64,000 nucleotides of DNA from assembly GCA_046045965.1 (NCBI GenBank), contig JBJOKS010000003.1:32001-96000 (forward strand), read 5' to 3'. Shown here one piece after another: positions 1-64,000 of the stretch. Source of the stretch: Cyanobacteriota bacterium. Lineage in GTDB: Bacteria; Cyanobacteriota; Cyanobacteriia; Cyanobacteriales; Nostocaceae. The position numbers and the translations under genes were made by a program. The stretch's first letter is position 1; each line of letters opens with the position of its first letter. Below the pieces are notes generated by a model. It was not told where the DNA came from. It searched no databases and saw only the letters and a program-made list of their open reading frames with translations.

Positions 1-20
1 GGGACGGTAAGATCATATAT

Positions 21-301
21 CTCGTTCCCAGTCTCAGACTGGGAATGCTATCAAGAGGTTCTACCTCTACATTTAATATCAGGCAGATCCTTGATCTTTC
101 ATTCCCATATAAAGAGATAATTCATACTCTCTGGGCGATTATAAATCGCGGCTACACAGGCAAAACCCACCTTCGTGGGTTCAGAAGCCCTGATTTTTCA
201 TTAGTCCACGGAGGTGGACTTCGTTTGTGTAGTAGCGAATTATATTCGCCGAAAACTTTTAAAACATCCTCTTTCATTCCCATACAGAGTATGAGAACGA
301 G
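21..301. mobile_element. MITE/REP-like element family A (ends CTCGTTCCCA...GAGAACGAG) carrying a nested family-B insert
   Basis: 21-109 and 270-301 match the uninterrupted copy at 42985-43091; 15-bp TCTTTCATTCCCATA is duplicated at 95-109 and 270-284 around the insert. Confidence 0.75.
124..256. repeat. Multi-hairpin repeat element family B (long form)
   Basis: Near-identical to 29633-29725 at both ends (GGGCGATT..ATCGCGGCTACACAG..; GGTGGACTTCG..TGTGTAGTAGCGAATTATATTCGCCGAAAACT). Confidence 0.75.
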
Positions 302-319
302 AGAAATTAACAACTTAAA

Positions 320-1423
320 TTATTTACTATTAGCCGTCACAAAATTGGCATAGCTTAATTCATTGGTCTTATTCCAAGTGTAAATCTGTTCTCTAAATTT
401 CTTCCACCCTTCATAAATCTCTTTAAAGGTTGCATCCTTACTCGCATTTTCTTCATAGATATCAAAGGATGCTTTTTGTGCTGCTTGCATAATTTCTTGA
501 CTGTAAGGAGTCAATTTAGTCCCCCCAGCTAGTAATCTTGTCATTGCTTCCCCATTCAAAGCATCGTATTTAGTGAACATATTCACATTCGCTTCTACCG
601 CCGCTGTTTTGAATATTTCCTGATATTCTTTGGGTAATTTATCCCAAGCTTTTCGACTTACCAATACATCTAATGTTGGACCCGGTTCCCACCAACCAGG
701 ATAATAATAAAATTGGGCTGCTTTATTTAAACCTAATTTCTCATCGTCATAGGGACCAACCCACTCCGCTGCATCAATAGCACCCCGATCTAATGCTAAA
801 TATATTTCTCCTCCGGGTAACACTTGCACATTTACCCCTAAACGAGACATAACTTGTCCCCCTAAACCGGGGATTCGCATTTTTAAACCATTTAAGTCAG
901 CAACAGATTTAATTTCTTTTTTGAACCATCCTCCCATTTGCGCCCCAGTATTACCAGCGGGAAAGTTGATAATATTAAAATCACTATAAATTTTGTGCAG
1001 GGTTTCTAGTCCACCACCTTGGTACAACCAAGCATTTTGCTGTTGGGCGTTTAAACCAAAGGGAACGGCGGTACAAAAAGCCAAGGCTGGGTTTTTGCCA
1101 ATGTAATAATAACTGGCTGTATGTCCACATTCTACAGTTCCTGCTTGCACTGCGTCTAATACTTGCAAACCCGGTACTAACTCTCCAGCAGCAAAGGGGG
1201 TAATGGTGAAGCGGCCACCGGTCATTTCTTTGACTCGTTTAGCGATGGTTTCCGCACCGATATAAGTCCCTAAACTCTTTGTCCAGCTGGTGGCCATGCG
1301 CCATCTGACAGTGGGTAAGCTACCTTGTACAGTAGTAGATGTACTGGTTTTAGCACAAGCTGCGGTGAGTGCTGCTGTTGCTGTAGCGATCGCCCCAGTA
1401 TTGATAATTTGTCTGCGCTTCAT
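320..1423 (-). CDS. TRAP transporter substrate-binding protein (DctP/TakP-like), Tat-type signal
   Basis: MKRRQ twin-Arg leader; [37 protein letters not shown] motifs. Confidence 0.9.
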
Positions 1424-2610
1424 AGTCTTTTACTAATTTCCACTACTCTATCTTTAGACTGAAATTGTGCCATGAAGCGGCGATCAATATAGTCTTTCCA
1501 GTGCCACAATAATTGATGAGGTGGTAAGGTGAAATTTCCTCGTGTAGCTAAGGCGCGTCCATCACCTGTGCCAATTAAACTTAAATACTCTTTTTGCGGT
1601 TTGTAAGGTTTAAGTGATTTCCCAAACATCATCCTTCGCAAATTCTCATACAACGGTTTACCTTGACGTACCGCAAATACACCTGCTTTTGGTAAGTGAT
1701 AATTAATCATTGTGGCAATATCACCCGCTGCAAAAATCTGAGGATGACTAACAGATTGCAAATTATCATTTACTAAAATAAACCCTTGTTCATCTGTAGC
1801 AATTCCTGAATCTTTCACCCAATTTGCTGCTGATGCTTGTGTCACCCAAAACACGCGATCGCATTTTAATCTTAACCCAGATTCAGATGTCATTTCTAAT
1901 TGATTATCTATTGTAGGTGCAACTTCACAGACATTTTCACATAAATGTAATTTGACACCTTTATTAATTAGAACATCCTCCATAATTCGCCGCACGGTTG
2001 GGTGATGATTTGGCATTAATTCCCCAGTGCGTTGCCATAAATGTACTGTTAAATTTTCTATTCCTAATTTCCGTAAACCTGCAAACATTGATAATGCTAA
2101 TTCTACACCCCCAGCCCCACCACCAACAATACTAATACTTAGCGGTTTTTGAGGATGTTTAATAACCATTTCCTGTAATTTATACCAATGTTCTAAAAGT
2201 TGTGCCACTGGTTTTGCAGCTATTGTATATTCTGCCGCACCTGATACAGACAATTTAGCCGGAGTGCTGCCAATATCAATAGACAAAATATCAAACTCTA
2301 TTGCTGGTGAGTTAGCACAAAGCACTTTGTTATTTTTTAAATCCAGTCCAACTACTCTGTCAAGATATAAGTGAGCATTAGCAAAGTTGCTTAAATTTTG
2401 CAAGTCAATATGGCATTCAGAATAATTGTAAAATCCGGCAATATGTCCGGGTAACATCCCAGAATACGGTGTATATTGATCTGGAGTAATTAAGGTCAAA
2501 TTTACTCCAGTCACAGGGTTATTACCAAAACGTTTCAAGACAATGGCATGACTATGGCCACCTCCAATCATCACTAGGTTTTTTCGCCTTAGTTGGGAAT
2601 TTTGCAGCAT
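1420..2610 (-). CDS. FAD-dependent pyridine nucleotide-disulfide oxidoreductase (family often fused to SelD)
   Basis: IGGGHSH and VGGGAGGVE Rossmann motifs, [38 protein letters not shown] overlap with the TRAP gene. Confidence 0.85.
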
Positions 2611-2699
2611 CTGGAGATTTAAGTAGATGTGAGCAGCGATTAAATATCAATATTATCATGATTCCCCTCGGTTGGTAATGAATAATAAACGAATACCTA

Positions 2700-2730
2700 G
2701 ATACCCGACTTATTTAAAAAGTCCGGTATT
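2700..2730. repeat. Short palindromic repeat family C (ATCCCCGACTT..AAGTCGGGGAT-like)
   Basis: Related copies at 3773-3807, 26237-26266, 38783-38815 and 46101-46130. Confidence 0.6.
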
Positions 2731-2895
2731 TCTTTTATTTAATTAAATTGGTTTAGTTAAAAAATAAATTGTGAGGTGTATGTTTAACATATCTTTTATC
2801 TGGTGTCTATACCCGAAATGATGAAATTTTAGATGGGCTGATCATCAGCATTTTTTTTAATTATCAAGACAACACAATATTATTTTCATTAATGT

Positions 2896-3585
2896 ATGTT
2901 GGTAAGAAAAATCATCCATTGGATGCTGGCAATTCAGGAGAATGTAAAGAATAATCAAGGCGATAAATCTAATCGAGATTATTTAATGAAAGTCCTACAG
3001 CGACTGGACAATAATTCAATCGAAACCAGTCTATCTGCAATTCATGATTTAGAGCATCTTGTGGAAGATAATCCGCAATACCACTGGATAATTATGGATA
3101 TGCTCACTAATTTCGTCAGAAAGAAAGCAGCTAATTCATACCCAGAGGAAGCAATGAGTAATTCCTCAGTCAACACTAGGAAAGTAATTCAAGCAGCTAT
3201 TAGCGTTATCGGGAGGAGAGACACAAAAAAAGACCCAGAAAATGAACAGATTGATTTAAGTTACACAGACTTAAGTAGACTAAATTTGCAGGGTGCAAAC
3301 CTGGAACAAACAAACCTTTATCAAGCTAATCTATCACAAGCAAATTTAGCTGGTGCAAACCTTTCTGGTGCTATTCTCAGTGCAGCAAATCTCACTGGTG
3401 CAAACCTCAATTTTGCCAACCTGTCTGGTGCTATTCTCAGTGCAGCAAATCTCGCTGGTGCGAATCTTACTGGTGCTAAATTACATCGAGCTAATTTATA
3501 TTTAGCTAGTTTAGAGGATGCAATTTTGAATGATGCTAACCTTGATGGAGCAAATCTGAGAGAAGCTAAGTTTAATAAATTTTAA
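2896..3585 (+). CDS. Pentapeptide repeat protein
   Basis: A(N/D)LxG repeats in the C-terminal half; N-terminal part paralogous to 3959-5449 ([13 protein letters not shown] vs [24 protein letters not shown] vs IQAALTVIGRR). Confidence 0.9.
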
Positions 3586-3624
3586 GAATCAATCTATACC
3601 CAGTGCAATGACTTTTCTGTGGCT

Positions 3625-3735
3625 ATAACAATCCTATCTGATTTGTGAATGGCGTTTTTAAAACGAACCGCTCCAGACGCAGAGAGCGCAGAGGTAGAGA
3701 AAAAGAGGTGTTCATATCTTATTTAGGATTGCTAT
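3625..3735. mobile_element. MITE-like element with terminal inverted repeats ATAACAATCCTA...TAGGATTGCTAT
   Basis: Imperfect 12-bp TIR; the left-end 23-mer AACAATCCTATCTGATTTGTGAA recurs at 3738-3760. Confidence 0.6.
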
Positions 3736-3958
3736 CTAACAATCCTATCTGATTTGTGAAAATTAAGGAATTTAGATCCCTGACTTATTGAACAAGTCGG
3801 GGATCTAGTTGTTCGTAACTATACTAATAAGGGTAAAGGGTAAGGAGGAAAGCGAAAAACGCTTACCCTTTGTTGGGAGAAAGAAAATTTTACATTTCTA
3901 AATTTGCGGCTAAATGCTATACTGTTTTTTTTAATCATCTCAGTAATAACTCATTATT

Positions 3959-5449
3959 GTGAAGCATCTTTCTGGTATGTCTGCTAAAAAGACAGACACA
4001 ACTTTGTATTGGTTGATCACCATCATCGTTATTGTGCTTCTGTCCTTAATACTGATTGTCTTCGCATCTACTAATATTGAGAAGTTATCATTTCAGCGGC
4101 AAATATCTGACAAAAATCAAGCATTAACTACTATTGCCATAGTTTTTCTCGGCGTAGCTGTCATGCTTAATGTTTATTATGCAGCAAGGCGGACTCAAGC
4201 AATAGAGAAAAATGCAATTACAGCAGAAAAAACTCTAGCAATTGGCATTGAAAATACCAAACTCATCCAAGAAAGACTGATTTCGGAAAGGTTTATTGGC
4301 GGAATTACTCAGTTAGGACATGACAAGGTAGAAACGCGCACAGGTGCGATTTATGCCTTAGAAAGAATTGCCCAAGATTTCCCCCAAGAACATTGGACAA
4401 TTATGGAAATTCTCACTGCTTTTGTCCGCGAAAATGCACCCATACAACTAGAGAGAAAACCACAAAAACCAGAAGATTTTATGGCGATTGATGTGGGTAA
4501 CAATCGTGATAGAATGCGTCGTCAACAGCCAGCAAATTATCTTCTACCAACTGAATCCTTTAAACTTCGTACTGATATTCAAGCAGCTTTGACTGTAATC
4601 GGTAGGCGCAATTTTCAACAGGATCGAGAAAATCAAAAATTGGATTTGCGTAATACCGATATCAGACGAGTTTATTTAGCAGGAGCTAAATTGCAAGGGG
4701 TAGACTTACGGGGATCTGATTTATGTGGTGCAGACTTGCGGGATGCTGATTTAAGTGAAGCCGTTTTAGATGGTGCTAAACTCATAGGTTCGATTCTTTA
4801 TCAAGCTAACTTATTTAAAGCTAGTTTACGGGGAGCTAATTTAAGTCGCTCTAATCTTAATCTTGCCAATTTATATGGAGTAAACTTGAGTTCTGCTAAT
4901 TTGTTTGGTGCAAGTTTGCGTTCAGTAAATTTGCAATCTGCCAACTTGTATAAAGCCAATATGCAACAAGTAAATCTCAAGGCTGCTAATCTCTCCGGTG
5001 CTAAGTTATTTTTAGTTAATTTACAAGGGGCGAAATTAGGTAAAACTAATTTAAGTTTAGCAGGTTTGATTGCTGCAAATTTGCAAGGTGCAAATCTCAA
5101 TGGTGCTAATCTCCAAGGTGCAAATTTGAATGCTGCTAAATTGCAACAAACAGATATTTATTTTGCCAATTTCAGTGAAGCTAGTTTGACAGAAGCAAAT
5201 TTACATCATGCTAATTTGATGGGGGCGAATTTTTGTCAAGCAATTCTTGATGAAGCTGATCTTTCTGAAGCTAATCTCATTGGTGCTAATTTATTTGGCG
5301 CTCATCTTTGTGATGTTAAACTGACTGGGACGATTTTAACCGGGGCGAAAAATCTAGAATCTGAGCAGATAATTAAGGCATTAGGCGATCGCACTACTCG
5401 CCTTCCTGATTATATCGAAGCGCCAGCTAATTGGCTCGAATCTGTTTGA
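3959..5449 (+). CDS. Membrane-anchored pentapeptide repeat protein
   Basis: Two N-terminal hydrophobic helices, RTGAIYALERIA motif, long A(N/D/K)LxG repeat region; true start may be ATG 3977. Confidence 0.9.
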   Translation: MKHLSGMSAKKTDTTLYWLITIIVIVLLSLILIVFASTNIEKLSFQRQISDKNQALTTIAIVFLGVAVMLNVYYAARRTQAIEKNAITAEKTLAIGIENTKLIQERLISERFIGGITQLGHDKVETRTGAIYALERIAQDFPQEHWTIMEILTAFVRENAPIQLERKPQKPEDFMAIDVGNNRDRMRRQQPANYLLPTESFKLRTDIQAALTVIGRRNFQQDRENQKLDLRNTDIRRVYLAGAKLQGVDLRGSDLCGADLRDADLSEAVLDGAKLIGSILYQANLFKASLRGANLSRSNLNLANLYGVNLSSANLFGASLRSVNLQSANLYKANMQQVNLKAANLSGAKLFLVNLQGAKLGKTNLSLAGLIAANLQGANLNGANLQGANLNAAKLQQTDIYFANFSEASLTEANLHHANLMGANFCQAILDEADLSEANLIGANLFGAHLCDVKLTGTILTGAKNLESEQIIKALGDRTTRLPDYIEAPANWLESV

Positions 5450-5747
5450 TTATCTAAAACTGTATCTTTTGCTAATTTCGGTGCATTCTACTTTTTTAAT
5501 ATCTTTGAATTGTTATTAAATTCTCATATTTACTTGCCGATTAAGTGATTAAATCATGACTTATTAATTGTCATAATTGCTTGTTTTTTAATTAGTGAAT
5601 TAGTAATCAAATTAGCTTTTTATATCAGCCAAATCATAGTAATTATTAACCAAGGGGAATAACTGGCAATTTCCAGCTTTACTAGACAAAAGATTGAAAA
5701 ATTCAGGCTGGGACAAAAAAAATATTATTTTTAAGGATAAAAGTCTG

Positions 5748-7235
5748 ATGAAATTTGATATTACTGAAAATTTGTACTCCCAAAATAAACTCAATATTAC
5801 TTCTGTTTCCCCAGTCAATTCTTTTCAAACTCAGGTTGACAATAGCTTAAGTTGGGGTAGTGCTAGTAGCTATTCGCAACAGGAAACAAATGAGCCTATT
5901 GCTACTACAAACAGTTATAATTCCAGAACTGGTTATGGCTTAGTAAATGCCGGAACAGCAGTCAGTAGAGCAGCTGGTGAAAATCCTTATGCAGATGCTC
6001 CTGATGTGGGTGGAAATAATTGGGGTGTAGATTTGGTAAATGCACCCGCAGCTTGGCAAAATGGACATACAGGCCAAGGGATTATTGTTGCTGTTTTAGA
6101 TACTGGAGTTGACTATAACCACGAAGATTTAAATGATAATATCTGGACGAATAGCAACGAAATTGCTGGTAATGGTATAGATGATGATGGTAATGGTTAT
6201 ATTGATGATATTCAAGGTTGGAATTTTGATGGTAACAACAATAATGTTTTAGATGATAATAGTCATGGAACTCATGTTTCTGGAACTATTGCCGCAGAAA
6301 ATAACGGTAGTGGTATAACTGGTGTTGCCTATAATTCTCAAATTATGGCAATTAAAGTTTTAGATCAGAATGGCTCAGGTTCCTATGCAAATATTGCTAA
6401 TGGTATCCGTTATGCTGTAGATAATGGCGCTCATGTAATTAACCTCAGCTTAGGAGGAAATTCTGGTAATAATACTCTCAAATCAGCTATTGAATATGCC
6501 AGCAGTAACGGTGTAATTGTTGTTATGGCCGCAGGTAATAATGGAGATTCTACACCAACTTATCCGGCTCGTTATGCTGAAAATTCAGGAATTGCTGTTG
6601 GGGCGGTAGATAAAAATAATCAACTGACTAATTTTTCTAACCGTTCTGGTTCTCAAGAAATTAAATATGTGACTGCTCCTGGTCAAGACATTTACTCTAC
6701 AGTTCCCAATAATCAATATGCGACTTTTAGTGGCACTTCTATGGCCGCTCCCCATGTTGCTGGGGTAGTGGCTTTGATGCTTAGTGCTAACCCCAACTTG
6801 ACAGAAACCCAGGTGCGGGAGATTATCACGAGTACGGCTGACAATAGCACAAATATTCAAGAACCCAGTCAGCCTTCAAATCCTTCTCCTTCTCTACCAT
6901 TTCCATTTCCTATTGATTTATTACCCTTTGGCCTGATTGATATAGGATCACAATTTCCTACTGATATAGGCTCACAATTTCCTACTGATATTGGAGCAGA
7001 CTTTCCAATAGGTTTACCTGCACAATCAAATATACAATTACCTTCGGTTGTTTTATCTGGTGGTGATTTTGGTGATAAAACTACTAATGTAGAAAGTTTT
7101 AATCAGCAGAATGATGACAGATTGGTTAGTTTAGTTTCTCAGTCTTTATTGCGTTCTTATGTCAGTTCTGAGGTTCAATACTCTATTGCTGGTGATGGGG
7201 ATATTCAGGAGGAGGAGTTGTTTGGAAAACGATAA
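5748..7235 (+). CDS. S8 (subtilisin-like) serine peptidase with Pro/Ser-rich C-terminal tail
   Basis: Triad motifs VAVLDTG, HGTHVSG, GTSMAAP; NGIDDDGNGYIDD Ca loop; ATG 5748 preferred over TTG 5694. Confidence 0.92.
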   Translation: MKFDITENLYSQNKLNITSVSPVNSFQTQVDNSLSWGSASSYSQQETNEPIATTNSYNSRTGYGLVNAGTAVSRAAGENPYADAPDVGGNNWGVDLVNAPAAWQNGHTGQGIIVAVLDTGVDYNHEDLNDNIWTNSNEIAGNGIDDDGNGYIDDIQGWNFDGNNNNVLDDNSHGTHVSGTIAAENNGSGITGVAYNSQIMAIKVLDQNGSGSYANIANGIRYAVDNGAHVINLSLGGNSGNNTLKSAIEYASSNGVIVVMAAGNNGDSTPTYPARYAENSGIAVGAVDKNNQLTNFSNRSGSQEIKYVTAPGQDIYSTVPNNQYATFSGTSMAAPHVAGVVALMLSANPNLTETQVREIITSTADNSTNIQEPSQPSNPSPSLPFPFPIDLLPFGLIDIGSQFPTDIGSQFPTDIGADFPIGLPAQSNIQLPSVVLSGGDFGDKTTNVESFNQQNDDRLVSLVSQSLLRSYVSSEVQYSIAGDGDIQEEELFGKR

Positions 7236-7403
7236 TTTCTTTACATACTTTGTTTGTTTTCCGCAATTCTAGATAGTGCGTTAGATTCAATAAATTCTGC
7301 AAGAGGTCTATTTTTAAGATTTGAACCACCCTAAATTGTATTTAGGGTTAAAAAGAGTGGTGATAAATAGTTGTTTAAGAACAGGTAAAAATAACCTAAT
7401 AAC

Positions 7404-8822
7404 CTAGTTTTTCTGAATTCCATAACACAAACGACCCACTAACCATTGTGGAGCTTGATTTTTATCTTCATTATTTTTTGTCCGTTCAGTTTTCATCCTT
7501 TCTGTAGCTATTTTCAAAGCCGTCAAAAATTCCTCTAAATTATGCGTTTTTGAACCATCTTGTTCATTGCTTCTAGTTTGCCAATCCCATTTTTTCCACC
7601 CACTAGGAACTTCTAAACTTGCTGTTAAAATATCAAACTGGAGTTTGTAAATACCAGATTCAGGAAATTTCTGAGGTTGGATGACAGCAGTAAAATTTAA
7701 CTTATTTTCTTGGGGTATAATTTGCCAATCTTTAAATTCAATTGCCTTATTTACTTCCTGACTAGCATCAATTTCTGTAAAATTTTTGGCAAATTTATCA
7801 AATTTCTCAGCTTTAACTTTTGCTTGTAAAGAATTAGCATCAACCAATAAACTATGTTCAGATGGGGCTAAATTCACACTATAATTAATAGTTAAACTAT
7901 CTTGTTGACGAGAATCTATTTGTAAGAGTTCATAGTGACCTTGACTAACTTTACTAGCAGCAACTCCATCTTTCACTAAAGATAGAGGTCTAGTAATTCC
8001 TGTGGGTGTTGTTGGTAGTGTTTCTAATTTAGATACTTGCTCAAGAATATGATCAGGATGGAAAATCATTAACTTACTCATATCACCATTAGCTAATGAT
8101 TGATTAGAGTTATATTTTTGTAATTCCCCAAAATAATACTTGACATCTTGATATGGTCCAATGAATAGAACATAAAATGGCCGCATTTTTTCTGGTTGTT
8201 TACCAGAATTATAATCAAAGGTTTGCAGTTGATTATTTTTATCTACATAAACCTTACCATTAAATTCACTTTTAACAGCCCAAACACCAACAGCATAATC
8301 TTTTTTATCAGAATTAAAATAAATATCTTGAATTTTTTTATTTAATTTAGTTACATCGCCGCTATTTTGTTCTAAATCTGTAATAATCACCGTCATTTTG
8401 GGTTGATTTTTCGCAGAAGGAATAATAGCTGCATCTATAGGACTAGATACTTGTTTAAATTTAGCATTACTGCCATCATAAAAAACAGAAGTTGCTCCAA
8501 AACTATAATATTCACTACTTGTAATCTTCTGCATGGGATTACCAATACGATAGTATTCAACTGGTAATTGCCCTGTTAACTCAAATACTTTTCTCAGTGA
8601 TTCTAAGGCTTTAGTATAGTTAGTTTCTCCATCTTTTACATAACCTAACATCGAACCACTACCATCTAGATAAATAGCCACATTTAGAGTATCTGATTTA
8701 CTAGCTGTTTGATTATTGACAGAATTAACATTGGGAATTTCACATTTTAACTCTTCTTTTTTGTTGCAAGCTGTTAGGAAAAGTGCAATTAAGACCACAA
8801 TTAGCAATTTGATCCGCATCAT
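7404..8822 (-). CDS. Lipoprotein with vWA-like (MIDAS) domain
   Basis: Lipobox LTA-C; IYLDGSGSM (DxSxS) and VIITDLEQ motifs. Confidence 0.7.
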   Translation of the reverse strand: MMRIKLLIVVLIALFLTACNKKEELKCEIPNVNSVNNQTASKSDTLNVAIYLDGSGSMLGYVKDGETNYTKALESLRKVFELTGQLPVEYYRIGNPMQKITSSEYYSFGATSVFYDGSNAKFKQVSSPIDAAIIPSAKNQPKMTVIITDLEQNSGDVTKLNKKIQDIYFNSDKKDYAVGVWAVKSEFNGKVYVDKNNQLQTFDYNSGKQPEKMRPFYVLFIGPYQDVKYYFGELQKYNSNQSLANGDMSKLMIFHPDHILEQVSKLETLPTTPTGITRPLSLVKDGVAASKVSQGHYELLQIDSRQQDSLTINYSVNLAPSEHSLLVDANSLQAKVKAEKFDKFAKNFTEIDASQEVNKAIEFKDWQIIPQENKLNFTAVIQPQKFPESGIYKLQFDILTASLEVPSGWKKWDWQTRSNEQDGSKTHNLEEFLTALKIATERMKTERTKNNEDKNQAPQWLVGRLCYGIQKN

Positions 8823-9006
8823 TTTCTACATTCTCCGCTAATACTTTTGTGTTGATATGTTTACTATTACTAATAAATGTTAAGTAATTTTACGGTATTT
8901 TGTGTTGCCATTTCCATAACAATATGAGAGTATAACAAAGAATATTCATGTTAAGTCTAAACAAGAACACAAATTTCTAGATCAATCGAAATTATCAGGA
9001 GGGCTA

Positions 9007-9480
9007 ATGAAGCCGTGGGAGATCGTCAGAATCATTATATTTACTGTCATCGGTGCTGCACTTATGTTTTTGGGGCAGCGTCTCATCTATGAAAATCAAA
9101 TCGTACCCATTCAAAAAATCTCCTTGGATAGTTGGCTTGCTGCTGACTATACCACAGCCGCACTGATTATGTTCGGAGTCTGTATGTTTTCAACGATTGT
9201 CTGGTGCGTATTAGCAGCTACCAGCAAGTTTACTGATGGCAGCAAGACAGGAAGTTGGATGTTGCTGTGGTGGTTGTTAGGACTGCTACCAATGGCTGGA
9301 ATTGGGTTTACAGTTTTTTACATTAACCGCAGCGACGAAGCTCAACTTTCATTGATGGGATTTTTTGTATTAGATACTTTATTACTGTATTGGTTGCCTA
9401 CCGCAACAAGTTCTCCTGAAGCCGTGAAATATATTCCACCAGGAGCTTTTTTGTTACGTCATCAGCTGATGGGAGATTAA
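9007..9480 (+). CDS. Uncharacterised 4-TM membrane protein
   Basis: Four hydrophobic segments; AGGAGG RBS upstream; 3-nt gap to the tubulin-like gene. Confidence 0.8.
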   Translation: MKPWEIVRIIIFTVIGAALMFLGQRLIYENQIVPIQKISLDSWLAADYTTAALIMFGVCMFSTIVWCVLAATSKFTDGSKTGSWMLLWWLLGLLPMAGIGFTVFYINRSDEAQLSLMGFFVLDTLLLYWLPTATSSPEAVKYIPPGAFLLRHQLMGD

Positions 9481-9483
9481 GAA

Positions 9484-10998
9484 ATGTCAATTTATGTTAT
9501 AGGAATTGGTGGGACTGGTGCTAAGTCCATCGAAGCTATCATTCAATTAGCAGCCATTGGACTATTTAGTGCAGAAACTCTGAATTTATTGTTTGTTGAT
9601 GCAGATGAAACTAATGGTAATCTTTCCAGATCATTAACAAGTTTAGAAATTTATCAAAAGTGTTATGGATTGGATTTAAGGGATAAACATCCCTGGATGC
9701 AAACAAAAATCGAATCATTTCCTTTATGGTCACCATTTGCTAACAATAGCATCAACAAAAATCTGGGTTCATTTTTTCAATACAACATTCTCAAACAAGA
9801 TGAACCAGCATTAGGAAATTTATTTGATGTTCTTTACACTTCCGAAGAACGTGATGCAAATTTAGATGTAGGTTTTCGGGGACGGCCTGCCATTGGTGCA
9901 GCAGTAATGAGCCAGGTAAAACTAGATGCTTTAGATAGTGATTCCTGGGGAACATTAATGAGCAAAATCCAAAAAGATACCGGAGGAGGAACACGCCCAA
10001 AAGTATTTTTATGTGGTTCAATTTTTGGAGGAACAGGAGCTTCAGGATTACCTACTATTGGCAGGCTAATTCATAATAAATTAGAAGCTTTAAAAATCCG
10101 GGATAAAGTTGATTTAGGTTGTCTATTTGTCTTACCTTATTTTGGTTTTACTCCTGAATTGGGAGAAAATTCCGAAAAAGTATATGCTCGTTCTGAACAA
10201 TTTTTATTAAATACAGAAGCAGCACTTCGTTATTATGGCAGTCAGCCTCAAGAGACTTTTGATACTGTTTATTTATTAGGAAATCAACAATTATCGCCAG
10301 TTAAAAAATTTAGTGTTGGCAAAAATACCCAACAAAATGATCCTCATTTTCTTGAATTTTATGCTGCTTTAGCTGCCCGACAATTTTTATTAAAAACACC
10401 ACCAGGACAAAAAACAGTGGTGTTAATGAATCGGGAAAATTTAAGAACTTTAACCTGGAAAGATATTCCTGATCTCAAAGAAGTAGCACCAGAATTAATT
10501 AAAGCTACTCGGTTTGCATTTGTGTGGTTATCTAATATTGCCCCGGAACTAGCAGACGCTAAAAATATTGGTGCAGATGGTTTTAGAAAGCGTGCTGGTA
10601 CTTCTTGGTTCGTCAAATTCTTTCCTGCTTCTAGAGGAATACTGGGAGGAAATACTCAGAAAAATGCCGATTTTAACGACACTAAAGAACAGGATGCCAT
10701 AGAAATAATAACCGCTTGGTGTCAAGATTATTTACGCTGGTTGTCACATATTCATCAATGTCATGGTGAAAGCATTCAATTGTTTAATGCAGATTATTTC
10801 AAAACCAGCAAACTTAATCCTGAGAACTTATCCAATTTAATTGTTGGACAAGGTGATAGTCGAGATCAAAACAAAAAATCTCAAGACACAATTCAAAGAC
10901 TTAAAGAAAGATTAAATCCTCAAGCTATTGATCCTCCAAATCAAGGGATTATAGGACTTGCTAAAGCTTTATATCATGTTTGTCGCTTAGTTGATTAG
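9484..10998 (+). CDS. Divergent tubulin/FtsZ-superfamily GTPase (Tubulin_2/FtsZ-like)
   Basis: IYVIGIGGTGAK (T1), FVDAD (T2), GFRGRPAIG (T3-like), GSIFGGTGASG (tubulin signature), LPYF; not canonical FtsZ. Confidence 0.85.
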   Translation: MSIYVIGIGGTGAKSIEAIIQLAAIGLFSAETLNLLFVDADETNGNLSRSLTSLEIYQKCYGLDLRDKHPWMQTKIESFPLWSPFANNSINKNLGSFFQYNILKQDEPALGNLFDVLYTSEERDANLDVGFRGRPAIGAAVMSQVKLDALDSDSWGTLMSKIQKDTGGGTRPKVFLCGSIFGGTGASGLPTIGRLIHNKLEALKIRDKVDLGCLFVLPYFGFTPELGENSEKVYARSEQFLLNTEAALRYYGSQPQETFDTVYLLGNQQLSPVKKFSVGKNTQQNDPHFLEFYAALAARQFLLKTPPGQKTVVLMNRENLRTLTWKDIPDLKEVAPELIKATRFAFVWLSNIAPELADAKNIGADGFRKRAGTSWFVKFFPASRGILGGNTQKNADFNDTKEQDAIEIITAWCQDYLRWLSHIHQCHGESIQLFNADYFKTSKLNPENLSNLIVGQGDSRDQNKKSQDTIQRLKERLNPQAIDPPNQGIIGLAKALYHVCRLVD

Positions 10999-11012
10999 AG
11001 AAAGAAGGAAAG

Positions 11013-14000
11013 TTGAAAATGACAAGTTTATTATTACCCAAACTCAAAGATGATTGTGATGTCAAATCTGGAAATGCTGGTAATTGGGATTCTCAAGCAC
11101 CAACTACTTTTAACCAAGTCGCTTCTAGTTTAGATTACAAAGCACCAGGAGAAGTTAAAAATATTAGTTCTGTTCCCACAATTTGGGCGCGTCCTTTGTC
11201 AATGGAAATGGCATTACATAATGATGCTTATCCAATTCGGGAACAAATGATCATTCAATGGCAGGGAATGTTAGCCGTTTTAGCATTAGCAGAAGTGCGC
11301 GGTTTTCCGATAAAAGCCCAACTTTTAGAATTGGCAGCCAAAAAAGATGCTCATGTTTTTGCCCGTTCACTTTATGAACTTTTACCAGATGATATTAATA
11401 GTATATATAAATTTACTAATGGTAAAAGTCCTTGGGAAGATTTGTATATTTTCACTTGGAATAATCAACCTGTGGGTATGACTTCTCCAAGTACCTTAGT
11501 TGTTCCTTCAGAACAAGGTATTTGGGATGGTTTACCTTGGTGGAATGCCAAAACAATGCAGTTTGAACCAATCTATAAACATCTCAATGATATTGAAAAA
11601 GCCCAACTTGCATTTTGGTTAGATTATCTGCGGAGAGAAATTAGAGGACATAGTGATGATACTAGACCAGTTGATATAATTGTTGGTTTCATCAACGATT
11701 TTATTAATAGTTTGAGAGTTACATCTACACCTAACTTTCAACTAACTGATAATCCGGCATTTTTTGAAGTACCATTAAATAGAGGAGCTTTAGCTGCACT
11801 TAATCATCCTGTTAAAGTAGAATCAAGAGAATCTAATATTCGAGTTGTTCCCAGTTTAGTTAAACCCAATGTTCCCCCATTATTAATTCTTGATCCAGAT
11901 ATTGCTACAACTTGGAATGAACCATTACAAAATATCTGGGTTTATGAAGGTAAGACTTTAGCAGCTTTGCGTTCTGAAGATGTAGAAACATGGAACAAGA
12001 GTAAAAAAGTAATTTGTCTGCCATCAAAAGATTTATTTTTACCGGATTTGAAATTTATTGATCAAGAAGGCATTTTACCTGGTGCTTTACTTCCTGATGG
12101 TTCTCAATCTTTAGTATTCAAAGGCAAAAATATTACTCCTTTGCTACCTTTAAATCCAATTTTGTTGAACTACTTCACACCAGAAGATTTAACCAAAAAA
12201 GTTAAGCTACAACTAATTAATAATGGTGCAGGAAGTTCATTAGTAAAAGCGACATTAACTTTACCTTTGTATGGAGTTAAAGGAGGCAAAGTACCACAAA
12301 ACTTCTATGTAGTCAAAGAATATGCGCTATTAGAAGAAAACATTATTTCTGAAGTTCCCGTTTTAGAAATCTGGCCGAATTTCCGGGCTGAGGGATGGAA
12401 AGAATATTACGGCTTTTACTACGATGCTGCTTTAGGAGAAGATACTTTCCAAGTTAGTTTTCCATCAGCTAAAAATACTCACATCTTTAAAGAAGGACAA
12501 GGTTCTTATCAATTAGTTAATTTAGAAGAATTTCCATCTTTTATTGACTGTAAAGATATTTACAAAAACACCATTGGTTTAATTTTGTTAGCAACTCCAG
12601 AACTAATTAATCTTCATGGTGACTGGGTAGTTGGTGTTGATTTTGGTACTTCCTTTACTAATATTTATGTCAATAAAAATGATAGAGTTGTCGAACGTTT
12701 AACATTAGAAAATTTGCACTGTAAAGTTACAGATGTTTCTATTGACACTCGTTTTTCTGCTTTGTTTGAATTCTTTATTCCTGAAAGTTTTATTCCTATA
12801 GATAAACCTTTCCCCATGTCTACGGTATTAACCAGTCGGGGTAAAACTAATGCTAAGGATGATCAAGTAAGTCCGATTTTTGATGGTCGGCTGTATATTC
12901 CTAATCTTCAACGTTTTGCACCTCAAGAAACATGGATTAAAACCAATTTAAAATGGACAACTTCTAATCTTACAGATAATCAACTATTTCTCAAACATTT
13001 AGCATTACACATTACAGCCTTAGCTGCTAAAGATGGCGCAAAAACTATTCAATGGTCATTATCATTTCCTTCTGCTTTTTCTACGACAGAGCAACAAAGA
13101 TATGCCCTAAACTGGCAAAGATTAACCAAAGAATTATCGAAAAATACAGGAATTGTACATACTAGTCCAGATAGAGACGATAGTACCTATTTTCGGACTG
13201 AAAGTTTAGCAGTTGCCCAATATTTTGCCGAACAAGAAGGATATGATTTAGTTAGCAGCACTTGTATTGATATCGGCGGTGGTACATCGGATATTTCTAT
13301 TTGGCAAGATGATAAACTGCTGCATCAATGTTCAGTTTTGTTAGCAGGTAGTCAGCTATTTTCTCAATTTGTAGAAATGAATCCTAACTTTTTGAAAAAG
13401 TTAGATCCTAACATTAAAGATATCCAGGTTTGGAGTAAGTTGAAAGATCATGCTTTTAATGCCAAACTTGATGTTTGGATGCGGTTGGAAGCTGCCAATT
13501 GGTTAGAGTCAAAACGAGATAGATTTGAAGAAGATAAAGATTTCCAAGGACTAATTCGCTTAATGGCAATTGGTGTATCTGGACTGTACTTCTATGTTGG
13601 TCAAATTCTTTCCGTTTTATATCAAGAAGGTAAATATTCCCAGAATCAAATCACACCTGTTTATGTTGGTGGAAATGCTTCACGTCTGCTGCACTGGTTA
13701 GCGGAAGGTGGTCAATTTGGACGGAATTCCGAAATAAATAGTTTATTTAGTAGCATGATGAGTATTGCTTCTGGTTTTCCTGATACAGAAGAACTCACAC
13801 GCTTGAGTCAAAACCCTAAAGATGAAGCTGCTTGTGGTTTAGTTTTAAAAGATAGAAAATTACAAGGGTTAGGTAAAAGAGAAAAAGACCATATCATTGC
13901 TGGAGAAGATTGTATCATTGGTCAAGAAAAGTTTAATTGGCAAGAAAGGTTAGAACTACAAACAAAAAATATTCGTAGAGGTGACTATCAAATTCCCACA

Positions 14001-14279
14001 CTAAATCAATTGAAATTATTTCTGAATGCTTTTCACATTAGTTTAGAACAGTTAGGAATTGATGGCATAAAACCTCTAGAATATTACGAACTGAAGGAAG
14101 ATATAGATGATCCAGAACCAGATTACAATGAAAAGTTATGGCGAGCTACAGAAAGAGAACTGAGAAATTCTTTAAATGCTATTGAAGGTAAGGTTGAAGA
14201 TATTCGTGCAGAACCTCCTTTCATTATCGGCTTAAAGGCATTACTCAAAGTTTTAGGTAAAGAATGGGCAGGAAAATAA
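11013..14279 (+). CDS. Large protein with C-terminal actin/Hsp70 (ASKHA)-fold ATPase domain and an unknown ~540-aa N-terminal region
   Basis: VVGVDFGTSFT (phosphate 1), TESLAVA (connect 1), IDIGGGTSDIS (phosphate 2), YVGGNASRL (adenosine), PKDEAACGL (connect 2); start TTG 11013 or ATG 11019. Confidence 0.8.
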   Translation: MKMTSLLLPKLKDDCDVKSGNAGNWDSQAPTTFNQVASSLDYKAPGEVKNISSVPTIWARPLSMEMALHNDAYPIREQMIIQWQGMLAVLALAEVRGFPIKAQLLELAAKKDAHVFARSLYELLPDDINSIYKFTNGKSPWEDLYIFTWNNQPVGMTSPSTLVVPSEQGIWDGLPWWNAKTMQFEPIYKHLNDIEKAQLAFWLDYLRREIRGHSDDTRPVDIIVGFINDFINSLRVTSTPNFQLTDNPAFFEVPLNRGALAALNHPVKVESRESNIRVVPSLVKPNVPPLLILDPDIATTWNEPLQNIWVYEGKTLAALRSEDVETWNKSKKVICLPSKDLFLPDLKFIDQEGILPGALLPDGSQSLVFKGKNITPLLPLNPILLNYFTPEDLTKKVKLQLINNGAGSSLVKATLTLPLYGVKGGKVPQNFYVVKEYALLEENIISEVPVLEIWPNFRAEGWKEYYGFYYDAALGEDTFQVSFPSAKNTHIFKEGQGSYQLVNLEEFPSFIDCKDIYKNTIGLILLATPELINLHGDWVVGVDFGTSFTNIYVNKNDRVVERLTLENLHCKVTDVSIDTRFSALFEFFIPESFIPIDKPFPMSTVLTSRGKTNAKDDQVSPIFDGRLYIPNLQRFAPQETWIKTNLKWTTSNLTDNQLFLKHLALHITALAAKDGAKTIQWSLSFPSAFSTTEQQRYALNWQRLTKELSKNTGIVHTSPDRDDSTYFRTESLAVAQYFAEQEGYDLVSSTCIDIGGGTSDISIWQDDKLLHQCSVLLAGSQLFSQFVEMNPNFLKKLDPNIKDIQVWSKLKDHAFNAKLDVWMRLEAANWLESKRDRFEEDKDFQGLIRLMAIGVSGLYFYVGQILSVLYQEGKYSQNQITPVYVGGNASRLLHWLAEGGQFGRNSEINSLFSSMMSIASGFPDTEELTRLSQNPKDEAACGLVLKDRKLQGLGKREKDHIIAGEDCIIGQEKFNWQERLELQTKNIRRGDYQIPTLNQLKLFLNAFHISLEQLGIDGIKPLEYYELKEDIDDPEPDYNEKLWRATERELRNSLNAIEGKVEDIRAEPPFIIGLKALLKVLGKEWAGK

Positions 14280-14322
14280 AACCAAAATAAAACATTTGTT
14301 TGATTAATTAAGACCTATAAAT

Positions 14323-14340
14323 GGGCGATTTAATTCGCCC
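14323..14340. terminator. Hairpin GGGCGA-N6-TCGCCC inside the operon
   Basis: Perfect 6-bp GC stem between the actin-like gene and the next ORF; resembles family-B end hairpins. Confidence 0.35.
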
Positions 14341-14388
14341 TCTTATCACCTTAATTCAATTCACATTTAGATAATTTGGAGGTTGGTA

Positions 14389-15246
14389 ATGGTACAGTTA
14401 AAGTGTCCAGTATGTAATCATGAATATACTGAAGGTACAGTTGAATTTTGTTCAAGATGTTGTTATTTACTTACTACCTATTCACCAAATTTATTAGGAC
14501 ATCCTGAAGTCCAGGAAAGAGAGAAAAAAAGATTACAATCAGCAAAAGAAGCCTGGAAAAAATGGTCTCACGCATATTCAGAATTAAAACAACAATTAGA
14601 AGCAGTTAAGAAAGATAGTCAACCTTTATTAAATAATTCATTAGTAGAACAGCATTTACAAAATGTGTCTAGCAATATTCAGTATTTGCCACAAATGCTG
14701 ACTCTTTTACAGCAAATAAATGAAAATATAGCTTATCAATCTCAAAATTTTTACAGGTTGTCTCAATCATATCAAGTCGCATATCAAGAAGATCAGACTT
14801 TAGTTAATGAAACAGCGTTAGAGAATGAGGTTGATGAAAGAGAGGAGTTATCAAATACCACTGAAAATATAAATATACATGATTCAGAACTCTATTATTT
14901 AATAGAAAATTATAATCAACAAGCTGATTTTCCCGATAAAATAGAAGTTTCCGAAACAGAATATAGTAAATCAAGACGTTGGGGTGGTAGTCAAGAAGCA
15001 GCAGTTTTTGAACCTAATCATAAAGGTAGAGGAGATTATTGGATTATTAATAATCAATATTTAGTTCCTAAACCTAAACAAAAAATTAATGAACATAGTT
15101 ATAAAACTGTATCAACATTATTTGAATGTTATAATTATGAACAAAATGCTACAGATAATATGACTTTAATTAAACCTGCTAAAGTTTCTAACCTTCATGG
15201 TGAAGAAAAATGGCAGTTAGAAGAAATGGGAACTTTAGAATTTTAA
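14389..15246 (+). CDS. Zn-ribbon + coiled coil + one copy of the unnamed repeated domain
   Basis: CPVC...CSRC; C-terminal GDYWII..YLVPK..KINEH..FEC..IKPAKV..WQLEEMGTLEF; GGAGG RBS before ATG 14389. Confidence 0.75.
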   Translation: MVQLKCPVCNHEYTEGTVEFCSRCCYLLTTYSPNLLGHPEVQEREKKRLQSAKEAWKKWSHAYSELKQQLEAVKKDSQPLLNNSLVEQHLQNVSSNIQYLPQMLTLLQQINENIAYQSQNFYRLSQSYQVAYQEDQTLVNETALENEVDEREELSNTTENINIHDSELYYLIENYNQQADFPDKIEVSETEYSKSRRWGGSQEAAVFEPNHKGRGDYWIINNQYLVPKPKQKINEHSYKTVSTLFECYNYEQNATDNMTLIKPAKVSNLHGEEKWQLEEMGTLEF

Positions 15247-15264
15247 TCAATCGGATAATCACTT

Positions 15265-16674
15265 ATGAAACATAAAATTTACGGTGCTACTAGCATTTTG
15301 ATATTATCTATCAGCTTACTATTTGGTTCTGAAGTGTATGCTGTAGGTAATGATAAGATGCCTGAAAATATCATTTCTCAAAATTTGAATAATCAACAGA
15401 ATATCAGTCAAAAATTCCAAGATTTGAAAAATGCAGTTAAATCTTTTAATCAGGAATTGAAAATAATTGCTCAAGAGAATAGAAGTAATGAGAAAGTTAA
15501 TTCAAAAAATATCCTGGGTAAATTAGATAATTTACAGAAAGAACTTAGTTTATTATCTAGAAATTCTCAATTTTCTTCAGCGATGAATAAAACTAAGATT
15601 AATGCTGTGATAACAGAGTTTGATGTAATTCTTAAACCTTTGGAAAATGGATTAACAAAAGAGGGGATAACTCAAGTACAAAAAGATTTGGGATTTTTTA
15701 AAACAAGAAATATATCAGAGCAATACTATGGAACTTTTGGAAAAACTACGCAGGAAGAAATAGAAACATTTACTAATAACAAAATAAAGGAACTAGAAGC
15801 AGAAATTAAATCACTTGAATCTTTATTAAATAAGCAAGAACTTCAATCAACAAATGCTATTAATTCTTCAGCTACTAGTCCTAACAACAATAAGCAAATC
15901 AATAATTATGATTCGGAAATTAGTGAAATTAATGAACTTAAAAATAGTTTAAATAAATTAAGTATAACTGTTATTATTCTTGGTTTCCTGTTAGTAGGAT
16001 TAGTCCTATTTTGTATTTATAGAATTATTAACCTTGTGGAACAACAACGTAAACTTGCAGGTTTAGTGAAAACCAATCAAAATTTTATAGATACGGAGAA
16101 TTTTCAGATCCAAATGGATGAGATTTTTAAAACATTAAATAACCTAGATACCAGATTAAAAAAGATTGAACGTAGTAACCAAAACCAAGCTCAAAATTAT
16201 TCATATACATCTAATGTTACTCCAGTGGCTGCAACTCCGCAACGCGCAGAACCAACGTTTAAACCCCAACCAGTAACTAGTCAATCATATCAACCAGCAA
16301 ATTTATCTAATACAAATATTTCATTAGTATCAGCATATAATATTAATGCTAGGTCATTATCAGAACAAGCAACAACTGTTTCAGAAAGTGAGTACACAGC
16401 AGAACAACGTCGTCTTGGCCGCAATATTCAACCCATTTTAGAATCTGATAGTCGGGGTAATTATTGGATAATTGCAGAAGGTGCTAATGAGTATCTTGTC
16501 CCTAAAGCAAAAATGAAAGTTAATGAACATAACTATTTAACTATTTCCACATTTTTTAATTGTTCTGGATATAATCCCAATTCCACTAATAATTTTACTC
16601 TTGTCAAACCAGCAAAGGTATCTTCAATAGGGGAAAAATGGGAATTAATAGAAGCTGGAGAATTACAATTTTAA
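15265..16674 (+). CDS. Single-pass membrane protein: signal peptide, peptidoglycan-binding-like segment, TM helix, coiled coil, unnamed repeated domain
   Basis: N-terminal signal; ITQVQKDLG..YYGTFGKTTQEEIETF resembles PG_binding_1; TM ITVIILGFLLVGLVLFCIY; C-terminal GNYWII..YLVPK..KPAKV..WELIEAGELQF. Confidence 0.7.
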   Translation: MKHKIYGATSILILSISLLFGSEVYAVGNDKMPENIISQNLNNQQNISQKFQDLKNAVKSFNQELKIIAQENRSNEKVNSKNILGKLDNLQKELSLLSRNSQFSSAMNKTKINAVITEFDVILKPLENGLTKEGITQVQKDLGFFKTRNISEQYYGTFGKTTQEEIETFTNNKIKELEAEIKSLESLLNKQELQSTNAINSSATSPNNNKQINNYDSEISEINELKNSLNKLSITVIILGFLLVGLVLFCIYRIINLVEQQRKLAGLVKTNQNFIDTENFQIQMDEIFKTLNNLDTRLKKIERSNQNQAQNYSYTSNVTPVAATPQRAEPTFKPQPVTSQSYQPANLSNTNISLVSAYNINARSLSEQATTVSESEYTAEQRRLGRNIQPILESDSRGNYWIIAEGANEYLVPKAKMKVNEHNYLTISTFFNCSGYNPNSTNNFTLVKPAKVSSIGEKWELIEAGELQF

Positions 16675-16717
16675 TCTAGATTAAACTAGAATTTCAATAA
16701 TCAATAATATAAATAAT

Positions 16718-17902
16718 ATGCAAATTAATATGCAAATTAAGAAAATGCAAAAGGTAGATTATTCAGAAAGGGAATGTGTGGTTATATACAATTATATTCC
16801 CCGACTGATTGAAAAATATGCAGTTTTAGTGAATATAGCTGATAATTATTATCACAATCATAATAGTGAATTGTTAATAATAGAGAATTCGCGGGGAAAA
16901 TATTGGGTGATTATGAGTGATTATGATGATCATGATATCTATTGGTTGTTTCCTGTGGCTAAACTCAATGGTAGAATTAACCCTAATGAAAATGAAGCAT
17001 TTAATTTACTGTTTGATTGTCATAATTATACAAATGTAAATTCTCTCCAATTCACACTTAAAAAACCGGCTCAAGTATATCCTAGTGGTAGTGGGGATGG
17101 ATGGATTTTAGAAAAACAGGGAATTTTAGATTTTAGTAATTCATCTTCGGTAGAAGATTCTCAAGATAATGGTAAAATTACACAAAATCAGCCTCATATA
17201 GACAATAATCCAAAAACTGAAAACTCTGATATACTACCATCGGTATTGCAATCGGAATTTAATGAATATATAGAAAATTCACAAGCAGAATTTAATCAAT
17301 TAAACTCAAAAATTCAAGCATTAATAGCAAGTCACGAACAGCTAAAAGAGGAAGTTAAGTTAGTAAAAGATAAATATAATGATTTAGCAGGTAAATTATC
17401 AGATAGAGAATCAATAAATTATCAAAATCAAAATCACAATCAAAGTCATGAAAATTCTGATCTTAATTCTCGATTAGAAATGGTACAAGAAGTTACTAAA
17501 CCAACACCTACATCTGTTAATCTTAATCTTTCCCCTCAAGAAATACAAATTGTGGGGGTTTATAATTCTAATCAGGTTGCATCTATATCACAAAAGGCAA
17601 AGCCAGTTTCGGAGGCAAATTCTAGTATTGAGAAACGTAGTCAGGGAAATAATGAAGCGGTGGTTTTAGAAATACAAACTCAAGGTTATTATTGGTTATT
17701 AACCACTAAAGATATATTATATGTAATGCCTAGAAAGCATTTAAATATAAATCGGGCAACGATAGAAAGCCTCAAAGTATTATTTGAATATCAAACTAAA
17801 GCAACAAATAAGTTTAAATTACTCAAACCTGCTAAAGTGGTAATGATAGAGAATACAAAAACTTGGCAATTGACCGAAAAAGGAATTATTGAATTTGAAT
17901 AA
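16718..17902 (+). CDS. Protein with two copies of the unnamed repeated domain joined by a coiled coil
   Basis: GKYWVI..KKPAQV..WILEKQGILDF and GYYWLL..LKPAKV..WQLTEKGIIEF. Confidence 0.75.
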   Translation: MQINMQIKKMQKVDYSERECVVIYNYIPRLIEKYAVLVNIADNYYHNHNSELLIIENSRGKYWVIMSDYDDHDIYWLFPVAKLNGRINPNENEAFNLLFDCHNYTNVNSLQFTLKKPAQVYPSGSGDGWILEKQGILDFSNSSSVEDSQDNGKITQNQPHIDNNPKTENSDILPSVLQSEFNEYIENSQAEFNQLNSKIQALIASHEQLKEEVKLVKDKYNDLAGKLSDRESINYQNQNHNQSHENSDLNSRLEMVQEVTKPTPTSVNLNLSPQEIQIVGVYNSNQVASISQKAKPVSEANSSIEKRSQGNNEAVVLEIQTQGYYWLLTTKDILYVMPRKHLNINRATIESLKVLFEYQTKATNKFKLLKPAKVVMIENTKTWQLTEKGIIEFE

Positions 17903-17904
17903 GG

Positions 17905-19422
17905 ATGGTTAAAATAATGCCTAGCTTAACCTTTGATGAAATAGTCAAGAAATTTGAAGAATTAAGACAACTGTGCTATCAACATTTTGCACCGAGAATA
18001 ACTAATATAGAAAATTACCTATCTACGTTAACTGAACGGGTTCAAAATGGCTCAGTTATAGTTACAGGTGCTTTTACAACTGAACAAATTACCCCTCTAA
18101 ATATATCTGAATCAGAATTAATAGAAGTTTATAATAACGTCCCCAAAGTTTTATTAAAAAATTCAATTATCTCCGAATTAACAGCTAAAAGTTATCGAGA
18201 AGATAACCAAAATCAACCTGTTTTTTTAGAAAAAGATGAAAATGGTAAATATTGGATCATTGTATCTAATCCAAATAATATCTTTCTCTTACCTAGCATT
18301 AATATTAAATTACATATTCATAAACTAAAAACAGTAGAAAAATCATTTGATTTTCGTGGTATTACTCCCTCATTAGATACTCATTTTCTCTTAATTAAAC
18401 CTGCTAGAGTGTCGAGTTTACCTAATGGTAAAGAATGGAAGTTATTAGAAAAGGGAATTTTAGAATTTACTAATCATGTTTCTGGTGTTTCATTTAGATC
18501 ACATTTAGATACAGATGAGCAAGAAAATCAAGTTAAAGAGAATTTAGAAAAGAATAATTTAGAAATTGAAAATATCAATAATCAACTAAATAATTTGAAA
18601 TTACAGTTAGGGCAGTTGCAAGAGGAAAACACAAATTTAAAATCGCAAATAAACATATCAGAAATTAAAGATAATCAAGCAAATACTAATGTTACAATAC
18701 TTAAAATAAATAAACAATTAAATGAGGTTAAATCTGAGTTAGACAAGTTTGATATACAACGTCAAAATCTAGAATTAAAAATCAAAAATATTCCAATAGT
18801 TAGAGATTCTGTAAATTTGCCAGATATAGATTTACTTAAAAAACAAATAGAATTATTTGGATTACTACACAATTATAATCTTAAATTAGATTTTCCCGAA
18901 AAAAGACAAGTAGCAGAAACCATAGAAAGTAAATTTAATCGTATGAATGGTTCGCAACAGATATTACCAAGATTTGAATATAAAAATCAAGGTGAATATT
19001 GGATTGTTAATAATAGGTATTTAGTACCTAAATTTAATTTTAAGATAAATACTTATGTATATGAATTTCTATCTTTATTCTTTGAGTGTCGAAATTATAA
19101 TAATTCCACTTGTGACAGTTTCATTCTCATCAACCCCGCTCACGTAGCAATGATAGATAATTCAGAAAATTGGCAGGTTACAGAAAAAGGAATTATTGAA
19201 TTTATAGATACTCAGCAAACAGCAACAAATAATAATCCAGAAGTATCAAAGATTTATGAACAATTGGAAAATTTGAAATCAATGTTAGAAAAGTTTCAAG
19301 AAGAACACAAGCATTTAGATTCGCAACTAGGAAAAATCACAGTTCTCAGAGATTATGTTTATCTGCAAATAGACTTAATAAAAGTACGCCTAGAATCTTT
19401 AGAAAACAAACAGGAAAATTGA
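17905..19422 (+). CDS. Protein with two copies of the unnamed repeated domain and coiled coils
   Basis: GKYWII..IKPARV..WKLLEKGILEF and GEYWIV..INPAHV..WQVTEKGIIEF; heptad-rich linkers. Confidence 0.75.
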   Translation: MVKIMPSLTFDEIVKKFEELRQLCYQHFAPRITNIENYLSTLTERVQNGSVIVTGAFTTEQITPLNISESELIEVYNNVPKVLLKNSIISELTAKSYREDNQNQPVFLEKDENGKYWIIVSNPNNIFLLPSINIKLHIHKLKTVEKSFDFRGITPSLDTHFLLIKPARVSSLPNGKEWKLLEKGILEFTNHVSGVSFRSHLDTDEQENQVKENLEKNNLEIENINNQLNNLKLQLGQLQEENTNLKSQINISEIKDNQANTNVTILKINKQLNEVKSELDKFDIQRQNLELKIKNIPIVRDSVNLPDIDLLKKQIELFGLLHNYNLKLDFPEKRQVAETIESKFNRMNGSQQILPRFEYKNQGEYWIVNNRYLVPKFNFKINTYVYEFLSLFFECRNYNNSTCDSFILINPAHVAMIDNSENWQVTEKGIIEFIDTQQTATNNNPEVSKIYEQLENLKSMLEKFQEEHKHLDSQLGKITVLRDYVYLQIDLIKVRLESLENKQEN

Positions 19423-19503
19423 CTATTATGAATTTGACTGACTTTCATAAAAAGGGTGAAAAATATACCCACCCTAAAAGATTTGATAGCTTATTGATAA
19501 TAA

Positions 19504-21000
19504 TTACCTCACAGAAAAAGCCTCACTAAATCTGCGTGTAATTGGCTCAACAATAAACGTCAAAATCGACTTCTTCCTAGTAACAATCTCAGCATTTGCA
19601 GCCATCCCTGGCGTAAATTCCACCTCTTGTCCGCGCACATTCATCGAATGCTTACTTAACTTAATTCGCGTCGGAAAAACTAAACCTAATTTTTCATCAA
19701 CAACCGCATTCGGACTAATTTGTAAAACTTCACCATCAACAACACCAAATTCTTGAAAAGGGAAAGTTGCTAATTTGACCTTTGCTTTCATGTTCTGACG
19801 GATAAATCCTATATCTCTGTTCAGGACTTTCACCTCTAATAACATTTCTTCACCTTCTGGTACAATTGAAAGCAATTCTTCACCAGATTGAACTGGTCCT
19901 TGAGTAGCTTTGATTTTGTAAATTGTTCCCGCTACAGGTGCTTTAATTGTTTCTCCATCTTTTTGCTGTTTAGCTTGTTCTAATTGTCCAGCAACATTAG
20001 CTAATTCTTCTTTTCGTCTATTTATCTGCGTTAAAATTTCACTTTGTCTTTCTGATGCTAAACGTAAACCTTGATTACGAGCAGCTTGATAAGCTTGTTC
20101 TGCTTGGCGAATTTCTTGGTTTTGAGCAGCAATATCTTTTTCTAAAGATGCAACTCGATCTTTTGCTTCTGTAATTCTATTTTTGGCATTAGTTACTTCA
20201 TCTGTCGCTCTAATAATATCTGTATTCGCACGATTTAATCTTTCCTGTGCTTCTAAATAATCAACTCTGGGAACTGCACCTGGATTTAATAAAGTGCGAA
20301 GATTTTCTTCTCTTTTTTGGGCAACATTTAAACTATCTTCAAGTTGAGAACGGATACTTTCGGCATTAACTAAATTAGTTTGAGCATTAATAACACTGGT
20401 TTTCGCACTGGCTAAATTTTCTTGTAAGCGAGTTAAACGAATTTTGGCTTGATTAATAATTGAAAGCTGACGTTGTGCTTCTGCTTCTGCTGCTGCTTTT
20501 TGGGCTTTATAGTCTAATAAACGAGAATTTAACAGTTCATCTTGTAATTTTGTGCCGGCGATTTTTTCACCTTTTCTTTCTGCTTCTAAACGTTGTAAAT
20601 CCTCCTCAATTAGTTTACTAGCTTTAGCCAGTCGGTTAACATCGGTTTGTTGTAAGTTGGGGTCACGTTCAATTAAAACTTGATCTTTGGTAACGCGATC
20701 GCCCTCTTTCACTTTCACTGCTAAAATAGATCCATTACCCAAAGATGTCACAGGTCTAACTTGACTAGAAGCAATTAATTCTCCTGGTGCTGTCGCTACT
20801 TCATCAATTTCAGAAAAATGCGCCCAGGAAATTGCACCAAATACAATAACGCTAATTGTTCCCGCTAATAATCTTGTATAAATTGCTGGTAATTCCTGTA
20901 CAGCTTTACCCAATTCATAAGATAATTGTTCCTCTGGTTTGGCAAATCTTTCTTTGGTTTGACGTGCTTGAACAGCATTTGCAAATAGGGAATATTTCAT
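19504..21000 (-). CDS. HlyD-family membrane fusion protein (type I secretion adaptor)
   Basis: TM helix then IDEVATAPGEL, VKEGDRV, long coiled coil, IKAPVAG, DIGFI..FPFQEFG, PGMAANAEI. Confidence 0.92.
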   Translation of the reverse strand: MKYSLFANAVQARQTKERFAKPEEQLSYELGKAVQELPAIYTRLLAGTISVIVFGAISWAHFSEIDEVATAPGELIASSQVRPVTSLGNGSILAVKVKEGDRVTKDQVLIERDPNLQQTDVNRLAKASKLIEEDLQRLEAERKGEKIAGTKLQDELLNSRLLDYKAQKAAAEAEAQRQLSIINQAKIRLTRLQENLASAKTSVINAQTNLVNAESIRSQLEDSLNVAQKREENLRTLLNPGAVPRVDYLEAQERLNRANTDIIRATDEVTNAKNRITEAKDRVASLEKDIAAQNQEIRQAEQAYQAARNQGLRLASERQSEILTQINRRKEELANVAGQLEQAKQQKDGETIKAPVAGTIYKIKATQGPVQSGEELLSIVPEGEEMLLEVKVLNRDIGFIRQNMKAKVKLATFPFQEFGVVDGEVLQISPNAVVDEKLGLVFPTRIKLSKHSMNVRGQEVEFTPGMAANAEIVTRKKSILTFIVEPITRRFSEAFSVR

Positions 21001-21003
21001 AAT

Positions 21004-21045
21004 TTGTTAGTTGTTAGTTGTTAGTTGTTAGTTGTTAGTTGTCAG
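21004..21045. repeat. STRR heptamer array (TTGTTAG)5 plus one variant
   Basis: Direct reading. Confidence 0.9.
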
Positions 21046-21080
21046 TGGTTTTTTCTTTGCAACTAACCACTGACTAATGA

Positions 21081-21578
21081 CTAAATAGCTAAATAACGGC
21101 GCAAAAAGTTTTCTAAAGTTTCCAATTGAAAGTTATAAATTCTTTCTAAATTGGCGATTTATTCTTATCGAAACCGTTCCGCTAGTGGTAGCAGGTTTGA
21201 TGCTAATCCAGATGGGTGTAAAATATTGTAATCTAAGCCACTACTTTACAGATATCTTTCCACTGCTTGTTTGGTTTTGAACACGGGAGCATCTTCATAT
21301 CCTCTTTCAGCACCTAAAACAGATACAGCATATTGTCGGTAAATGAAGTACAAATATTAATAGTATCAGTCTTGTGGGGTGGGCATCTTGCCCGCCCTTG
21401 TGTACCTCATTATCATCAAATTTGCTGTATAAAGACAAAATGTTCAACACTCTGGACTTTAGCCTGGTCAATTAGTTCAATATTAGCGCGATCATCCCAA
21501 GATAGAGCATCATTATTAGAACCGTGGACGCTAATTATATATTTCACTTCTTGACAAGCTTGCTGCATATCTTGTTGA
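21081..21578 (-). pseudogene. Decayed NmrA/SDR-family NAD(P)-binding oxidoreductase
   Basis: Minus-strand fragments ..QACQEVKYIISVHGS..RANIELIDQAK..HFVFI | SVLGAERGYEDAPVFKTKQAVERYL*SSGLDYNILHPSGLASNLL.. | IANLERIYNFQLETLENFLRRYLAI*; MITE insertion, in-frame stop, internal deletion, 5' end missing. Confidence 0.8.
21326..21427. mobile_element. ~100-bp MITE inserted at a duplicated TA (IS630/Tc1-type signature)
   Basis: TA-CAGCA...TGCTG-TA; internal hairpin GGGTGGGCATCTTGCCCGCCC; removing the element plus one TA restores GTC TTT ATA TCT GTT TTA (VFISVL). Confidence 0.85.
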
Positions 21579-21735
21579 TACCGCAAATTCCTCAAATCAA
21601 AACTTAGAGAATTTTCCTGAGAATAAATATATTGGATTTAAATGGGAATCTGTCGCCAAAATATTCTACAACTGAAGTAGAATCACTCAAAACCCTAGTG
21701 CTATCTTAGCTCCATAACATTAAGGAATTTGCATC

Positions 21736-23838
21736 ATGTTGAAAATTTTTGCAGACAGAGGCGGTACATTTACAGATATTGTTGCTGTCACCAATAATCA
21801 AACAATTATAGACAGACTCTCAAATTTTACAGCACGTTTTTTAATTGTCCCACTGCCTAACCAGGAATGGGTAATAGTCTATAAATTACTGTCAGAAAAT
21901 CCTGAACTATATCAGGATGCAGTTATCCAGGGAATTCGGGATATTATGGGAATTGCTGCTAATGAACCTATCCCCTATCAAAATATAGAAGTAGTGAAAA
22001 TGGGAACAACAGTAGCTACAAATGCACTGTTAGAAAGACATGGCGATAGTGTAGTTTTGCTGATTACTAAAGGTTTTAAAGATGCCTTAAGAATAGGCTA
22101 TCAAAACCGCCCCAATATCTTCGCACGTCAAATTATTTTACCTACCATGCTTTATGAACAAGTAATAGAAGTAGAGGAAAGATATGATGCTCAAGGCAAG
22201 GAATTAATACCTGTAAATATTGCAGAGGTAAGACAAGATTTACAAACAGTTTACAACACAGGAATTAGAAGTTGTGCCATTGTATTTATGCACAGCGATC
22301 GCTATCCCCAACATGAACAACAAGTAGCCCGAATTGCCGAAGAAATCGGATTTACACAAATTTCTGTATCCCATCAAGTAAGTCCATTAATGAAACTCGT
22401 AAGTAGAGGAGATACCACTGTTGTTGATGCCTATTTAACTCCTATTCTTCGTCGCTATGTTAACCAAGTAGCTAGTCATTTATTCAACGTTAGATTAATG
22501 TTTATGAAATCCGATGGAGGGTTAACTGACGCAGAAAAATTTCAAGGTAAAGATAGCATTTTAAGTGGTCCTGCTGGTGGTATTGTCGGTGCTGTTCAAA
22601 CTAGCAAAAGAGCAGGTTTTGATTTAGTTATTACCTTTGATATGGGAGGAACAAGTACAGATGTTGCTCACTTTAAAGGAGAATATGAAAGACAATTAGA
22701 TTCAGAAATTGCCGGTGCGCGGATGCGAGTTCCTGTATTAGCAATTAATACAATTGCTGCGGGTGGTGGTTCAATTTTATATTTTGATGGTTCTAGTTAT
22801 CGTGTTGGTCCAGAGTCTGCTGGATCAAATCCTGGACCCGCTTCCTATCGACGTGGAGGACCATTAACTGTGACAGATGCTAACGTCATGTTAGGCAAAA
22901 TTCAACCTCAATATTTTCCCGCAGTTTTTGGTAATGAAGGTAAATTACCGCTAGATAAAGAAATCGTAATTCACAAGTTTACACAATTAGCTGAAGATAT
23001 TGCATCTGTCACCGGAAATTATCAAAATCCTGAAAAAGTAGCATCAGGTTTTATTGCTATTGCTGTGGAAAATATGGCAAATGCTATCAAAAAAATCAGC
23101 CTTCAAAGAGGTTATGATGTTAGCAACTATGTACTTTGTTGTTTTGGTGGTGCAGGTGGACAAGTTGCTTGTTTAATTGCTGATACTTTAGGAATGAAAA
23201 AGATATTTCTTCACCCTTTTGCTGGTGTGCTTTCTGCTTATGGAATGGGTTTGGCTGATGTGAGAGCTACCAGGGTTACAGGAGTAGAACAACATTTAAA
23301 TCAAACACTCATTCCTCAATTACAGCAGTTAATGGCAGCTTTAGAAAACCAAGCACGGAGGGAGTTAAACCAAACAGAAAACACGAAATTGGAAGAAGAA
23401 TTAGTTAAAAAAGTGAATTTAAAATATGAGGGTACTAATTCAATTTTAATAATTGATTTTAACTCAGATGTGGCATTAATGCAACAGAATTTTGAAAAAG
23501 AGCATAAATCAAGATACGGTTTTATTCAAACCGAAAAATTCTTAATTATTGAATCTATTTCTGTAGAAGTAATCCAAAAAATGGATACTCCTGAAGAACC
23601 CGTAATCATTCGTCAACTCCCAATAGAGGAAACACCCCAACCTATAGAAATAGTCCAGATGTTTACTGCTAAAAAATGGCATGAAACTCCAGTTTATCGT
23701 CGAGAAGATTTACAACCAGGAGATACTATAAATGGTGCTGCAATTATTGTCGAAAAAATCAGCACAATTGTAGTTGAACCTAATTGGCAAGCAAAATTAA
23801 CAGAACGAAATCATTTAATCTTAGAACGTTTGGTTTAA
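21736..23838 (+). CDS. Hydantoinase A / 5-oxoprolinase N-terminal subunit
   Basis: DRGGTFTD, MGTTVATNALLER, SGPAGG, DMGGTSTDV, IAAGGGS, FGGAGGQ. Confidence 0.93.
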   Translation: MLKIFADRGGTFTDIVAVTNNQTIIDRLSNFTARFLIVPLPNQEWVIVYKLLSENPELYQDAVIQGIRDIMGIAANEPIPYQNIEVVKMGTTVATNALLERHGDSVVLLITKGFKDALRIGYQNRPNIFARQIILPTMLYEQVIEVEERYDAQGKELIPVNIAEVRQDLQTVYNTGIRSCAIVFMHSDRYPQHEQQVARIAEEIGFTQISVSHQVSPLMKLVSRGDTTVVDAYLTPILRRYVNQVASHLFNVRLMFMKSDGGLTDAEKFQGKDSILSGPAGGIVGAVQTSKRAGFDLVITFDMGGTSTDVAHFKGEYERQLDSEIAGARMRVPVLAINTIAAGGGSILYFDGSSYRVGPESAGSNPGPASYRRGGPLTVTDANVMLGKIQPQYFPAVFGNEGKLPLDKEIVIHKFTQLAEDIASVTGNYQNPEKVASGFIAIAVENMANAIKKISLQRGYDVSNYVLCCFGGAGGQVACLIADTLGMKKIFLHPFAGVLSAYGMGLADVRATRVTGVEQHLNQTLIPQLQQLMAALENQARRELNQTENTKLEEELVKKVNLKYEGTNSILIIDFNSDVALMQQNFEKEHKSRYGFIQTEKFLIIESISVEVIQKMDTPEEPVIIRQLPIEETPQPIEIVQMFTAKKWHETPVYRREDLQPGDTINGAAIIVEKISTIVVEPNWQAKLTERNHLILERLV

Positions 23839-23898
23839 TGACTTTGTAGCAACTGTAATTAATGCTAAAATCAATAAATAACTACTTGGTATCATATC

Positions 23899-24603
23899 AT
23901 GATGATTACTCAAGAATTAGTATCTCCAGAAAACTTCTTTCCAGAAGATTTAACTTTTCCTCCCAGTGACTTATATAGTGATGAACCTCCCGTGGAAACA
24001 GAACTGCATCTAGAGCAAATTATGCTCTTAATCAAATGTCTGAAATGGTTATGGAAAGAAAAAAATGATTTCTATGCAGCAGGAAATCTGAGTATTTACT
24101 ATAGTCCTCACCAAAAGAAAACCGAAAATTTTCGAGGGCCTGATTTTTTTGTAGTTTTAGGAACAGAGAGAAAGACTCGTAAAAGTTGGGTAGTGTGGGA
24201 AGAAAATGGTAAATATCCTCATGTAATTGTGGAAATTCTCTCACCTACTACCGCAAGAACTGATAGAGAAGCTAAAAAAGAACTGTATCAAGAAACTTTC
24301 CGTACACCGGAATATTTTTGGTTTGATCCTTATACCTTAGAATTTGCAGGGTTTCATTTAGTAGATGGTAAATATCAACCCATAGAACCTAACGAAAAAG
24401 GACATTTATGGAGTGAACAACTAGGTTTGTATTTGGGAATTCATGAGGGTTTATTACGTTATTTTACACCAGAAGGAAATTTAGTACCCACACCTGAAGA
24501 AACCGCAGAATTAGAAGTTAAAAGAGCAGAACGTGAAACTCAACGAGCAGAACGTTTAGCAGCAAAATTGCGGGAATTAAATATTAACCCAGATACGATT
24601 TAA
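23899..24603 (+). CDS. Uma2-family (PD-(D/E)xK) endonuclease-like protein
   Basis: SDEPPVETELHLEQ, FRGPDFFVV, IVEILSPTT, EYFWFDP, AERLAAKLRELNINP. Confidence 0.9.
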   Translation: MMITQELVSPENFFPEDLTFPPSDLYSDEPPVETELHLEQIMLLIKCLKWLWKEKNDFYAAGNLSIYYSPHQKKTENFRGPDFFVVLGTERKTRKSWVVWEENGKYPHVIVEILSPTTARTDREAKKELYQETFRTPEYFWFDPYTLEFAGFHLVDGKYQPIEPNEKGHLWSEQLGLYLGIHEGLLRYFTPEGNLVPTPEETAELEVKRAERETQRAERLAAKLRELNINPDTI

Positions 24604-24687
24604 AAACAATTTGTAGGTTGGGTTGACGCAAATAAACCCAACATACCACAACATACCAATTATTTTGAAGTTAACTATAGGTGAAAA

Positions 24688-26229
24688 ATGTACACGACAT
24701 CTCAACCAGATCCAGTTCGTTTAGAAATATTCAAAAATCTCTATCAGTTTATCGCGGAACAAATGGGAATTGTTCTGCAAAATACAGCAACATCAGTCAA
24801 TATTAAAGAACGGCTAGATTTTTCCTGTGCTATTTTTGATGCTTCTGGTTTATTAGTTGCTAATGCTCCCCATATTCCTGTACATTTAGGCTCAATGAGT
24901 GAAAGTGTCCGCAGTTTAATTAATGATCAAATAGACAATATTAAACCAGGAAATGTTTATTTATCAAATAACCCCTATAACGGTGGCACACATCTCCCTG
25001 ATGTCACAGCTATTACCCCAATTTTTGATGAGGAAAACAAACAAATTATATTCTATGTTGCTTCCCGTGGACACCAAGCAGATATCGGTGGTATTACTCC
25101 TGGTTCTATGCCTCCTCACAGTACCACAGTAGCAGAAGAAGGAATTATTTTTGATAATTTTCTCTTAGTTAAAGAAGGAGATTTTCAAGAAGCAACCGTG
25201 AGAAATTATTTGTTAAATCATCCCTATCCTAGTCGTAACCCGGATCAAAATATAGCTGATTTTAAAGCTCAAATTGCTGCTAATGAAAGGGGTGTTCAAG
25301 AACTTGGTAAAATAGTCAATAAATATGGGATTGAAACAGTTAAAGCTTATATGCAGTTTGTCCAAGATAATGCTGAAGAATCTGTGAGACGAGCAATTGA
25401 TGTTTTAAAAGATGGGTCATTTATTTATGAAATGGATAGCGGTGCAGAAATTCAAGTTCAGGTGACAATTGACCGAAAAAATCGCTGTGCTAAGATTGAT
25501 TTTACTGGTACATCTGCACAGTTAAATAGTAATTTCAATGCTCCCAAAGCTGTAACTCAAGCTGCGGTTTTATATGTATTTAGAACTTTGGTTGATGATA
25601 ATATTCCTCTCAATGCTGGTTGTCTCAAACCTTTAGAAATTATTATTCCTGAAGGTTGTATGTTAAACCCAATTTATCCCGCAGCAGTAGTAGCAGGTAA
25701 TGTGGAAACTTCCCAAACTATAGTTGATGCTTTATATGGTGCTTTGGGTGTGATGGCAGCTTCCCAAGGAACTATGAATAATTTTACTTTTGGTAATCAA
25801 AAATATCAATATTATGAAACCATTTGTGGTGGTTCTGGTGCAGGAATTGATTTTGATGGAACTGATGCAGTGCATACCCACATGACTAACTCTCGTTTGA
25901 CTGATCCTGAAGTTTTAGAAACTCGTTATCCTGTGCTGGTGGAAAGTTTTAGTTTGCGTCCCCATAGCGGAGGAAAAGGAAAATATTCAGGAGGTGATGG
26001 GGTCATTCGTCGCATTAAGTTTTTAGAAAAAATGACTGCAAATATTCTTTCTAACCATCGTTTAGTTCCTCCTTTTGGCTTAAATGGTGCAGCAGCAGGA
26101 CAGGTAGGACGTAACTGGGTACAACGTCAAAATGGCACTGAAGAAATTTTAGATAGTACCGCAACTGTAGAAATGCAACCAGGGGATATTTTTGTGATCG
26201 AAACTCCAGGGGGTGGGGGTTTTGGATAA
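24688..26229 (+). CDS. Hydantoinase B / 5-oxoprolinase C-terminal subunit
   Basis: [52 protein letters not shown]. Confidence 0.93.
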
Positions 26230-26411
26230 TACTCATATCCCCGAATTCTCAACAAAACCGGGGAATTATCTCATTTAAATTAAACATTTTGTGATACATT
26301 AACACCAGCTACTTTGGAGGGAATGATCATGCCATAGTAAGCAGCAGCGATCGCTTTCAGGGTTATGAGTTAATGCGATCACTTAAAATTTTATTCCGCA
26401 AGCTGTTCCAA

Positions 26412-27194
26412 CTAAAACTCTACAACCACCGGCGTATGATCACTAGGTTGTTCTAACTTCCTTGGTGCAACATCAATAATGCAACTTTGAGCGCGTTCAT
26501 AAACAACAGGTGTTAAATAATGATGGTCTATTCTCCATCCTAAATTCCTTCTAAAAGCCGCAGTCCGATAATCCCACCAACTATAATTTCCCCCTTCACT
26601 ATTAAACTTCCTAAAAGCATCAGCAAAACCCAGTGAAAGAATATCTCTTAAAGCTTGGCGTTCTGGTTCTGATGCCATAATATGATTTTCTATTTTCACT
26701 TTGTCATTAATATCAATATCTTCCAAAGCAATATTAAAGTCACCACACATAGAAATAGTAGGATTTGACAACAACAGCATCTGCAAATATTTCCGCAAAA
26801 CTGTTAACCACCGCAGTTTATATTCATATTTCTCACTTCCCACAGCCGAACCATTCGGAACGTAAAGATTAACAATTCTCACTCCATCAATAACACCAGT
26901 AATGACCCGCTTTTGCTCGTCCCATTGTGGGTCTAGTTCTGGTAAAATTGCCGCGAAACCCATACTCACATCTTCCAGTGGTTGACGACTAACCAGCGCA
27001 ACGCCATTATAAGCTTTCTGACCGTAAATATAAGGATGATAGCCTAAGTTTTCAAAGGGAACTAGGGGAAAATCCTTATCTACAACCTTCGTTTCCTGCA
27101 AACAGAGGACATCAACAGGATTTTCACTTAACCAGTTGATAACCTGCCCTAAACGTGTACGAATTGAATTAACATTCCAAGTAGCGATTTTCAT
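26412..27194 (-). CDS. xth: Exodeoxyribonuclease III
   Basis: KIATWNVNS, LQETK, YNGVA, GDFNIA, WWDYR, GWRIDH, SDHTPV. Confidence 0.95.
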   Translation of the reverse strand: MKIATWNVNSIRTRLGQVINWLSENPVDVLCLQETKVVDKDFPLVPFENLGYHPYIYGQKAYNGVALVSRQPLEDVSMGFAAILPELDPQWDEQKRVITGVIDGVRIVNLYVPNGSAVGSEKYEYKLRWLTVLRKYLQMLLLSNPTISMCGDFNIALEDIDINDKVKIENHIMASEPERQALRDILSLGFADAFRKFNSEGGNYSWWDYRTAAFRRNLGWRIDHHYLTPVVYERAQSCIIDVAPRKLEQPSDHTPVVVEF

Positions 27195-27336
27195 GAATTA
27201 CTTATCAGTAGGTTAGTAAATTAAGAAATATAAAATCTGTTAATTTTTTGTAAACATTTTTGATTGTTAATTTTTTTGTTCTACCTCCCATTCACGCCAA
27301 AATAAGCTATAAGTAATTGATCCCTGCTGTAAATTC

Positions 27337-27380
27337 GTATTTGCAAATACAAAAAAAGGAAAAATTGTAAGTTAGACTAC
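27337..27380. promoter_or_regulatory. Two tandem NtcA-type boxes (GTA-N8-TAC)
   Basis: GTATTTGCAAATAC at 27337-27350 (perfect palindrome) and tGTAAGTTAGACTACa at 27367-27380. Confidence 0.55.
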
Positions 27381-27857
27381 AGAATATTCTAATTGAATAT
27401 GATCCCCAAGATAGATGAAAATACTAAATCCTTGGTATTTATTTAATAATAATGTTAATTGTCAACTATTACTGATACAGTGACATTATATATTAGTGAG
27501 TGAGTTGATAGTACAGTTAACCGAAATTACACTTTTACAAGTCAGAAAAGTTAACTGAAATTTGGGCGGAGTAAGTACAAATGTTTTGGTTTTGTCCTCA
27601 TAAAATGATGCCAGGGATGTCAGGGTTAGTAAAAGGTGATGTCAAATCAATCTATATGATGTTGACATTCTTTGTAGACCAAACCAAGAATCGCAATATT
27701 TAGCATATTTATGTGAATTTTTACCAGAAAATATCCCAAAATATGCAAATTTTGTCACCAAACAGAGTGGTTGGCGATTTAACAGATACATCCATTTGAG
27801 TTTAATCAAATTTTTTTGCCTGATTACAACAACAAAATTTTTTAGGAGGACATTGGA

Positions 27858-28052
27858 ATGAGTAATAGAGCCAACACTTGCCCGTGCTGCGGTGGATCAA
27901 TACTGCGTCATATCCGTCATGGTGAACTGTATTGGTTTTGCCTGTCGTGCCGCCAAGAAGTACCACTATTAACAATTAGTCGCTTATCGAATCATTTGGA
28001 AAACCGTAACACAGGAGTAGTTACTCCGTCTGCGGTTAATTCAGTAGAGTAG
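27858..28052 (+). CDS. Small Zn-ribbon-like protein
   Basis: CPCC..LRH..YWFCLSCRQE; strong AGGAGG RBS. Confidence 0.75.
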   Translation: MSNRANTCPCCGGSILRHIRHGELYWFCLSCRQEVPLLTISRLSNHLENRNTGVVTPSAVNSVE

Positions 28053-28173
28053 AGTGGTAAACGATACATATCGCTTCCGCTTTGGTTTGAAATTTGTTAC
28101 CAAAAAAGCTGATAACGTCATGCTGATGTGGATATGATGGAAAAGTAAATAAAACTTAAATAAAAGTTATCAA

Positions 28174-29532
28174 ATGCTGACTCACTCCTCTGGCTTGTCC
28201 AAGGTCAAAGACTCAGTAACCACAAAAATTCTCTTAGGTAATGAACCTAAGCCAGAATTAATGGCAATTTTAGCAGTCTACTTTGTCCAAGGCATATTAG
28301 GGTTAGCACGTCTAGCCGTTAGCTTTTTCCTGAAAGATGAATTACATCTGAGTCCAGTTGAGGTATCAGCACTGTTGGGAATAGTCGCCCTACCTTGGAT
28401 GATTAAGCCATTATTTGGCTTTATTTCCGATGGTTTGCCCATATTTGGCTATCGTCGCCGTCCCTATTTAGTGTTATCTGGGATACTGGGGTCTGCTGCT
28501 TGGGTAAGTTTGGGTACTATAGTTCATAGTAGCTGGGGTGCAACAATAGCGATCGCCCTATCTTCCCTTTCCGTTGCCTTCAGTGATGTTATAGTTGACT
28601 CCCTCGTTGTCGAACGTGCCAGAGCAGAATCTCAAGCCAAAGCCGGTTCTCTACAATCTCTGTGTTGGGGTTCTACCGCCGTAGGTGGTTTAATTACAGC
28701 TTATTTTAGCGGGGTGCTACTAGAATATTTCACAACTCGCGCCGTATTTCTAGTCACCGCTTTATTTCCGCTAATTATCTCAATAGTAGCTTGGTTAATC
28801 AGTGAAATACCTATTAACAAAGATACCCAACAGCATCATCAGAATCATCCTCTCAGCATCCCAACTCAACTAAAACAAGTACGCCAAGCCTTTACCCAAA
28901 AAGCAATTTGGCTCCCCACCGCATTTATCTTTCTCTGGCAATCTACCCCTAGTGGAGAAGCAGCATTTTTCTACTTTTTCACCAACGAACTGCACTTTGC
29001 ACCAGAATTTTTAGGCAGAGTACATTTAGTCACAAGTTTAGCCTCACTAATTGGGATTTGGATTTTCCAACGTTTCCTAAAAAATGTTCCTTTTCGGATA
29101 ATTTGTGGTTGGAGTATCTTCATTTCCGCAGCATTGAGAATGACAATGTTACTGTTAGTAACACACACAAATAGAGCTTTAGGAATAGATGACCATTGGT
29201 TTAGTTTAGGAGATAGCTTAATTCTTGCCGTCATGGGACAAATTGCATTTATGCCCGTGATGGTATTAGCAGCAAGAATTTGTCCCTTGGGAATAGAAGC
29301 AACATTATTTGCCCTCTTAATGTCAATCTTCAATTTAGGCGGAGCTATTTCCAGAGAGTTTGGGGCATTAATTATGCACTGGTTAGGCATTACTGAAACT
29401 AACTTTGATAGCCTATGGCTATTAATAATTATCACTAATTTTATCGCCCTTTTCCCACTGCTATTTCTCAACTTTTTGCCAGAGACTGAAGAAACAGAAA
29501 TTCCCGTATTTGCAGCCAATAAGCATGAATAA
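28174..29532 (+). CDS. Folate/biopterin (BT1) MFS transporter
   Basis: YFVQG, LPWMIKPLFGFISDGLPIFGYRRRPY, CPLGIEATLFALLMS; about 12 TM segments. Confidence 0.92.
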   Translation: MLTHSSGLSKVKDSVTTKILLGNEPKPELMAILAVYFVQGILGLARLAVSFFLKDELHLSPVEVSALLGIVALPWMIKPLFGFISDGLPIFGYRRRPYLVLSGILGSAAWVSLGTIVHSSWGATIAIALSSLSVAFSDVIVDSLVVERARAESQAKAGSLQSLCWGSTAVGGLITAYFSGVLLEYFTTRAVFLVTALFPLIISIVAWLISEIPINKDTQQHHQNHPLSIPTQLKQVRQAFTQKAIWLPTAFIFLWQSTPSGEAAFFYFFTNELHFAPEFLGRVHLVTSLASLIGIWIFQRFLKNVPFRIICGWSIFISAALRMTMLLLVTHTNRALGIDDHWFSLGDSLILAVMGQIAFMPVMVLAARICPLGIEATLFALLMSIFNLGGAISREFGALIMHWLGITETNFDSLWLLIIITNFIALFPLLFLNFLPETEETEIPVFAANKHE

Positions 29533-29632
29533 TTAACTCAAAATTCAGGAGTCATAATAATTGTCAAATCAGGAATTAACCAATTCGAGATTTTCTCAAC
29601 AATATTACTTATAATTCTCAAAGTCTAAATTT

Positions 29633-29725
29633 ATACTCTTTGGGCGATTATATCGCGGCTACACAGACAAAACCCACCAAGGTGGACTTCGCTTGTGTAG
29701 TAGCGAATTATATTCGCCGAAAACT
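29633..29725. repeat. Repeat family B, short internally deleted form
   Basis: Matches 124-256 but lacks about 40 nt between the two CCAC..GTGG hairpins. Confidence 0.75.
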
Positions 29726-29733
29726 AAAAAATT

Positions 29734-29747
29734 GTAACAAAAACTAC
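29734..29747 (+). promoter_or_regulatory. NtcA-binding site upstream of gdhA
   Basis: tGTAACAAAAACTACa matches GTA-N8-TAC with A/T-rich flanks, 85 nt before the ATG. Confidence 0.65.
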
Positions 29748-29832
29748 AAAATTGCTATTTGTTGAAAAAAAACAGGGTAAGCTAACCATACATATCCGGT
29801 TCACCAAAATACCGTGATGAGGAGTAAATGTT

Positions 29833-31122
29833 ATGGTTACAACCTCTCGTCCAGTCTGGGAAAATCACTCTCCAGCGCATATTTGCCCGTTTGACCAAGC
29901 TTGTAGCTATTTAGAATGGGCTGGTAAAGAATTAAAATTAGATCCAGGTTTATTAGAAATTCTCAGCCATCCCCGTAAAGTCGTCACAGTTTCCATACCC
30001 GTAAAAATGGATAACGGGGAAATACGGGTTTTAGCAGGACATCGGGTACAACATTCCGATATTTTAGGACCATATAAAGGTGGTATTCGTTACCATCCGG
30101 CGGTGACATTACGGGAAGTTTCCGCTTTAGCCATGTTGATGACTTGGAAATGTGCGTTGCTGGGTATTCCCTACGGTGGTGCAAAAGGTGGAATTCCCAT
30201 AGATCCGAAAAAATACAGTGTGGGAGAATTAGAAAGAATTAGTAGGCGTTATATCAGTGAGTTAATTAAAGATATTGGACCATCCGTAGATATACCAGCC
30301 CCGGATATGGGTACTTCAGCCCGTGAAATGGCCTGGATGATGGATACCTATTCTGTTAATGTCGGTCATGCAGTACCAGGTGTGGTGACAGGTAAACCGC
30401 TTTCTGTGGGTGGTTCTCTGGGTCGGGAAATGGCTACGGGCCGGGGTGTAATGATTATTGTCCGTGAAGCATTGGCAGATCAAGGTAGATCCCTTGCAGG
30501 TGTGAGAATTGCCATTCAAGGTTTCGGTAATGTAGGCAGTGCTGCGGCTGAATTGTTACACCAGGAAGGCGCAAAAATTATTGCTGTTTCTAGTGGTGCT
30601 GGGGGTGTATTTTCGGAAACTGGTCTTGATATTCCGGCTTTAAAAGCTTACGCTGCTGAAAATCGTCGCAGTGTGGTAGGATTTCCTCAAGCTATGCCCA
30701 TTAGTAACGCAGATTTACTAACTTTACCTTGTGATGTATTAATTCCCGCAGCTTTGGAAAATCAAATTACGGAAGAAAATGTGCATCAAATTCAAGCCCA
30801 GTTTGTTGCTGAAGCGGCTAATGGTCCTGTGACTTTGGAAGCTAACCGAGTTTTAGAAGCTCATGGTGTGACGGTTTTACCGGATATTTTAGCTAATGCT
30901 GGTGGTGTGGTGGTGAGTTATTTGGAATGGGTGCAGGGTCTTTCTTATTTGTTCTGGGATGAGGAAAGGGTAAACCGCGAAATGGAACATTTGATGGTTA
31001 ATGCTTACCGCCAAGTGATTCAACAAGCACAGGTGCGACGAGTAAATTTACGGTTAGCTGCTTATACTCTTGGTGTGGGTAGAGTGGCGCAAGCTTTGAC
31101 TGATAGGGGTTTGTATCCTTAG
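29833..31122 (+). CDS. gdhA: Glu/Leu/Phe/Val dehydrogenase (glutamate dehydrogenase)
   Basis: GPYKGGIRYHP, MTWKCA, GGAKGG, DIPAPD, IQGFGNVG, EAANGP, ANAGGVVVSYLEW. Confidence 0.92.
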   Translation: MVTTSRPVWENHSPAHICPFDQACSYLEWAGKELKLDPGLLEILSHPRKVVTVSIPVKMDNGEIRVLAGHRVQHSDILGPYKGGIRYHPAVTLREVSALAMLMTWKCALLGIPYGGAKGGIPIDPKKYSVGELERISRRYISELIKDIGPSVDIPAPDMGTSAREMAWMMDTYSVNVGHAVPGVVTGKPLSVGGSLGREMATGRGVMIIVREALADQGRSLAGVRIAIQGFGNVGSAAAELLHQEGAKIIAVSSGAGGVFSETGLDIPALKAYAAENRRSVVGFPQAMPISNADLLTLPCDVLIPAALENQITEENVHQIQAQFVAEAANGPVTLEANRVLEAHGVTVLPDILANAGGVVVSYLEWVQGLSYLFWDEERVNREMEHLMVNAYRQVIQQAQVRRVNLRLAAYTLGVGRVAQALTDRGLYP

Positions 31123-31146
31123 TTATACAGACTGGGATTCAGTTGA

Positions 31147-31175
31147 GTAGGGGTTTAGTAATGCTAAACCCTTAC
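31147..31175. terminator. GTAG-type REP hairpin / bidirectional terminator between convergent genes
   Basis: GTAGGGGTTTAG-TAATG-CTAAACCCTTAC. Confidence 0.55.
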
Positions 31176-31241
31176 ATCATCATTAAAGTGAAAGTAACTA
31201 AAAAGTAACTAAATTGTCTACTTCATCTTGTAACCAAATAG

Positions 31242-33149
<1,908 letters not shown>

Positions 33150-33637
33150 TGAGATCCTTTAATCAAATAGGTTACTTTAGTTAGATACCCTATATGACTT
33201 TAGACATAGCTATAAGTTCCCAAGTGAATGTAATTTTCTACACTTCTTTGTCGGCTACAAAAATATAAGGCTATGATTTTAATACATCTATCCGTAGGAA
33301 TATTTTCGTATGTATTTACACTTAAATGATTCAATAATGCTTGTTGTTTACGGTACGACTTGATAATAAACATATATAAAGATATATGAAAACTACACTC
33401 AAAGATTAGGCGATCGCTCTATACATTCAGGTGATCAGACAATACAAACTCACCTAAAAACAATAAAGAAGCATCTGATCGTTCTCAACTTCCCCTGAAC
33501 ACATTCCCCCTTATACCCATCGGTTCTTGAGAACAAATCCTTGATGAAAATTGGTTTCCTGAATATAGCTGCAATCATCACGATAAACCCGACTAAAATA
33601 GATACACCAATTACCCTTCCTCCAGGAGTATCTAGCG

Positions 33638-33838
33638 GTGCAGCCAGATTTAGTAGGCTTGGAAATTAGCAAAGGTGAATTAAAACGCTTAACAGGCTTT
33701 GACACAGAAGACGTTTTTCGTCCTTCAATTATGGCAGACCAGCAAAAGCGCATCGGCTTTTTTATTAATGAAGCTTTGGTAGCTTTAGCACTGACACCGA
33801 TTATTGTCGGTATCCAAAAAATCAACCTCTCTATTTAA
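33638..33838 (+). pseudogene. Probable 3'-truncated remnant of a membrane-protein gene
   Basis: CAGGAG RBS + GTG; protein-like QPDLVGLEISKGELKRLTGFD.. ends abruptly after one hydrophobic stretch, 15 nt before the DUF29 gene. Confidence 0.4.
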
Positions 33839-33853
33839 TCGGGAGAATCCTAA

Positions 33854-34309
33854 ATGATATCTCAATTATTGAGTCAAACTCTCTATGAACAAGATTATCC
33901 CCAGTGGTTGGAAATCACTTTACAACAATTACAGGAAAAAGACATAGAAAATATTGATTGGGAGCATTTAATAGAGGAGATTACCACATTGGGTAATGAA
34001 CAAAAACACAAACTAGAAAGTTATCTATTACAACTGCTCAAACATCTGCTATTGTATCAGCACTGGAGCATTCCTGATTGTAAAAATCATTGGGAAGTAG
34101 AAATTGATAATTTTCGTGTAGAAATCAGGAAATTAACCAAATCAAAAAACCTCTATAATTATCTGTTAACAGTGCTGGATGAAGTATATAATGATGCAGC
34201 ACGACAAGCTAAGAAAAAAAGTGGTTTAAATTGTTTTCCCCAAACTTGCCCTTACACAATTGAACAAATTTTAGATGTAGAATATTTACCACCATTCACA
34301 TACTTATGA
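33854..34309 (+). CDS. DUF29 domain protein
   Basis: LYEQDYPQW, IDWEHLIEEI, LLKHLL, FPQTCPYTIEQIL. Confidence 0.9.
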   Translation: MISQLLSQTLYEQDYPQWLEITLQQLQEKDIENIDWEHLIEEITTLGNEQKHKLESYLLQLLKHLLLYQHWSIPDCKNHWEVEIDNFRVEIRKLTKSKNLYNYLLTVLDEVYNDAARQAKKKSGLNCFPQTCPYTIEQILDVEYLPPFTYL

Positions 34310-35628
34310 ATAACCAACCCAAAATAATCGTTTTAGATGATGATCCAACTGGTTCTCAAACCGTTCACAGTTGCTTACTCCTGATGCGCTGGGATGTGGA
34401 AACCTTGCGTTTGGGGTTAAAAGATGATGCTCCTATTTTCTTTATTTTAACCAATACGCGATCGCTCACCCCAGAAGATGCAGCAAACGTCACCAGAGAA
34501 GTTTGTCATAACCTGAAAATTGCCTTAGCAGCAGAAAAAATCGAGGATTTTCTCGTAGTTAGTCGTTCTGACTCCACCTTACGCGGTCATTATCCCATAG
34601 AAACCGATGTCATCGCCGCAGAACTTGGACCCTTTGACGCTCATTTTCTCGTACCCGCATTTTTTGAAGGTGGGAGAATTACCCGCGACAGCATCCATTA
34701 TCTCATTATTGACGGTGTTCCTACCCCCGTACATGAAACAGAATTTGCTCGTGATTCTGTTTTTAGTTACAATTACAGCTACTTGCCTAAGTACGTAGAA
34801 GAAAAAACCAAAGGACGCATCAAGGAAGATACTGTCACTAGGTTTTTACTTGCAGATATCCGTGCTGGAAGTTTAGAAAGCTTACTACAACTGCATGATA
34901 ATCAATGTGGGGTAGTTGATGGCGAAACCCAAGCGGATCTTAACACCTTTGCTGTAGATATATTAACAGCCGCAAGTCAAAGAAAACGCTTTTTGTTCCG
35001 TTCCGCTGCTAGTATATTAACAGCTTTAGCGGCTTTACCCCCCCAACCCATCCCTGCTGAAAATATGGCAGAATATGTGCGTGGTGGTAAACCGGGTGCA
35101 GTGATTGTTGGTTCCCACGTCAAAAAGACAACTCAACAGTTAGAATCATTGTTAGCAGTTGAGGGAACGGTGGGGATAGAAGTTAATGTGGGAAGATTAC
35201 TTGATGATGGAGTGAATGAATCTGCTAAACTGCTAACCGAGATTCTGGAAAATGTCCGGGAAGTACATAATGCTGGGAAAACACCAGTAGTTTACACTAG
35301 CCGTCAGGAATTATCTTTTAAAGATGTCAAAACCAGGTTAGAATTTGGGGCAACAGTTTCGGCTTTATTAATGGATATTGTCAAGGGTTTACCAGCTGAT
35401 ATAGGATTCTTAATCAGCAAGGGGGGTATTACTTCTAATGATGTCTTGAGTACCGGACTAGCTTTAACTTCTGCTAGGTTATTAGGTCAAATTTTAGCCG
35501 GTTGTTCAATGGTAATTACACCATCTGATCATCCTCAGTTTCCTAATTTACCTGTTGTATTATTTCCCGGTAATGTCGGTAATGCTGATGCCTTAGCTAC
35601 AATTTATCAAAGATTGACTAATCAGTAA
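34306..35628 (+). CDS. Four-carbon acid sugar kinase family (YgbK/DUF1537)
   Basis: VLDDDPTGSQ, SRSDSTLRGH, PAFFEGGRIT, SKGGITS, FPGNVG. Confidence 0.92.
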   Translation: MNNQPKIIVLDDDPTGSQTVHSCLLLMRWDVETLRLGLKDDAPIFFILTNTRSLTPEDAANVTREVCHNLKIALAAEKIEDFLVVSRSDSTLRGHYPIETDVIAAELGPFDAHFLVPAFFEGGRITRDSIHYLIIDGVPTPVHETEFARDSVFSYNYSYLPKYVEEKTKGRIKEDTVTRFLLADIRAGSLESLLQLHDNQCGVVDGETQADLNTFAVDILTAASQRKRFLFRSAASILTALAALPPQPIPAENMAEYVRGGKPGAVIVGSHVKKTTQQLESLLAVEGTVGIEVNVGRLLDDGVNESAKLLTEILENVREVHNAGKTPVVYTSRQELSFKDVKTRLEFGATVSALLMDIVKGLPADIGFLISKGGITSNDVLSTGLALTSARLLGQILAGCSMVITPSDHPQFPNLPVVLFPGNVGNADALATIYQRLTNQ

Positions 35629-35650
35629 TTAGTTATCAGGAGTTAGGAGA

Positions 35651-35768
35651 ATTTTAGATTTTAGATTTTAGATTTTAGATTTTAGATTTTAGATTGGAGT
35701 TAACAAAAACAATCTAAAATCAAAATTTGTATCACCAATTACCAATTACCAATTACCAATTACCAATT
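35651..35768. repeat. STRR arrays (ATTTTAG)6 and (ACCAATT)5
   Basis: Direct reading; inverted AATCTAAAATCAAAAT lies between them. Confidence 0.9.
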
Positions 35769-35772
35769 AAGA

Positions 35773-36837
35773 ATGAATTTTGATTCTAAGAAATCATCAA
35801 AAGATTTGGAAATGGAGTCAAATTCTGCACTTCCTAATGCAGAAGCAATCTCTATTAATGATGATAGAGAGGATAAAATTGCCAATCCTGTTGATAAAAA
35901 AGCAGATACAAGTGTTGAAGATCGAGACAATGATTCTATTATCCCCAATGGGGAGTTAAATTCTGTTCTTGTCTATTTACAAGCTAATTCATCTGGGAAA
36001 GTAGACTCTAATTCTGAAGAGAAGAAAACAGAAGAATCTGCTGCGGATTTAATTGATTTGAACAGCGATGAGTTAGGATTACCAGAACAAAGAATCAACA
36101 ATAATATTCAAGTTCAGATCCAAACGGAGGAGGGAAGACTATTATTAATTTTGCCAACTGAATCTCAAGTACCTGCTTCTGAATTCAGTTGGTCCCAGAT
36201 TTGGCAACAAATGAGACAGCGACTCAATGGTAGTGATCGCTTGCGGACACCTAATACTATAGTCCATTTAGTCGCAAAAGACCGCTTATTAGATAGTAGA
36301 CAACTGCAAGAACTGGCAGAAACATTAAGTGAAATCAAACTTCAGTTAAAATCAGTTGTCACTAGTCGCAGACAAACAGCGATCGCCGCTTGTACATTAG
36401 GTTATTCTGTTGAACAAATACAGCTACAATCATCCTTAACTACTGATCTCCAAGCTACTCCCAAACCTTTAGCAGATGCGCTCTATCTAGAAATGACTGT
36501 AAGATCAGGTGGAGAAATTCGTCATCCCGGCACGGTGATTATTTTGGGAGATATCAATCCTGGTGGTATTGTGGTTGCAGATGGAGATATTCTAGTTTGG
36601 GGTCGTCTGCGGGGGGTGGCTCATGCTGGTGCTGGGGGAAATCGTAATTGTCTAATTATGGCTTTGCAAATGGAACCAACCCAACTGCGAATCGCCGATG
36701 CAGTTGCGAGAGCGCCTGAAAAGTCGCTGACACAGTTCTTTCCTGAAGTGGCGCATATCACACCCCAAGGCATCCGCATCGCCAAAGCTACTGATTTTTC
36801 TCGCACTCAGTTAAGTAAAATTAATCAAAGTTTCTAA
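35773..36837 (+). CDS. minC: Septum site-determining protein MinC with acidic N-terminal extension
   Basis: TVRSGGEI..GDINPG..ADGDILVWGRLRGVAHAG; followed by minD and minE. Confidence 0.93.
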   Translation: MNFDSKKSSKDLEMESNSALPNAEAISINDDREDKIANPVDKKADTSVEDRDNDSIIPNGELNSVLVYLQANSSGKVDSNSEEKKTEESAADLIDLNSDELGLPEQRINNNIQVQIQTEEGRLLLILPTESQVPASEFSWSQIWQQMRQRLNGSDRLRTPNTIVHLVAKDRLLDSRQLQELAETLSEIKLQLKSVVTSRRQTAIAACTLGYSVEQIQLQSSLTTDLQATPKPLADALYLEMTVRSGGEIRHPGTVIILGDINPGGIVVADGDILVWGRLRGVAHAGAGGNRNCLIMALQMEPTQLRIADAVARAPEKSLTQFFPEVAHITPQGIRIAKATDFSRTQLSKINQSF

Positions 36838-36904
36838 ATATTTCTAAATATTCTCTAAATATTTAGTATTATTTCCACCAAACCTAATCGAGCGCATTGC
36901 TGTT

Positions 36905-37711
36905 ATGAGTCGTATTATTGTAATTACCTCCGGTAAAGGAGGAGTGGGTAAAACCACGGTTTCCGCAAATTTGGGCATGGCTTTAGCCAAAATCGGGCGA
37001 CAAGTTGCCCTGGTTGATGCGGATTTTGGTTTGAGAAATTTAGATTTGCTACTAGGACTGGAAAACCGCATTGTTTACACAGCGGTAGAAGTGTTAGCTA
37101 GAGAGTGTCGTTTAGATCAAGCTTTGGTGAAAGATAAACGACAACCTAATCTGGTACTTCTACCAGCTGCCCAAAATCGGACTAAAGATGCTGTCACACC
37201 TGACCAAATGAAATTGCTAGTAAATGCACTAGCGCAAAAATACCAGTATGTAGTGATTGATAGTCCCGCCGGGATTGAAATGGGGTTTAAAAATGCGATC
37301 GCCCCAGCTAAAGAATCCCTCATTGTCACCACCCCAGAAATCTCCGCAGTCCGCGATGCTGACCGGGTAGTGGGATTATTAGAAGCACAAGGTGTCAAAA
37401 AGATCCATTTAATAATTAACCGGATTAGACCTGCAATGGTACGGGCAAATGATATGATGTCTGTGCAGGATGTTCAGGAACTTCTCGCTATTCCCTTAAT
37501 TGGGGTCATCCCTGACGACGAGCGTGTGATTGTCTCTACCAACCGAGGAGAACCTTTAGTATTATCAGAAACTCCTTCTTTAGCGTCCATAGCTTTTGAG
37601 AACATTGCTCGGAGATTAGAAGGGGAAACTGTCGAATTTCTTGAGCTTGACTCACCTAACGACAACATCTTTTCCCGGTTGCGGAAGTTGTTGTGGACAA
37701 AAATTGTTTAA
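36905..37711 (+). CDS. minD: Septum site-determining ATPase MinD
   Basis: [39 protein letters not shown]. Confidence 0.97.
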
Positions 37712-37746
37712 CTTATTTTCCAGTCTCCGCCTTAAAACTAGCAGCA

Positions 37747-38055
37747 ATGATTCTTGAACTTTTAGAAAAACTTTTTGTTCGCACACCTGACACCAGTCGT
37801 ACCCAAGTTAAACGTCGTCTACAAGTAGTTATAGCTCACGACCGTGCCGATTTAGACGCGCAAACTTTGGAAAAAATGCGCCAGGAAATCCTAGCTATTG
37901 TTTGTCGATATGTAGAAATTGAGACAGATGGTTTGGAGTTTTCCCTAGAAAGCAACCAACGTACAACTGCTTTAATCGCTAATTTACCTATTCGTCGGGT
38001 AAAGGAAGCTACATCTGAGTCGGAAGACACTAGTGATACATCTATTGAGGTTTGA
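37747..38055 (+). CDS. minE: Cell division topological specificity factor MinE
   Basis: [38 protein letters not shown] 37747 preferred. Confidence 0.95.
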
Positions 38056-38076
38056 TCTGTAGGGTGGGTTAGGAGT

Positions 38077-38212
38077 CAATACTTTTCGGTTAAGCCCAAC
38101 AAATATAATGATGTAGGTTGGGTTGACGATAGGAAACCCAACATTTACAAGGGTTTGTTGGGTTTCACTTTGTTCAACCCAACCTACGAAAACTCTTAAC
38201 CGAACAGTATCG
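38077..38212. mobile_element. MITE with 18-bp TIRs and 10-bp target-site duplication
   Basis: CAATACTTTTCGGTTAAG / CTTAACCGAACAGTATCG; GGTTAGGAGT at 38067-38076 and 38213-38222; internal REP pair GTAGGTTGGGTTGA..TCAACCCAACCTAC. Confidence 0.88.
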
Positions 38213-38267
38213 GGTTAGGAGTGTAATTTAATTTCCACTGTAACCTACCTTTTCTGAGTTTCAAGAC

Positions 38268-38296
38268 TTGACAAATCGCAAATATTATTGTACACT
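38268..38296 (+). promoter_or_regulatory. Consensus-like sigma70 promoter TTGACA-N17-TACACT (extended TG)
   Basis: -35 at 38268-38273, -10 at 38291-38296; no ORF downstream. Confidence 0.5.
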
Positions 38297-38344
38297 TATG
38301 TTATGAGTGGGAATCTGTGGGCGCATATATATAGGCTTTTTAAC

Positions 38345-38539
38345 TGTCTGAATCAGGATAACCAGGATTTAATGATTTACAGGATGGTAATTTTTAGATG
38401 GTTCGTTTGGTGATAAAATTTGCATTTGTCTGAATCAGGATAACCAGGATTTCAGGATTTATGCTAATGAAAATTGCATTTGTCTGAATCAGGATAACCA
38501 GGATTTCAGGATTTACAGGATGGTAATTTTTAGATGGTT
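38345..38539. repeat. Three imperfect tandem copies of a TGTCTGAATCAGGATAACCAGGATTT-core repeat
   Basis: Cores start at 38345, 38427 and 38481; a degenerate reverse-complement relative lies at about 42323-42356. Confidence 0.85.
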
Positions 38540-38652
38540 TAAATTATTCAAAAACAATCATCCAATCACATCCTGATAGCAAAGTGTAGTGTTAGCCATA
38601 AATGCTCAAAACTTGTTATATATGGCGCGGACAGATTTCTAGATATACCATT

Positions 38653-38681
38653 ACAATAGCAAAAACTCAGAACACTGTCAA
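38653..38681 (-). promoter_or_regulatory. Consensus-like sigma70 promoter TTGACA-N17-TATTGT on the minus strand
   Basis: -35 at 38681-38676, -10 at 38658-38653; faces the + strand promoter. Confidence 0.45.
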
Positions 38682-38888
38682 CCCCCCTCGCTGAAATAAC
38701 GAAAACTCATTAAATTATTGACTTCATTCTCAATAATGTTGAGAATAGACCCTCCTTTATTGATAAAAATCTTTTTTTCGATAGATCCCCGACTTCTTCA
38801 AGAAGCGAGGGATCTGGGTATTAGCAGAAAGAAACCGAAAAACCTCTTCCCTCCTGCCTCCTGCCTCCTGCCTCCTGCCTTCTACTAA

Positions 38889-40241
38889 TTAAATCAATCC
38901 TGCTGATTCATACAGTCTTTTAAACAAAGCTTTAATCTTAGTACCATAATCTAAATCTGCTGACCATCTTCCTGATAGTTGATCAACAGAAGGTGCAACA
39001 CCCCTAGTCACAAATCTAAACCGAGGATCTACTTCTTGTTGTACTAAAGGTTCTAAACTAGCGTAGGCTTTTAAATGTTGAATATGCGCTCTCACACCAA
39101 TTCTGGCACTAGGAAAAGATGCAGCTTCAGATCCACCACCGATCGCTCCTAAACCGGCAAAGTTATTTTGTTGAGGTTTAATATCGCTACCAAAACGTAA
39201 AAAGCCAGTTTCTAGACACATTTGAGAAAAGGCAATATCATGATTTACTCCTTCAATTGTCGCTTCTTCCCGATACAGTTTAGGAATGTCAGGAAACTGT
39301 ACTAAAGCATTTTCATTGTTATTCCTCAAAAATAGTTGTAGCTGCACTTCTGTGGTATTACCATTAGAAATAATTTGCTCAATATGTCCAGGACAAATTG
39401 TTAAAATTGAACGGAGTTTAAGAGTTCGAGTTGCACTATCCCAAGCAATAGAAATATTAAAATCTCTCAGTTCAATGGCTTTGATATAAACTACACGCCG
39501 ATAAGTTACACGGTTAACATTAGGAGCTTTTGATAAATCAATCCGCAACCGATCTACCAAATCAATGGGAATATAAGAATTACCATTAATTAATACCCCT
39601 TGTTCTGGATAATTTTGCCCATTGATGTTAATATTAATTGGTGGATAATTTGGTTCTATAGGAGTTCCCGGACTAGGATCAACTGCTCGACTCCAAGCTA
39701 TTAATCCATCAACAATTCCTAAAGCAAAATCACGACGACGAGTTTGTAATAAATTGCGATCGTCTGGACTGCTGAGAAACCCTACTTGCATGACTAAAGC
39801 TGGTAAAGTAGTGCGGCGACAAAACTGTAAACTACCTAAGCCGCTGTCTGTATCTGGTCTGACTCCGCGATTAGGTAATTGAGGTACACGACGCAACAAT
39901 CCCATCAGTAACATTTCTGCATTTTGCTTGCGTTGATTGTTGCTGGCAATGTAGTAAACACTAGCACCCCTAACAGTAGGACTACTAGCAGCATCAGCTT
40001 GAATTTCTACAGCCACATCAGTGGAACGACCGCGAGAGTTAATCCAGGTGATAGTTTGGGCAGCACTTAAATCATCAGGTACAGCTAAAACTTCAACACT
40101 ACGCGCCCTAAGTTCTGTTACAATCAAATCCCGCAACATAATCATTTCTCTGGCTTCAGTTGTACCACCTGCGATCGCACCAGGATCAATTCCGCTTGCT
40201 TCCCTACCACCATGCGCGGCCGAAATAAAAATACGTCCCAT
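38889..40241 (-). CDS. tftA: Amidase_3 + glucosaminidase-like cell-wall protein (TftA-like hormogonium morphoprotein)
   Basis: IFISAAHGG..DPGA..TEA amidase-type N-terminus; C-terminal QMCLETGFLRF..NNFAGLG..AHIQHLKAYAS..DPRF..LSGRW; symbol from recall of the family. Confidence 0.75.
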   Translation of the reverse strand: MGRIFISAAHGGREASGIDPGAIAGGTTEAREMIMLRDLIVTELRARSVEVLAVPDDLSAAQTITWINSRGRSTDVAVEIQADAASSPTVRGASVYYIASNNQRKQNAEMLLMGLLRRVPQLPNRGVRPDTDSGLGSLQFCRRTTLPALVMQVGFLSSPDDRNLLQTRRRDFALGIVDGLIAWSRAVDPSPGTPIEPNYPPINININGQNYPEQGVLINGNSYIPIDLVDRLRIDLSKAPNVNRVTYRRVVYIKAIELRDFNISIAWDSATRTLKLRSILTICPGHIEQIISNGNTTEVQLQLFLRNNNENALVQFPDIPKLYREEATIEGVNHDIAFSQMCLETGFLRFGSDIKPQQNNFAGLGAIGGGSEAASFPSARIGVRAHIQHLKAYASLEPLVQQEVDPRFRFVTRGVAPSVDQLSGRWSADLDYGTKIKALFKRLYESAGLI

Positions 40242-40323
40242 TTTGATTATTTTCCGTTGTTAAGCTCCAGCATGAAGCAATTTTAGCGATTATTTTGGGT
40301 CTGGGATCAAGAATATAATAAGG

Positions 40324-40406
40324 CAGGAGTCAGGAGTCAGGAGTCAGGAGTTTTGATTTTTTCCCCAATCACCAATCACCAATCACCAATCACCAATCAC
40401 CAATCA
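40324..40406. repeat. STRR arrays (CAGGAGT)4 and (CCAATCA)6 upstream of dnaG
   Basis: Direct reading; a related (CCTCCTG)4 array is at 38850-38877. Confidence 0.9.
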
Positions 40407-40413
40407 CCCAAAA

Positions 40414-42324
40414 ATGCAAATCCCCCGTTTACATCCAGATACAATAGAAGAAGTTAAACACCGGGCTGATATTGTTGATGTTGTCTCAGATTACGTGGTA
40501 TTACGTAGACGGGGCAAAGATTTTGTTGGTTTATGTCCTTTTCATGATGAAAAAAGCCCCAGTTTTACAGTTAGTCCCGCCAAGCAAATGTATTATTGCT
40601 TCGGTTGTCAAGCTGCGGGTAACGCCATTAAGTTTGTCATGGATTTGAATAAACGACATTTTGCAGAAGTAGTTTTAGATTTAGCAAAACGTTATCAAGT
40701 TCCTGTAAAAACTTTAGCCCCTGAACAAAGACAAGAATTACAGCGTCAGATATCTTTACGTGAGCAATTATATGAAATTCTAGCATCTACATCCCAATTT
40801 TATCAACACGCTTTAAGGCAAAATTTGGGTCAAAAAGCGATGCAATATTTACAGGAAAATCGTCAATTAAAAATAGAAACAATTCAACAATTTGGTTTAG
40901 GTTATGCTCCTTCTGGGTGGGAAACTTTATATCGTTATTTGGTGGAAGATAAACATTATCCTGTGCAGTTGGTAGAAAAAGCCGGTTTAATTAAACCCAG
41001 GAAAGAAGGGGGCGGTTATTATGATGTATTTCGGGATCGGTTAATGATTCCTATCCGCGATATTCAAGGAAGAGTAATTGCTTTTGGTGGCAGAACTTTA
41101 ACAGATGAACAACCAAAATATTTAAATTCACCAGAAACAGAATTATTTAGTAAAGGTAAAACCTTATTTGCTTTAGATCAAGCCAAAGATGGTATTTCTA
41201 AATCAGATCAAGGGGTAGTTGTAGAGGGATATTTTGATGCGATCGCTCTCCATGCAGCAGGAATTAATAATGTCGTTGCATCCCTGGGTACAGCATTAAG
41301 CATAGAACAAGTGCGGCTATTATTGCGTTACACAGATTCCAAACAATTAATACTCAATTTTGATGCAGATAAAGCCGGAATTAACGCCGCAGAAAGAGCA
41401 ATTGGTGAAATTGCCACCTTAGCATATAAAGGTGAAGTACAGTTAAAAATTCTCAACATTCCCGACGGTAAAGATGCAGATGAATACTTACAAAATCATA
41501 CAGCAGCAGATTATCAGCAACTATTAACAAATGCACCACTGTGGTTAAATTGGCAAATTGAGGAAATCATTAAAGATAGAGATTTAAAACAAGCTACCGA
41601 TTTTCAAATAGTTACTAAAGAAATGGTTAAACTCTTGCAGAAAATCGTTAATAGTGATACACTTAATTATTATATTTCCTACTGTGCAGAAATACTCAGC
41701 TTAGGTGACACTAGATTAATACCCCTAAGAGTTGAGAACCTACTAACTCAAATTGCACCTGCTAGTGTGCAAACTCCACCACTGCGACCACGCAAACCAG
41801 AGTCAAAAACGCCAAAGCTATCTCTAGTAACCACTGAACGCAGTTTATTAGAACAAGCTGAGGCGTTATTATTGCGGATATTTTTACATTGTCCTGAACA
41901 GCGAGAGGTAATATTTGCAGAATTAGAAGAGCGAAATTTAGAATTTAGCCTTTCTCATCATCGGTTTTTGTGGCAAAAAAGTTTAGAATTTCCATTAGAA
42001 GAAATAGATTTAATTTCTAAATTACAAAATCGGTATTTAGAATTAGAAGAAGATTTAAAAATAGTATCTCATGTATTTCATTTAAACGAGAAAAACAAAA
42101 CAGAAATATTAAGAACACCTCAAGTTGTACAAGCAACATTAGCTTGTATGGAAAGAGTTTTGAGAGAAAAACGTTATCGTCATTTTATGGAACTGTGGAA
42201 GAAAATTGATCCACAAGTAGAACCAGAAAAAGAGAAAATATATTATAATAATGCCATGTCTGAAAAAATGCGGATACAAGAATTAGATAGACAAAGACAA
42301 TTTCCCATTTCCGAATTATTTTAA
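40414..42324 (+). CDS. dnaG: DNA primase
   Basis: CPFHDEKSPSF..CFGC zinc finger, FRDRLMIPI, KYLNSPET, VEGYFD, FDADKAG, KDADE. Confidence 0.97.
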   Translation: MQIPRLHPDTIEEVKHRADIVDVVSDYVVLRRRGKDFVGLCPFHDEKSPSFTVSPAKQMYYCFGCQAAGNAIKFVMDLNKRHFAEVVLDLAKRYQVPVKTLAPEQRQELQRQISLREQLYEILASTSQFYQHALRQNLGQKAMQYLQENRQLKIETIQQFGLGYAPSGWETLYRYLVEDKHYPVQLVEKAGLIKPRKEGGGYYDVFRDRLMIPIRDIQGRVIAFGGRTLTDEQPKYLNSPETELFSKGKTLFALDQAKDGISKSDQGVVVEGYFDAIALHAAGINNVVASLGTALSIEQVRLLLRYTDSKQLILNFDADKAGINAAERAIGEIATLAYKGEVQLKILNIPDGKDADEYLQNHTAADYQQLLTNAPLWLNWQIEEIIKDRDLKQATDFQIVTKEMVKLLQKIVNSDTLNYYISYCAEILSLGDTRLIPLRVENLLTQIAPASVQTPPLRPRKPESKTPKLSLVTTERSLLEQAEALLLRIFLHCPEQREVIFAELEERNLEFSLSHHRFLWQKSLEFPLEEIDLISKLQNRYLELEEDLKIVSHVFHLNEKNKTEILRTPQVVQATLACMERVLREKRYRHFMELWKKIDPQVEPEKEKIYYNNAMSEKMRIQELDRQRQFPISELF

Positions 42325-42372
42325 TCCTGTAAATCTTGAAATCGTGAAATTCTCATTGAGAGAAATAAACCT

Positions 42373-42981
42373 ATGAAACTACAAACAATTATCCAAGAAA
42401 TCAAAACTGTTAAAGCCTACTATACCCCAGAAGAATATTTAGAACTAGAAGAAAAATCAGAGTACAAAAATGAATATAGAGATGGGGAAATTATACCAAT
42501 GACAGGCGGAACAACAAATCATAATAAACTGGCATTAAATTTAGCTACTAGCCTGAATTTAGCATTAAATGATTTAGACTATGAAGTTTATATAGGTGAT
42601 GTAAAACTGTGGATACCACGCTATCAGGAATTTACCTATCCTGATGTCATGGTCATAGAAGGTGAGCCTATTTATTATAGTACAAATACCACAATTGTCA
42701 CCAATCCTTTATTAATTGCCGAAATTTTATCTAAATCTACAAAAGACTATGATAGGGGTGATAAATTTCTTTATTATCGTTCCATTCCCGAATTTAAAGA
42801 ATATATTTTGATTGATCAAACTCAACATTATGTAATGCAATATGTCAAAAATAATGAAAATCAATGGCTTTTGACAGAGTATGAAACAGAAGATGCTATT
42901 TTAAAACTTTCATCAATTAACCTTCAATTACCTTTAAAAAAACTGTATAAAAAAGTTAACTTTTTAGCACAAATAGAGTAA
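42373..42981 (+). CDS. Uma2-family endonuclease-like protein
   Basis: EEYLELEE..EYRDGEI..MTGGTTNHN, YPDVMV, AEILSKST..YDRGDKF, EYILIDQ. Confidence 0.9.
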   Translation: MKLQTIIQEIKTVKAYYTPEEYLELEEKSEYKNEYRDGEIIPMTGGTTNHNKLALNLATSLNLALNDLDYEVYIGDVKLWIPRYQEFTYPDVMVIEGEPIYYSTNTTIVTNPLLIAEILSKSTKDYDRGDKFLYYRSIPEFKEYILIDQTQHYVMQYVKNNENQWLLTEYETEDAILKLSSINLQLPLKKLYKKVNFLAQIE

Positions 42982-42984
42982 TAT

Positions 42985-43091
42985 CTCGTTCCCAGTCTCT
43001 GACTGGGAATGCCATTACAGAGGTTCTACCTCTACTTTATCATAAGGCAGAGCCTTACAAACTTCATTCCCATACAGAGTATGGGAACGAG
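42985..43091. mobile_element. Family A MITE/REP element, intact copy
   Basis: Perfect 10-bp TIR CTCGTTCCCA/TGGGAACGAG, four internal hairpins; right end partly duplicated at 43108-43124. Confidence 0.75.
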
Positions 43092-43136
43092 AATTAACGA
43101 TAATTAAACAGAGTATGGGAACGATAAATTAAAACA

Positions 43137-44102
43137 TTAAATAAAATTTACCTTGGGAAAAATTGACTTAGATAACATTCCATGTACTCCTTTTTGGGGA
43201 CTATTAACCACTTGAGTAATATGAAAATTCACTGCTAAACTACATAAAACATAAGCATCTTCTGGAGATAAATTTGTAAAGCGTTCTAGAAAATCAATCA
43301 TATTTTTTAAAGCCAATTCCAAAGCATCATCTAAAGTTTCTGCAAAACCCATTGTGATGAAATCTGTAGGTGTTTCTGCTATGGGTGTTGTCAGTTGTAA
43401 ATCTTTACGCAGTATGAGTTTAATTCTACCATTCATAGATGTTTCAATAGCAGTTACATTCACTTCCCCATCACCTTGTGCAGAATGTCCATCACCAAGA
43501 GAAAATAATGCACCGGGAAGATATATAGGTAAAAATAACCTTGAACCTGCTTGTAATTGACGATTATCAATATTCCCTCCATAAGCACCTGGGGGGATAG
43601 AATTACGGTTATTTTCTGGTGTAGCGACTCCTAAAATGCCAAAAAAAGGTGTGAGGGGAATTTTGATATTTGAACCCGGTGGAAATTCGGCAAAATTATT
43701 TTTTAAATCGAGGGGAATAAATCTTAACGCAGGTTGAAAAAACTGCTGTGGTAATGCTCCCCAACCTTCACGAATAGCGTTAAAACCAACAGGTAAACGG
43801 GGTGAAATTGCCTCTAATTGTACTTCTAAAACATCTCCTGGTTCTGCATTGTTGATGTAAATTGGTCCGGTGAGTAAATGGGGTCCTGGTGCTATTTTTT
43901 GTTCTGGTGGTAAATTTTCACAGATATCAATAAATTCTGGTGTGAGAAATTCTGAAGGTGCTTTGTCGTAAACGTAATAACCTGTGTATGTTTCTATGTC
44001 TATTGTGTCATGGGAATTTACAAACAGTGCTGGTTTTAATAAGTGAGAAAAGCCACCTAAATGTACAGTTTCTTTGGTAGCTTTTAAAATGTGGTGAGTC
44101 AT
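43137..44102 (-). CDS. Acetamidase/formamidase family protein
   Basis: HLLTGPIYINNAEPGDVLEV, GGNIDN, GDGHSAQGDGEV..TAIE. Confidence 0.92.
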   Translation of the reverse strand: MTHHILKATKETVHLGGFSHLLKPALFVNSHDTIDIETYTGYYVYDKAPSEFLTPEFIDICENLPPEQKIAPGPHLLTGPIYINNAEPGDVLEVQLEAISPRLPVGFNAIREGWGALPQQFFQPALRFIPLDLKNNFAEFPPGSNIKIPLTPFFGILGVATPENNRNSIPPGAYGGNIDNRQLQAGSRLFLPIYLPGALFSLGDGHSAQGDGEVNVTAIETSMNGRIKLILRKDLQLTTPIAETPTDFITMGFAETLDDALELALKNMIDFLERFTNLSPEDAYVLCSLAVNFHITQVVNSPQKGVHGMLSKSIFPKVNFI

Positions 44103-44176
44103 TTGATTTTGGATTTTAGATTTTGGATTTTCATATTCATATCCCGCTAAATATACCAGAAAGTAGGTAATTTAAA

Positions 44177-44773
44177 TTAGCATATTTGCGAAGTAATGAA
44201 TTGAATTACATCCGCTAATCCGGTTTTAGTTTTTAAGTTGGTAAAAATAAAAGGTTTATCACCTCGCATTTTTTTTGCGTCTCTTTCCATCACGTTTAAA
44301 TCTGCGCCAACATAGGGTGCAAGGTCGGTTTTATTAATAACTAATAAATCTGATTTTGTGATACCTGGACCACCTTTGCGGGGGATTTTATCACCAGCAG
44401 CAACGTCTATGACATATATAGTTAAATCTACTAATTCGGGACTAAAAGTAGCGGCTAAATTATCACCACCACTTTCTAAAAAGACTAAATCTAAATCTGT
44501 GAATTTTTCTTCTAGTTGTTCAATTGCTGCTAAATTCATGGAAGCATCTTCACGAATAGCGGTATGGGGACAACCTCCTGTTTCTACTCCCAAAATGCGA
44601 TCGCTCTCCAAAGCTTGAGAACGGACTAAAAATTGAGCATCTTCTTGAGTGTAAATATCATTGGTAACAACTGCTAATTTATATTTTTCTCGCAATGCTT
44701 TACACAAAGCATCTACTAAAGCCGTTTTTCCAGAACCTACAGGTCCTGCTACCCCAATTCGATAAGCATTCAT
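44177..44773 (-). CDS. ureG: Urease accessory GTPase UreG
   Basis: [35 protein letters not shown]. Confidence 0.97.
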
Positions 44774-44775
44774 AA

Positions 44776-44855
44776 GTAATTGGTAATTGGTAATTGGTAA
44801 TTAGTGATTGGTAATTGGTAATTGGTAATTGGTAATTGGTGATTGGTAATTGGTA
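44776..44855. repeat. STRR array (GTAATTG)n, about 11 units
   Basis: Direct reading, between ureF and ureG. Confidence 0.9.
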
Positions 44856-44906
44856 AAATTCTTACCTATCTTCTCTTACTATTCCCTATTCCCTGTTAAG
44901 AGTTCC

Positions 44907-45596
44907 CTAACTCCTAAACAACCTAGTATATTGGGTTTCATGCTGCATACTAGCTAGAGATAAACCCCAACTACAACAAGCTAGATTATCATCTTCTAAG
45001 GTGAGAATTTCTGACATTGTAATATTTAATAATGTTTGTAACTCCAACAATATTTCTTGTCCAGCGGTTTGGCCAAGGGGAATAATTTTGACTCCAGCAG
45101 TAATTAAATTATTTATCCAACTATGCAGATATGCTAATAATGCAGCATCAGTATTAATTTGCCAATGAGCGCAAGCAATACCAAAAGCGATCGCATAATT
45201 GCAAGGATAACCCACAGCAGTAGCTAATGGTACAATTTGCGGGGTAATTTTACTTAATAATTGTAAGAGCGATCGCCCCATTTGCCAACTAGCAGCGCGT
45301 AATTCTTCTGTATCTCTCACCGCAGATAACCACAAATTCCATCTTTTTAAATCTTCTAAATTACCAATTTTCGCAGTTTCTAAAGCTCTGATCATCACAG
45401 CCCCATCTAGGCGAATTGAGCCATAGTTTAACTCAGCTTTTAACCAATTTTTTAGGCTTTTACTATTATTAATAGTCCCCATTTCTACCAACATTTCCAA
45501 CCCTTCCGAATAGCTATAAGCTCCCACAGGTAAAGCCGGACTAGCCAATTGTAAAATAGATAAAAAATGACTATGAGTGAGAGTGAGTGTTTCCAT
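44907..45596 (-). CDS. ureF: Urease accessory protein UreF
   Basis: [32 protein letters not shown]. Confidence 0.95.
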
Positions 45597-46020
45597 AAGC
45601 TCCTAATTCTGGCTGAAAAGGTACAACTTCTTCTTTAATTTCTAAACCCAACTTTTCCAACATTGTGCATAAAACTGCATCGGGAGACAAACGCAAATAA
45701 TTTGGCGTAATTTCCACAGGTACATGACGATTACCCAAATGATAAGCTGCTCTTGATAACAGTAAAGGTGTGTGTGCAACCACAGTCAAAACAGGTTCAG
45801 GTTTAGCAACAATTCTGATGAAATTGCTTTGACTTTCATCTGCCAGAATATCACCATTATGTAAAACCGTACCTCTTGGTAAACGCAAAAATACCACCTG
45901 ACCATCTGCTAATGTAAACCGATGACGACTACGGGTGCGTTCTTCAGCAGTGAGTGGAAGAGTTAAATTAACAACAGCATTAATATCAGGAGGTTTAATT
46001 TGCGTTAACGTCAGCATCAT
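45571..46020 (-). CDS. ureE: Urease accessory protein UreE
   Basis: [34 protein letters not shown]; start ATG 46020/46017 (ORF open to 46032). Confidence 0.93.
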
Positions 46021-46151
46021 TGAGGAAATCATTGATAGATATCTTTGTGAATTTTAAGCCATGATGGTACAAAAAAAACACAAAAATCTTAAAAAAATAA
46101 ATCCCCAACTTCTCAAAGAAGTCAGGGACCTATATCCTGCACCTTTTATGT

Positions 46152-46493
46152 TTAATTCTCATCCCTACCATGAATTTGAGCCGGGGGACTCGTTGCTTCC
46201 ACCGCTGTAAATGGTTGCAGAATTCTATAAGAATGAATTGCACCTTTTGGTACAACCCAAGAACTACCTTTTTCTAGGATAATTGTTTGTCCGGCAATAT
46301 CCAATTCTGCTTGTCCATTAATTACATAACCAACAGTTTCATATTCCCGTTGAGTTGGTACTTTTTCCTCTCCAGGTTCTTCATTTTCCCACAGTCGCAT
46401 CGAAACAGTTTTACCAGATGCAAGATACTTTTGACCGAGTTGACCTTTGGGAGAATAGGCAGAATCAACTTTTTTAACACTGGTGTCACTCAT
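46152..46493 (-). CDS. Cupin domain protein
   Basis: YETVGYVINGQAEL..GSSWVVPKGAIHSY; ATG 46493 preferred over TTG 46550. Confidence 0.85.
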   Translation of the reverse strand: MSDTSVKKVDSAYSPKGQLGQKYLASGKTVSMRLWENEEPGEEKVPTQREYETVGYVINGQAELDIAGQTIILEKGSSWVVPKGAIHSYRILQPFTAVEATSPPAQIHGRDEN

Positions 46494-46691
46494 AAAACTT
46501 GAGGCTCCAATTATTATTAAATTTGAAGTTTGAAGTGTTTTGTGTTTCAATCAGATTTAATTTGCATGGTAAGGGTGGGCTTTGTTTACCACTCCACAAG
46601 AGTTATATTTTCTTCAGGTGCTTGAAAAACTTGCTAGTCTATATTTTTGATGCAAGCAAATATTCTGACTCCTGACTCCTGAATTCTTGGT

Positions 46692-47102
46692 TTATCTCTT
46701 GTCTCTCAATATCCTTTCCGGTGGTATATTCTCTTGATAATATCCTGGTTTACCTCTAGTAATTGGCTCTACAGTTTTTTCAACATTTGTGCGTACATCC
46801 TGTAAAAACTCTTTTGTAGATTCAGGAATAGGTTCATCAAGATTTAGTCTTTCTCTAACATTATCAGCAGTATCTTTAAGTCTCTTCTGAGCATTTTCAA
46901 CCTGCTGATCATTTCTGATCTCTGCTGCGTCTGGAGTACCTTTGTAATAAATGCCTTCTGGAGTTGTCACAGTATCAGCCTGTGCTATTAGCATCATATT
47001 ACCAGAGCTAAAAACTGGGAAGCCGAAAAAGCTAAATACTACAAAAGAGATTACCAGAAGACGTAAAATTACACGTTGTAGATTCTTCAAAAAATGGTTC
47101 AT
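46692..47102 (-). CDS. Hypothetical exported/membrane-anchored small protein
   Basis: Signal-like N-terminus; ADNVRERLNLDEPIPESTKEFL. Confidence 0.65.
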   Translation of the reverse strand: MNHFLKNLQRVILRLLVISFVVFSFFGFPVFSSGNMMLIAQADTVTTPEGIYYKGTPDAAEIRNDQQVENAQKRLKDTADNVRERLNLDEPIPESTKEFLQDVRTNVEKTVEPITRGKPGYYQENIPPERILRDKR

Positions 47103-47154
47103 AAGTATCCTTGTAAATATGGTTTTTGCTAACTGAATGCTAATTGCTAATTAC

Positions 47155-48249
47155 CTAAATCACAGCAGCACTAGAAGTCGGTTTAGGAGGCTTCACACCA
47201 GCAGAGATTCGCCCTCGATAGAGTTCTACTAATCGCTGTTCATATTTACCCAAATCATTGTGAATCTCCTTGAAAATTGCCGTTGCTACTGGGTCAGTAT
47301 AAGTTGCAGACAAATTGCTAATATCACCAATACCTGTTTGCACATCACCCAATGCACAACGGATTTGATAGATATCATCACTACCAGTCAAGGCAGATTT
47401 TACCTTGGCATATTGATTAGCAATATTTGCAGCTAAAGACGGTTTTTCATGCAAACGATCAAGATAATTTTCCAGCTTTTGAATATGGCGCTGTTTATTA
47501 ATTATCATTTCTTGAAACAGGTTTTTAACTTCCTGATCAGATTCTTTTTCTAAATACTTTTCTAAAGCTTCTAAGGAATAACGTTCACCACCTAAAGCAG
47601 TATTTAGACCTTTAACAATTTCATTCTTTGTGGAACCACCCCAAGCATCAGCTAATTTCCACCATTCAGCACTTGTGTCTTTTTCATTAGGTAAATTAGC
47701 ATCTTTACCACCATAACCTAACCGGTTTAAAAGTGCTGTTGTAAAAATTGCCAAATCTCCAGGTTCACGAGATGTAATCAAATTACCATCTACAACTACT
47801 GGTTCATCTAAATAATTTGCCCCCGCATTAGTTATGTCTTTACAAATAGCAGAAAATCCTGTTACTTGTTTACCTTTGAGTAAATCTCCTTCAATTAAAA
47901 CCTGTGGTCCGTGACATACTGCGGCTATTAATTTACCTTGTTTCATTGCTTCGCGCACAAAGCAAACTGTATTACAATTTCGCCGCATTTTATCAGGAGC
48001 CATACCACCAGGAATTACCACTGCTGCAAATTCATCAACTATAGCTTCTGTTGTTGTTCCATCAGCTTGAATGCTCAGTTTTCCCCGTTTTCCCTTATAT
48101 TTTTCATTCATCCGTGAACCCAGGACTACTACCTCCATTCCCGCTTGTTTTAGCCCGTTACAAGGAACTATAAATTCTAAATCTTCTACTGCTTGTTCAA
48201 TGAGAATTGCAACTTTTTTCTTACCCAAATGATGATTATTGTTGATCAT
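47155..48249 (-). CDS. DJ-1/PfpI protein fused to a ferritin-like helical domain
   Basis: IPGGMAPD, AVCHGPQ, VVDGNLITSREPGD; C-terminal four-helix region with E/H ligands. Confidence 0.88.
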   Translation of the reverse strand: MINNNHHLGKKKVAILIEQAVEDLEFIVPCNGLKQAGMEVVVLGSRMNEKYKGKRGKLSIQADGTTTEAIVDEFAAVVIPGGMAPDKMRRNCNTVCFVREAMKQGKLIAAVCHGPQVLIEGDLLKGKQVTGFSAICKDITNAGANYLDEPVVVDGNLITSREPGDLAIFTTALLNRLGYGGKDANLPNEKDTSAEWWKLADAWGGSTKNEIVKGLNTALGGERYSLEALEKYLEKESDQEVKNLFQEMIINKQRHIQKLENYLDRLHEKPSLAANIANQYAKVKSALTGSDDIYQIRCALGDVQTGIGDISNLSATYTDPVATAIFKEIHNDLGKYEQRLVELYRGRISAGVKPPKPTSSAAVI

Positions 48250-48310
48250 TGGTTTTCTTTCCCTGGTTATTTCTCAAATTAAACTTGTTAACTGATTGAG
48301 GAATTAAGCG

Positions 48311-48712
48311 TTATGCTGGCATTTCACTGGTTGATGAAGTAGCAAACAACTCCTCATAATCATGTGAAAAATAGGTGTGAAATTTCTTGAACTTCTCTGG
48401 AGTTACAGCATTTTGTAAAACAGCAAAAACAGCCCGCACGTGCATTGCAGTTGTAGTTGGTTCGACGTTTTCTTTTTGACTGGTACGCTCAATAAACTCT
48501 TGCAGATGAAAAGATTGACTAGCTTCTATCTCTCTACCTCGCAAACATTCACCTAATTCTGGTGGTATTTGTGCAGCTAATTCTTGTGCTTCATCTTTAG
48601 GAATAAGTTCTCTCACCGTTTCTAATGTTGCACGAGTAGCAACTTCCGCTTCTTCACGGGAATTTGATTGAGCTAGACTTTGTACATGGGTAATGAATTC
48701 TGTATATTCCAC
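48311..48712 (-). CDS. DUF2267 domain protein
   Basis: EAEVATRATLETV..ELAAQIP..F.LQEFIER..RAVFAVLQNAV. Confidence 0.8.
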   Translation of the reverse strand: MEYTEFITHVQSLAQSNSREEAEVATRATLETVRELIPKDEAQELAAQIPPELGECLRGREIEASQSFHLQEFIERTSQKENVEPTTTAMHVRAVFAVLQNAVTPEKFKKFHTYFSHDYEELFATSSTSEMPA

Positions 48713-49017
48713 TTTTTAACCTCCTCTCTGAAACCTGAAAACCTAAAATTCATAAATAATTATTTGGCTTAGGTTGAATTAGATAGTGATTCTTGAAGAA
48801 AAAATAATTGTTAGTTGCTGTTTTTCAAACCTAAAACATCTAGAAATAAAAACATCTAGAAAAATAATATTAATGAATTTCTACTTACCATATTAATCTT
48901 AATATTTAATAAATTGTTCCTCTTCGTTCTGAGGGGATAGATTTTTTATAACTTTAGTTATAAAACTTTAGTTAGATAAAGATATTTTGTGAAAAGGTTA
49001 TAATCAAAAGGCAGCAA

Positions 49018-49449
49018 GTGACTATTAGCATGGCAAACAAACGAAATAATCACGAAAATAAATCTAATGATTTGCCACAGGAAATTACTGAATCCTATGG
49101 TACGGGTGTAAAAGACTTGCCTGGATATAATATTGGTGAACGTTCGCTGCGAGAAAATAGACAAGAGTATACAGAAAGCAGTCCTGAATTTCCTGTTGAA
49201 TTCACTATTACTGCTGATGAAGTTGATACTTATTGGCAAGATACTGTAGGAGATGAAGCTGTTGGTGGTACTGTTGCTACTCCTGACAAGAATGTAGTTG
49301 AGGAATTAGGAGCAGCAGTAGGTTTAGAAATGAATGACTATGCCTTTCTTCGCACTAACGATATTTTAGAACACCGTGATGATGAGCGTTGGGAACTAGA
49401 TCCGAAGTCTGCTGAAGATTATAAAGATCGGCGGGAAGATAATTCATAA
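49018..49449 (+). CDS. Acidic DUF6335-like protein
   Basis: VGDEAVGGTVATPDKNVVEELGAAVG..RDDERWELDPKS; start may be ATG 49030. Confidence 0.75.
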   Translation: MTISMANKRNNHENKSNDLPQEITESYGTGVKDLPGYNIGERSLRENRQEYTESSPEFPVEFTITADEVDTYWQDTVGDEAVGGTVATPDKNVVEELGAAVGLEMNDYAFLRTNDILEHRDDERWELDPKSAEDYKDRREDNS

Positions 49450-49609
49450 TTATGAATGTCACCGGGAATTTTAGATTTTAGATTTTAGATTTTAGATTAA
49501 ACAAATTCGTCAATCCAAAATCCAAAATACTCGCTGCGCTGCGTACGCTTCGCTAAGGTCAATTCAAAATTGAGTGACCATCACCTGATCTAAAAGTTGC
49601 AGATTGAGT

Positions 49610-50518
49610 TTAGTTCAACGACTGATTAGATGAAATATACTGCTTTTGACAATATTCCTTGGTTGGGGTTACAGATACAACTTCCACTTCCACCGGTTGT
49701 TCTGGTGTTGGGTTAATAATAAACTCACTCGCACCTTGATGGGGTTTTTGTGAATTTCCCCAATCATAGGTATACCCCAAACCAGACCAAGGATAGTATT
49801 CCTTTTTGGTGTTACTGAAAGAATTGGTGTATATTGTCTGGATTATAGGACTGCTATCAGGCACTGGTAAAGGTAAAAGATTACAAGTAGCATCGTCAAT
49901 TTCTGGATCAATACATGGTCTAATTAAATCTTCTCCTTTGACCCACATTTCAACAAAATGGGTTTTGCTGGAATACTTGTTTAAAATTAATCCCAAATAC
50001 TGTTGTAATCTTAGTGAAAGCTCAATATCATCAGGAATATTTGCGTCTGGGGCTTGATATTGTTGGCAAAATTCTTTTACTTGTGGTGCTGGTGTAAACC
50101 AAGTTTGATAAGCTAGTTGTTTTTTTGCACCTATGGGCCAGTCTACGCTTGGGTCTTTTACATATCTCCAAGTTGACATTAAATATTCAATTTTGCCATT
50201 ATTTTCTCTCCATTGAATTTTGGTGTCTTTGGGAGATAATGCCCACAGATTACTTACTACTTCATCTGCTAATGGCTGTTTTGCATCTTCAACACCATCT
50301 GCTAATGTTTTGGATAACAAGTTATAAGTTTCTGGTTGATATTGCAATAGATACTCATAAACATTTATTGGGACTTCTGCTTGGGCTAGTTGTGCTTTGA
50401 GTACAGGATATATATTGCTTTCAGCTAATACTCTGGGTTGCCATCCAAACACTAAAAAAGCACTACAAATAGTACAACATAGGAAACCTATTAAAAATCG
50501 CTGTTGCCAGTTCTTCAT
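49610..50518 (-). CDS. Hypothetical exported protein
   Basis: Signal peptide; RLQQYLGL, FVEMWV..DLIRPC.DPEI, YPWSGLGYTYDWG..GASEFII. Confidence 0.7.
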   Translation of the reverse strand: MKNWQQRFLIGFLCCTICSAFLVFGWQPRVLAESNIYPVLKAQLAQAEVPINVYEYLLQYQPETYNLLSKTLADGVEDAKQPLADEVVSNLWALSPKDTKIQWRENNGKIEYLMSTWRYVKDPSVDWPIGAKKQLAYQTWFTPAPQVKEFCQQYQAPDANIPDDIELSLRLQQYLGLILNKYSSKTHFVEMWVKGEDLIRPCIDPEIDDATCNLLPLPVPDSSPIIQTIYTNSFSNTKKEYYPWSGLGYTYDWGNSQKPHQGASEFIINPTPEQPVEVEVVSVTPTKEYCQKQYISSNQSLN

Positions 50519-50845
50519 GGTAACTAACCTGGTGGTATTGATAGTGAATTGTCAAATAATTCCATGTCAGATTTTATGGTTAATCATCCAGTCATATCCA
50601 ATGTGTTTATTTTTTGTAATTAAAGATTTGTGTATGAAAAATAAATTTTTATGTAGTTTTTTAAAAGAATTATGATTTTCTAACATTTTTTTATTCAGCC
50701 AGCTAAATCACCGTATAATTATCAGTTAGAAGTTCACGTCATTAGTAAAATCTATTACATATTAAGCAGCATCGGGCATGAGGAGAAAAAATAACTGCTC
50801 AGATGAACTAAAAAGAAAATTCTCCGTCAAGGGAAGTAACAGTAT

Positions 50846-51634
50846 ATGTTTAGAGGTAAAGTTATGTCATCACCAACTCTGCGGTATTTATTTTTCAGTA
50901 GTCTAAGCCTATCTTTATTTATCGGTAACTCCGTAGCCTTTGCCCAAACGGGTGTTGTTGTTCCCACAGTACCATCAGGCTCAACAACAACAGTACCATC
51001 AGGTTCATCTACGAATATACCGACTTCTACCCCTGTTAATAGTAGCACTAGATTTAGCTGTCAATTTCACAACGATAGATACACTGTGATGTATCAACCC
51101 CAAAGCCAACCAGGTCAATTTTTTCCTTGGGCTGCACCTCAAGCGTTGGGTAGTGGTTGGACTCCTCAAAATCGTTGTGAAGCGATCGCTAATCGTTTAG
51201 AATTATACCGCCCCGACGGACTACAAGAACTGCAAATAGCCAGACAAAATAACGAAAATATTATCTGTGTAACTACTGAAGCTATCCCCACTTGTCGCAT
51301 TGTTCTCACAGTACCACGGGATAGAGATCCTTCCGCTGTCCGCAGTAGTATCTTCAGCAACTTGGCCACCGCAGACAACGGACAGCAAACCATAGCTGTT
51401 AACACCTATACTAATCGTGGTAGAGGAGGGGTAAACGAATTATACAATTTAGGTCGCACACTCCTGGGTAGTGGTAAAAATCAAGTCAGTTCAACCAGAA
51501 ATGGAATTAATTTGAAACCTTTCTTAGCTCCTGAAGATGGCGGTACAGCGACTAACTTGCGAAATGGAGTATCAATTGGTCGTCAGTCCCCACCACAAAA
51601 CCCCACTATCTTAAAGCCAGGGTTATTTAGATAG
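50846..51634 (+). CDS. COP23-domain exported protein
   Basis: Signal ending AFAQ; TRFSC, GWTPQNRCEAIANRL, NNENIICVTT..CRIVLT; start may be ATG 50864. Confidence 0.8.
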   Translation: MFRGKVMSSPTLRYLFFSSLSLSLFIGNSVAFAQTGVVVPTVPSGSTTTVPSGSSTNIPTSTPVNSSTRFSCQFHNDRYTVMYQPQSQPGQFFPWAAPQALGSGWTPQNRCEAIANRLELYRPDGLQELQIARQNNENIICVTTEAIPTCRIVLTVPRDRDPSAVRSSIFSNLATADNGQQTIAVNTYTNRGRGGVNELYNLGRTLLGSGKNQVSSTRNGINLKPFLAPEDGGTATNLRNGVSIGRQSPPQNPTILKPGLFR

Positions 51635-51692
51635 TTAAAATTTAACCTCATAGGGGTATTCGCGGATAATTAATTTTTTAAAATCCAATTGT

Positions 51693-51725
51693 GGCTTCTT
51701 TGTAAGTATTTACAAGGAGGCCTTT
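51693..51725 (+). terminator. Hairpin terminator candidate
   Basis: GGCTTCTTTGTAA-GTAT-TTACAAGGAGGCC followed by TTT. Confidence 0.5.
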
Positions 51726-51958
51726 GCCTGTGGTTAGTTTTGAGAATCTGGAGCATCACTTTTTCAGGAAAAATATCATGGAAATTCTCGACGATATAGA
51801 TTTTTCAGTTTACAGTGATTGCAGAAAAGTGGAGACAATGCACGATGTGTCAGGAGTATAAAGTCACATTATCAACTTAAAGTGATCTTGATCTAGACAG
51901 ATATTGCAGTCTTCAGTTTAAATAGATTGATTGTGGCAAATTTAGCTTGGAAATAATA

Positions 51959-54100
51959 ATGACAACAACATTTAGCACTCCCAATAACATTCCAGCCGGA
52001 ACTAACACCTTTTCTGTAGATGTAGGAGACTTTAACGGAGACGGCAACCTAGATATAGTGGCAGCAAATGCTGGTGATCTAAACCCTGCAAGTAAAACTG
52101 TCACAGTTCTATTTGGTGATGGAGCAGGTGGTTTTACTGCTTCTACCGTGCCTGTGGGATCAACTTTAAATCCAATTGACGTATTTGTAAGCGACTTGGA
52201 CGGGGACGGCGACGATGACATAGCAGTAGCCAACTTTGATCTGCTAGGTCCTTTTTTCAATCCTGGTGACTCAACTCCCGCCAGCGATATCTCAATTCTT
52301 CTGAACGATGGGAGTGGTTCTTTTAGCGCAGCCACAGATTCTCCCTTTGCTGTTCCTGATGGACTGAGTGCGGTCTCATTAGGAGACTTCAACCATGATG
52401 GCTTTTTAGATGCAGCAGCAGGCGCACTTGACAATGATGATGTCTCAGTCTACTTCGGCAATGGACTGGGTACTTTTGACCCCACTCCTTTGACATATAC
52501 AATTGGTCGGACTACCCGTGATCTTGCTATTGGTGATGTGAATGGTGATGGCTTCGATGACTTGGCAATAGTCAGGAATGATGCCAACTCCGTTTTCGTG
52601 CGCTTAGGGACTGGTACAGATTTATTGTCGGGTGCGCCACAGTTCTCTGCTGATGAAACTCCTTTTCCTGTAGGATTAGATCCCCGTGGAGTAAAAATAG
52701 CCGACATCAACGGTGACGGCAACGCAGACTTAGTAGTAGCAAACAGTGGTAGTAATAATGTTTCCGTGCTACTAGGAAATGGCGATGGTACATTTGGTGA
52801 TGCTACTAACTTTACTGCCGGACCAGGTTCTCGCGATGCAGCTGTAGCCGACTTCGATGGCAACGGACTTCTCGATATTGTCACAGCTAACGAAACCGGA
52901 AACAATATTTCTGTGCTGTCCCGTTCCGTTAACCTTATCGGCACTGCTGGTGATGACATACTCACTGGTGCTGCTGGTGATGACACCCTCACAGGTTCTG
53001 GTGGCAATGACACCTTATTTGGTGGTCTTGGCAACGACTTGCTCAAGGGTGATACAGGCGCTGACTCTCTGGTTGGTGGTGCTGGTGATGACCGTTACGA
53101 AGTTGATGATCCGGGTGACACAGTTACCGAAGATGTTAATGGTGGTATAGATTTGGTTACTTCCTCTTTGAGTTTTATTTTAGGAGAGAACCTAGAAAAT
53201 CTGACTTTAAGGGGAACCGGCATTATCAATGGTACAGGTAACGCTCTAAATAACAGCATCATCGGCAATAGTAACAGTAACACCCTGACAGGTAATGGTG
53301 GTAACGACGAGCTTAGAGGTGGTGCTGGTGACGACACCTTATTTGGTGGAGACGGCAACGACACACTAGTTGGTGGTCTGGGCACTGATTCTCTGGTTGG
53401 TGGTGCTGGTGATGACACTTATGTCATTGATGGTTTGATTGACACAATTGTCGAAGCTGCTGGTGGTGGTACTGATACGGTTAGATCCTCAGTAGATGTT
53501 ACATTAGGAAGCAATTTAGAAAACCTGATTTTGAGTGGAACCGCTCTCAATGGTGGCGGTAACAGCCTAAATAATAGGATCGTTGCTAATCCTGCGGGCA
53601 ATAATACCCTGCGTGGTTTTGGTGGTAACGACACCCTGGTTGGTGCTGCTGGTAACGATAGCCTTGATGGTGGTGCTGGTAACGATGTCCTAGTTGGTGG
53701 TGCTGTTGACGACAACCTATTTGGTGCTAGTGGTAATGACGTGTTAATCGGTGGTTTAGGTAATGACAACCTGAATGGTGGTCTCGGTAGCGATATTTTC
53801 CGATTTAATAACCTAACTGAAGGGGTTGATACAATTCAAAGCTTTTCAAGCACCGACGACACGATTGAAGTATCAGCCACTGGTTTTGGTGGTGGTTTAC
53901 TTGCAGGTGTTTTAGCTGATTCAGCTTTCGTTTTTGGTGCAGGTATCACGACAGCTAGTGATGCTGCCCATCGATTCATTTACAACACTACCAATGGTGC
54001 TTTGTTCTTTGATGCCGACGGGATTGCAGGTGGTAGTATCCAGATAGCAACTCTCACCGGATCACCTGCTCTCACTGCTGCTGACATTGTTGTTATCTAA
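51959..54100 (+). CDS. FG-GAP/VCBS repeat + RTX Ca-binding protein, likely type I secretion cargo
   Basis: GDFNGDGNLD-type repeats, then GGxGxDxL nonapeptides; C-terminal FIYNTTNGALFFDADG..IATL..DIVVI; no Sec signal. Confidence 0.9.
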   Translation: MTTTFSTPNNIPAGTNTFSVDVGDFNGDGNLDIVAANAGDLNPASKTVTVLFGDGAGGFTASTVPVGSTLNPIDVFVSDLDGDGDDDIAVANFDLLGPFFNPGDSTPASDISILLNDGSGSFSAATDSPFAVPDGLSAVSLGDFNHDGFLDAAAGALDNDDVSVYFGNGLGTFDPTPLTYTIGRTTRDLAIGDVNGDGFDDLAIVRNDANSVFVRLGTGTDLLSGAPQFSADETPFPVGLDPRGVKIADINGDGNADLVVANSGSNNVSVLLGNGDGTFGDATNFTAGPGSRDAAVADFDGNGLLDIVTANETGNNISVLSRSVNLIGTAGDDILTGAAGDDTLTGSGGNDTLFGGLGNDLLKGDTGADSLVGGAGDDRYEVDDPGDTVTEDVNGGIDLVTSSLSFILGENLENLTLRGTGIINGTGNALNNSIIGNSNSNTLTGNGGNDELRGGAGDDTLFGGDGNDTLVGGLGTDSLVGGAGDDTYVIDGLIDTIVEAAGGGTDTVRSSVDVTLGSNLENLILSGTALNGGGNSLNNRIVANPAGNNTLRGFGGNDTLVGAAGNDSLDGGAGNDVLVGGAVDDNLFGASGNDVLIGGLGNDNLNGGLGSDIFRFNNLTEGVDTIQSFSSTDDTIEVSATGFGGGLLAGVLADSAFVFGAGITTASDAAHRFIYNTTNGALFFDADGIAGGSIQIATLTGSPALTAADIVVI

Positions 54101-54279
54101 AGCACTGATCCAGCCTGTGAATATTTTTCTCAGACTGACATTTTGCCTGGTTAACAGATAACAATAAGTGGATAAAGGCGCAAGGGGATAAAGGAAAAAG
54201 TGTGTAACTTTCCTTTACCCTTTGTTTTTTCACCTTTGGCAACCTATTTCTGTTATCTTTTAAACAACACTTTATAACA

Positions 54280-55014
54280 GTGGTAAATCTGCTGAGAAGT
54301 AATATGAATCCGGTTCTCCAATTTGGCGATCGCATACTGACTGCCCCAGAAGTTCTGCAATTAGTTGGCAAATACCAACTAGTATCGCCATTACTTAAAG
54401 AGGTAGTCATTGATCAAGCGATCGCACAGATTGAGTGTACACCACAAGAAGAGCAACTTGCCTGTGAACAGTTAGCCCAACAATATCAAGGGCGACAAGA
54501 ACAGGGAATAAATTCCGAACAGTTGAATAATCTCGCTATTCGCCAACTAAAACTAGAGAAGTTTAAAGAAGCTTCTTGGGGACAAGATTTAGACTCTTAC
54601 TTTTACCAACGCAAACCCCAATTGGATCGAGTTATATATTCCCTAATTACCACTTCTGATATTGGCATTGCTCAAGAAATCTACTTCCGCATCCAAGAAG
54701 GAGAACAATCTTTTGCTCAACTAGCACGGGAATACGCCCAAGGTCCTGAAGCTCAAACAGATGGCTTAGTCGGTCCTGTAGAATTACAATCTCTGCATCC
54801 CATGTTGACAAAAGTATTATCTATGAGCCAACCACAGCAACTTTCACCACCGACTCAAATAGGAGAATGGATAGTGATTGTTCGATTAGAAAAGCTATTA
54901 CCTGCACAGTTGGATCGCCAAATGCGTCAGCGATTACTGAACGAACGTTTTCAGAGTTGGCTACAAGCACAAGTAGCACCACAAAACTGGCAAATTCAAC
55001 AATCACAAGATTGA
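54280..55014 (+). CDS. PpiC-type peptidyl-prolyl isomerase associated with type I secretion
   Basis: VIYSLI..AQEIYFRIQEGEQSFAQLAREY.QGPE..GLVGP; start may be ATG 54304. Confidence 0.85.
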   Translation: MVNLLRSNMNPVLQFGDRILTAPEVLQLVGKYQLVSPLLKEVVIDQAIAQIECTPQEEQLACEQLAQQYQGRQEQGINSEQLNNLAIRQLKLEKFKEASWGQDLDSYFYQRKPQLDRVIYSLITTSDIGIAQEIYFRIQEGEQSFAQLAREYAQGPEAQTDGLVGPVELQSLHPMLTKVLSMSQPQQLSPPTQIGEWIVIVRLEKLLPAQLDRQMRQRLLNERFQSWLQAQVAPQNWQIQQSQD

Positions 55015-55134
55015 CCGGTTTAGGAAATTTTTCATAGGAGATATGGATTTTTAATAGTATCCCTAAAAACGATATGATGGCAATAATGCAGTAATTGTCT
55101 TAAAACTAATAGTAATTAATTAACTTTCATAAAC

Positions 55135-58100
55135 ATGACTTATAATAATAACTCCTTTGCAGAATTTCTCACCACCGTTGCCGGATTTGACAAATTATCA
55201 ACGGCAGAAATAAACAATTTACTGTCACAACAGCAAGCTTTACGCTACCGAATAGGTCAGAAAATAATTAGTAAAGAAAAACTACCAGACCGCATAGCAA
55301 TTCTTTACGAAGGACGCGTAAGATTATTAGGATATGACCCTCAGACCCAATTGCCAATTACCTTAAAAATACTAGAACCGGGAGCCATAATTGGTGAAAT
55401 CAGTTTGTTGCGGCAGATAGCTTGTGAAACAGCGATCGCATCCACAGAAGTGATATGTTTAACCTTCAGTACAGCAGATTATTTACGTCTGATCTTCCAA
55501 AATCCAGCCTTTGCTAATGTGCGTCAAAATGGTAGTCACATCATAGAAGTATTTGATGTTCTTAGCCCACTGTTAGCCCAACAAGCTAATGCTAGTTTAA
55601 ATATCAAAGAACTCAGTCAACAAGTGTTATCTAGCGCGAAAATCCATCACCTACCACCAGGAAAAACGCCCTTAAACCAACTAGAAAGTGATAGAATCTG
55701 GCTGGTTAGTGGTGGTGGTACTGTAGCTAATTTTCCCCCTGGTTCTCAGCTAGAATCTATCAGTAATAGAGACATTTTAGAAGTAACAGGCAGCAGTCCT
55801 GCACGTTTATTAGGTATCAATCCCGCAGATTTAGTATTCCTAAATCAATATCAAGCAGAAGCAGAACAGACAAATCATCAACAACAAACCACAGATGAAT
55901 TAGACATTCCCTACGCAAAAACAGAGGAAGTTTTTCCCTCACCACCCCAAACACCACAAACCAAACAAAATCACCAAAAATACCCATTTTTTCGCGGACA
56001 AGGGGCAATAAATTCTACCTTGGCTTGTTTCCAAATGCTGTCCAAGCATTTAGAAATACCCTTGCGTAAAGAAGTAGTACGTCGGATTTTAAACGAACAA
56101 ATTAAACGTCAGGGAAATATATCCTTTCCAGCTTGCGCTTATTTAGGAGAATTAATTGGTCTCAAATCCCAATTAATAGATATTCCTGCAACCTCAATTA
56201 CACGCATTCCCACACCTGCACTAATTCAATATCGAGATAGCTATGCTGTCATCTATGCAGTAGAGACAAATACAGTAGTTTTAGCTGTGCCATCAAAAGG
56301 TATCATCACTTGCAAACCTGGCCAACTACTGGAAGAAATAGAAACTGATGAAAGCAATTTGCAACCACAAATTAGGGTATTACTTTTCAGTGCTACCCAA
56401 GAAACACCTCAACAACGCTTTGGTTTAAGCTGGTTTTTACCTTACCTATCACGTTACCGTCGAGTATTAATAGAAGTATTTATAGCTTCCTTTTTCGTCC
56501 AACTGGCAGCTTTAGCAAATCCTTTAGTTATTCAGTTAATCATTGATAAAGTCATCGTTCAAAATAGTATTAGTACCCTAAATATTTTAGGAGTTTTGTT
56601 ATTAGCAGTTGGTGTATTTGAAGCAGTGTTAACTACATTGCGAACTTACTTATTTGTGGATACTACCAACCGCATTGATATGAGTTTAGGGTCACAAATT
56701 ATTGACCACTTACTCCGCTTACCATTACGCTATTTTGAACGCCGACCAGTAGGTGAACTCTCAACTCGAATTAATGAATTGGAGAATATCCGTCAGTTTC
56801 TTACAGGTACAGCTTTAACAGTGGGTTTAGATGCAGTATTCTCGGTGGTTTATATCATCGTCATGCTGTTTTATAGCTGGCAACTGACTGTAGTAGGATT
56901 AGGAACAATTCCGCTATTTGTGGTGATTACATTAATTGCCGCCCCAACAGTTAGCCGACAGTTACGAGCCAAAGCTGAACGCAACGCAGAAACTCAATCT
57001 TATTTAGTTGAGGTGATGTCAGGTATTCAAACAGTAAAAGCGCAAAATATCGAATTGCGATCGCGTTTTTCCTGGCAAGAACGTTATGCTCGGTTTGTCT
57101 CCGCAGGTTTTAAAACAGTCATTACTTCCACTTTAGCTAATTCAACCAGTCAGTTTCTTAACAAACTCAGCAGCTTATTAGTTTTGTGGGTAGGAGCTTA
57201 TTTAGTATTAAAACAAGAGTTAACTTTAGGGGAATTAATCGCCTTTAGAATTATCTCCAGTTACGTTACTAGTCCCATCTTGCGTTTAGCACAAATCTGG
57301 CAGAACTTCCAAGAAACCGGCTTATCTTTAGAGCGATTAAGCGACATTGTTGATACACCCCAAGAAGCAGAAGCAGACAGAGATAACATTCCCTTACCCG
57401 CCATATCTGGTGCAGTCAAATATGAAAATGTTTCCTTCCGATTTGCCCCTAGTGGACCACTGCAACTCAACAATGTCAGTCTTGATTTTCCGGCTGGTAA
57501 ATTTGTGGGTATTGTCGGACAAAGTGGTTCAGGTAAAAGCACAATGATGAAATTACTGCTCAGACTTTATAATGTTGAGTCTGGTAGAATTTTGATTGAT
57601 GGATATGACATCAGCAAAGTAGAACTTTATTCTGTGCGTAGACAAATTGGTGTCGTTCCCCAAGATCCACTTTTGTTTGATGGCACAGTTCAGGAAAACA
57701 TTGCATTGACAAATCCTGATGCGACAACAGAAGAAATTATTGAAGCTGCGCGAGTTGCTGTCGCTCACGAATTTATCATGAACCTGCCTAATGGTTATAA
57801 CACCAGAGTCGGTGAAAGAGGTTCAGCCCTTTCTGGAGGACAAAGACAAAGAATAGCGATCGCTCGTTCTATTTTACAAAAACCCAAATTATTAGTCTTG
57901 GACGAAGCCACCAGCGCCTTAGATTATCCCACAGAAAGACAAATATGTCTCAATTTAGCTAGAGCATTTCAAGGAACAACCGTCTTCTTTATTACTCACC
58001 GTCTCAATACCGTGAGTAATGCTAATACAATTGTTGTCATGGATGGTGGTCGAGTGATAGAACAAGGTAGCCATCAAGAATTAATGACTGCTAAAGGTCA

Positions 58101-58140
58101 TTATTTCTACCTCTATCAACAACAAGAAGTTAATTTGTAA
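55135..58140 (+). CDS. HlyB-type type I secretion ABC transporter with cNMP-binding and C39-like domains
   Basis: GQSGSGKST, LSGGQRQR, LDEATSALD; ABC TM domain; N-terminal cNMP-like region. Confidence 0.93.
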   Translation: MTYNNNSFAEFLTTVAGFDKLSTAEINNLLSQQQALRYRIGQKIISKEKLPDRIAILYEGRVRLLGYDPQTQLPITLKILEPGAIIGEISLLRQIACETAIASTEVICLTFSTADYLRLIFQNPAFANVRQNGSHIIEVFDVLSPLLAQQANASLNIKELSQQVLSSAKIHHLPPGKTPLNQLESDRIWLVSGGGTVANFPPGSQLESISNRDILEVTGSSPARLLGINPADLVFLNQYQAEAEQTNHQQQTTDELDIPYAKTEEVFPSPPQTPQTKQNHQKYPFFRGQGAINSTLACFQMLSKHLEIPLRKEVVRRILNEQIKRQGNISFPACAYLGELIGLKSQLIDIPATSITRIPTPALIQYRDSYAVIYAVETNTVVLAVPSKGIITCKPGQLLEEIETDESNLQPQIRVLLFSATQETPQQRFGLSWFLPYLSRYRRVLIEVFIASFFVQLAALANPLVIQLIIDKVIVQNSISTLNILGVLLLAVGVFEAVLTTLRTYLFVDTTNRIDMSLGSQIIDHLLRLPLRYFERRPVGELSTRINELENIRQFLTGTALTVGLDAVFSVVYIIVMLFYSWQLTVVGLGTIPLFVVITLIAAPTVSRQLRAKAERNAETQSYLVEVMSGIQTVKAQNIELRSRFSWQERYARFVSAGFKTVITSTLANSTSQFLNKLSSLLVLWVGAYLVLKQELTLGELIAFRIISSYVTSPILRLAQIWQNFQETGLSLERLSDIVDTPQEAEADRDNIPLPAISGAVKYENVSFRFAPSGPLQLNNVSLDFPAGKFVGIVGQSGSGKSTMMKLLLRLYNVESGRILIDGYDISKVELYSVRRQIGVVPQDPLLFDGTVQENIALTNPDATTEEIIEAARVAVAHEFIMNLPNGYNTRVGERGSALSGGQRQRIAIARSILQKPKLLVLDEATSALDYPTERQICLNLARAFQGTTVFFITHRLNTVSNANTIVVMDGGRVIEQGSHQELMTAKGHYFYLYQQQEVNL

Positions 58141-58249
58141 TTAATCACTGGTAAGTTGTCAGTGGATTAAACTAATTCATACTTGATAACTGACAACAGA
58201 TAATAAATCTGATATTCACCGAATCTTCAAATCCTGATCTAAAATTGTT

Positions 58250-59809
58250 ATGACTCAAACTAATGGTAATCAAATCAACGGTAACGCAAAAAAACAAAAT
58301 CTAGAATTACTGACACCTACAAAAAAGGCTAAGACAGATTCTTTAACTAATGCCTATCAAGATAGTTTTGAACAATCTATAGTCTTACGTCAATCACCAG
58401 TTTGGTCACGCACCATCATGATCACTCTGATGGTTGTAGCTTGTTTTGGAGTTGGTTGGGCTTATTTTGCCAAAATTGAACAAGTAGTACCCGCAGCAGG
58501 TCAATTAAAACCAGAAGGAACTGTCAAAGAAGTACAAGCTCCTATTAGTGGTGTTGTCAAAGCTGTTTATGTCAAAGATGGACAAGAAGTAAAAGCAGGG
58601 GACTTACTCTTAACATTTGAATCTGTTGCTACCCTCGCTGAATTAAGTTCCTTAAATAAAATTCGCGTTGCTTTAACCAGGGAAAATGATATTTATCGTC
58701 GCTTGATGGGAGCAAGCACAGGTATCACATCAGAATTGGATTTTTTACGTGGTAACTTACCAGCAGAAACAGCTTTTCTCCTCAAAAATCGAGCATCATT
58801 AGTATCAGAAAATGAACTACTGCGTTCTCAATTAAGAAACACAACACCAGATGCTGGTGAAGGAATTGATGAACAACAACTGCTCATAGCTGCTAAAACA
58901 GAATTAGATTCCCGCTCCGCTGCTGCTCAATTAGAAGTTGAAAAAATTAGAAAACAATTATCTCAAACAATATTAAGAAGGAAAGATACTCAAAATAGTT
59001 TAGCTATTCAAGATGGGATTTTAGATAAACTCCAAACATTAGCACAAGAAGGGGGAATTTCCCAACTACAATATCTTAACCAGAAACAACAAGTACAAAC
59101 TCTCCAAGCAGAAATAGATCAATTAATAGAGGAAGAAAAACGCCTCCAATTTGATATTGAGAGAGGACAGCAGCAAGTAACGAATACAGTAGCAGTTACT
59201 GATAAAAATGTTTTGGATCAGATAGCTAACAACAAAAAGCGAATTGCGGAAATTGATAGCCAATTCATGAGGATTATTCTGGAAAATGAGCAGAGATTGG
59301 CAGATATTAACAGTAGAATTTCTCAAGCACAATTAAATGTGAGATATCAAGAACTCCGCGCTCCTGTAGCGGGGATAATATTTGATATGCAAGCCAAGAA
59401 TGCGGGTTTTGTAGCCAACCCCACACAAAAATTATTGCAGATTGTACCTAATGATAAATATGTAGCTGAGGTATTTATCACCAATCAAGATATTGGGTTT
59501 GTACAGAAAGGTATGAAAGTAGATGTGAGAATTGATTCCTTTCCTTTTAGTCAGTTTGGAGATATTAAAGGTGAGGTAATTGATATTGGTTCAGATGCTT
59601 TACCACCTGATCAGATTCATCAATTTTATCGTTTTCCAGCTAGAGTCAGTTTAGAGAAACAAAGCATAGTAGCTCAAGGTAGAAGCATTCCTTTACAGTC
59701 TGGGATGTCTATTACTGCTAATATTAAGGTGCGTGAGGAACGCAGTGTATTGAGTTTGTTTACGGAGATGTTTACCAAGCAGGTTGATAGTTTGAAAGAG
59801 GTGAGGTAA
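58250..59809 (+). CDS. HlyD-family membrane fusion protein
   Basis: VKEVQAPISG, VKDGQEV, LRAPVAG, DIGFV..DSFPFSQFG, LQSGMSITANI. Confidence 0.93.
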   Translation: MTQTNGNQINGNAKKQNLELLTPTKKAKTDSLTNAYQDSFEQSIVLRQSPVWSRTIMITLMVVACFGVGWAYFAKIEQVVPAAGQLKPEGTVKEVQAPISGVVKAVYVKDGQEVKAGDLLLTFESVATLAELSSLNKIRVALTRENDIYRRLMGASTGITSELDFLRGNLPAETAFLLKNRASLVSENELLRSQLRNTTPDAGEGIDEQQLLIAAKTELDSRSAAAQLEVEKIRKQLSQTILRRKDTQNSLAIQDGILDKLQTLAQEGGISQLQYLNQKQQVQTLQAEIDQLIEEEKRLQFDIERGQQQVTNTVAVTDKNVLDQIANNKKRIAEIDSQFMRIILENEQRLADINSRISQAQLNVRYQELRAPVAGIIFDMQAKNAGFVANPTQKLLQIVPNDKYVAEVFITNQDIGFVQKGMKVDVRIDSFPFSQFGDIKGEVIDIGSDALPPDQIHQFYRFPARVSLEKQSIVAQGRSIPLQSGMSITANIKVREERSVLSLFTEMFTKQVDSLKEVR

Positions 59810-59820
59810 AAAGATAAAAT

Positions 59821-59856
59821 GCAAAAGGTAAAGGTTAAAATTTGCCTTTTGCTTTG
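59821..59856. terminator. Hairpin terminator after hlyD
   Basis: GCAAAAGGTAAA-N8-TTTGCCTTTTGC followed by a T-rich tail; lies between convergent genes. Confidence 0.6.
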
Positions 59857-59934
59857 TTTAAAGGATGTTATTGTAGTTTGGATATTATAGTGATCGCACT
59901 TAATAAATCACTACAATCATCAAATTTTATTTGA

Positions 59935-60981
59935 TTAATTAGATATTTGTAATAATTTTAATTCCTCAATTAATTCTTTAATTAAAGGTCGGTAAATAGT
60001 ATTATCTAAATGTTCTTGATACCAAATTTCATAATCTCCTAATACTTTTAAATGCAATTCAATTTGTCTAGCTTCTTCTAGTAATACCCATAAATTATGG
60101 GTGGCTCGATTATAAAAACCAATTCCTCCACTCATTTTCAGACCTTCTAAACCATATTGTTTGCACGCTGGACATTGACATTTGTTAAGCTTTTTTTCTT
60201 CTTCTTCACTAATTTTTCTACCTCGCCAATTTCCTAATTCAGCAACTATGCGATCACCTGTTCCTGGTAGTTGAATTATTCCCCTAGCTGCACGATTTCG
60301 CCAACCACTAGAATCAACTGAATTAATACCTAGTAAGGCTGCTATATGTAAAGTTGCTGTTCCTCCAATGCCAAAAATATGTAGTTTTTTATTAGGAAAT
60401 TGTTGATGGAAATGAATTAAGTTATCTATAATTTTTTTATGCGGAATAGCTTTAGATGCACGTAATAAATTAGGAACAATTCCACCTAATGCTATATATG
60501 GCTTTTGAGATAAAGTTTGGCTGTTAACTATTTGTTCTATATATTCTTCTAAAAAATTACTAATATGAACTACTGGAACATAATCACCTTGATCATAACG
60601 AAAGTTCATATTCATGGTTTTTTTAAAACATAGTTCCTGTTCCTTTAAGGTCATTTTAGGAATGGGAATAAAATCTTGAGGAATAGGATACCAGTCTGGT
60701 TTTGCTTCTTTAATAAATTCTGCATATTCTTCTACAGGGACTTCTTGATTGTTTTTAACAAAGGAAAAAGCACCATTATCAAGATAAAATTTTACATTTT
60801 TAGGAACTCCTAAATATTCATGTAAACCTTGTTCCATTGCTTTTTTTCTTTGACTAGGCATTTTATGAAAATCAGCGTAGGAAACCATCACTGCTTGCAG
60901 GTCTTTGAGGTAATACGGTGATGTGGAGTCCCAAACACGGGGTTTTATTCCTTTTAGTCCAAAACCAGCGACTATTTGCAC
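59935..60981 (-). CDS. tRNA-guanine transglycosylase (TGT/DpdA)-superfamily protein
   Basis: YLDNGAFS, PQDFIP, PVVH, IALGG, LHIFGIG, SVDSSGW, Zn site CQCPAC...HN. Confidence 0.75.
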   Translation of the reverse strand: MQIVAGFGLKGIKPRVWDSTSPYYLKDLQAVMVSYADFHKMPSQRKKAMEQGLHEYLGVPKNVKFYLDNGAFSFVKNNQEVPVEEYAEFIKEAKPDWYPIPQDFIPIPKMTLKEQELCFKKTMNMNFRYDQGDYVPVVHISNFLEEYIEQIVNSQTLSQKPYIALGGIVPNLLRASKAIPHKKIIDNLIHFHQQFPNKKLHIFGIGGTATLHIAALLGINSVDSSGWRNRAARGIIQLPGTGDRIVAELGNWRGRKISEEEEKKLNKCQCPACKQYGLEGLKMSGGIGFYNRATHNLWVLLEEARQIELHLKVLGDYEIWYQEHLDNTIYRPLIKELIEELKLLQISN

Positions 60982-60987
60982 TACTTT

Positions 60988-62643
60988 TTAAACAATTTTT
61001 TGAATAAATGACTGATATTTAGATAATAGTTTTTGTTTGACATTTTGAGTCAACCACTTACCTACATCTTTAGAATATTTATGAGATTGTTGTGTAACAG
61101 ATGGTATTAAGTAAGTGATAGGATCATCACTCATAAAAGAATGATCTTCATCAACTTCAAAACTACAGTATTTAATAGCTGTTAATATCTTAGCAGATAT
61201 TGATTCAACATTATGACTATTTTCTGAGAAAAATTCATAACGTGGTAATAATTTCTTAGGACTTTTAGAATGTCCAATAAAAAACATATAAGTATGAAAT
61301 TTTTCGCATAAATCTTTGTAAGGTTCTATGTCAATACGACTTCTTTCATCTTCAATTCTTTGACGATACCTGTTAAAATACGATTCATCTAATGCTTTTA
61401 AATTAGCCTTTTCATTTAATGTTGCTCTGGTTGTAAATGACCTACGAATTAAACAAGTACACATAGCTTTTTTCAACCCATTTTCAAAACAATCTGGAGA
61501 GGATAACAGTAAAGTCATTGCTTGCCCATCAGTTAAAGTATAATTTCCTGTTTCCCAATTTTCATCTATGTATTTTGCGATATACCAATCTAAAACAGAA
61601 CTATATACTTTTAATCGAACATTTTTAGAAACTCCACAATAAATTCGATTAAAATCCCTTGCTGAGTTTATACACTCTCTCAGTGCTTGAATAGCTTTTC
61701 TGGTAAATTCACCTCGCCTATTATCAATGATATAATTATCTAAATAAGCATCTTGTGGAAACAAACTACCATCTCTAAGTATAATATCAGGGCAATCTTT
61801 ACCAGCGTTTAGTAAATATTCGTGGTCAAAAACATATTGGCCTACATCCATAGCTGAAGCGGTACAACGATGAAAATCTTCTGGTTCTAACTCATCTTGA
61901 TAAGATGGATCTATTAGCATCCATTGAAGTAAATCTTGAGTAGGTTCTGGATTAAATCTACCTTGATCAAATATAGCCTTACCATTATTTACTCTAACAA
62001 TTGCACCCGCAGCATTGTTTAATAAAAAAGGTACAGTCCGATTAAAAAAACGAGCAGGATAAGGAACTGAACTACGATGTTGACTTACGTCTGAAGAACC
62101 TATTAGAAAATTACCATTATTCCATAAACTATCATCACTTTCAATTGAATTGAGAAAATATTTTCCAACAATATGAGTAGCAAGGTGTTGTGTAATTAAT
62201 TCTTCATTTAATTCAACTTTCCACTTACGACTTCCTTTCGCTGGAGGAGTAATATTAACTTGTTCTTTTGTCATTCCAAAGCCACGAATAGCAACTTGTT
62301 TAAGTAATTTAGCTAACCGTTCTGACTGATTTGAATTTTCCTGTATTTCTTCTTTCAAATCCTGAAAAAATTCAAAATATAATTCTCTTGGATCTTTTTG
62401 TGATAGATGTTCTCTTGCCTTTTGAATAGTAGTTTCCCATTGATCTTGAGCTTTAACTAATTTGCTCATATATTCAACGGTTTCTTCCAATGGATCGTGA
62501 TTTTTTAGAGTATCATAACTATTAATTTGTTCACGCTCTAAAACTTGATAGTTTGAGTTTGCTTCACTTAAAATCTCATCAAAATTCATTTCTAATTGAA
62601 TATAATTGGAGTTAACATTACTAGATTTGTGCTTACGAGGCAT
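60988..62643 (-). CDS. NurA-like (RNase H-fold) nuclease with N-terminal helical extension
   Basis: GSSDVSQ, IILRDGSL, CGVSK, QQSHKYSK; directly downstream of the HerA-like gene. Confidence 0.65.
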   Translation of the reverse strand: MPRKHKSSNVNSNYIQLEMNFDEILSEANSNYQVLEREQINSYDTLKNHDPLEETVEYMSKLVKAQDQWETTIQKAREHLSQKDPRELYFEFFQDLKEEIQENSNQSERLAKLLKQVAIRGFGMTKEQVNITPPAKGSRKWKVELNEELITQHLATHIVGKYFLNSIESDDSLWNNGNFLIGSSDVSQHRSSVPYPARFFNRTVPFLLNNAAGAIVRVNNGKAIFDQGRFNPEPTQDLLQWMLIDPSYQDELEPEDFHRCTASAMDVGQYVFDHEYLLNAGKDCPDIILRDGSLFPQDAYLDNYIIDNRRGEFTRKAIQALRECINSARDFNRIYCGVSKNVRLKVYSSVLDWYIAKYIDENWETGNYTLTDGQAMTLLLSSPDCFENGLKKAMCTCLIRRSFTTRATLNEKANLKALDESYFNRYRQRIEDERSRIDIEPYKDLCEKFHTYMFFIGHSKSPKKLLPRYEFFSENSHNVESISAKILTAIKYCSFEVDEDHSFMSDDPITYLIPSVTQQSHKYSKDVGKWLTQNVKQKLLSKYQSFIQKIV

Positions 62644-62644
62644 T

Positions 62645-64000
62645 TTACTTATCCTTTTCTTTTAATTCACCAATTTTAGTAATCCAAGTATCTTGCATTT
62701 CTTGGAAAATATCGGGAGTTTTCCCACCTTCTGAATCTTCAGTATTACGTTTTCTAATTTTGACTGGAATTGTATGTTTAATACTTTCATAAGTTCCAGA
62801 AATTAAACAAGTTCCCTGTGGCATTTTAGGTAAAGCTCGTAACATTTCATCAGTTGCATCTGCTTTTACACCCTTAATAGCATCTAGCTGATCTGGCTCT
62901 AAAGCAAAAACTAATCGAGTATTGCATTGACGAATCACACTTTTATCAATATCAACAGGACTCTGTGTCATTAAAACCATACAAATTCCATGATGTCTTC
63001 CTATTCTGACTCCTTCTCGAATAATTTGTTTACAAGGACTACCTTCTCCCTGTGGAACAAATAAATGGGCTTCATCAACTACAGCTACATAAGGAGGTAT
63101 ATGACCTTTTAATCTCAAATTTTGTAGCTCTCTTAAAACTGCTGTTGCTATAGATTGAAGTTGTTTTGAAGTTAAATTTTTACAATTAATAGATAAACAG
63201 GGATATATGAGTTTTCGCCAGTCGGCAACACCATCTCCAAAAATTTTATACCCTTCTATACTTTTTTTTAACCTTCTTTCAACTGTGTCAATCACTCTTG
63301 GTAATTCTGCTTTTTTCGCTACATATTGTTCTGATATTTCTGGAATTTTATCTATCATATCTTTCAATCTAAATTTTGGAATATCATCATTTTGTAAATT
63401 AGTTTGTAAGTCTCCAAAAACTTTACTGACGATATCACGTTGTAAATCACTGTTTTTCATGGCAGATGGTAATAACTCTAAAAGTTCTGATTCAGTTAAT
63501 GATGAAATACGAATACTAAAATCCTTACCTGGTTCAACAACTTGACCACCATTTTTAATAACAAAATCTGAATACTCATCCTGAGTATCAATAAAAACAA
63601 CTGGTAAATTATGTTTAATTAACTCTTCTGCAACAACTCCCATTGCATAACTTTTACCGCTTCCAGTTGTTCCACAAATAAAGAAATGTCTTTGAATTGC
63701 TTGTTTTTTAAGAATAATATTTGTTTCAACACCTCCTACCGTTTTACCTAAAAATAAACCTTTTGATTTTTCTGTATCTATTCCTAAAACACGAACTACT
63801 TCACCAGAATCAGCGATAAAAACTTCAGAACCCGAATTAGGTAAATTTTGAGGTGATCTAATTTCTTTACCAATAAGTTCTTCTATTAAATCAGCTTCAA
63901 CTAACCGATAAATATCTGTACTATGTTCCTCTGACATAGATGGAATAGGAAGTCCTAGATTATCACTAACAGTTACACCAGCTACACTTTTATTTGGGTT
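62645..64000 (-). CDS. HerA/FtsK-family ATPase (DUF87), 5' end beyond the window
   Basis: RHFFICGTTGSGKS, FIDTQDEY, VVDEAHLF, REGVRIGRHHG, MTQSP; frame stays open from 63937 to 64000 (NPNKSVAG..), so the ORF-track start is probably internal. Confidence 0.88.
   Translation of the reverse strand, partial: NPNKSVAGVTVSDNLGLPIPSMSEEHSTDIYRLVEADLIEELIGKEIRSPQNLPNSGSEVFIADSGEVVRVLGIDTEKSKGLFLGKTVGGVETNIILKKQAIQRHFFICGTTGSGKSYAMGVVAEELIKHNLPVVFIDTQDEYSDFVIKNGGQVVEPGKDFSIRISSLTESELLELLPSAMKNSDLQRDIVSKVFGDLQTNLQNDDIPKFRLKDMIDKIPEISEQYVAKKAELPRVIDTVERRLKKSIEGYKIFGDGVADWRKLIYPCLSINCKNLTSKQLQSIATAVLRELQNLRLKGHIPPYVAVVDEAHLFVPQGEGSPCKQIIREGVRIGRHHGICMVLMTQSPVDIDKSVIRQCNTRLVFALEPDQLDAIKGVKADATDEMLRALPKMPQGTCLISGTYESIKHTIPVKIRKRNTEDSEGGKTPDIFQEMQDTWITKIGELKEKDK

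Follow-up and report, generated by a model that had tools for sequence, protein, structure and literature searches.

An unnamed domain of ~123 amino acids, labelled DOM here, occurs six times in four consecutive genes of the window, i.e., the whole 64,000-nucleotide stretch of DNA analysed in this study. These genes lie directly downstream of a set encoding a predicted lipoprotein, a small membrane protein (TM157), a tubulin/FtsZ-superfamily-like GTPase (TUB), and a giant actin/Hsp70-fold ATPase (ACT), and ACT is the closest partner gene of DOM across genomes. Our results support DOM as a real, non-enzymatic module found at protein termini and attached to differing carrier modules. Beyond this, we tentatively propose, with slightly less than even confidence, that DOM is a protein–protein docking module private to the lipoprotein/TM157/TUB/ACT system, which would link accessory proteins to an ACT-centered complex.

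A repeated terminal domain and its carriers

All four genes are on the + strand. Gene 1 (type T1, 14389..15246) encodes an N-terminal zinc ribbon, a linker, and a single C-terminal DOM (copy 1, 14875..15243); its open reading frame opens with a TTG at 14383, the ATG at 14389 being two codons inside. The product of gene 2 (T2, 15265..16674) combines a hydrophobic N-terminus identified by eye, a helical region of ~200 amino acids, a strong membrane segment (residues 233–251), and a low-complexity linker with a C-terminal DOM (copy 2, 16312..16671). Gene 3 (T3, 16718..17902) encodes two DOMs (copy 3, 16760..17140; copy 4, 17531..17899) joined by a coiled-coil-like linker, and gene 4 (T4, 17905..19422) a leader of ~60 amino acids, a DOM (copy 5, 18091..18474), a coiled-coil-like linker, a second, internal DOM (copy 6, 18838..19212), and a 70-aa helical tail. 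Copies 3 and 5 are of the N-type defined below, and copies 1, 2, 4, and 6 of the C-type. This 1+1+2+2 arrangement, first proposed in a sequence-only reading of the same DNA, was confirmed by three approaches: every pair was recovered in an all-against-all blastp search of a four-protein database (E 1.1e-9 to 5.8e-31), a MAFFT alignment of the six copies showed 14 fully conserved columns (N, E, G, Y, W, P, F, L, P, A, V, W, G, F) and reproduced the consensus given earlier (YN..VSE..G.YWII..YLVPK..IN..FEC..F.L.KPAKV..W.L.E.G.LEF), and a six-copy profile searched against the 5.29-Mb assembly returned the same six places only (E 8.8e-51 to 9.4e-42). With pairwise identities of 26–47%, the copies of the window are strongly diverged and their expansion is not recent, as had been suggested. 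Neither statement holds as a general rule, however, as DOM copies from separate genes reach 89% identity in other genomes, which display recent duplication or gene conversion.

No model in Pfam, NCBIfam, PADLOC, or PHROGs matched DOM, which thus did not turn out to belong to a characterised Pfam family, and the DOM profile retrieved 1,032 cluster representatives at E ≤ 1e-3 among 1.84 billion proteins. Near-invariant positions across 87 copies (Y, G, L, P, F, A, W, G, F) are hydrophobic or structural, and no catalytic-type polar residue is conserved among these copies. The AlphaFold model describes a compact alpha/beta domain with high confidence (pLDDT 90.8), for which searches of PDB and BFVD found no structural neighbor. 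A relation in sequence or fold to the C-terminal beta-domain of GrpE, the Hsp70 nucleotide-exchange factor, was also considered and is at most a possibility. Within 150 representatives, the last DOM ends ≤6 residues from the C-terminus in 129 and a DOM begins ≤25 residues from the N-terminus in 52, with one copy per protein in 63 cases, two in 80, three in 6, and four in 1.

A tree of 88 copies distinguished old N-terminal and C-terminal types: 27 of 29 N-terminal copies fell outside the C-type group, and the N-terminal clades extend to genomes of further families within the order. Profiles of the two types are homologous, yet only 26% identical. In four loci (L021, L027, L031, and L033), C-type DOMs of otherwise unlike genes are 70–89% identical within a genome, and neighboring genes there hold copies that resemble one another more than those found anywhere else, unlike in the window. 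The 14 most similar pairs within single genomes all stay within one type, N or C. C-type copies outnumber N-type ones in every locus listed and carry a specific polar motif (EVSET..S...RR.G). Median pI is 5.9 for the N-type and 6.8 for the C-type, with a range of 4.5–9.8 and no consistent charge.

As previously noted, the copies are attached to different modules. Gene 1 includes a CxxC...CxxC motif (residues 8–26), and its orthologues match the Pfam zinc-ribbon families PF13240/PF13248; gene 2 provides the membrane segment, and the linkers of genes 3 and 4 yielded weak matches to ZapB, Syntaxin, and SMC (ZapB E 1.7e-4 for the gene 3 linker). These carriers are mostly not the "variable sensors" initially envisioned, however: three architectures appear in a constant order across most primary clusters and form a partly fixed trio of zinc-ribbon, membrane-spanning, and double-DOM proteins, complemented by extras including WD40 fusions. 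Families fused to DOM in 111 longer homologues were zinc ribbons, one WD40, and coiled-coil-type matches, while 110 representatives included four with WD40 and otherwise weak coiled-coil-type matches or nothing; no enzymatic effector was fused to DOM in either set. In a same-genus genome, the gene 4 orthologue adjoins an N-terminally truncated ACT paralogue, and this pairing of truncated ACT and T4 was seen repeatedly (L019, L055).

Core genes and their linkage to DOM

The predicted lipoprotein (472 aa, 7404..8822, − strand) is encoded divergently and displays an LTAC lipobox, recognized by eye, along with a MIDAS-like DGSGS and a later TD motif. Across 14 orthologues, D53, S57, and T148 are invariant and D149 near-invariant, a pattern resembling a MIDAS, and a homologue was present in 11 of 12 loci compared. 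These 14 orthologues had no Pfam VWA match (E ≤ 1), and there was no PDB match (E ≤ 10); judging from the residue pattern, a vWA-like fold is possible. TM157 (157 aa, 9007..9480, + strand), the first gene of the operon, is a small multi-pass membrane protein by its hydrophobic sequence; a family model search returned no match, and its orthologue lies immediately upstream of TUB in primary loci. TUB (504 aa, 9484..10998, + strand) includes GGTGAK and GGTGASG motifs and scored 26.3 bits against Pfam Tubulin_2 (cut-off 27); 14 of 15 orthologues, 488–530 aa long, matched this family at E ≤ 0.01 (best 1.4e-10), and a PDB sequence search yielded no match.

ACT (1088 aa, 11013..14279, + strand) starts with ~55 conserved but low-confidence residues, followed by an N domain, a beta-rich middle region, and an ATPase fold at the C-terminus (AF2 pLDDT 88.3, pTM 0.77). 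Foldseek retrieved MreB, the DnaK nucleotide-binding domain, BeeR, and MamK at E 1e-7 to 1e-5, with MreB and the DnaK nucleotide-binding domain leading 363 PDB matches at E ≤ 0.001, and the sequence contains VGVDFGTS, IDIGGGTSD, and VYVGGNAS motifs (DxG, GGGTxD). ACT is thus predicted to adopt a two-lobed actin/Hsp70 (ASKHA) ATPase fold with phosphate-1, phosphate-2, and adenosine motifs. Genes on the + strand are separated by 2–103 bp, which fits a single operon. Two metatranscriptome libraries, each from a different study, yielded contigs that cover the cluster at ≥99% identity and span the gene 1–gene 2 junction, although DNA carry-over is possible.

Among 61 related genomes, DOM was found in 16, TUB in 15, and both in 14, while in a phylum-wide set of 201 cyanobacterial genomes DOM and ACT were each detected in 24 and together in 21, including 19 with both on the same contig within 10 kb. 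In 27 mapped loci, DOM genes sit immediately 3' of ACT. The expectation of the sequence-only reading that profile matches would be linked to tubulin-like and actin-like genes was therefore borne out, and they did not prove to be unlinked. This linkage is tightest to ACT, and tighter than to TUB. Secondary clusters (L019, L022, L032, L035) contain an ACT paralogue or fragments with DOM genes and no TUB, and in one genome (G059) TUB lies apart from ACT and its DOM genes. In L033, one ACT paralogue is a DOM–ACT(274–1088) fusion, with an N-type DOM at the N-terminus replacing ACT's own first 273 residues. Apart from this fusion, DOM was identified by hmmsearch solely in downstream genes when all open reading frames of the 27 loci were searched, and hhalign gave probabilities of only 0.35% for its presence in the ACT N-terminus, 0.27% in TUB, and 0.12% in full ACT. 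Exceptions to the linkage suggest that the core may be dispensable for some DOM proteins: four intact DOM genes next to only a 315-aa ACT fragment, with TUB not found with the query used (G007), a DOM protein in a genome where no ACT was found (G220), and, in one genus (g75), a DOM protein far from its own ACT locus.

The distribution of DOM is uneven, with detection in one of the three other genomes of the genus and in 10 of 36 from the same family. Between the genome of the window and two relatives, core proteins are 72–78% identical and DOM proteins 28–47%, and the core value is lower than for two housekeeping proteins of the same genus pair (GrpE 92%, hydantoinase 87%). None of the genes flanking the window cluster is common to any of 12 loci.

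Proposed role and alternatives

In the docking model, DOM on either terminus would tether accessory proteins to a complex centered on ACT. The recurring set would comprise a zinc-ribbon protein, a membrane-spanning protein with DOM on the cytoplasmic side, and a DOM–coiled-coil–DOM protein, with WD40 propellers and a second actin-like paralogue as lineage-specific extras. Proteins with two to four DOMs, or coiled-coil dimers, may provide multivalent cross-links, and the membrane-spanning member could anchor the assembly to the envelope. We count the terminal position of DOM, its linkage and single fusion to ACT, the lower identity of DOM proteins relative to the core, and the scaffolding-type nature of all carrier modules (zinc ribbon, membrane segment, coiled coil, WD40) in favor of docking, and the 70–89% identity among C-type DOMs of unlike genes would be expected if one common partner must fit all. 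The "docking/adaptor domain" designation of the sequence-only reading is partly supported: it retains an unnamed, non-enzymatic, core-linked terminal module, and loses the effector-associated domain (EAD) pattern and the mainly variable sensors. In particular, the lack of DOM on core proteins makes simple homotypic coupling to the core unlikely. The partner may instead be DOM itself, as the long-kept distinction between sequence types fits DOM–DOM pairing no worse than it fits a common receptor. In its full form, which we consider unlikely, N-type would bind C-type, proteins with both would polymerize head to tail, C-type-only zinc-ribbon and membrane proteins would cap or anchor the lattice, and ACT and TUB would be NTP-driven assembly or remodeling factors rather than receptors. 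Such a lattice would be in line with the age, breadth, and 26% cross-identity of the two types, with gene conversion evening copies within but not across types (0/14 top pairs), and with proteins carrying up to four DOMs, and the L033 fusion would let an ACT paralogue enter the network. However, two genomes (G059, G147) encode ACT with two C-type-only proteins and no N-type copy was found, so that C-type DOMs there need another partner, and the excess of C-type copies in each locus listed also argues against it. Binding of a non-protein ligand (nucleotide signal, lipid head group, or nucleic acid), with the repeats acting as sensor modules rather than connectors, is very improbable: a fold without known relative could hold a pocket and the C-type motif is polar, but charge is inconsistent, the near-invariant residues are hydrophobic or structural, and strict gene linkage and fusion to ACT point to protein partners.

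The cluster could also be an NTP-dependent anti-invader system in which an EAD-like DOM brings sensors or effectors (WD40, membrane sensor, zinc ribbon) to a core polymerizing on a trigger. As described in the relevant sections of Kaur, Burroughs, Iyer, and Aravind 2020 (PMC7159879), EAD1-10 are, like DOM, small, non-enzymatic, and N- or C-terminal, with several copies in adjacent genes of an NTPase-centered operon; within-genome copies can be closer than orthologues, as for DOM in some genomes, and three EADs are also mixed alpha+beta. The patchy spread of DOM, the absence of shared flanks across 12 loci, and a constant core (albeit less conserved than GrpE and hydantoinase) with fast-diverging accessory proteins are consistent with this scenario. 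So are one metagenomic ACT homologue with N-terminal Trypsin_2 and VMAP-M1 (PF19963), listed as conflict-system domains in these sections, and the GTPase systems reported there with tubulin and HSP70 parts and non-enzymatic superstructure-forming effectors. However, in EAD systems a core component carries one copy, which pairs homotypically with those borne by separate effector or signaling proteins, and EAD partners are usually enzymatic effectors or signaling enzymes (PMC7159879, same sections). DOM departs from this pattern: the core lacks it (hhalign ≤0.35%) outside the L033 paralogue fusion, and its partners in 111 and 110 proteins are zinc ribbons, membrane segments, coiled coils, and WD40 rather than enzymes. 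The DO-GTPase/GAP1-N2 systems, defined by DO-GTPase plus GAP1 and interpreted as regulated assembly of cytoskeleton-like complexes, likewise bring tubulin-superfamily or HSP70-fold proteins together with zinc-ribbon and membrane components, and also with vWA proteins, to which the lipoprotein is a possible counterpart. Tubulin and HSP70 form separate themes there, in Firmicutes and Actinobacteria, whereas the DOM cluster joins both NTPases in one cyanobacterial operon (PMC7159879, sections on these systems). Pfam detected no P-loop GTPase or GAP1 family in the eight proteins of the cluster, no DO-GTPase or GAP1 gene was seen there, and mapped loci showed no further conserved gene. Since, in addition, no PADLOC model matches DOM, TUB, or ACT, the window's neighborhood is metabolic with no defense island, carrier order is fixed, and the Trypsin/VMAP-M1 fusion is one protein on a single 11.5-kb contig, we consider a conflict-system role improbable.

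Relation to known systems and significance

Among the closest documented systems are operons pairing FtsZl1 (Pfam Tubulin_2) with vWA proteins (Makarova and Koonin 2010, PMC2875224). In the sections of that paper covering them, FtsZl1 operons resemble the DOM cluster through a divergent tubulin-superfamily protein, membrane-associated partners, lineage-specific uncharacterised low-complexity proteins, and occurrence in cyanobacteria alongside normal FtsZ. A Tubulin_2-type domain in TUB, which scores just below the cut-off itself but has matching orthologues, and a vWA-like fold in the neighboring lipoprotein would be further possible parallels. In cyanobacteria, the FtsZl1 partners differ from those of TUB, being a B7 membrane protein and OmpA/MotB. 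Unlike TUB and its orthologues, FtsZl1 proteins in the part of the list used are 763–1208 aa long with a C-terminal coiled-coil region. Their vWA gene (COG2304) is co-directional, whereas the lipoprotein gene is divergent and its vWA assignment is unsupported by Pfam or PDB. The 1088-aa actin-fold protein is obligatory only in the DOM cluster, and the DOM array is set apart from families A1-A2/B1-B9 by their descriptions (PMC2875224).

More distant analogies concern architecture. Dockerin is likewise a small terminal module on many carriers, similar within species, that plugs carriers into a scaffold. The dockerin–cohesin pairs of cellulosomes are extracellular and calcium-dependent, with cohesin as the receptor, and dockerin has no known relation to DOM in sequence or fold. 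ZapA/ZapB and alpha-actinin/spectrin are bivalent filament cross-linkers with the same layout as the double-DOM protein (binding domain, coiled-coil rod, binding domain), but their binding domains are not known to be homologous to DOM, and ACT/TUB filaments are only putative. By analogy, and closest to eukaryotic actin–microtubule cross-linkers, DOM could be a new-fold connector joining an actin-like polymer, a tubulin-like polymer, and the envelope, i.e., a bacterial dual cytoskeleton with a modular linker family. This would comprise a membrane anchor, a zinc-ribbon adaptor, a bivalent coiled-coil cross-linker, and WD40 hubs, with N-type and C-type DOMs as two complementary plug types; we regard it as quite unlikely.

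To our knowledge, there has been almost no work on bacterial operons that combine a tubulin-superfamily GTPase and an actin-fold ATPase, and we know of nothing on how such paired NTPases connect to membranes or partners. DOM, compact, confidently modelled, and without detectable structural relative, offers a handle on these operons: it tags each of the system's accessory proteins, and can be used as bait, catalog profile, or deletion target. If DOM is indeed the plug that assembles the system, the choice between a cytoskeletal or membrane-remodeling device and a polymerization-based defense would become testable, and with it the role of the Tubulin_2-like proteins, known since 2010.

A six-copy domain without a named family

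Four open reading frames on the + strand (14383-19422; 287, 469, 394, and 505 aa, with intergenic gaps of 18, 43, and 2 bp) carry six copies of an unnamed ~123-aa domain, hereafter DOM. The sequence-only reading had described a ~110-aa domain occurring 1+1+2+2 times in these genes, and both blastp and a genome-wide profile search agreed: all-against-all comparisons recovered every pairing of a ~120-residue segment (E 1.1e-9 to 5.8e-31, relative to a small database of four proteins), and a six-copy profile matched these six sites alone in the 5.29-Mb assembly (E 8.8e-51 to 9.4e-42). Aligned with MAFFT, the six copies have 14 invariant columns and regain the consensus proposed earlier. The different modules said to be attached to the copies (zinc ribbon, exported or transmembrane region, and coiled coil) were likewise recovered by motif, membrane-segment, and family matches. 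Specifically, gene 1 starts with an N-terminal CxxC...CxxC zinc-ribbon motif, and its orthologues match the Pfam zinc ribbons PF13240/PF13248; gene 2 has an N-terminus that is hydrophobic as judged by eye and a strong membrane segment at residues 233-251; and the linkers of genes 3 and 4 show weak similarity to ZapB, Syntaxin, and SMC. The DOM genes are also AT-rich (window 14001-20000; G+C 0.29-0.30 vs 0.34-0.36 in core genes and flanks), probably because of their N/K/I/Q-rich low-complexity linkers.

The expectation that DOM would fall outside characterised Pfam families held for both whole proteins and isolated copies: the DOM regions of the four proteins had no match at E<=0.01, and the six isolated copies, searched at E<=10, yielded two unrelated marginal rows alone (E 0.094 and 0.15). 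NCBIfam, PADLOC, and PHROGs did not match DOM either, the defence and phage libraries (PADLOC, PHROGs) returning just weak coiled-coil-type matches. Among 1.84 billion representatives, the six-copy profile retrieved 1,032 cluster representatives with a threshold of E<=1e-3, of which 687 also passed 1e-10 and 96 passed 1e-30. Named homologues are labelled "hypothetical protein" or "zinc ribbon domain-containing protein", and their named sources are cyanobacteria throughout, both filamentous and unicellular.

From an 87-copy alignment (window and 18 related loci), AlphaFold2 modelled DOM as a compact alpha/beta domain of three helices and nine short strands (pLDDT 90.8, pTM 0.84). Nothing similar was found by Foldseek in the PDB (best E 0.37) or in BFVD (best E 0.35), and the best match of the DOM sequence profile to the PDB had an E-value of 0.42. 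ESM Atlas matches comprised unnamed cyanobacterial clusters and one cluster commonest in Acidobacteriota, nothing else. The latter contains 622-aa proteins, 23% of which carry DUF7577, and aligns structurally to DOM with a TM score of 0.66 over 102 residues; it may represent a non-cyanobacterial relative. DOM is a genuine domain family that had not been named before, and its confident model has no detectable structural relative. Across the 87-copy alignment, Y, G, L, P, F, A, W, G, and F are nearly invariant and no catalytic-looking polar constellation is seen; the charge of DOM is inconsistent (pI 4.5-9.8). These features suit a binding module better than an enzyme or nucleic-acid binder.

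Genomic linkage to an actin-like ATPase

Directly upstream of the DOM genes, also on the + strand, lie genes for a 157-aa multi-pass membrane protein (TM157), a 504-aa tubulin-like GTPase (TUB), and a 1088-aa actin/Hsp70-fold ATPase (ACT), separated by gaps of 3 and 14 bp. TUB contains tubulin signature motifs but scores slightly below the Tubulin_2 cut-off (26.3 vs 27 bits); this family was matched by 14 of 15 TUB orthologues (best E 1.4e-10). The ACT model is confident (pLDDT 88.3) and yielded 363 PDB structural matches at E<=0.001, its C-terminal half corresponding to an actin/Hsp70-fold ATPase (MreB, DnaK nucleotide-binding domain, BeeR, and MamK; E 1e-7 to 1e-5). ACT is the only full-length actin-like gene in this genome. 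The fourth core gene, divergent and upstream, encodes a predicted lipoprotein of 472 aa, in which an invariant DGSGS...TD pattern recalls the MIDAS site of vWA domains. A vWA identity received no support from Pfam or PDB profiles, leaving a motif-level suggestion.

Gene maps of 27 loci revealed a recurring plan in which the divergent lipoprotein gene is followed by the membrane protein, TUB, ACT, and 2-7 DOM genes, each of the latter encoding one to four DOMs. One departure is locus L054 (G224:C1), where an additional double-DOM gene (16804-17886) immediately follows the divergent lipoprotein gene on the opposite flank of the cluster, so that a position downstream of ACT is not universal for DOM genes. 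The proposed linkage of DOM to the tubulin-like gene was confirmed across 61 related genomes, with DOM in 16, TUB in 15, and both in 14, and across 201 genomes evenly sampling the phylum DOM and ACT were each found in 24 and together in 21, on one contig and <=10 kb apart in 19 of these 21; all of these figures are counts rather than statistics, as related genomes are not independent. Exceptions in the first set were two genomes with DOM only (G007, and G035 with a 24-residue fragment) and one with TUB only, on a 4.7-kb contig (G044). In the second, ACT alone was represented by a broken gene (G112), a weak partial match (G080), and a fragment in an 87%-complete assembly (G144), and DOM alone by fragments in G035 and G186, plus G220.

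The core gene that DOM follows is ACT, not TUB, as indicated by four kinds of arrangement. Four secondary clusters (L019, L022, L032, and L035) combine an ACT paralogue or ACT fragments with DOM genes and do not include TUB, and in genome G059 TUB is on a separate contig from ACT and its two DOM genes. The ACT paralogues lack the first 273-331 residues: in L033 (G050:C200), the N-terminus has been swapped for a leader and a DOM of the N-type (one of two old subtypes), i.e., a direct fusion, while in L019 (G002:C50) and L055 (G165:C12) an N-terminally truncated paralogue of about 730 aa adjoins a leader-DOM gene of the fourth carrier type (T4). The window has the T4 gene and no such paralogue. 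At L022 (G007:C11), a 315-aa C-terminal fragment is all there is of ACT beside four DOM genes (T1-T4) that look intact, and TUB was not found in this genome using the window's protein as query; either the cluster is decaying or the DOM proteins persist without the core.

Two metatranscriptome libraries, each from a different study, contain contigs matching the cluster at >=99% identity, and the gene 1-gene 2 junction is bridged in both, which is at most a weak hint of transcription, given that such libraries may also contain DNA; gaps in this cover carry no interpretable meaning. Across 8700-19700, neither promoter-like sites (44 vs 51.1 in shuffles) nor terminator-like sites (4 vs 4.9) were in excess. 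Convergent to the lipoprotein gene is a subtilase gene (5694-7235; Peptidase_S8, E 3e-66) that is not kept in 12 other loci compared, and further out are two adjacent pentapeptide-repeat genes (2896-5449; 229 and 496 aa, the larger product with an N-terminal membrane-like region). On the other side, a putative Uma2-family restriction endonuclease gene (23899-24603, E 1.7e-24) lies between hydantoinase A (21736-23838) and hydantoinase B (24688-26229) genes.

Carrier architectures and divergence

The four carrier types recur in the same order downstream of ACT: zinc ribbon, linker, and DOM (T1); hydrophobic N-terminus, helical region, membrane segment, linker, and DOM (T2); DOM, linker, and DOM (T3); and a ~60-aa leader, DOM, linker, then DOM or a tail (T4). 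For 150 of the 1,032 representatives, DOMs per protein numbered one in 63, two in 80, three in 6, and four in 1, and the last DOM ended <=6 residues from the C-terminus in 129. The Pfam families fused to DOM in 111 longer homologues were zinc ribbons, one WD40, and coiled-coil-type matches alone; 4 of 110 representatives have WD40 propellers C-terminal to two DOMs, and one DOM protein of locus L027 has four membrane segments.

In a maximum-likelihood tree of 88 copies, 27 of 29 N-terminal DOMs fell outside the C-type group, and N-terminal clades span genomes of other families in the order. The N- and C-types are homologous (hhalign E 4e-41; 26% identity between profiles), and an EVSET..S...RR.G motif is common to C-type copies and absent from N-type ones. 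The view that the copies are strongly diverged and their expansion not recent is valid within the window (26-47% identity) but not elsewhere: in L021, L027, L031, and L033, C-type copies of otherwise different genes are 70-89% identical, suggesting that duplication or gene conversion is still ongoing within types. Compared with two relatives, the window genome shows 72-78% identity in core proteins and 28-47% in DOM proteins, with GrpE (92%) and hydantoinase (87%) as housekeeping comparators for the same genus pair. None of 12 loci shares the flanking genes of the window cluster.

Candidate roles of the domain

A compact, non-enzymatic terminal module, strict operon linkage to ACT, and one fusion, along with scaffolding-type carriers, multivalency, and within-genome homogenisation of one subtype, point to DOM as a private docking module of this system, a reading to which we give somewhat less than an even chance. 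DOM would attach the zinc-ribbon adaptor (T1) to a complex built on ACT, the membrane-spanning protein would anchor this complex, and double-DOM coiled-coil proteins would act as bivalent linkers; WD40 hubs, where present, and a second actin-like subunit would be plugged in through DOM as well. Two hydrophobic segments and the positive residues after the second suggest that the DOM of the membrane-spanning protein is cytoplasmic. The first candidates for a receptor are the low-confidence N-terminus of ACT and its N-domain, because paralogues losing them gain or adjoin a DOM. ACT residues 1-55 (window 11013-11180) are strongly conserved across 87 homologues (W25, F33, L40, and P55 invariant) but modelled with pLDDT 34-55, as might be expected of a docking-type peptide folding on its partner, and are a candidate DOM or TUB docking site. 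A predicted complex of ACT(274-1088) with a C-type DOM (ipSAE 0.00 and 0.00) speaks neither for nor against binding.

The main rival, in which N-type and C-type DOMs would bind each other and themselves form a lattice, appears unlikely, and as the whole story it is at odds with two minimal systems (G059 and G147) that have C-type DOMs only. We consider it similarly improbable that the cluster is a conflict system with DOM acting like an effector-associated domain (EAD; PMC7159879), as the sequence-only reading proposed. DOM is patchily distributed, flanks are not common to loci, and accessory proteins diverge fast, all in keeping with such a system, as is one metagenomic ACT homologue with domains of the systems of Kaur et al. 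This 1364-aa protein (P0290; 97% of query covered), a single protein on one 11.5-kb contig, carries N-terminal Trypsin_2 (23-185) and VMAP-M1 (PF19963; 224-317), both domains of vWA-MoxR conflict systems (PMC7159879). Against this reading, the EAD pattern, with one copy on a core component, is not seen (hhalign rejects a hidden DOM inside ACT or TUB), no effector enzymes are attached to DOM in the homologues covered, and the cluster neither matches a known defence model nor lies in a defence neighbourhood. These readings overlap, and a docking role for DOM is compatible with either biological purpose.

Full-text literature searches returned no paper on the cluster or DOM; the source-data tables of PMC7159879, outside their scope, could list related cyanobacterial neighbourhoods. 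The nearest published theme, going by excerpts of Makarova and Koonin, is their FtsZl1 operons (PMC2875224), in which FtsZl1 proteins of 763-1208 aa are encoded with a co-directional vWA gene, the cyanobacterial partners are B7 and OmpA/MotB, and neither an actin-fold protein nor a DOM-like family is described in those excerpts as a regular component. Kaur et al. report systems built around GTPases, in which tubulin or HSP70 components and EAD adaptors occur; the DO-GTPase and GAP1 genes that define them (PMC7159879) are both absent from the window cluster. The terminal adaptor module is a known principle, of which DOM is a new variant, and DOM marks the accessory proteins of an uncharacterised cyanobacterial tubulin-like/actin-like system.

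Follow-up and report, generated by a model that had tools for sequence, protein, structure and literature searches.

The four-gene cassette that reaches across the end of the window (the whole stretch of DNA analysed, 64,000 nucleotides) has, judged by comparison of its proteins, a slightly better than even chance of being a compact Dpd-like self-marking module, which lacks DpdB and is coupled to a HerA-NurA restriction module. The features on which this proposal rests are as follows:

59935-60981, minus strand: operon-terminal gene, the 348-aa product being a putative base-exchange transglycosylase of TGT fold (DpdA-analogue)
60988-62643, minus strand: gene of a NurA-fold nuclease, 551 aa (profile and predicted fold)
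62645-64000 in the window, true end at window-equivalent 64186 (L001 3646-5187), minus strand: gene of a HerA-type hexameric ATPase/translocase, 513 aa
64202-64927 in window-equivalent positions, outside the window (L001 5203-5928): DUF6884/DpdC-type gene, 241 aa, first gene of the operon
59821-59852 (L001 822-853), strand not given: terminator-like hairpin from a consensus scan (12-pair stem, then a T-run)

Gene layout and encoded proteins

ORF calls on the contig give the gene order DUF6884-HerA-NurA-TGT, with gaps of 15 nt (HerA/DUF6884), 1 nt (NurA/HerA) and 6 nt (TGT/NurA). The first-pass annotation had seen three packed minus-strand genes with gaps of 1 and 6 nt in an operon running on past the window, and the coordinates bear out both points, the continuation being the single DUF6884 gene; its 430-aa HerA, in contrast, began at an internal ATG of the 513-aa ORF, whose last 451 codons and stop codon lie in the window. 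Downstream, the hairpin is located between the TGT gene (end 59935) and a convergent gene of the HlyD family (end 59809), the scan being a pattern match only, with 6 such sites against 2.7 expected. G+C content in the cassette region is 0.30-0.33 compared to 0.38-0.47 in the flanks; because of this difference, and because the same gene set recurs in other phyla, the grouping of these genes is more than chance.

The 348-aa protein belongs to the TGT-fold superfamily, since it exceeds the cut-off of the Pfam TGT profile (PF01702; 31.2 bits, cut-off 26.3) and has the TIM-barrel TGT fold (AF2 model, pLDDT 94.9). Its translation contains LDNGAF, LHIFGIGG, VDSSGW and CQCPAC...H, and thereby all the motifs quoted in the first-pass annotation (DNGAF, HIFG, DSSGW, CxCxxC..H). 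According to the VIA comparison the predicted model is structurally nearest to the catalytic domain of archaeosine TGT (arcTGT 1iq8; Z 30.5, rmsd 2.5, 310 aligned), followed by bacterial TGT (3unt, Z 25.6), DpdA (7ui4, Z 24.7) and Cap10 (Z 18.8). The C-terminal tRNA-binding domains of arcTGT are absent; of the 577 residues in the arcTGT chain, those aligned with the 348-aa protein are 34-357. Across 42 TGT sequences D68, G70, H139, G166, H201, D223, C268, C270, C273, R292, H295 and N296 are invariant, including the complete set of Cys3-His zinc ligands (C268/C270/C273/H295), while D103 and F72 reach at least 90% conservation. In the arcTGT alignment D68, D103 and D223 fall on the catalytic motifs, and the active site is intact, with the three catalytic Asp residues and the zinc site kept. 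Asp95, Phe99, Asp130, His181 and Asp256 of DpdA are described as essential or invariant in PMC10164549, and the conserved residues of the cassette enzyme, mapped via the arcTGT alignment, match these roles.

Bacterial Tgt, arcTGT and canonical DpdA all fail to accommodate this enzyme. An identity as housekeeping Tgt was rejected, as no match to bacterial tRNA Tgt (TIGR00430) was found at E<=0.1 and the host genome has its own, separate Tgt on another contig (C48; 513 bits), in agreement with the earlier statement that the protein is unlike the housekeeping enzyme; the tgt_general profile likewise stays below its cut-off (28.9 bits). ArcTGT was rejected on the score for TIGR00432 (34 bits, cut-off 350) and on the end of the protein after the catalytic domain. 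The earlier suggestion of a DpdA-like paralogue stands as regards the fold, the Pfam TGT score and the PADLOC DpdA match (E 1.5e-11), but not as canonical DpdA, which was rejected by the NCBIfam equivalog (NF041059; 37.4 bits, cut-off 200) and by an 83-row tree, in which the cassette TGT family (97% SH-aLRT) is apart from seven cyanobacterial DpdA domains (93% support, 100% together with one further TGT-like neighbour); this tree carries long-branch warnings, and its reference rows are without arcTGT, phage DpdA and Cap10. The failed DpdA cut-off, the separate clade and the greater structural nearness to a tRNA enzyme speak against a Dpd-like reading. It should also be noted that sequence alone does not separate a DNA from a tRNA or protein substrate of this TGT-like enzyme.

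The first gene encodes a protein matching Pfam DUF6884 (PF21818, YaaA-like fold) with 42.7 bits (cut-off 30), and it matches the PADLOC model PDC-M57A (E 5.9e-9), while the DpdC model gives a weak match (E 4.7e-6) over residues 10-69, that is, 60 residues. Invariant in 29 sequences are C9 and K13 (CxxxK) as well as S52 and G56 (LSAxxG), two motifs defined for DUF6884 in PMC11701544. For the conserved C-terminal domain no family match was found. DUF6884 is given as the domain type of DpdC in the GATOR-GC preprint; a nitrile-hydratase role of the cassette protein would be an extrapolation from DpdC via the weak HMM match.

Profiles support the earlier assignments of HerA, NurA and TGT domains, for the latter two together with the predicted folds. 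HerA matches Pfam DUF87/HerA (PF01935, about 84.3-84.7 bits), HerA_C (about 40.9-41.7 bits) and AAA_10, PADLOC HerA models with E down to 2.3e-28 and, by sequence in the PDB, the HerA proteins of Sso (4d2i, E 2.2e-14) and T. kodakarensis (9x1l, E 4.3e-14); with these profiles and with the Walker A (GTTGSGKS) and Walker B (VVDEAH) motifs in its translation it is assigned by sequence to the HerA/FtsK-type ATPases. The Pfam NurA match (PF09376) is marginal (E 1.1e-4, 22.3 bits, cut-off 21), yet the assignment stands, because the fold comparison confirms it: in the VIA comparison the AF2 model (pLDDT 82.3) is closest to S. solfataricus NurA (2ygk_B; Z 20.5, rmsd 4.9, 293/319 aligned), with TdpAB (8wet_G, Z 13.0), D. 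radiodurans HerA-NurA (7f6d_G, Z 12.9) and other NurA/TdpB chains (Z 12.3-13.0) behind, and Foldseek gives NurA or TdpB in every one of its ten best rows. The modelled fold is RNase-H-like, as in NurA, and is preceded by an extra helical N-terminal region of ~120 residues. Nearly all of the 238 proteins forming this family at E<=1e-5 are without a name; their invariant acidic and His residues include D185, D245, E255, D291, D298, H458, D498 and H501.

Recurrence, module exchange and genomic context

The gene neighbourhood, whose conservation the first-pass annotation had proposed as a check, is widely kept: a HerA/NurA-type module is found in 80 of 99 related loci (type A 24, type B 39, type C 15, B and C together 2), a Z1 protein in 4 and BREX in 1, while no module was assigned in 14, 11 of which are on contigs too short to tell. 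Where at least 4.5 kb of upstream sequence is available (46 loci), HerA/NurA accompanies the TGT gene in 41, distributed across phyla, with one Z1, one BREX and three loci without a recognised module; DUF6884 is present in 39 of these 46. The seven well-flanked loci without DUF6884 and the three without a recognised nuclease module are observations against a Dpd-like reading.

The HerA/NurA-type modules at the 99 loci come in three non-homologous versions: the type A and type B NurA proteins have no detectable homology to each other (hhalign probability 0.2), and type C is a NurA-HerA-SbcD-SbcC set, SbcD/SbcC being Mre11/Rad50-like. An 81-row tree of the TGTs implies at least 25 switches of module type, near-identical TGTs (loci L005 and L038) are paired with different modules, and one TGT relative (L086) adjoins BrxA-BrxB-BrxC-PglX-like genes. 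In these comparisons the partners appear to behave like interchangeable restriction modules.

The cassette is mobile and located in a defence-island context. Among 401 cyanobacterial genomes from 155 genera its TGT occurs in 9, belonging to 6 genera, and it is absent from both same-genus genomes examined (n=2). One copy is located on an Aulosira plasmid. A YafQ/ParE-type toxin gene adjoins the cassette, and the slot between the HlyD-family and transaldolase genes holds type I-C cas3-cas5-cas8c-cas7 in a same-genus genome (G107); toxin neighbour, plasmid copy, patchy distribution, low G+C and cas genes in the same slot agree with the earlier view of a defence candidate. Regarding the supply of preQ0, the host genome carries QueC, PTPS/QueD-like genes, QueF and Tgt. 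QueC adjoins the cassette in 3 of the 99 loci, and in 4 the neighbour is a transporter of the Vut_1/YhhQ family; such adjacency is rare (7/99 together), which speaks against a Dpd-like reading.

Relation to known systems

Among the systems compared, Dpd (dpdA-K, the 7-deazaguanine restriction-modification island of Salmonella Montevideo and others) shares with the cassette the pairing of an enzyme of TGT fold and a partner of DUF6884/DUF328 type (DpdA and DpdC), the QueC/YhhQ-type neighbours at some loci and the patchy, island-borne distribution. The cassette differs in that its transglycosylase forms a separate clade below the DpdA equivalog cut-off, and in place of the helicase/PLD genes dpdD-K it has the HerA-NurA pair. 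It is also without the DndB/ParB-like ATPase DpdB: no such gene was found in the cassette or its flanks, and the sole DndB-family match (PF14072) in the host genome is weak and on another contig (C21). According to PMC10164549, Salmonella DpdA required the ATPase of DpdB in order to insert preQ0, and the absence of DpdB here stands against a Dpd-like reading. A complete Dpd system (dpdA-B-C plus dpdD-K) was rejected, as the cassette holds DpdA-like and DpdC-like functions only. In all three canonical cyanobacterial Dpd loci that were opened, the protein passing the DpdA cut-off is a DUF6884::DpdA fusion of 711-805 aa, accompanied by DEAD/SNF2-type helicases (3/3), a DndB-like DpdB (2/3) and QueC with a radical-SAM gene (1/3).

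In Tdp (tdpABC), TdpAB senses a phosphorothioate mark. This system resembles the cassette in coupling a DNA-modification gene to a HerA-type ATPase and a NurA-type nuclease, and the cassette NurA model matches chain G of TdpAB (Z as given above). Papers list tdpABC as phosphorothioate (PT)-based; the Tdp mark is a backbone sulfur, placed by TdpC, whereas the cassette is predicted to exchange bases and contains no Dnd or TdpC-like gene. The archaeal and bacterial HerA-NurA end-resection complex, acting with Mre11-Rad50, has the same folds (best PDB matches Sso HerA and Sso NurA), and the type C relatives of the cassette even carry SbcD/SbcC; in contrast, the cassette pair is an accessory one with a patchy distribution on plasmids or islands, invariably linked to a gene of TGT fold, and its NurA has the extra N-terminal region. 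BREX-related capture (BRC; HerA/FtsK, GNAT, TGT and BREX-like genes) likewise contains a translocase together with a TGT homologue, for which DNA marking has been proposed, and lacks DpdB, and one cassette relative (L086) is situated beside BREX-type genes; BRC, however, is described in PMC12839542 as having seven components, among them PglZ, a STAND NTPase and DUF4007, with no DpdC and no mention of NurA in that paper, compared to four cassette genes including DUF6884 and NurA. Sir2-HerA and DUF4297-HerA are also small anti-phage operons of a HerA ATPase and an effector, but the cassette effector is NurA and two genes of a base-modification pathway are added. Literature searches returned no description of TGT combined with HerA-NurA, in line with the first-pass annotation, and the cassette is apparently an undescribed compact relative of Dpd.

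Self-marking and its alternatives

In the Dpd-like reading, the TGT-fold enzyme would swap guanine in host DNA for preQ0 from the host queuosine pathway by TGT double-displacement chemistry, with D223 as the putative nucleophile and D68 as acid/base. The DpdC-type DUF6884 protein would then act on the inserted base, in the simplest case by nitrile hydration to dADG, and the HerA hexamer, together with NurA as its nuclease, would thread and degrade unmarked DNA, in parallel to the HerA/NurA-like TdpAB of the phosphorothioate-based Tdp. The DpdC-type DUF6884, the QueC/YhhQ neighbours (7/99 loci) and the interchangeable nuclease modules are the reasons why the sequence data favour 7-deazaguanine self-marking, as in restriction-modification, over base excision from target DNA, a choice between marking and excision that the first-pass annotation had left undecided.

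Many cyanophages carry deazaguanine DNA, and this counts toward an excision function, in which incoming DNA would be attacked by the TGT-fold enzyme at guanine or at phage 7-deazaguanine, the resulting lesion, covalent or abasic, would be bound by DUF6884, and resection by HerA-NurA would start at the ensuing break. Such a function would provide the entry point on DNA which HerA-NurA needs; TGT chemistry does pass through base removal and a covalent intermediate (PMC10164549), and the DUF6884 member YfjM of B. subtilis is reported, in PMC11701544, to bind abasic and RNA-base lesions, the family CxxxK being conserved. We nevertheless consider excision improbable: the QueC/YhhQ-type neighbours and the DUF6884::DpdA fusions of canonical writer islands suggest supply and insertion of deazaguanine, the conserved base-binding residues are those used in exchange, and no close TGT homologue, which might suggest an arms-race origin, was found in 50,697 phage records.

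Modification without restriction is also unlikely in our view. HerA, the sole ATPase of the cassette, would here take over the ATP-driven DNA handling of DpdB, NurA would open or trim DNA, and the four proteins would only install an epigenetic or protective mark; DpdB is missing, yet DpdA required an ATPase in vitro (PMC10164549), and the HerA/NurA pair is immediately followed by the TGT gene, all gaps inside the operon being 1-15 nt. Against this, the partner is freely exchanged (non-homologous HerA/NurA pairs, NurA-HerA-SbcD-SbcC, Z1, BREX), and replaceable restriction modules therefore fit better than an insertion motor that has co-adapted. DpdB is dispensable for the DpdAs of phages, and base exchange needs no nuclease.

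That the TGT-fold enzyme modifies tRNA, or a protein like Cap10 of type IV CBASS, next to an independent repair or defence pair HerA-NurA, is very unlikely, although the nearest structure is the tRNA enzyme arcTGT and Cap10 is, by its PDB title, complexed with a nucleobase-modified CD-NTase, since the tRNA-binding domains of arcTGT are missing, the cassette has no CD-NTase or QueC-like Cap9, the HerA/NurA link persists across phyla in translationally tight genes, and the DUF6884 partner has a DNA-binding-type fold elsewhere fused to true DpdA.

Returning to self-marking, a bolder version is conceivable, towards which we lean a little less than evenly: DUF6884 and TGT would form a portable, DpdB-independent writer of 7-deazaguanine in DNA, from a TGT clade nearer to archaeosine enzymes than to DpdA, and would plug into nuclease motors that replace one another, namely two unrelated HerA-NurA pairs, NurA-HerA-SbcDC, Z1 and BREX. 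HerA-NurA, otherwise known from DNA end resection, would then be a restriction enzyme checked by the modified base, which may be read by the conserved C-terminal domain of the DUF6884 protein, a domain without a family match. If true, many cyanobacteria and members of several other phyla would label their own DNA by deazaguanine marking.

The cassette and its chromosomal slot

The final 4 kb of the window are occupied by three ORFs on the minus strand (348, 551 and at least 451 codons), separated by gaps of only 6 and 1 nt, so the tight packing described in the first-pass annotation is real, and its expectation that the operon runs on past the window proved right: in the contig, the third ORF (HerA) reaches its full length of 513 aa and a fourth gene, encoding a 241-aa DUF6884 protein, lies upstream of it. 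The gene order of the cassette is DUF6884-HerA-NurA-TGT, and the region has a G+C content of 0.30-0.33, compared with 0.38-0.47 on its left. Beyond the DUF6884 gene the strand switches, and a YafQ/ParE-type toxin gene is followed by genes for transaldolase, pyruvate kinase and GAPDH; at the other end, the operon and an HlyD-family gene converge on a terminator-like hairpin.

Features at and around the cassette (window or window-equivalent positions; in brackets, positions in L001, the opened locus holding the cassette and its surroundings, C3:91000-110000)
51947-59809, plus strand: genes for proteins of 717 and 244 aa, an ABC transporter (1001 aa) and an HlyD-family protein (519 aa), left of the cassette
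64202-64927 (5203-5928), minus strand: DUF6884 gene, 241 aa, 15 nt upstream of the HerA ORF
65281-65568 (6282-6569), plus strand: YafQ/ParE-type toxin of a type II toxin-antitoxin pair (Pfam YafQ_toxin, E 1.7e-11)
about 65646-65839 (6647-6688 and 6799-6840): 42-nt heptamer-rich repeat (ATCCTGN-like units), two direct copies, 93% identical

The short ORF overlapping the start of the toxin gene is probably the antitoxin. The copies of the 42-nt repeat sit between this pair and the transaldolase gene; the element matches two same-genus genomes at dozens of sites and shows up in four metagenome runs as spikes in depth and numerous joints; it is a short repeat family dispersed in this lineage. On the left, the translated 717-aa protein displays FG-GAP-like and GGxGxD (RTX-type) repeats and, judged from sequence, the genes of 51947-59809 together resemble a set for type I secretion. 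A promoter scan returned 33 sites where 33.7 were expected. Two metatranscriptome libraries, from two studies, contain contigs that match stretches of the operon exactly, the longest (1156 nt) covering NurA-HerA; DNA carry-over may account for them, and absence of cover elsewhere in the operon carries no meaning.

In a same-genus genome (G107), the flanks of the cassette, from the HlyD-family gene to transaldolase, lie 7.5 kb apart on one contig (L134, G107:C14:71200-79100) and enclose the type I-C CRISPR-Cas genes cas3, cas5 (cas5d), cas8c (Csd1) and cas7. Because the same flanks hold cas genes there, the chromosomal slot is a variable defence locus, a defence-island hotspot. Another copy of the cassette resides on a 40-kb mobilizable Aulosira plasmid.

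The transglycosylase-like protein and its partners

The 348-aa protein passes the Pfam TGT cut-off (31.2 versus 26.3 bits) and falls short of the NCBI cut-offs for DpdA (37.4/200 bits), arcTGT (34/350) and tgt_general (28.9/47.6); in PADLOC it matches DpdA best (E 1.5e-11). Its AF2 model (pLDDT 94.9) is a TGT barrel, for which VIA gave Z scores of 30.5 with the arcTGT of P. horikoshii, 25.6 with bacterial TGT, 24.7 with the DNA preQ0 insertase DpdA, 22.9 with QTRT2 and 18.8 with Cap10, in agreement with Foldseek. Across 42 aligned sequences, D68, H139, D223, C268, C270, C273 and H295 never vary and F72 and D103 hardly do; by a HMMER alignment to arcTGT, the conserved residues correspond to the acid/base and nucleophile Asp, to the Asp and His that bind the base, and to the zinc site. 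These roles are the ones described for Asp95, Phe99, Asp130, His181 and Asp256 of DpdA in PMC10164549. Two identities were rejected: a housekeeping Tgt, since the genome carries its own elsewhere (513 bits) and the tree places the two apart, and an arcTGT, given the score far below cut-off.

Searching 1.84 billion representatives with HMMER yielded 524 matches (E<=1e-3), and none of the 78 full-length ones reached the cut-off for arcTGT, DpdA or Tgt. A word-indexed search delimited a family of 1516 proteins at 90% clustering, mostly 60-87% identical. A quick ML tree with 83 rows took in 19 of the family's 81 rows and 54 of the 78 representatives, together with seven cyanobacterial DpdA domains, the TGT-like neighbour of a DpdA gene (L119), one haloarchaeal plasmid TGT and, as outgroup, the genome's own Tgt. 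In this tree, which carries a long-branch warning and leaves out curated arcTGT, phage DpdA and Cap10 sequences, the family forms a clade (97% SH-aLRT, including one representative) nested in a wider unnamed clade (100%), apart from Tgt and from DpdA (93%; 100% with the L119 neighbour). The first-pass annotation had staked its proposal on the protein not grouping with tRNA-acting Tgt; in the tree the family does not group with bacterial Tgt, and the nearness to arcTGT stays as a caution.

Among 50,697 phage records only distant matches appeared, in STSV1/2 at about 27% identity and in a single Sulfitobacter phage. The Haloferax alexandrinus plasmid pBNX82-4 (L027 5967-12511) also encodes a distant TGT, 24% identical, next to a 964-aa annotated TGT, a PTPS/QueD-like gene and a protein labelled 'BREX system ATP-binding domain', and five further haloarchaeal plasmids carry matches of a similar kind.

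The 241-aa protein scores 42.7 bits against 30 required for Pfam DUF6884 and just misses YaaA (28.0 versus 29.6). Its CxxxK and LSAxxG motifs, which the Pfam paper gives for DUF6884, are invariant across 29 homologues, and a conserved C-terminal part of about 90 residues (W195, K207, W208) produced neither a Pfam match at E<=0.05 in four members nor a usable Atlas match. The operon's own gene is the sole DUF6884 gene of the genome. The PADLOC check named in the first-pass annotation divided: single-gene matches to DpdA and, for this protein, to DpdC (E 4.7e-6) and PDC-M57A (E 5.9e-9, restricted to the DUF6884 domain) were obtained, and no system-level match was found for the cassette. The literature search found no paper mentioning 'PDC-M57'. 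Complex prediction for TGT and the DUF6884 protein scored 0.00 against a mark of 0.32, in runs without controls, a value that weighs neither for nor against their pairing. No fused form above 610 aa turned up, weak evidence in itself; among 390 stored proteins, a local profile search picked out one (P0166, 411 aa) in which a TGT part precedes a DUF6884 fragment.

The 513-aa protein is a clear HerA (DUF87, 84 bits; Sso HerA 4d2i, E 2.2e-14) with Walker A and B motifs in its translation. The 551-aa protein is only marginally recognised by Pfam NurA (22.3 versus 21 bits) and has no PADLOC or NCBIfam match. Its model (pLDDT 82.3) aligns 293 residues with NurA of S. solfataricus at Z 20.5 and gives Z 12-13 with four other NurA/TdpB chains, and all of the top ten Foldseek rows are NurA or TdpB; profiles of this and of a second NurA type (types A and B below) recovered no NurA from PDB sequences, so that the fold search alone detected it. 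The folds, the intact exchange-type active site, the DpdC-type partner and the tight operon are established.

Nuclease modules around the DUF6884/TGT pair

Neighbourhoods were compared in 99 loci (18 from genomes, one from a plasmid and the best 80 of 253 metagenome loci, alignment A2), whose ORFs were scored against twelve reference proteins and the remainder clustered.

Module types among the 99 loci
Type A, DUF6884-HerA-NurA-TGT: 24
Type B, DUF6884-NurA'-HerA'-TGT: 39
Type C, NurA''-HerA''-SbcD-SbcC, usually adjoining DUF6884-TGT and IrrE-like peptidase genes: 15 (examples: L017 125-1489, L026 905-1690, L040 757-1557, L070 10552-12642)
Types B and C together: 2
Type D, DUF6884-Z1 domain protein-TGT: 4
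Type E, adjoining BrxA/BrxB/BrxC/PglX-like genes: 1
No type assigned: 14, of which 11 have less than 3 kb of upstream flank

Conservation of the gene set elsewhere, on which the first-pass annotation made its proposal depend, was found: of the 46 loci whose upstream flank is 4.5 kb or longer, 41 contain a HerA/NurA-type module, one Z1, one BREX and three none, and 39 of the 46 contain DUF6884. The three module types are more than simple variants of one another; HerA of types A and B share only about 24-30% identity, and their NurA proteins have no detectable relation (hhalign probability 0.2). Mapped on a tree of 81 TGTs, module type switches at least 25 times, compared with an average of 38.6 changes for shuffled labels, the real labels being more clustered; the nearly identical TGTs of L005 and L038 are accompanied by types B and A, respectively. 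Given these differences and switches, the writer-like DUF6884/TGT pair is the stable unit, and the nuclease motors change around it. That the gene set is conserved across phyla, that its nuclease modules are swapped and that it lies in an island context are established.

Several loci deserve separate mention. A 737-aa Z1-domain protein is encoded between the DUF6884 and TGT genes on four metagenome contigs (L095, L106, L108, L111); in L086 the pair is followed by BrxA/BrxB/AAA/BrxC/PglX-like genes, and in L096 it adjoins a 1461-aa PD-(D/E)XK and SF1 helicase protein. One or two IrrE/ImmA-like M78 peptidase genes occur in 12 type C loci and a sigma-70-like gene in four; these may be regulators of the cassette. 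A gene for a putative restriction endonuclease of the Uma2 family (Pfam E 2e-33 for the L004 member) lies just downstream of TGT in L002, L003, L004, L008, L013, L018 and L090, which may be coincidence, because Uma2 genes are very common in cyanobacteria. The copy in L004 (7428-9582, a Nostocaceae MAG) looks decayed: DUF6884 is intact, HerA-NurA is replaced by an unrelated 251-aa ORF, and the TGT frame has 192 aa only, its match beginning at query residue 74.

Of 401 sampled cyanobacterial genomes, nine (6 of 155 genera, neither of two same-genus genomes) carry the TGT and eight a true DpdA (NCBIfam model, 350-489 bits), and no genome belongs to both sets.

Relation to Dpd and proposed function

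According to the GATOR-GC preprint and PMC12839542, DpdC is a DUF328/DUF6884-type protein converting dPreQ0 to dADG, and preQ0 insertion by DpdA is aided by the DpdB ATPase. In three canonical loci opened in other cyanobacterial genomes (L141 8103-10250, L142 9009-11144, L143 9283-11700), DpdA is a 711-805-aa DUF6884::DpdA fusion (NCBIfam 460-489 bits), accompanied in every case by DEAD/SNF2-type helicases, twice by a DndB-like DpdB and once by QueC with a radical-SAM gene. These fusions and the type of DpdC indicate that the DUF6884 protein and the TGT-fold enzyme of the cassette mirror DpdC and DpdA, whereas DpdB and DpdD-K are missing; the genome's only DndB-family match is weak and on another contig.

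The first-pass annotation knew of no described system uniting HerA, NurA and a TGT/DpdA-like gene, and our search, which covered literature outside subscription sources such as 7-deazaguanine reviews, likewise found no paper pairing them. Closest is the BRC system, with HerA/FtsK, GNAT, TGT and BREX-like genes, in the description of which no DpdC figures and whose paper (PMC12839542) never mentions NurA; the haloarchaeal plasmid locus resembles it. The paper on HerA-anchored capture systems (PMC10853773) contains neither TGT, Dpd nor DUF328.

The best reading is that the cassette is a predicted Dpd-like system, widespread, with a HerA-NurA restriction module and a transglycosylase of a distinct clade. 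The TGT/DUF6884 pair would write dPreQ0, and then dADG or a related base, into host DNA without DpdB, and HerA-NurA would destroy DNA lacking the mark. For the latter step the nearest precedent, by analogy, is TdpAB, which is restrained by the phosphorothioate mark and whose NurA-like chain also matches the NurA model of the cassette; tdpABC is listed as a phosphorothioate-based system in published papers. PreQ0 should be available in the host, because its genome encodes QueC, PTPS/QueD-like genes, QueF and Tgt. QueC adjoins TGT in three of the 99 loci, and a gene of the Vut_1/YhhQ family, YhhQ being a preQ0 importer, lies just upstream of DUF6884 in four; the GATOR-GC preprint names YhhQ among dpd neighbours.

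Against a Dpd-like reading stand the rarity of these QueC/YhhQ links (7 of 99 loci), the resemblance of the 348-aa protein to a tRNA enzyme, the loci that have no DUF6884 or no nuclease, and the absence of DpdB, which Salmonella DpdA needed according to PMC10164549. The TGT-fold enzyme may instead act on a non-DNA substrate, or the cassette may be a modification-only machine with HerA as its motor. Base excision from invading DNA is disfavoured relative to self-marking; of the first-pass idea of a defence system that marks or excises bases, the defence and base-exchange part was largely borne out by the context, and marking is the half we retain.

If the Dpd-like reading is true, 7-deazaguanine DNA marking extends beyond large Dpd islands and phages, as a four-gene cassette ranging over cyanobacteria, Gemmatimonadota, Actinomycetota, Chloroflexota-like MAGs and others, and HerA-NurA would be a modification-sensitive restriction module, the second example after the phosphorothioate Tdp. 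A DNA transglycosylase without a DpdB requirement would be of interest for site-directed DNA base exchange, and the cassette would represent an additional transformation barrier in cyanobacterial genetics.
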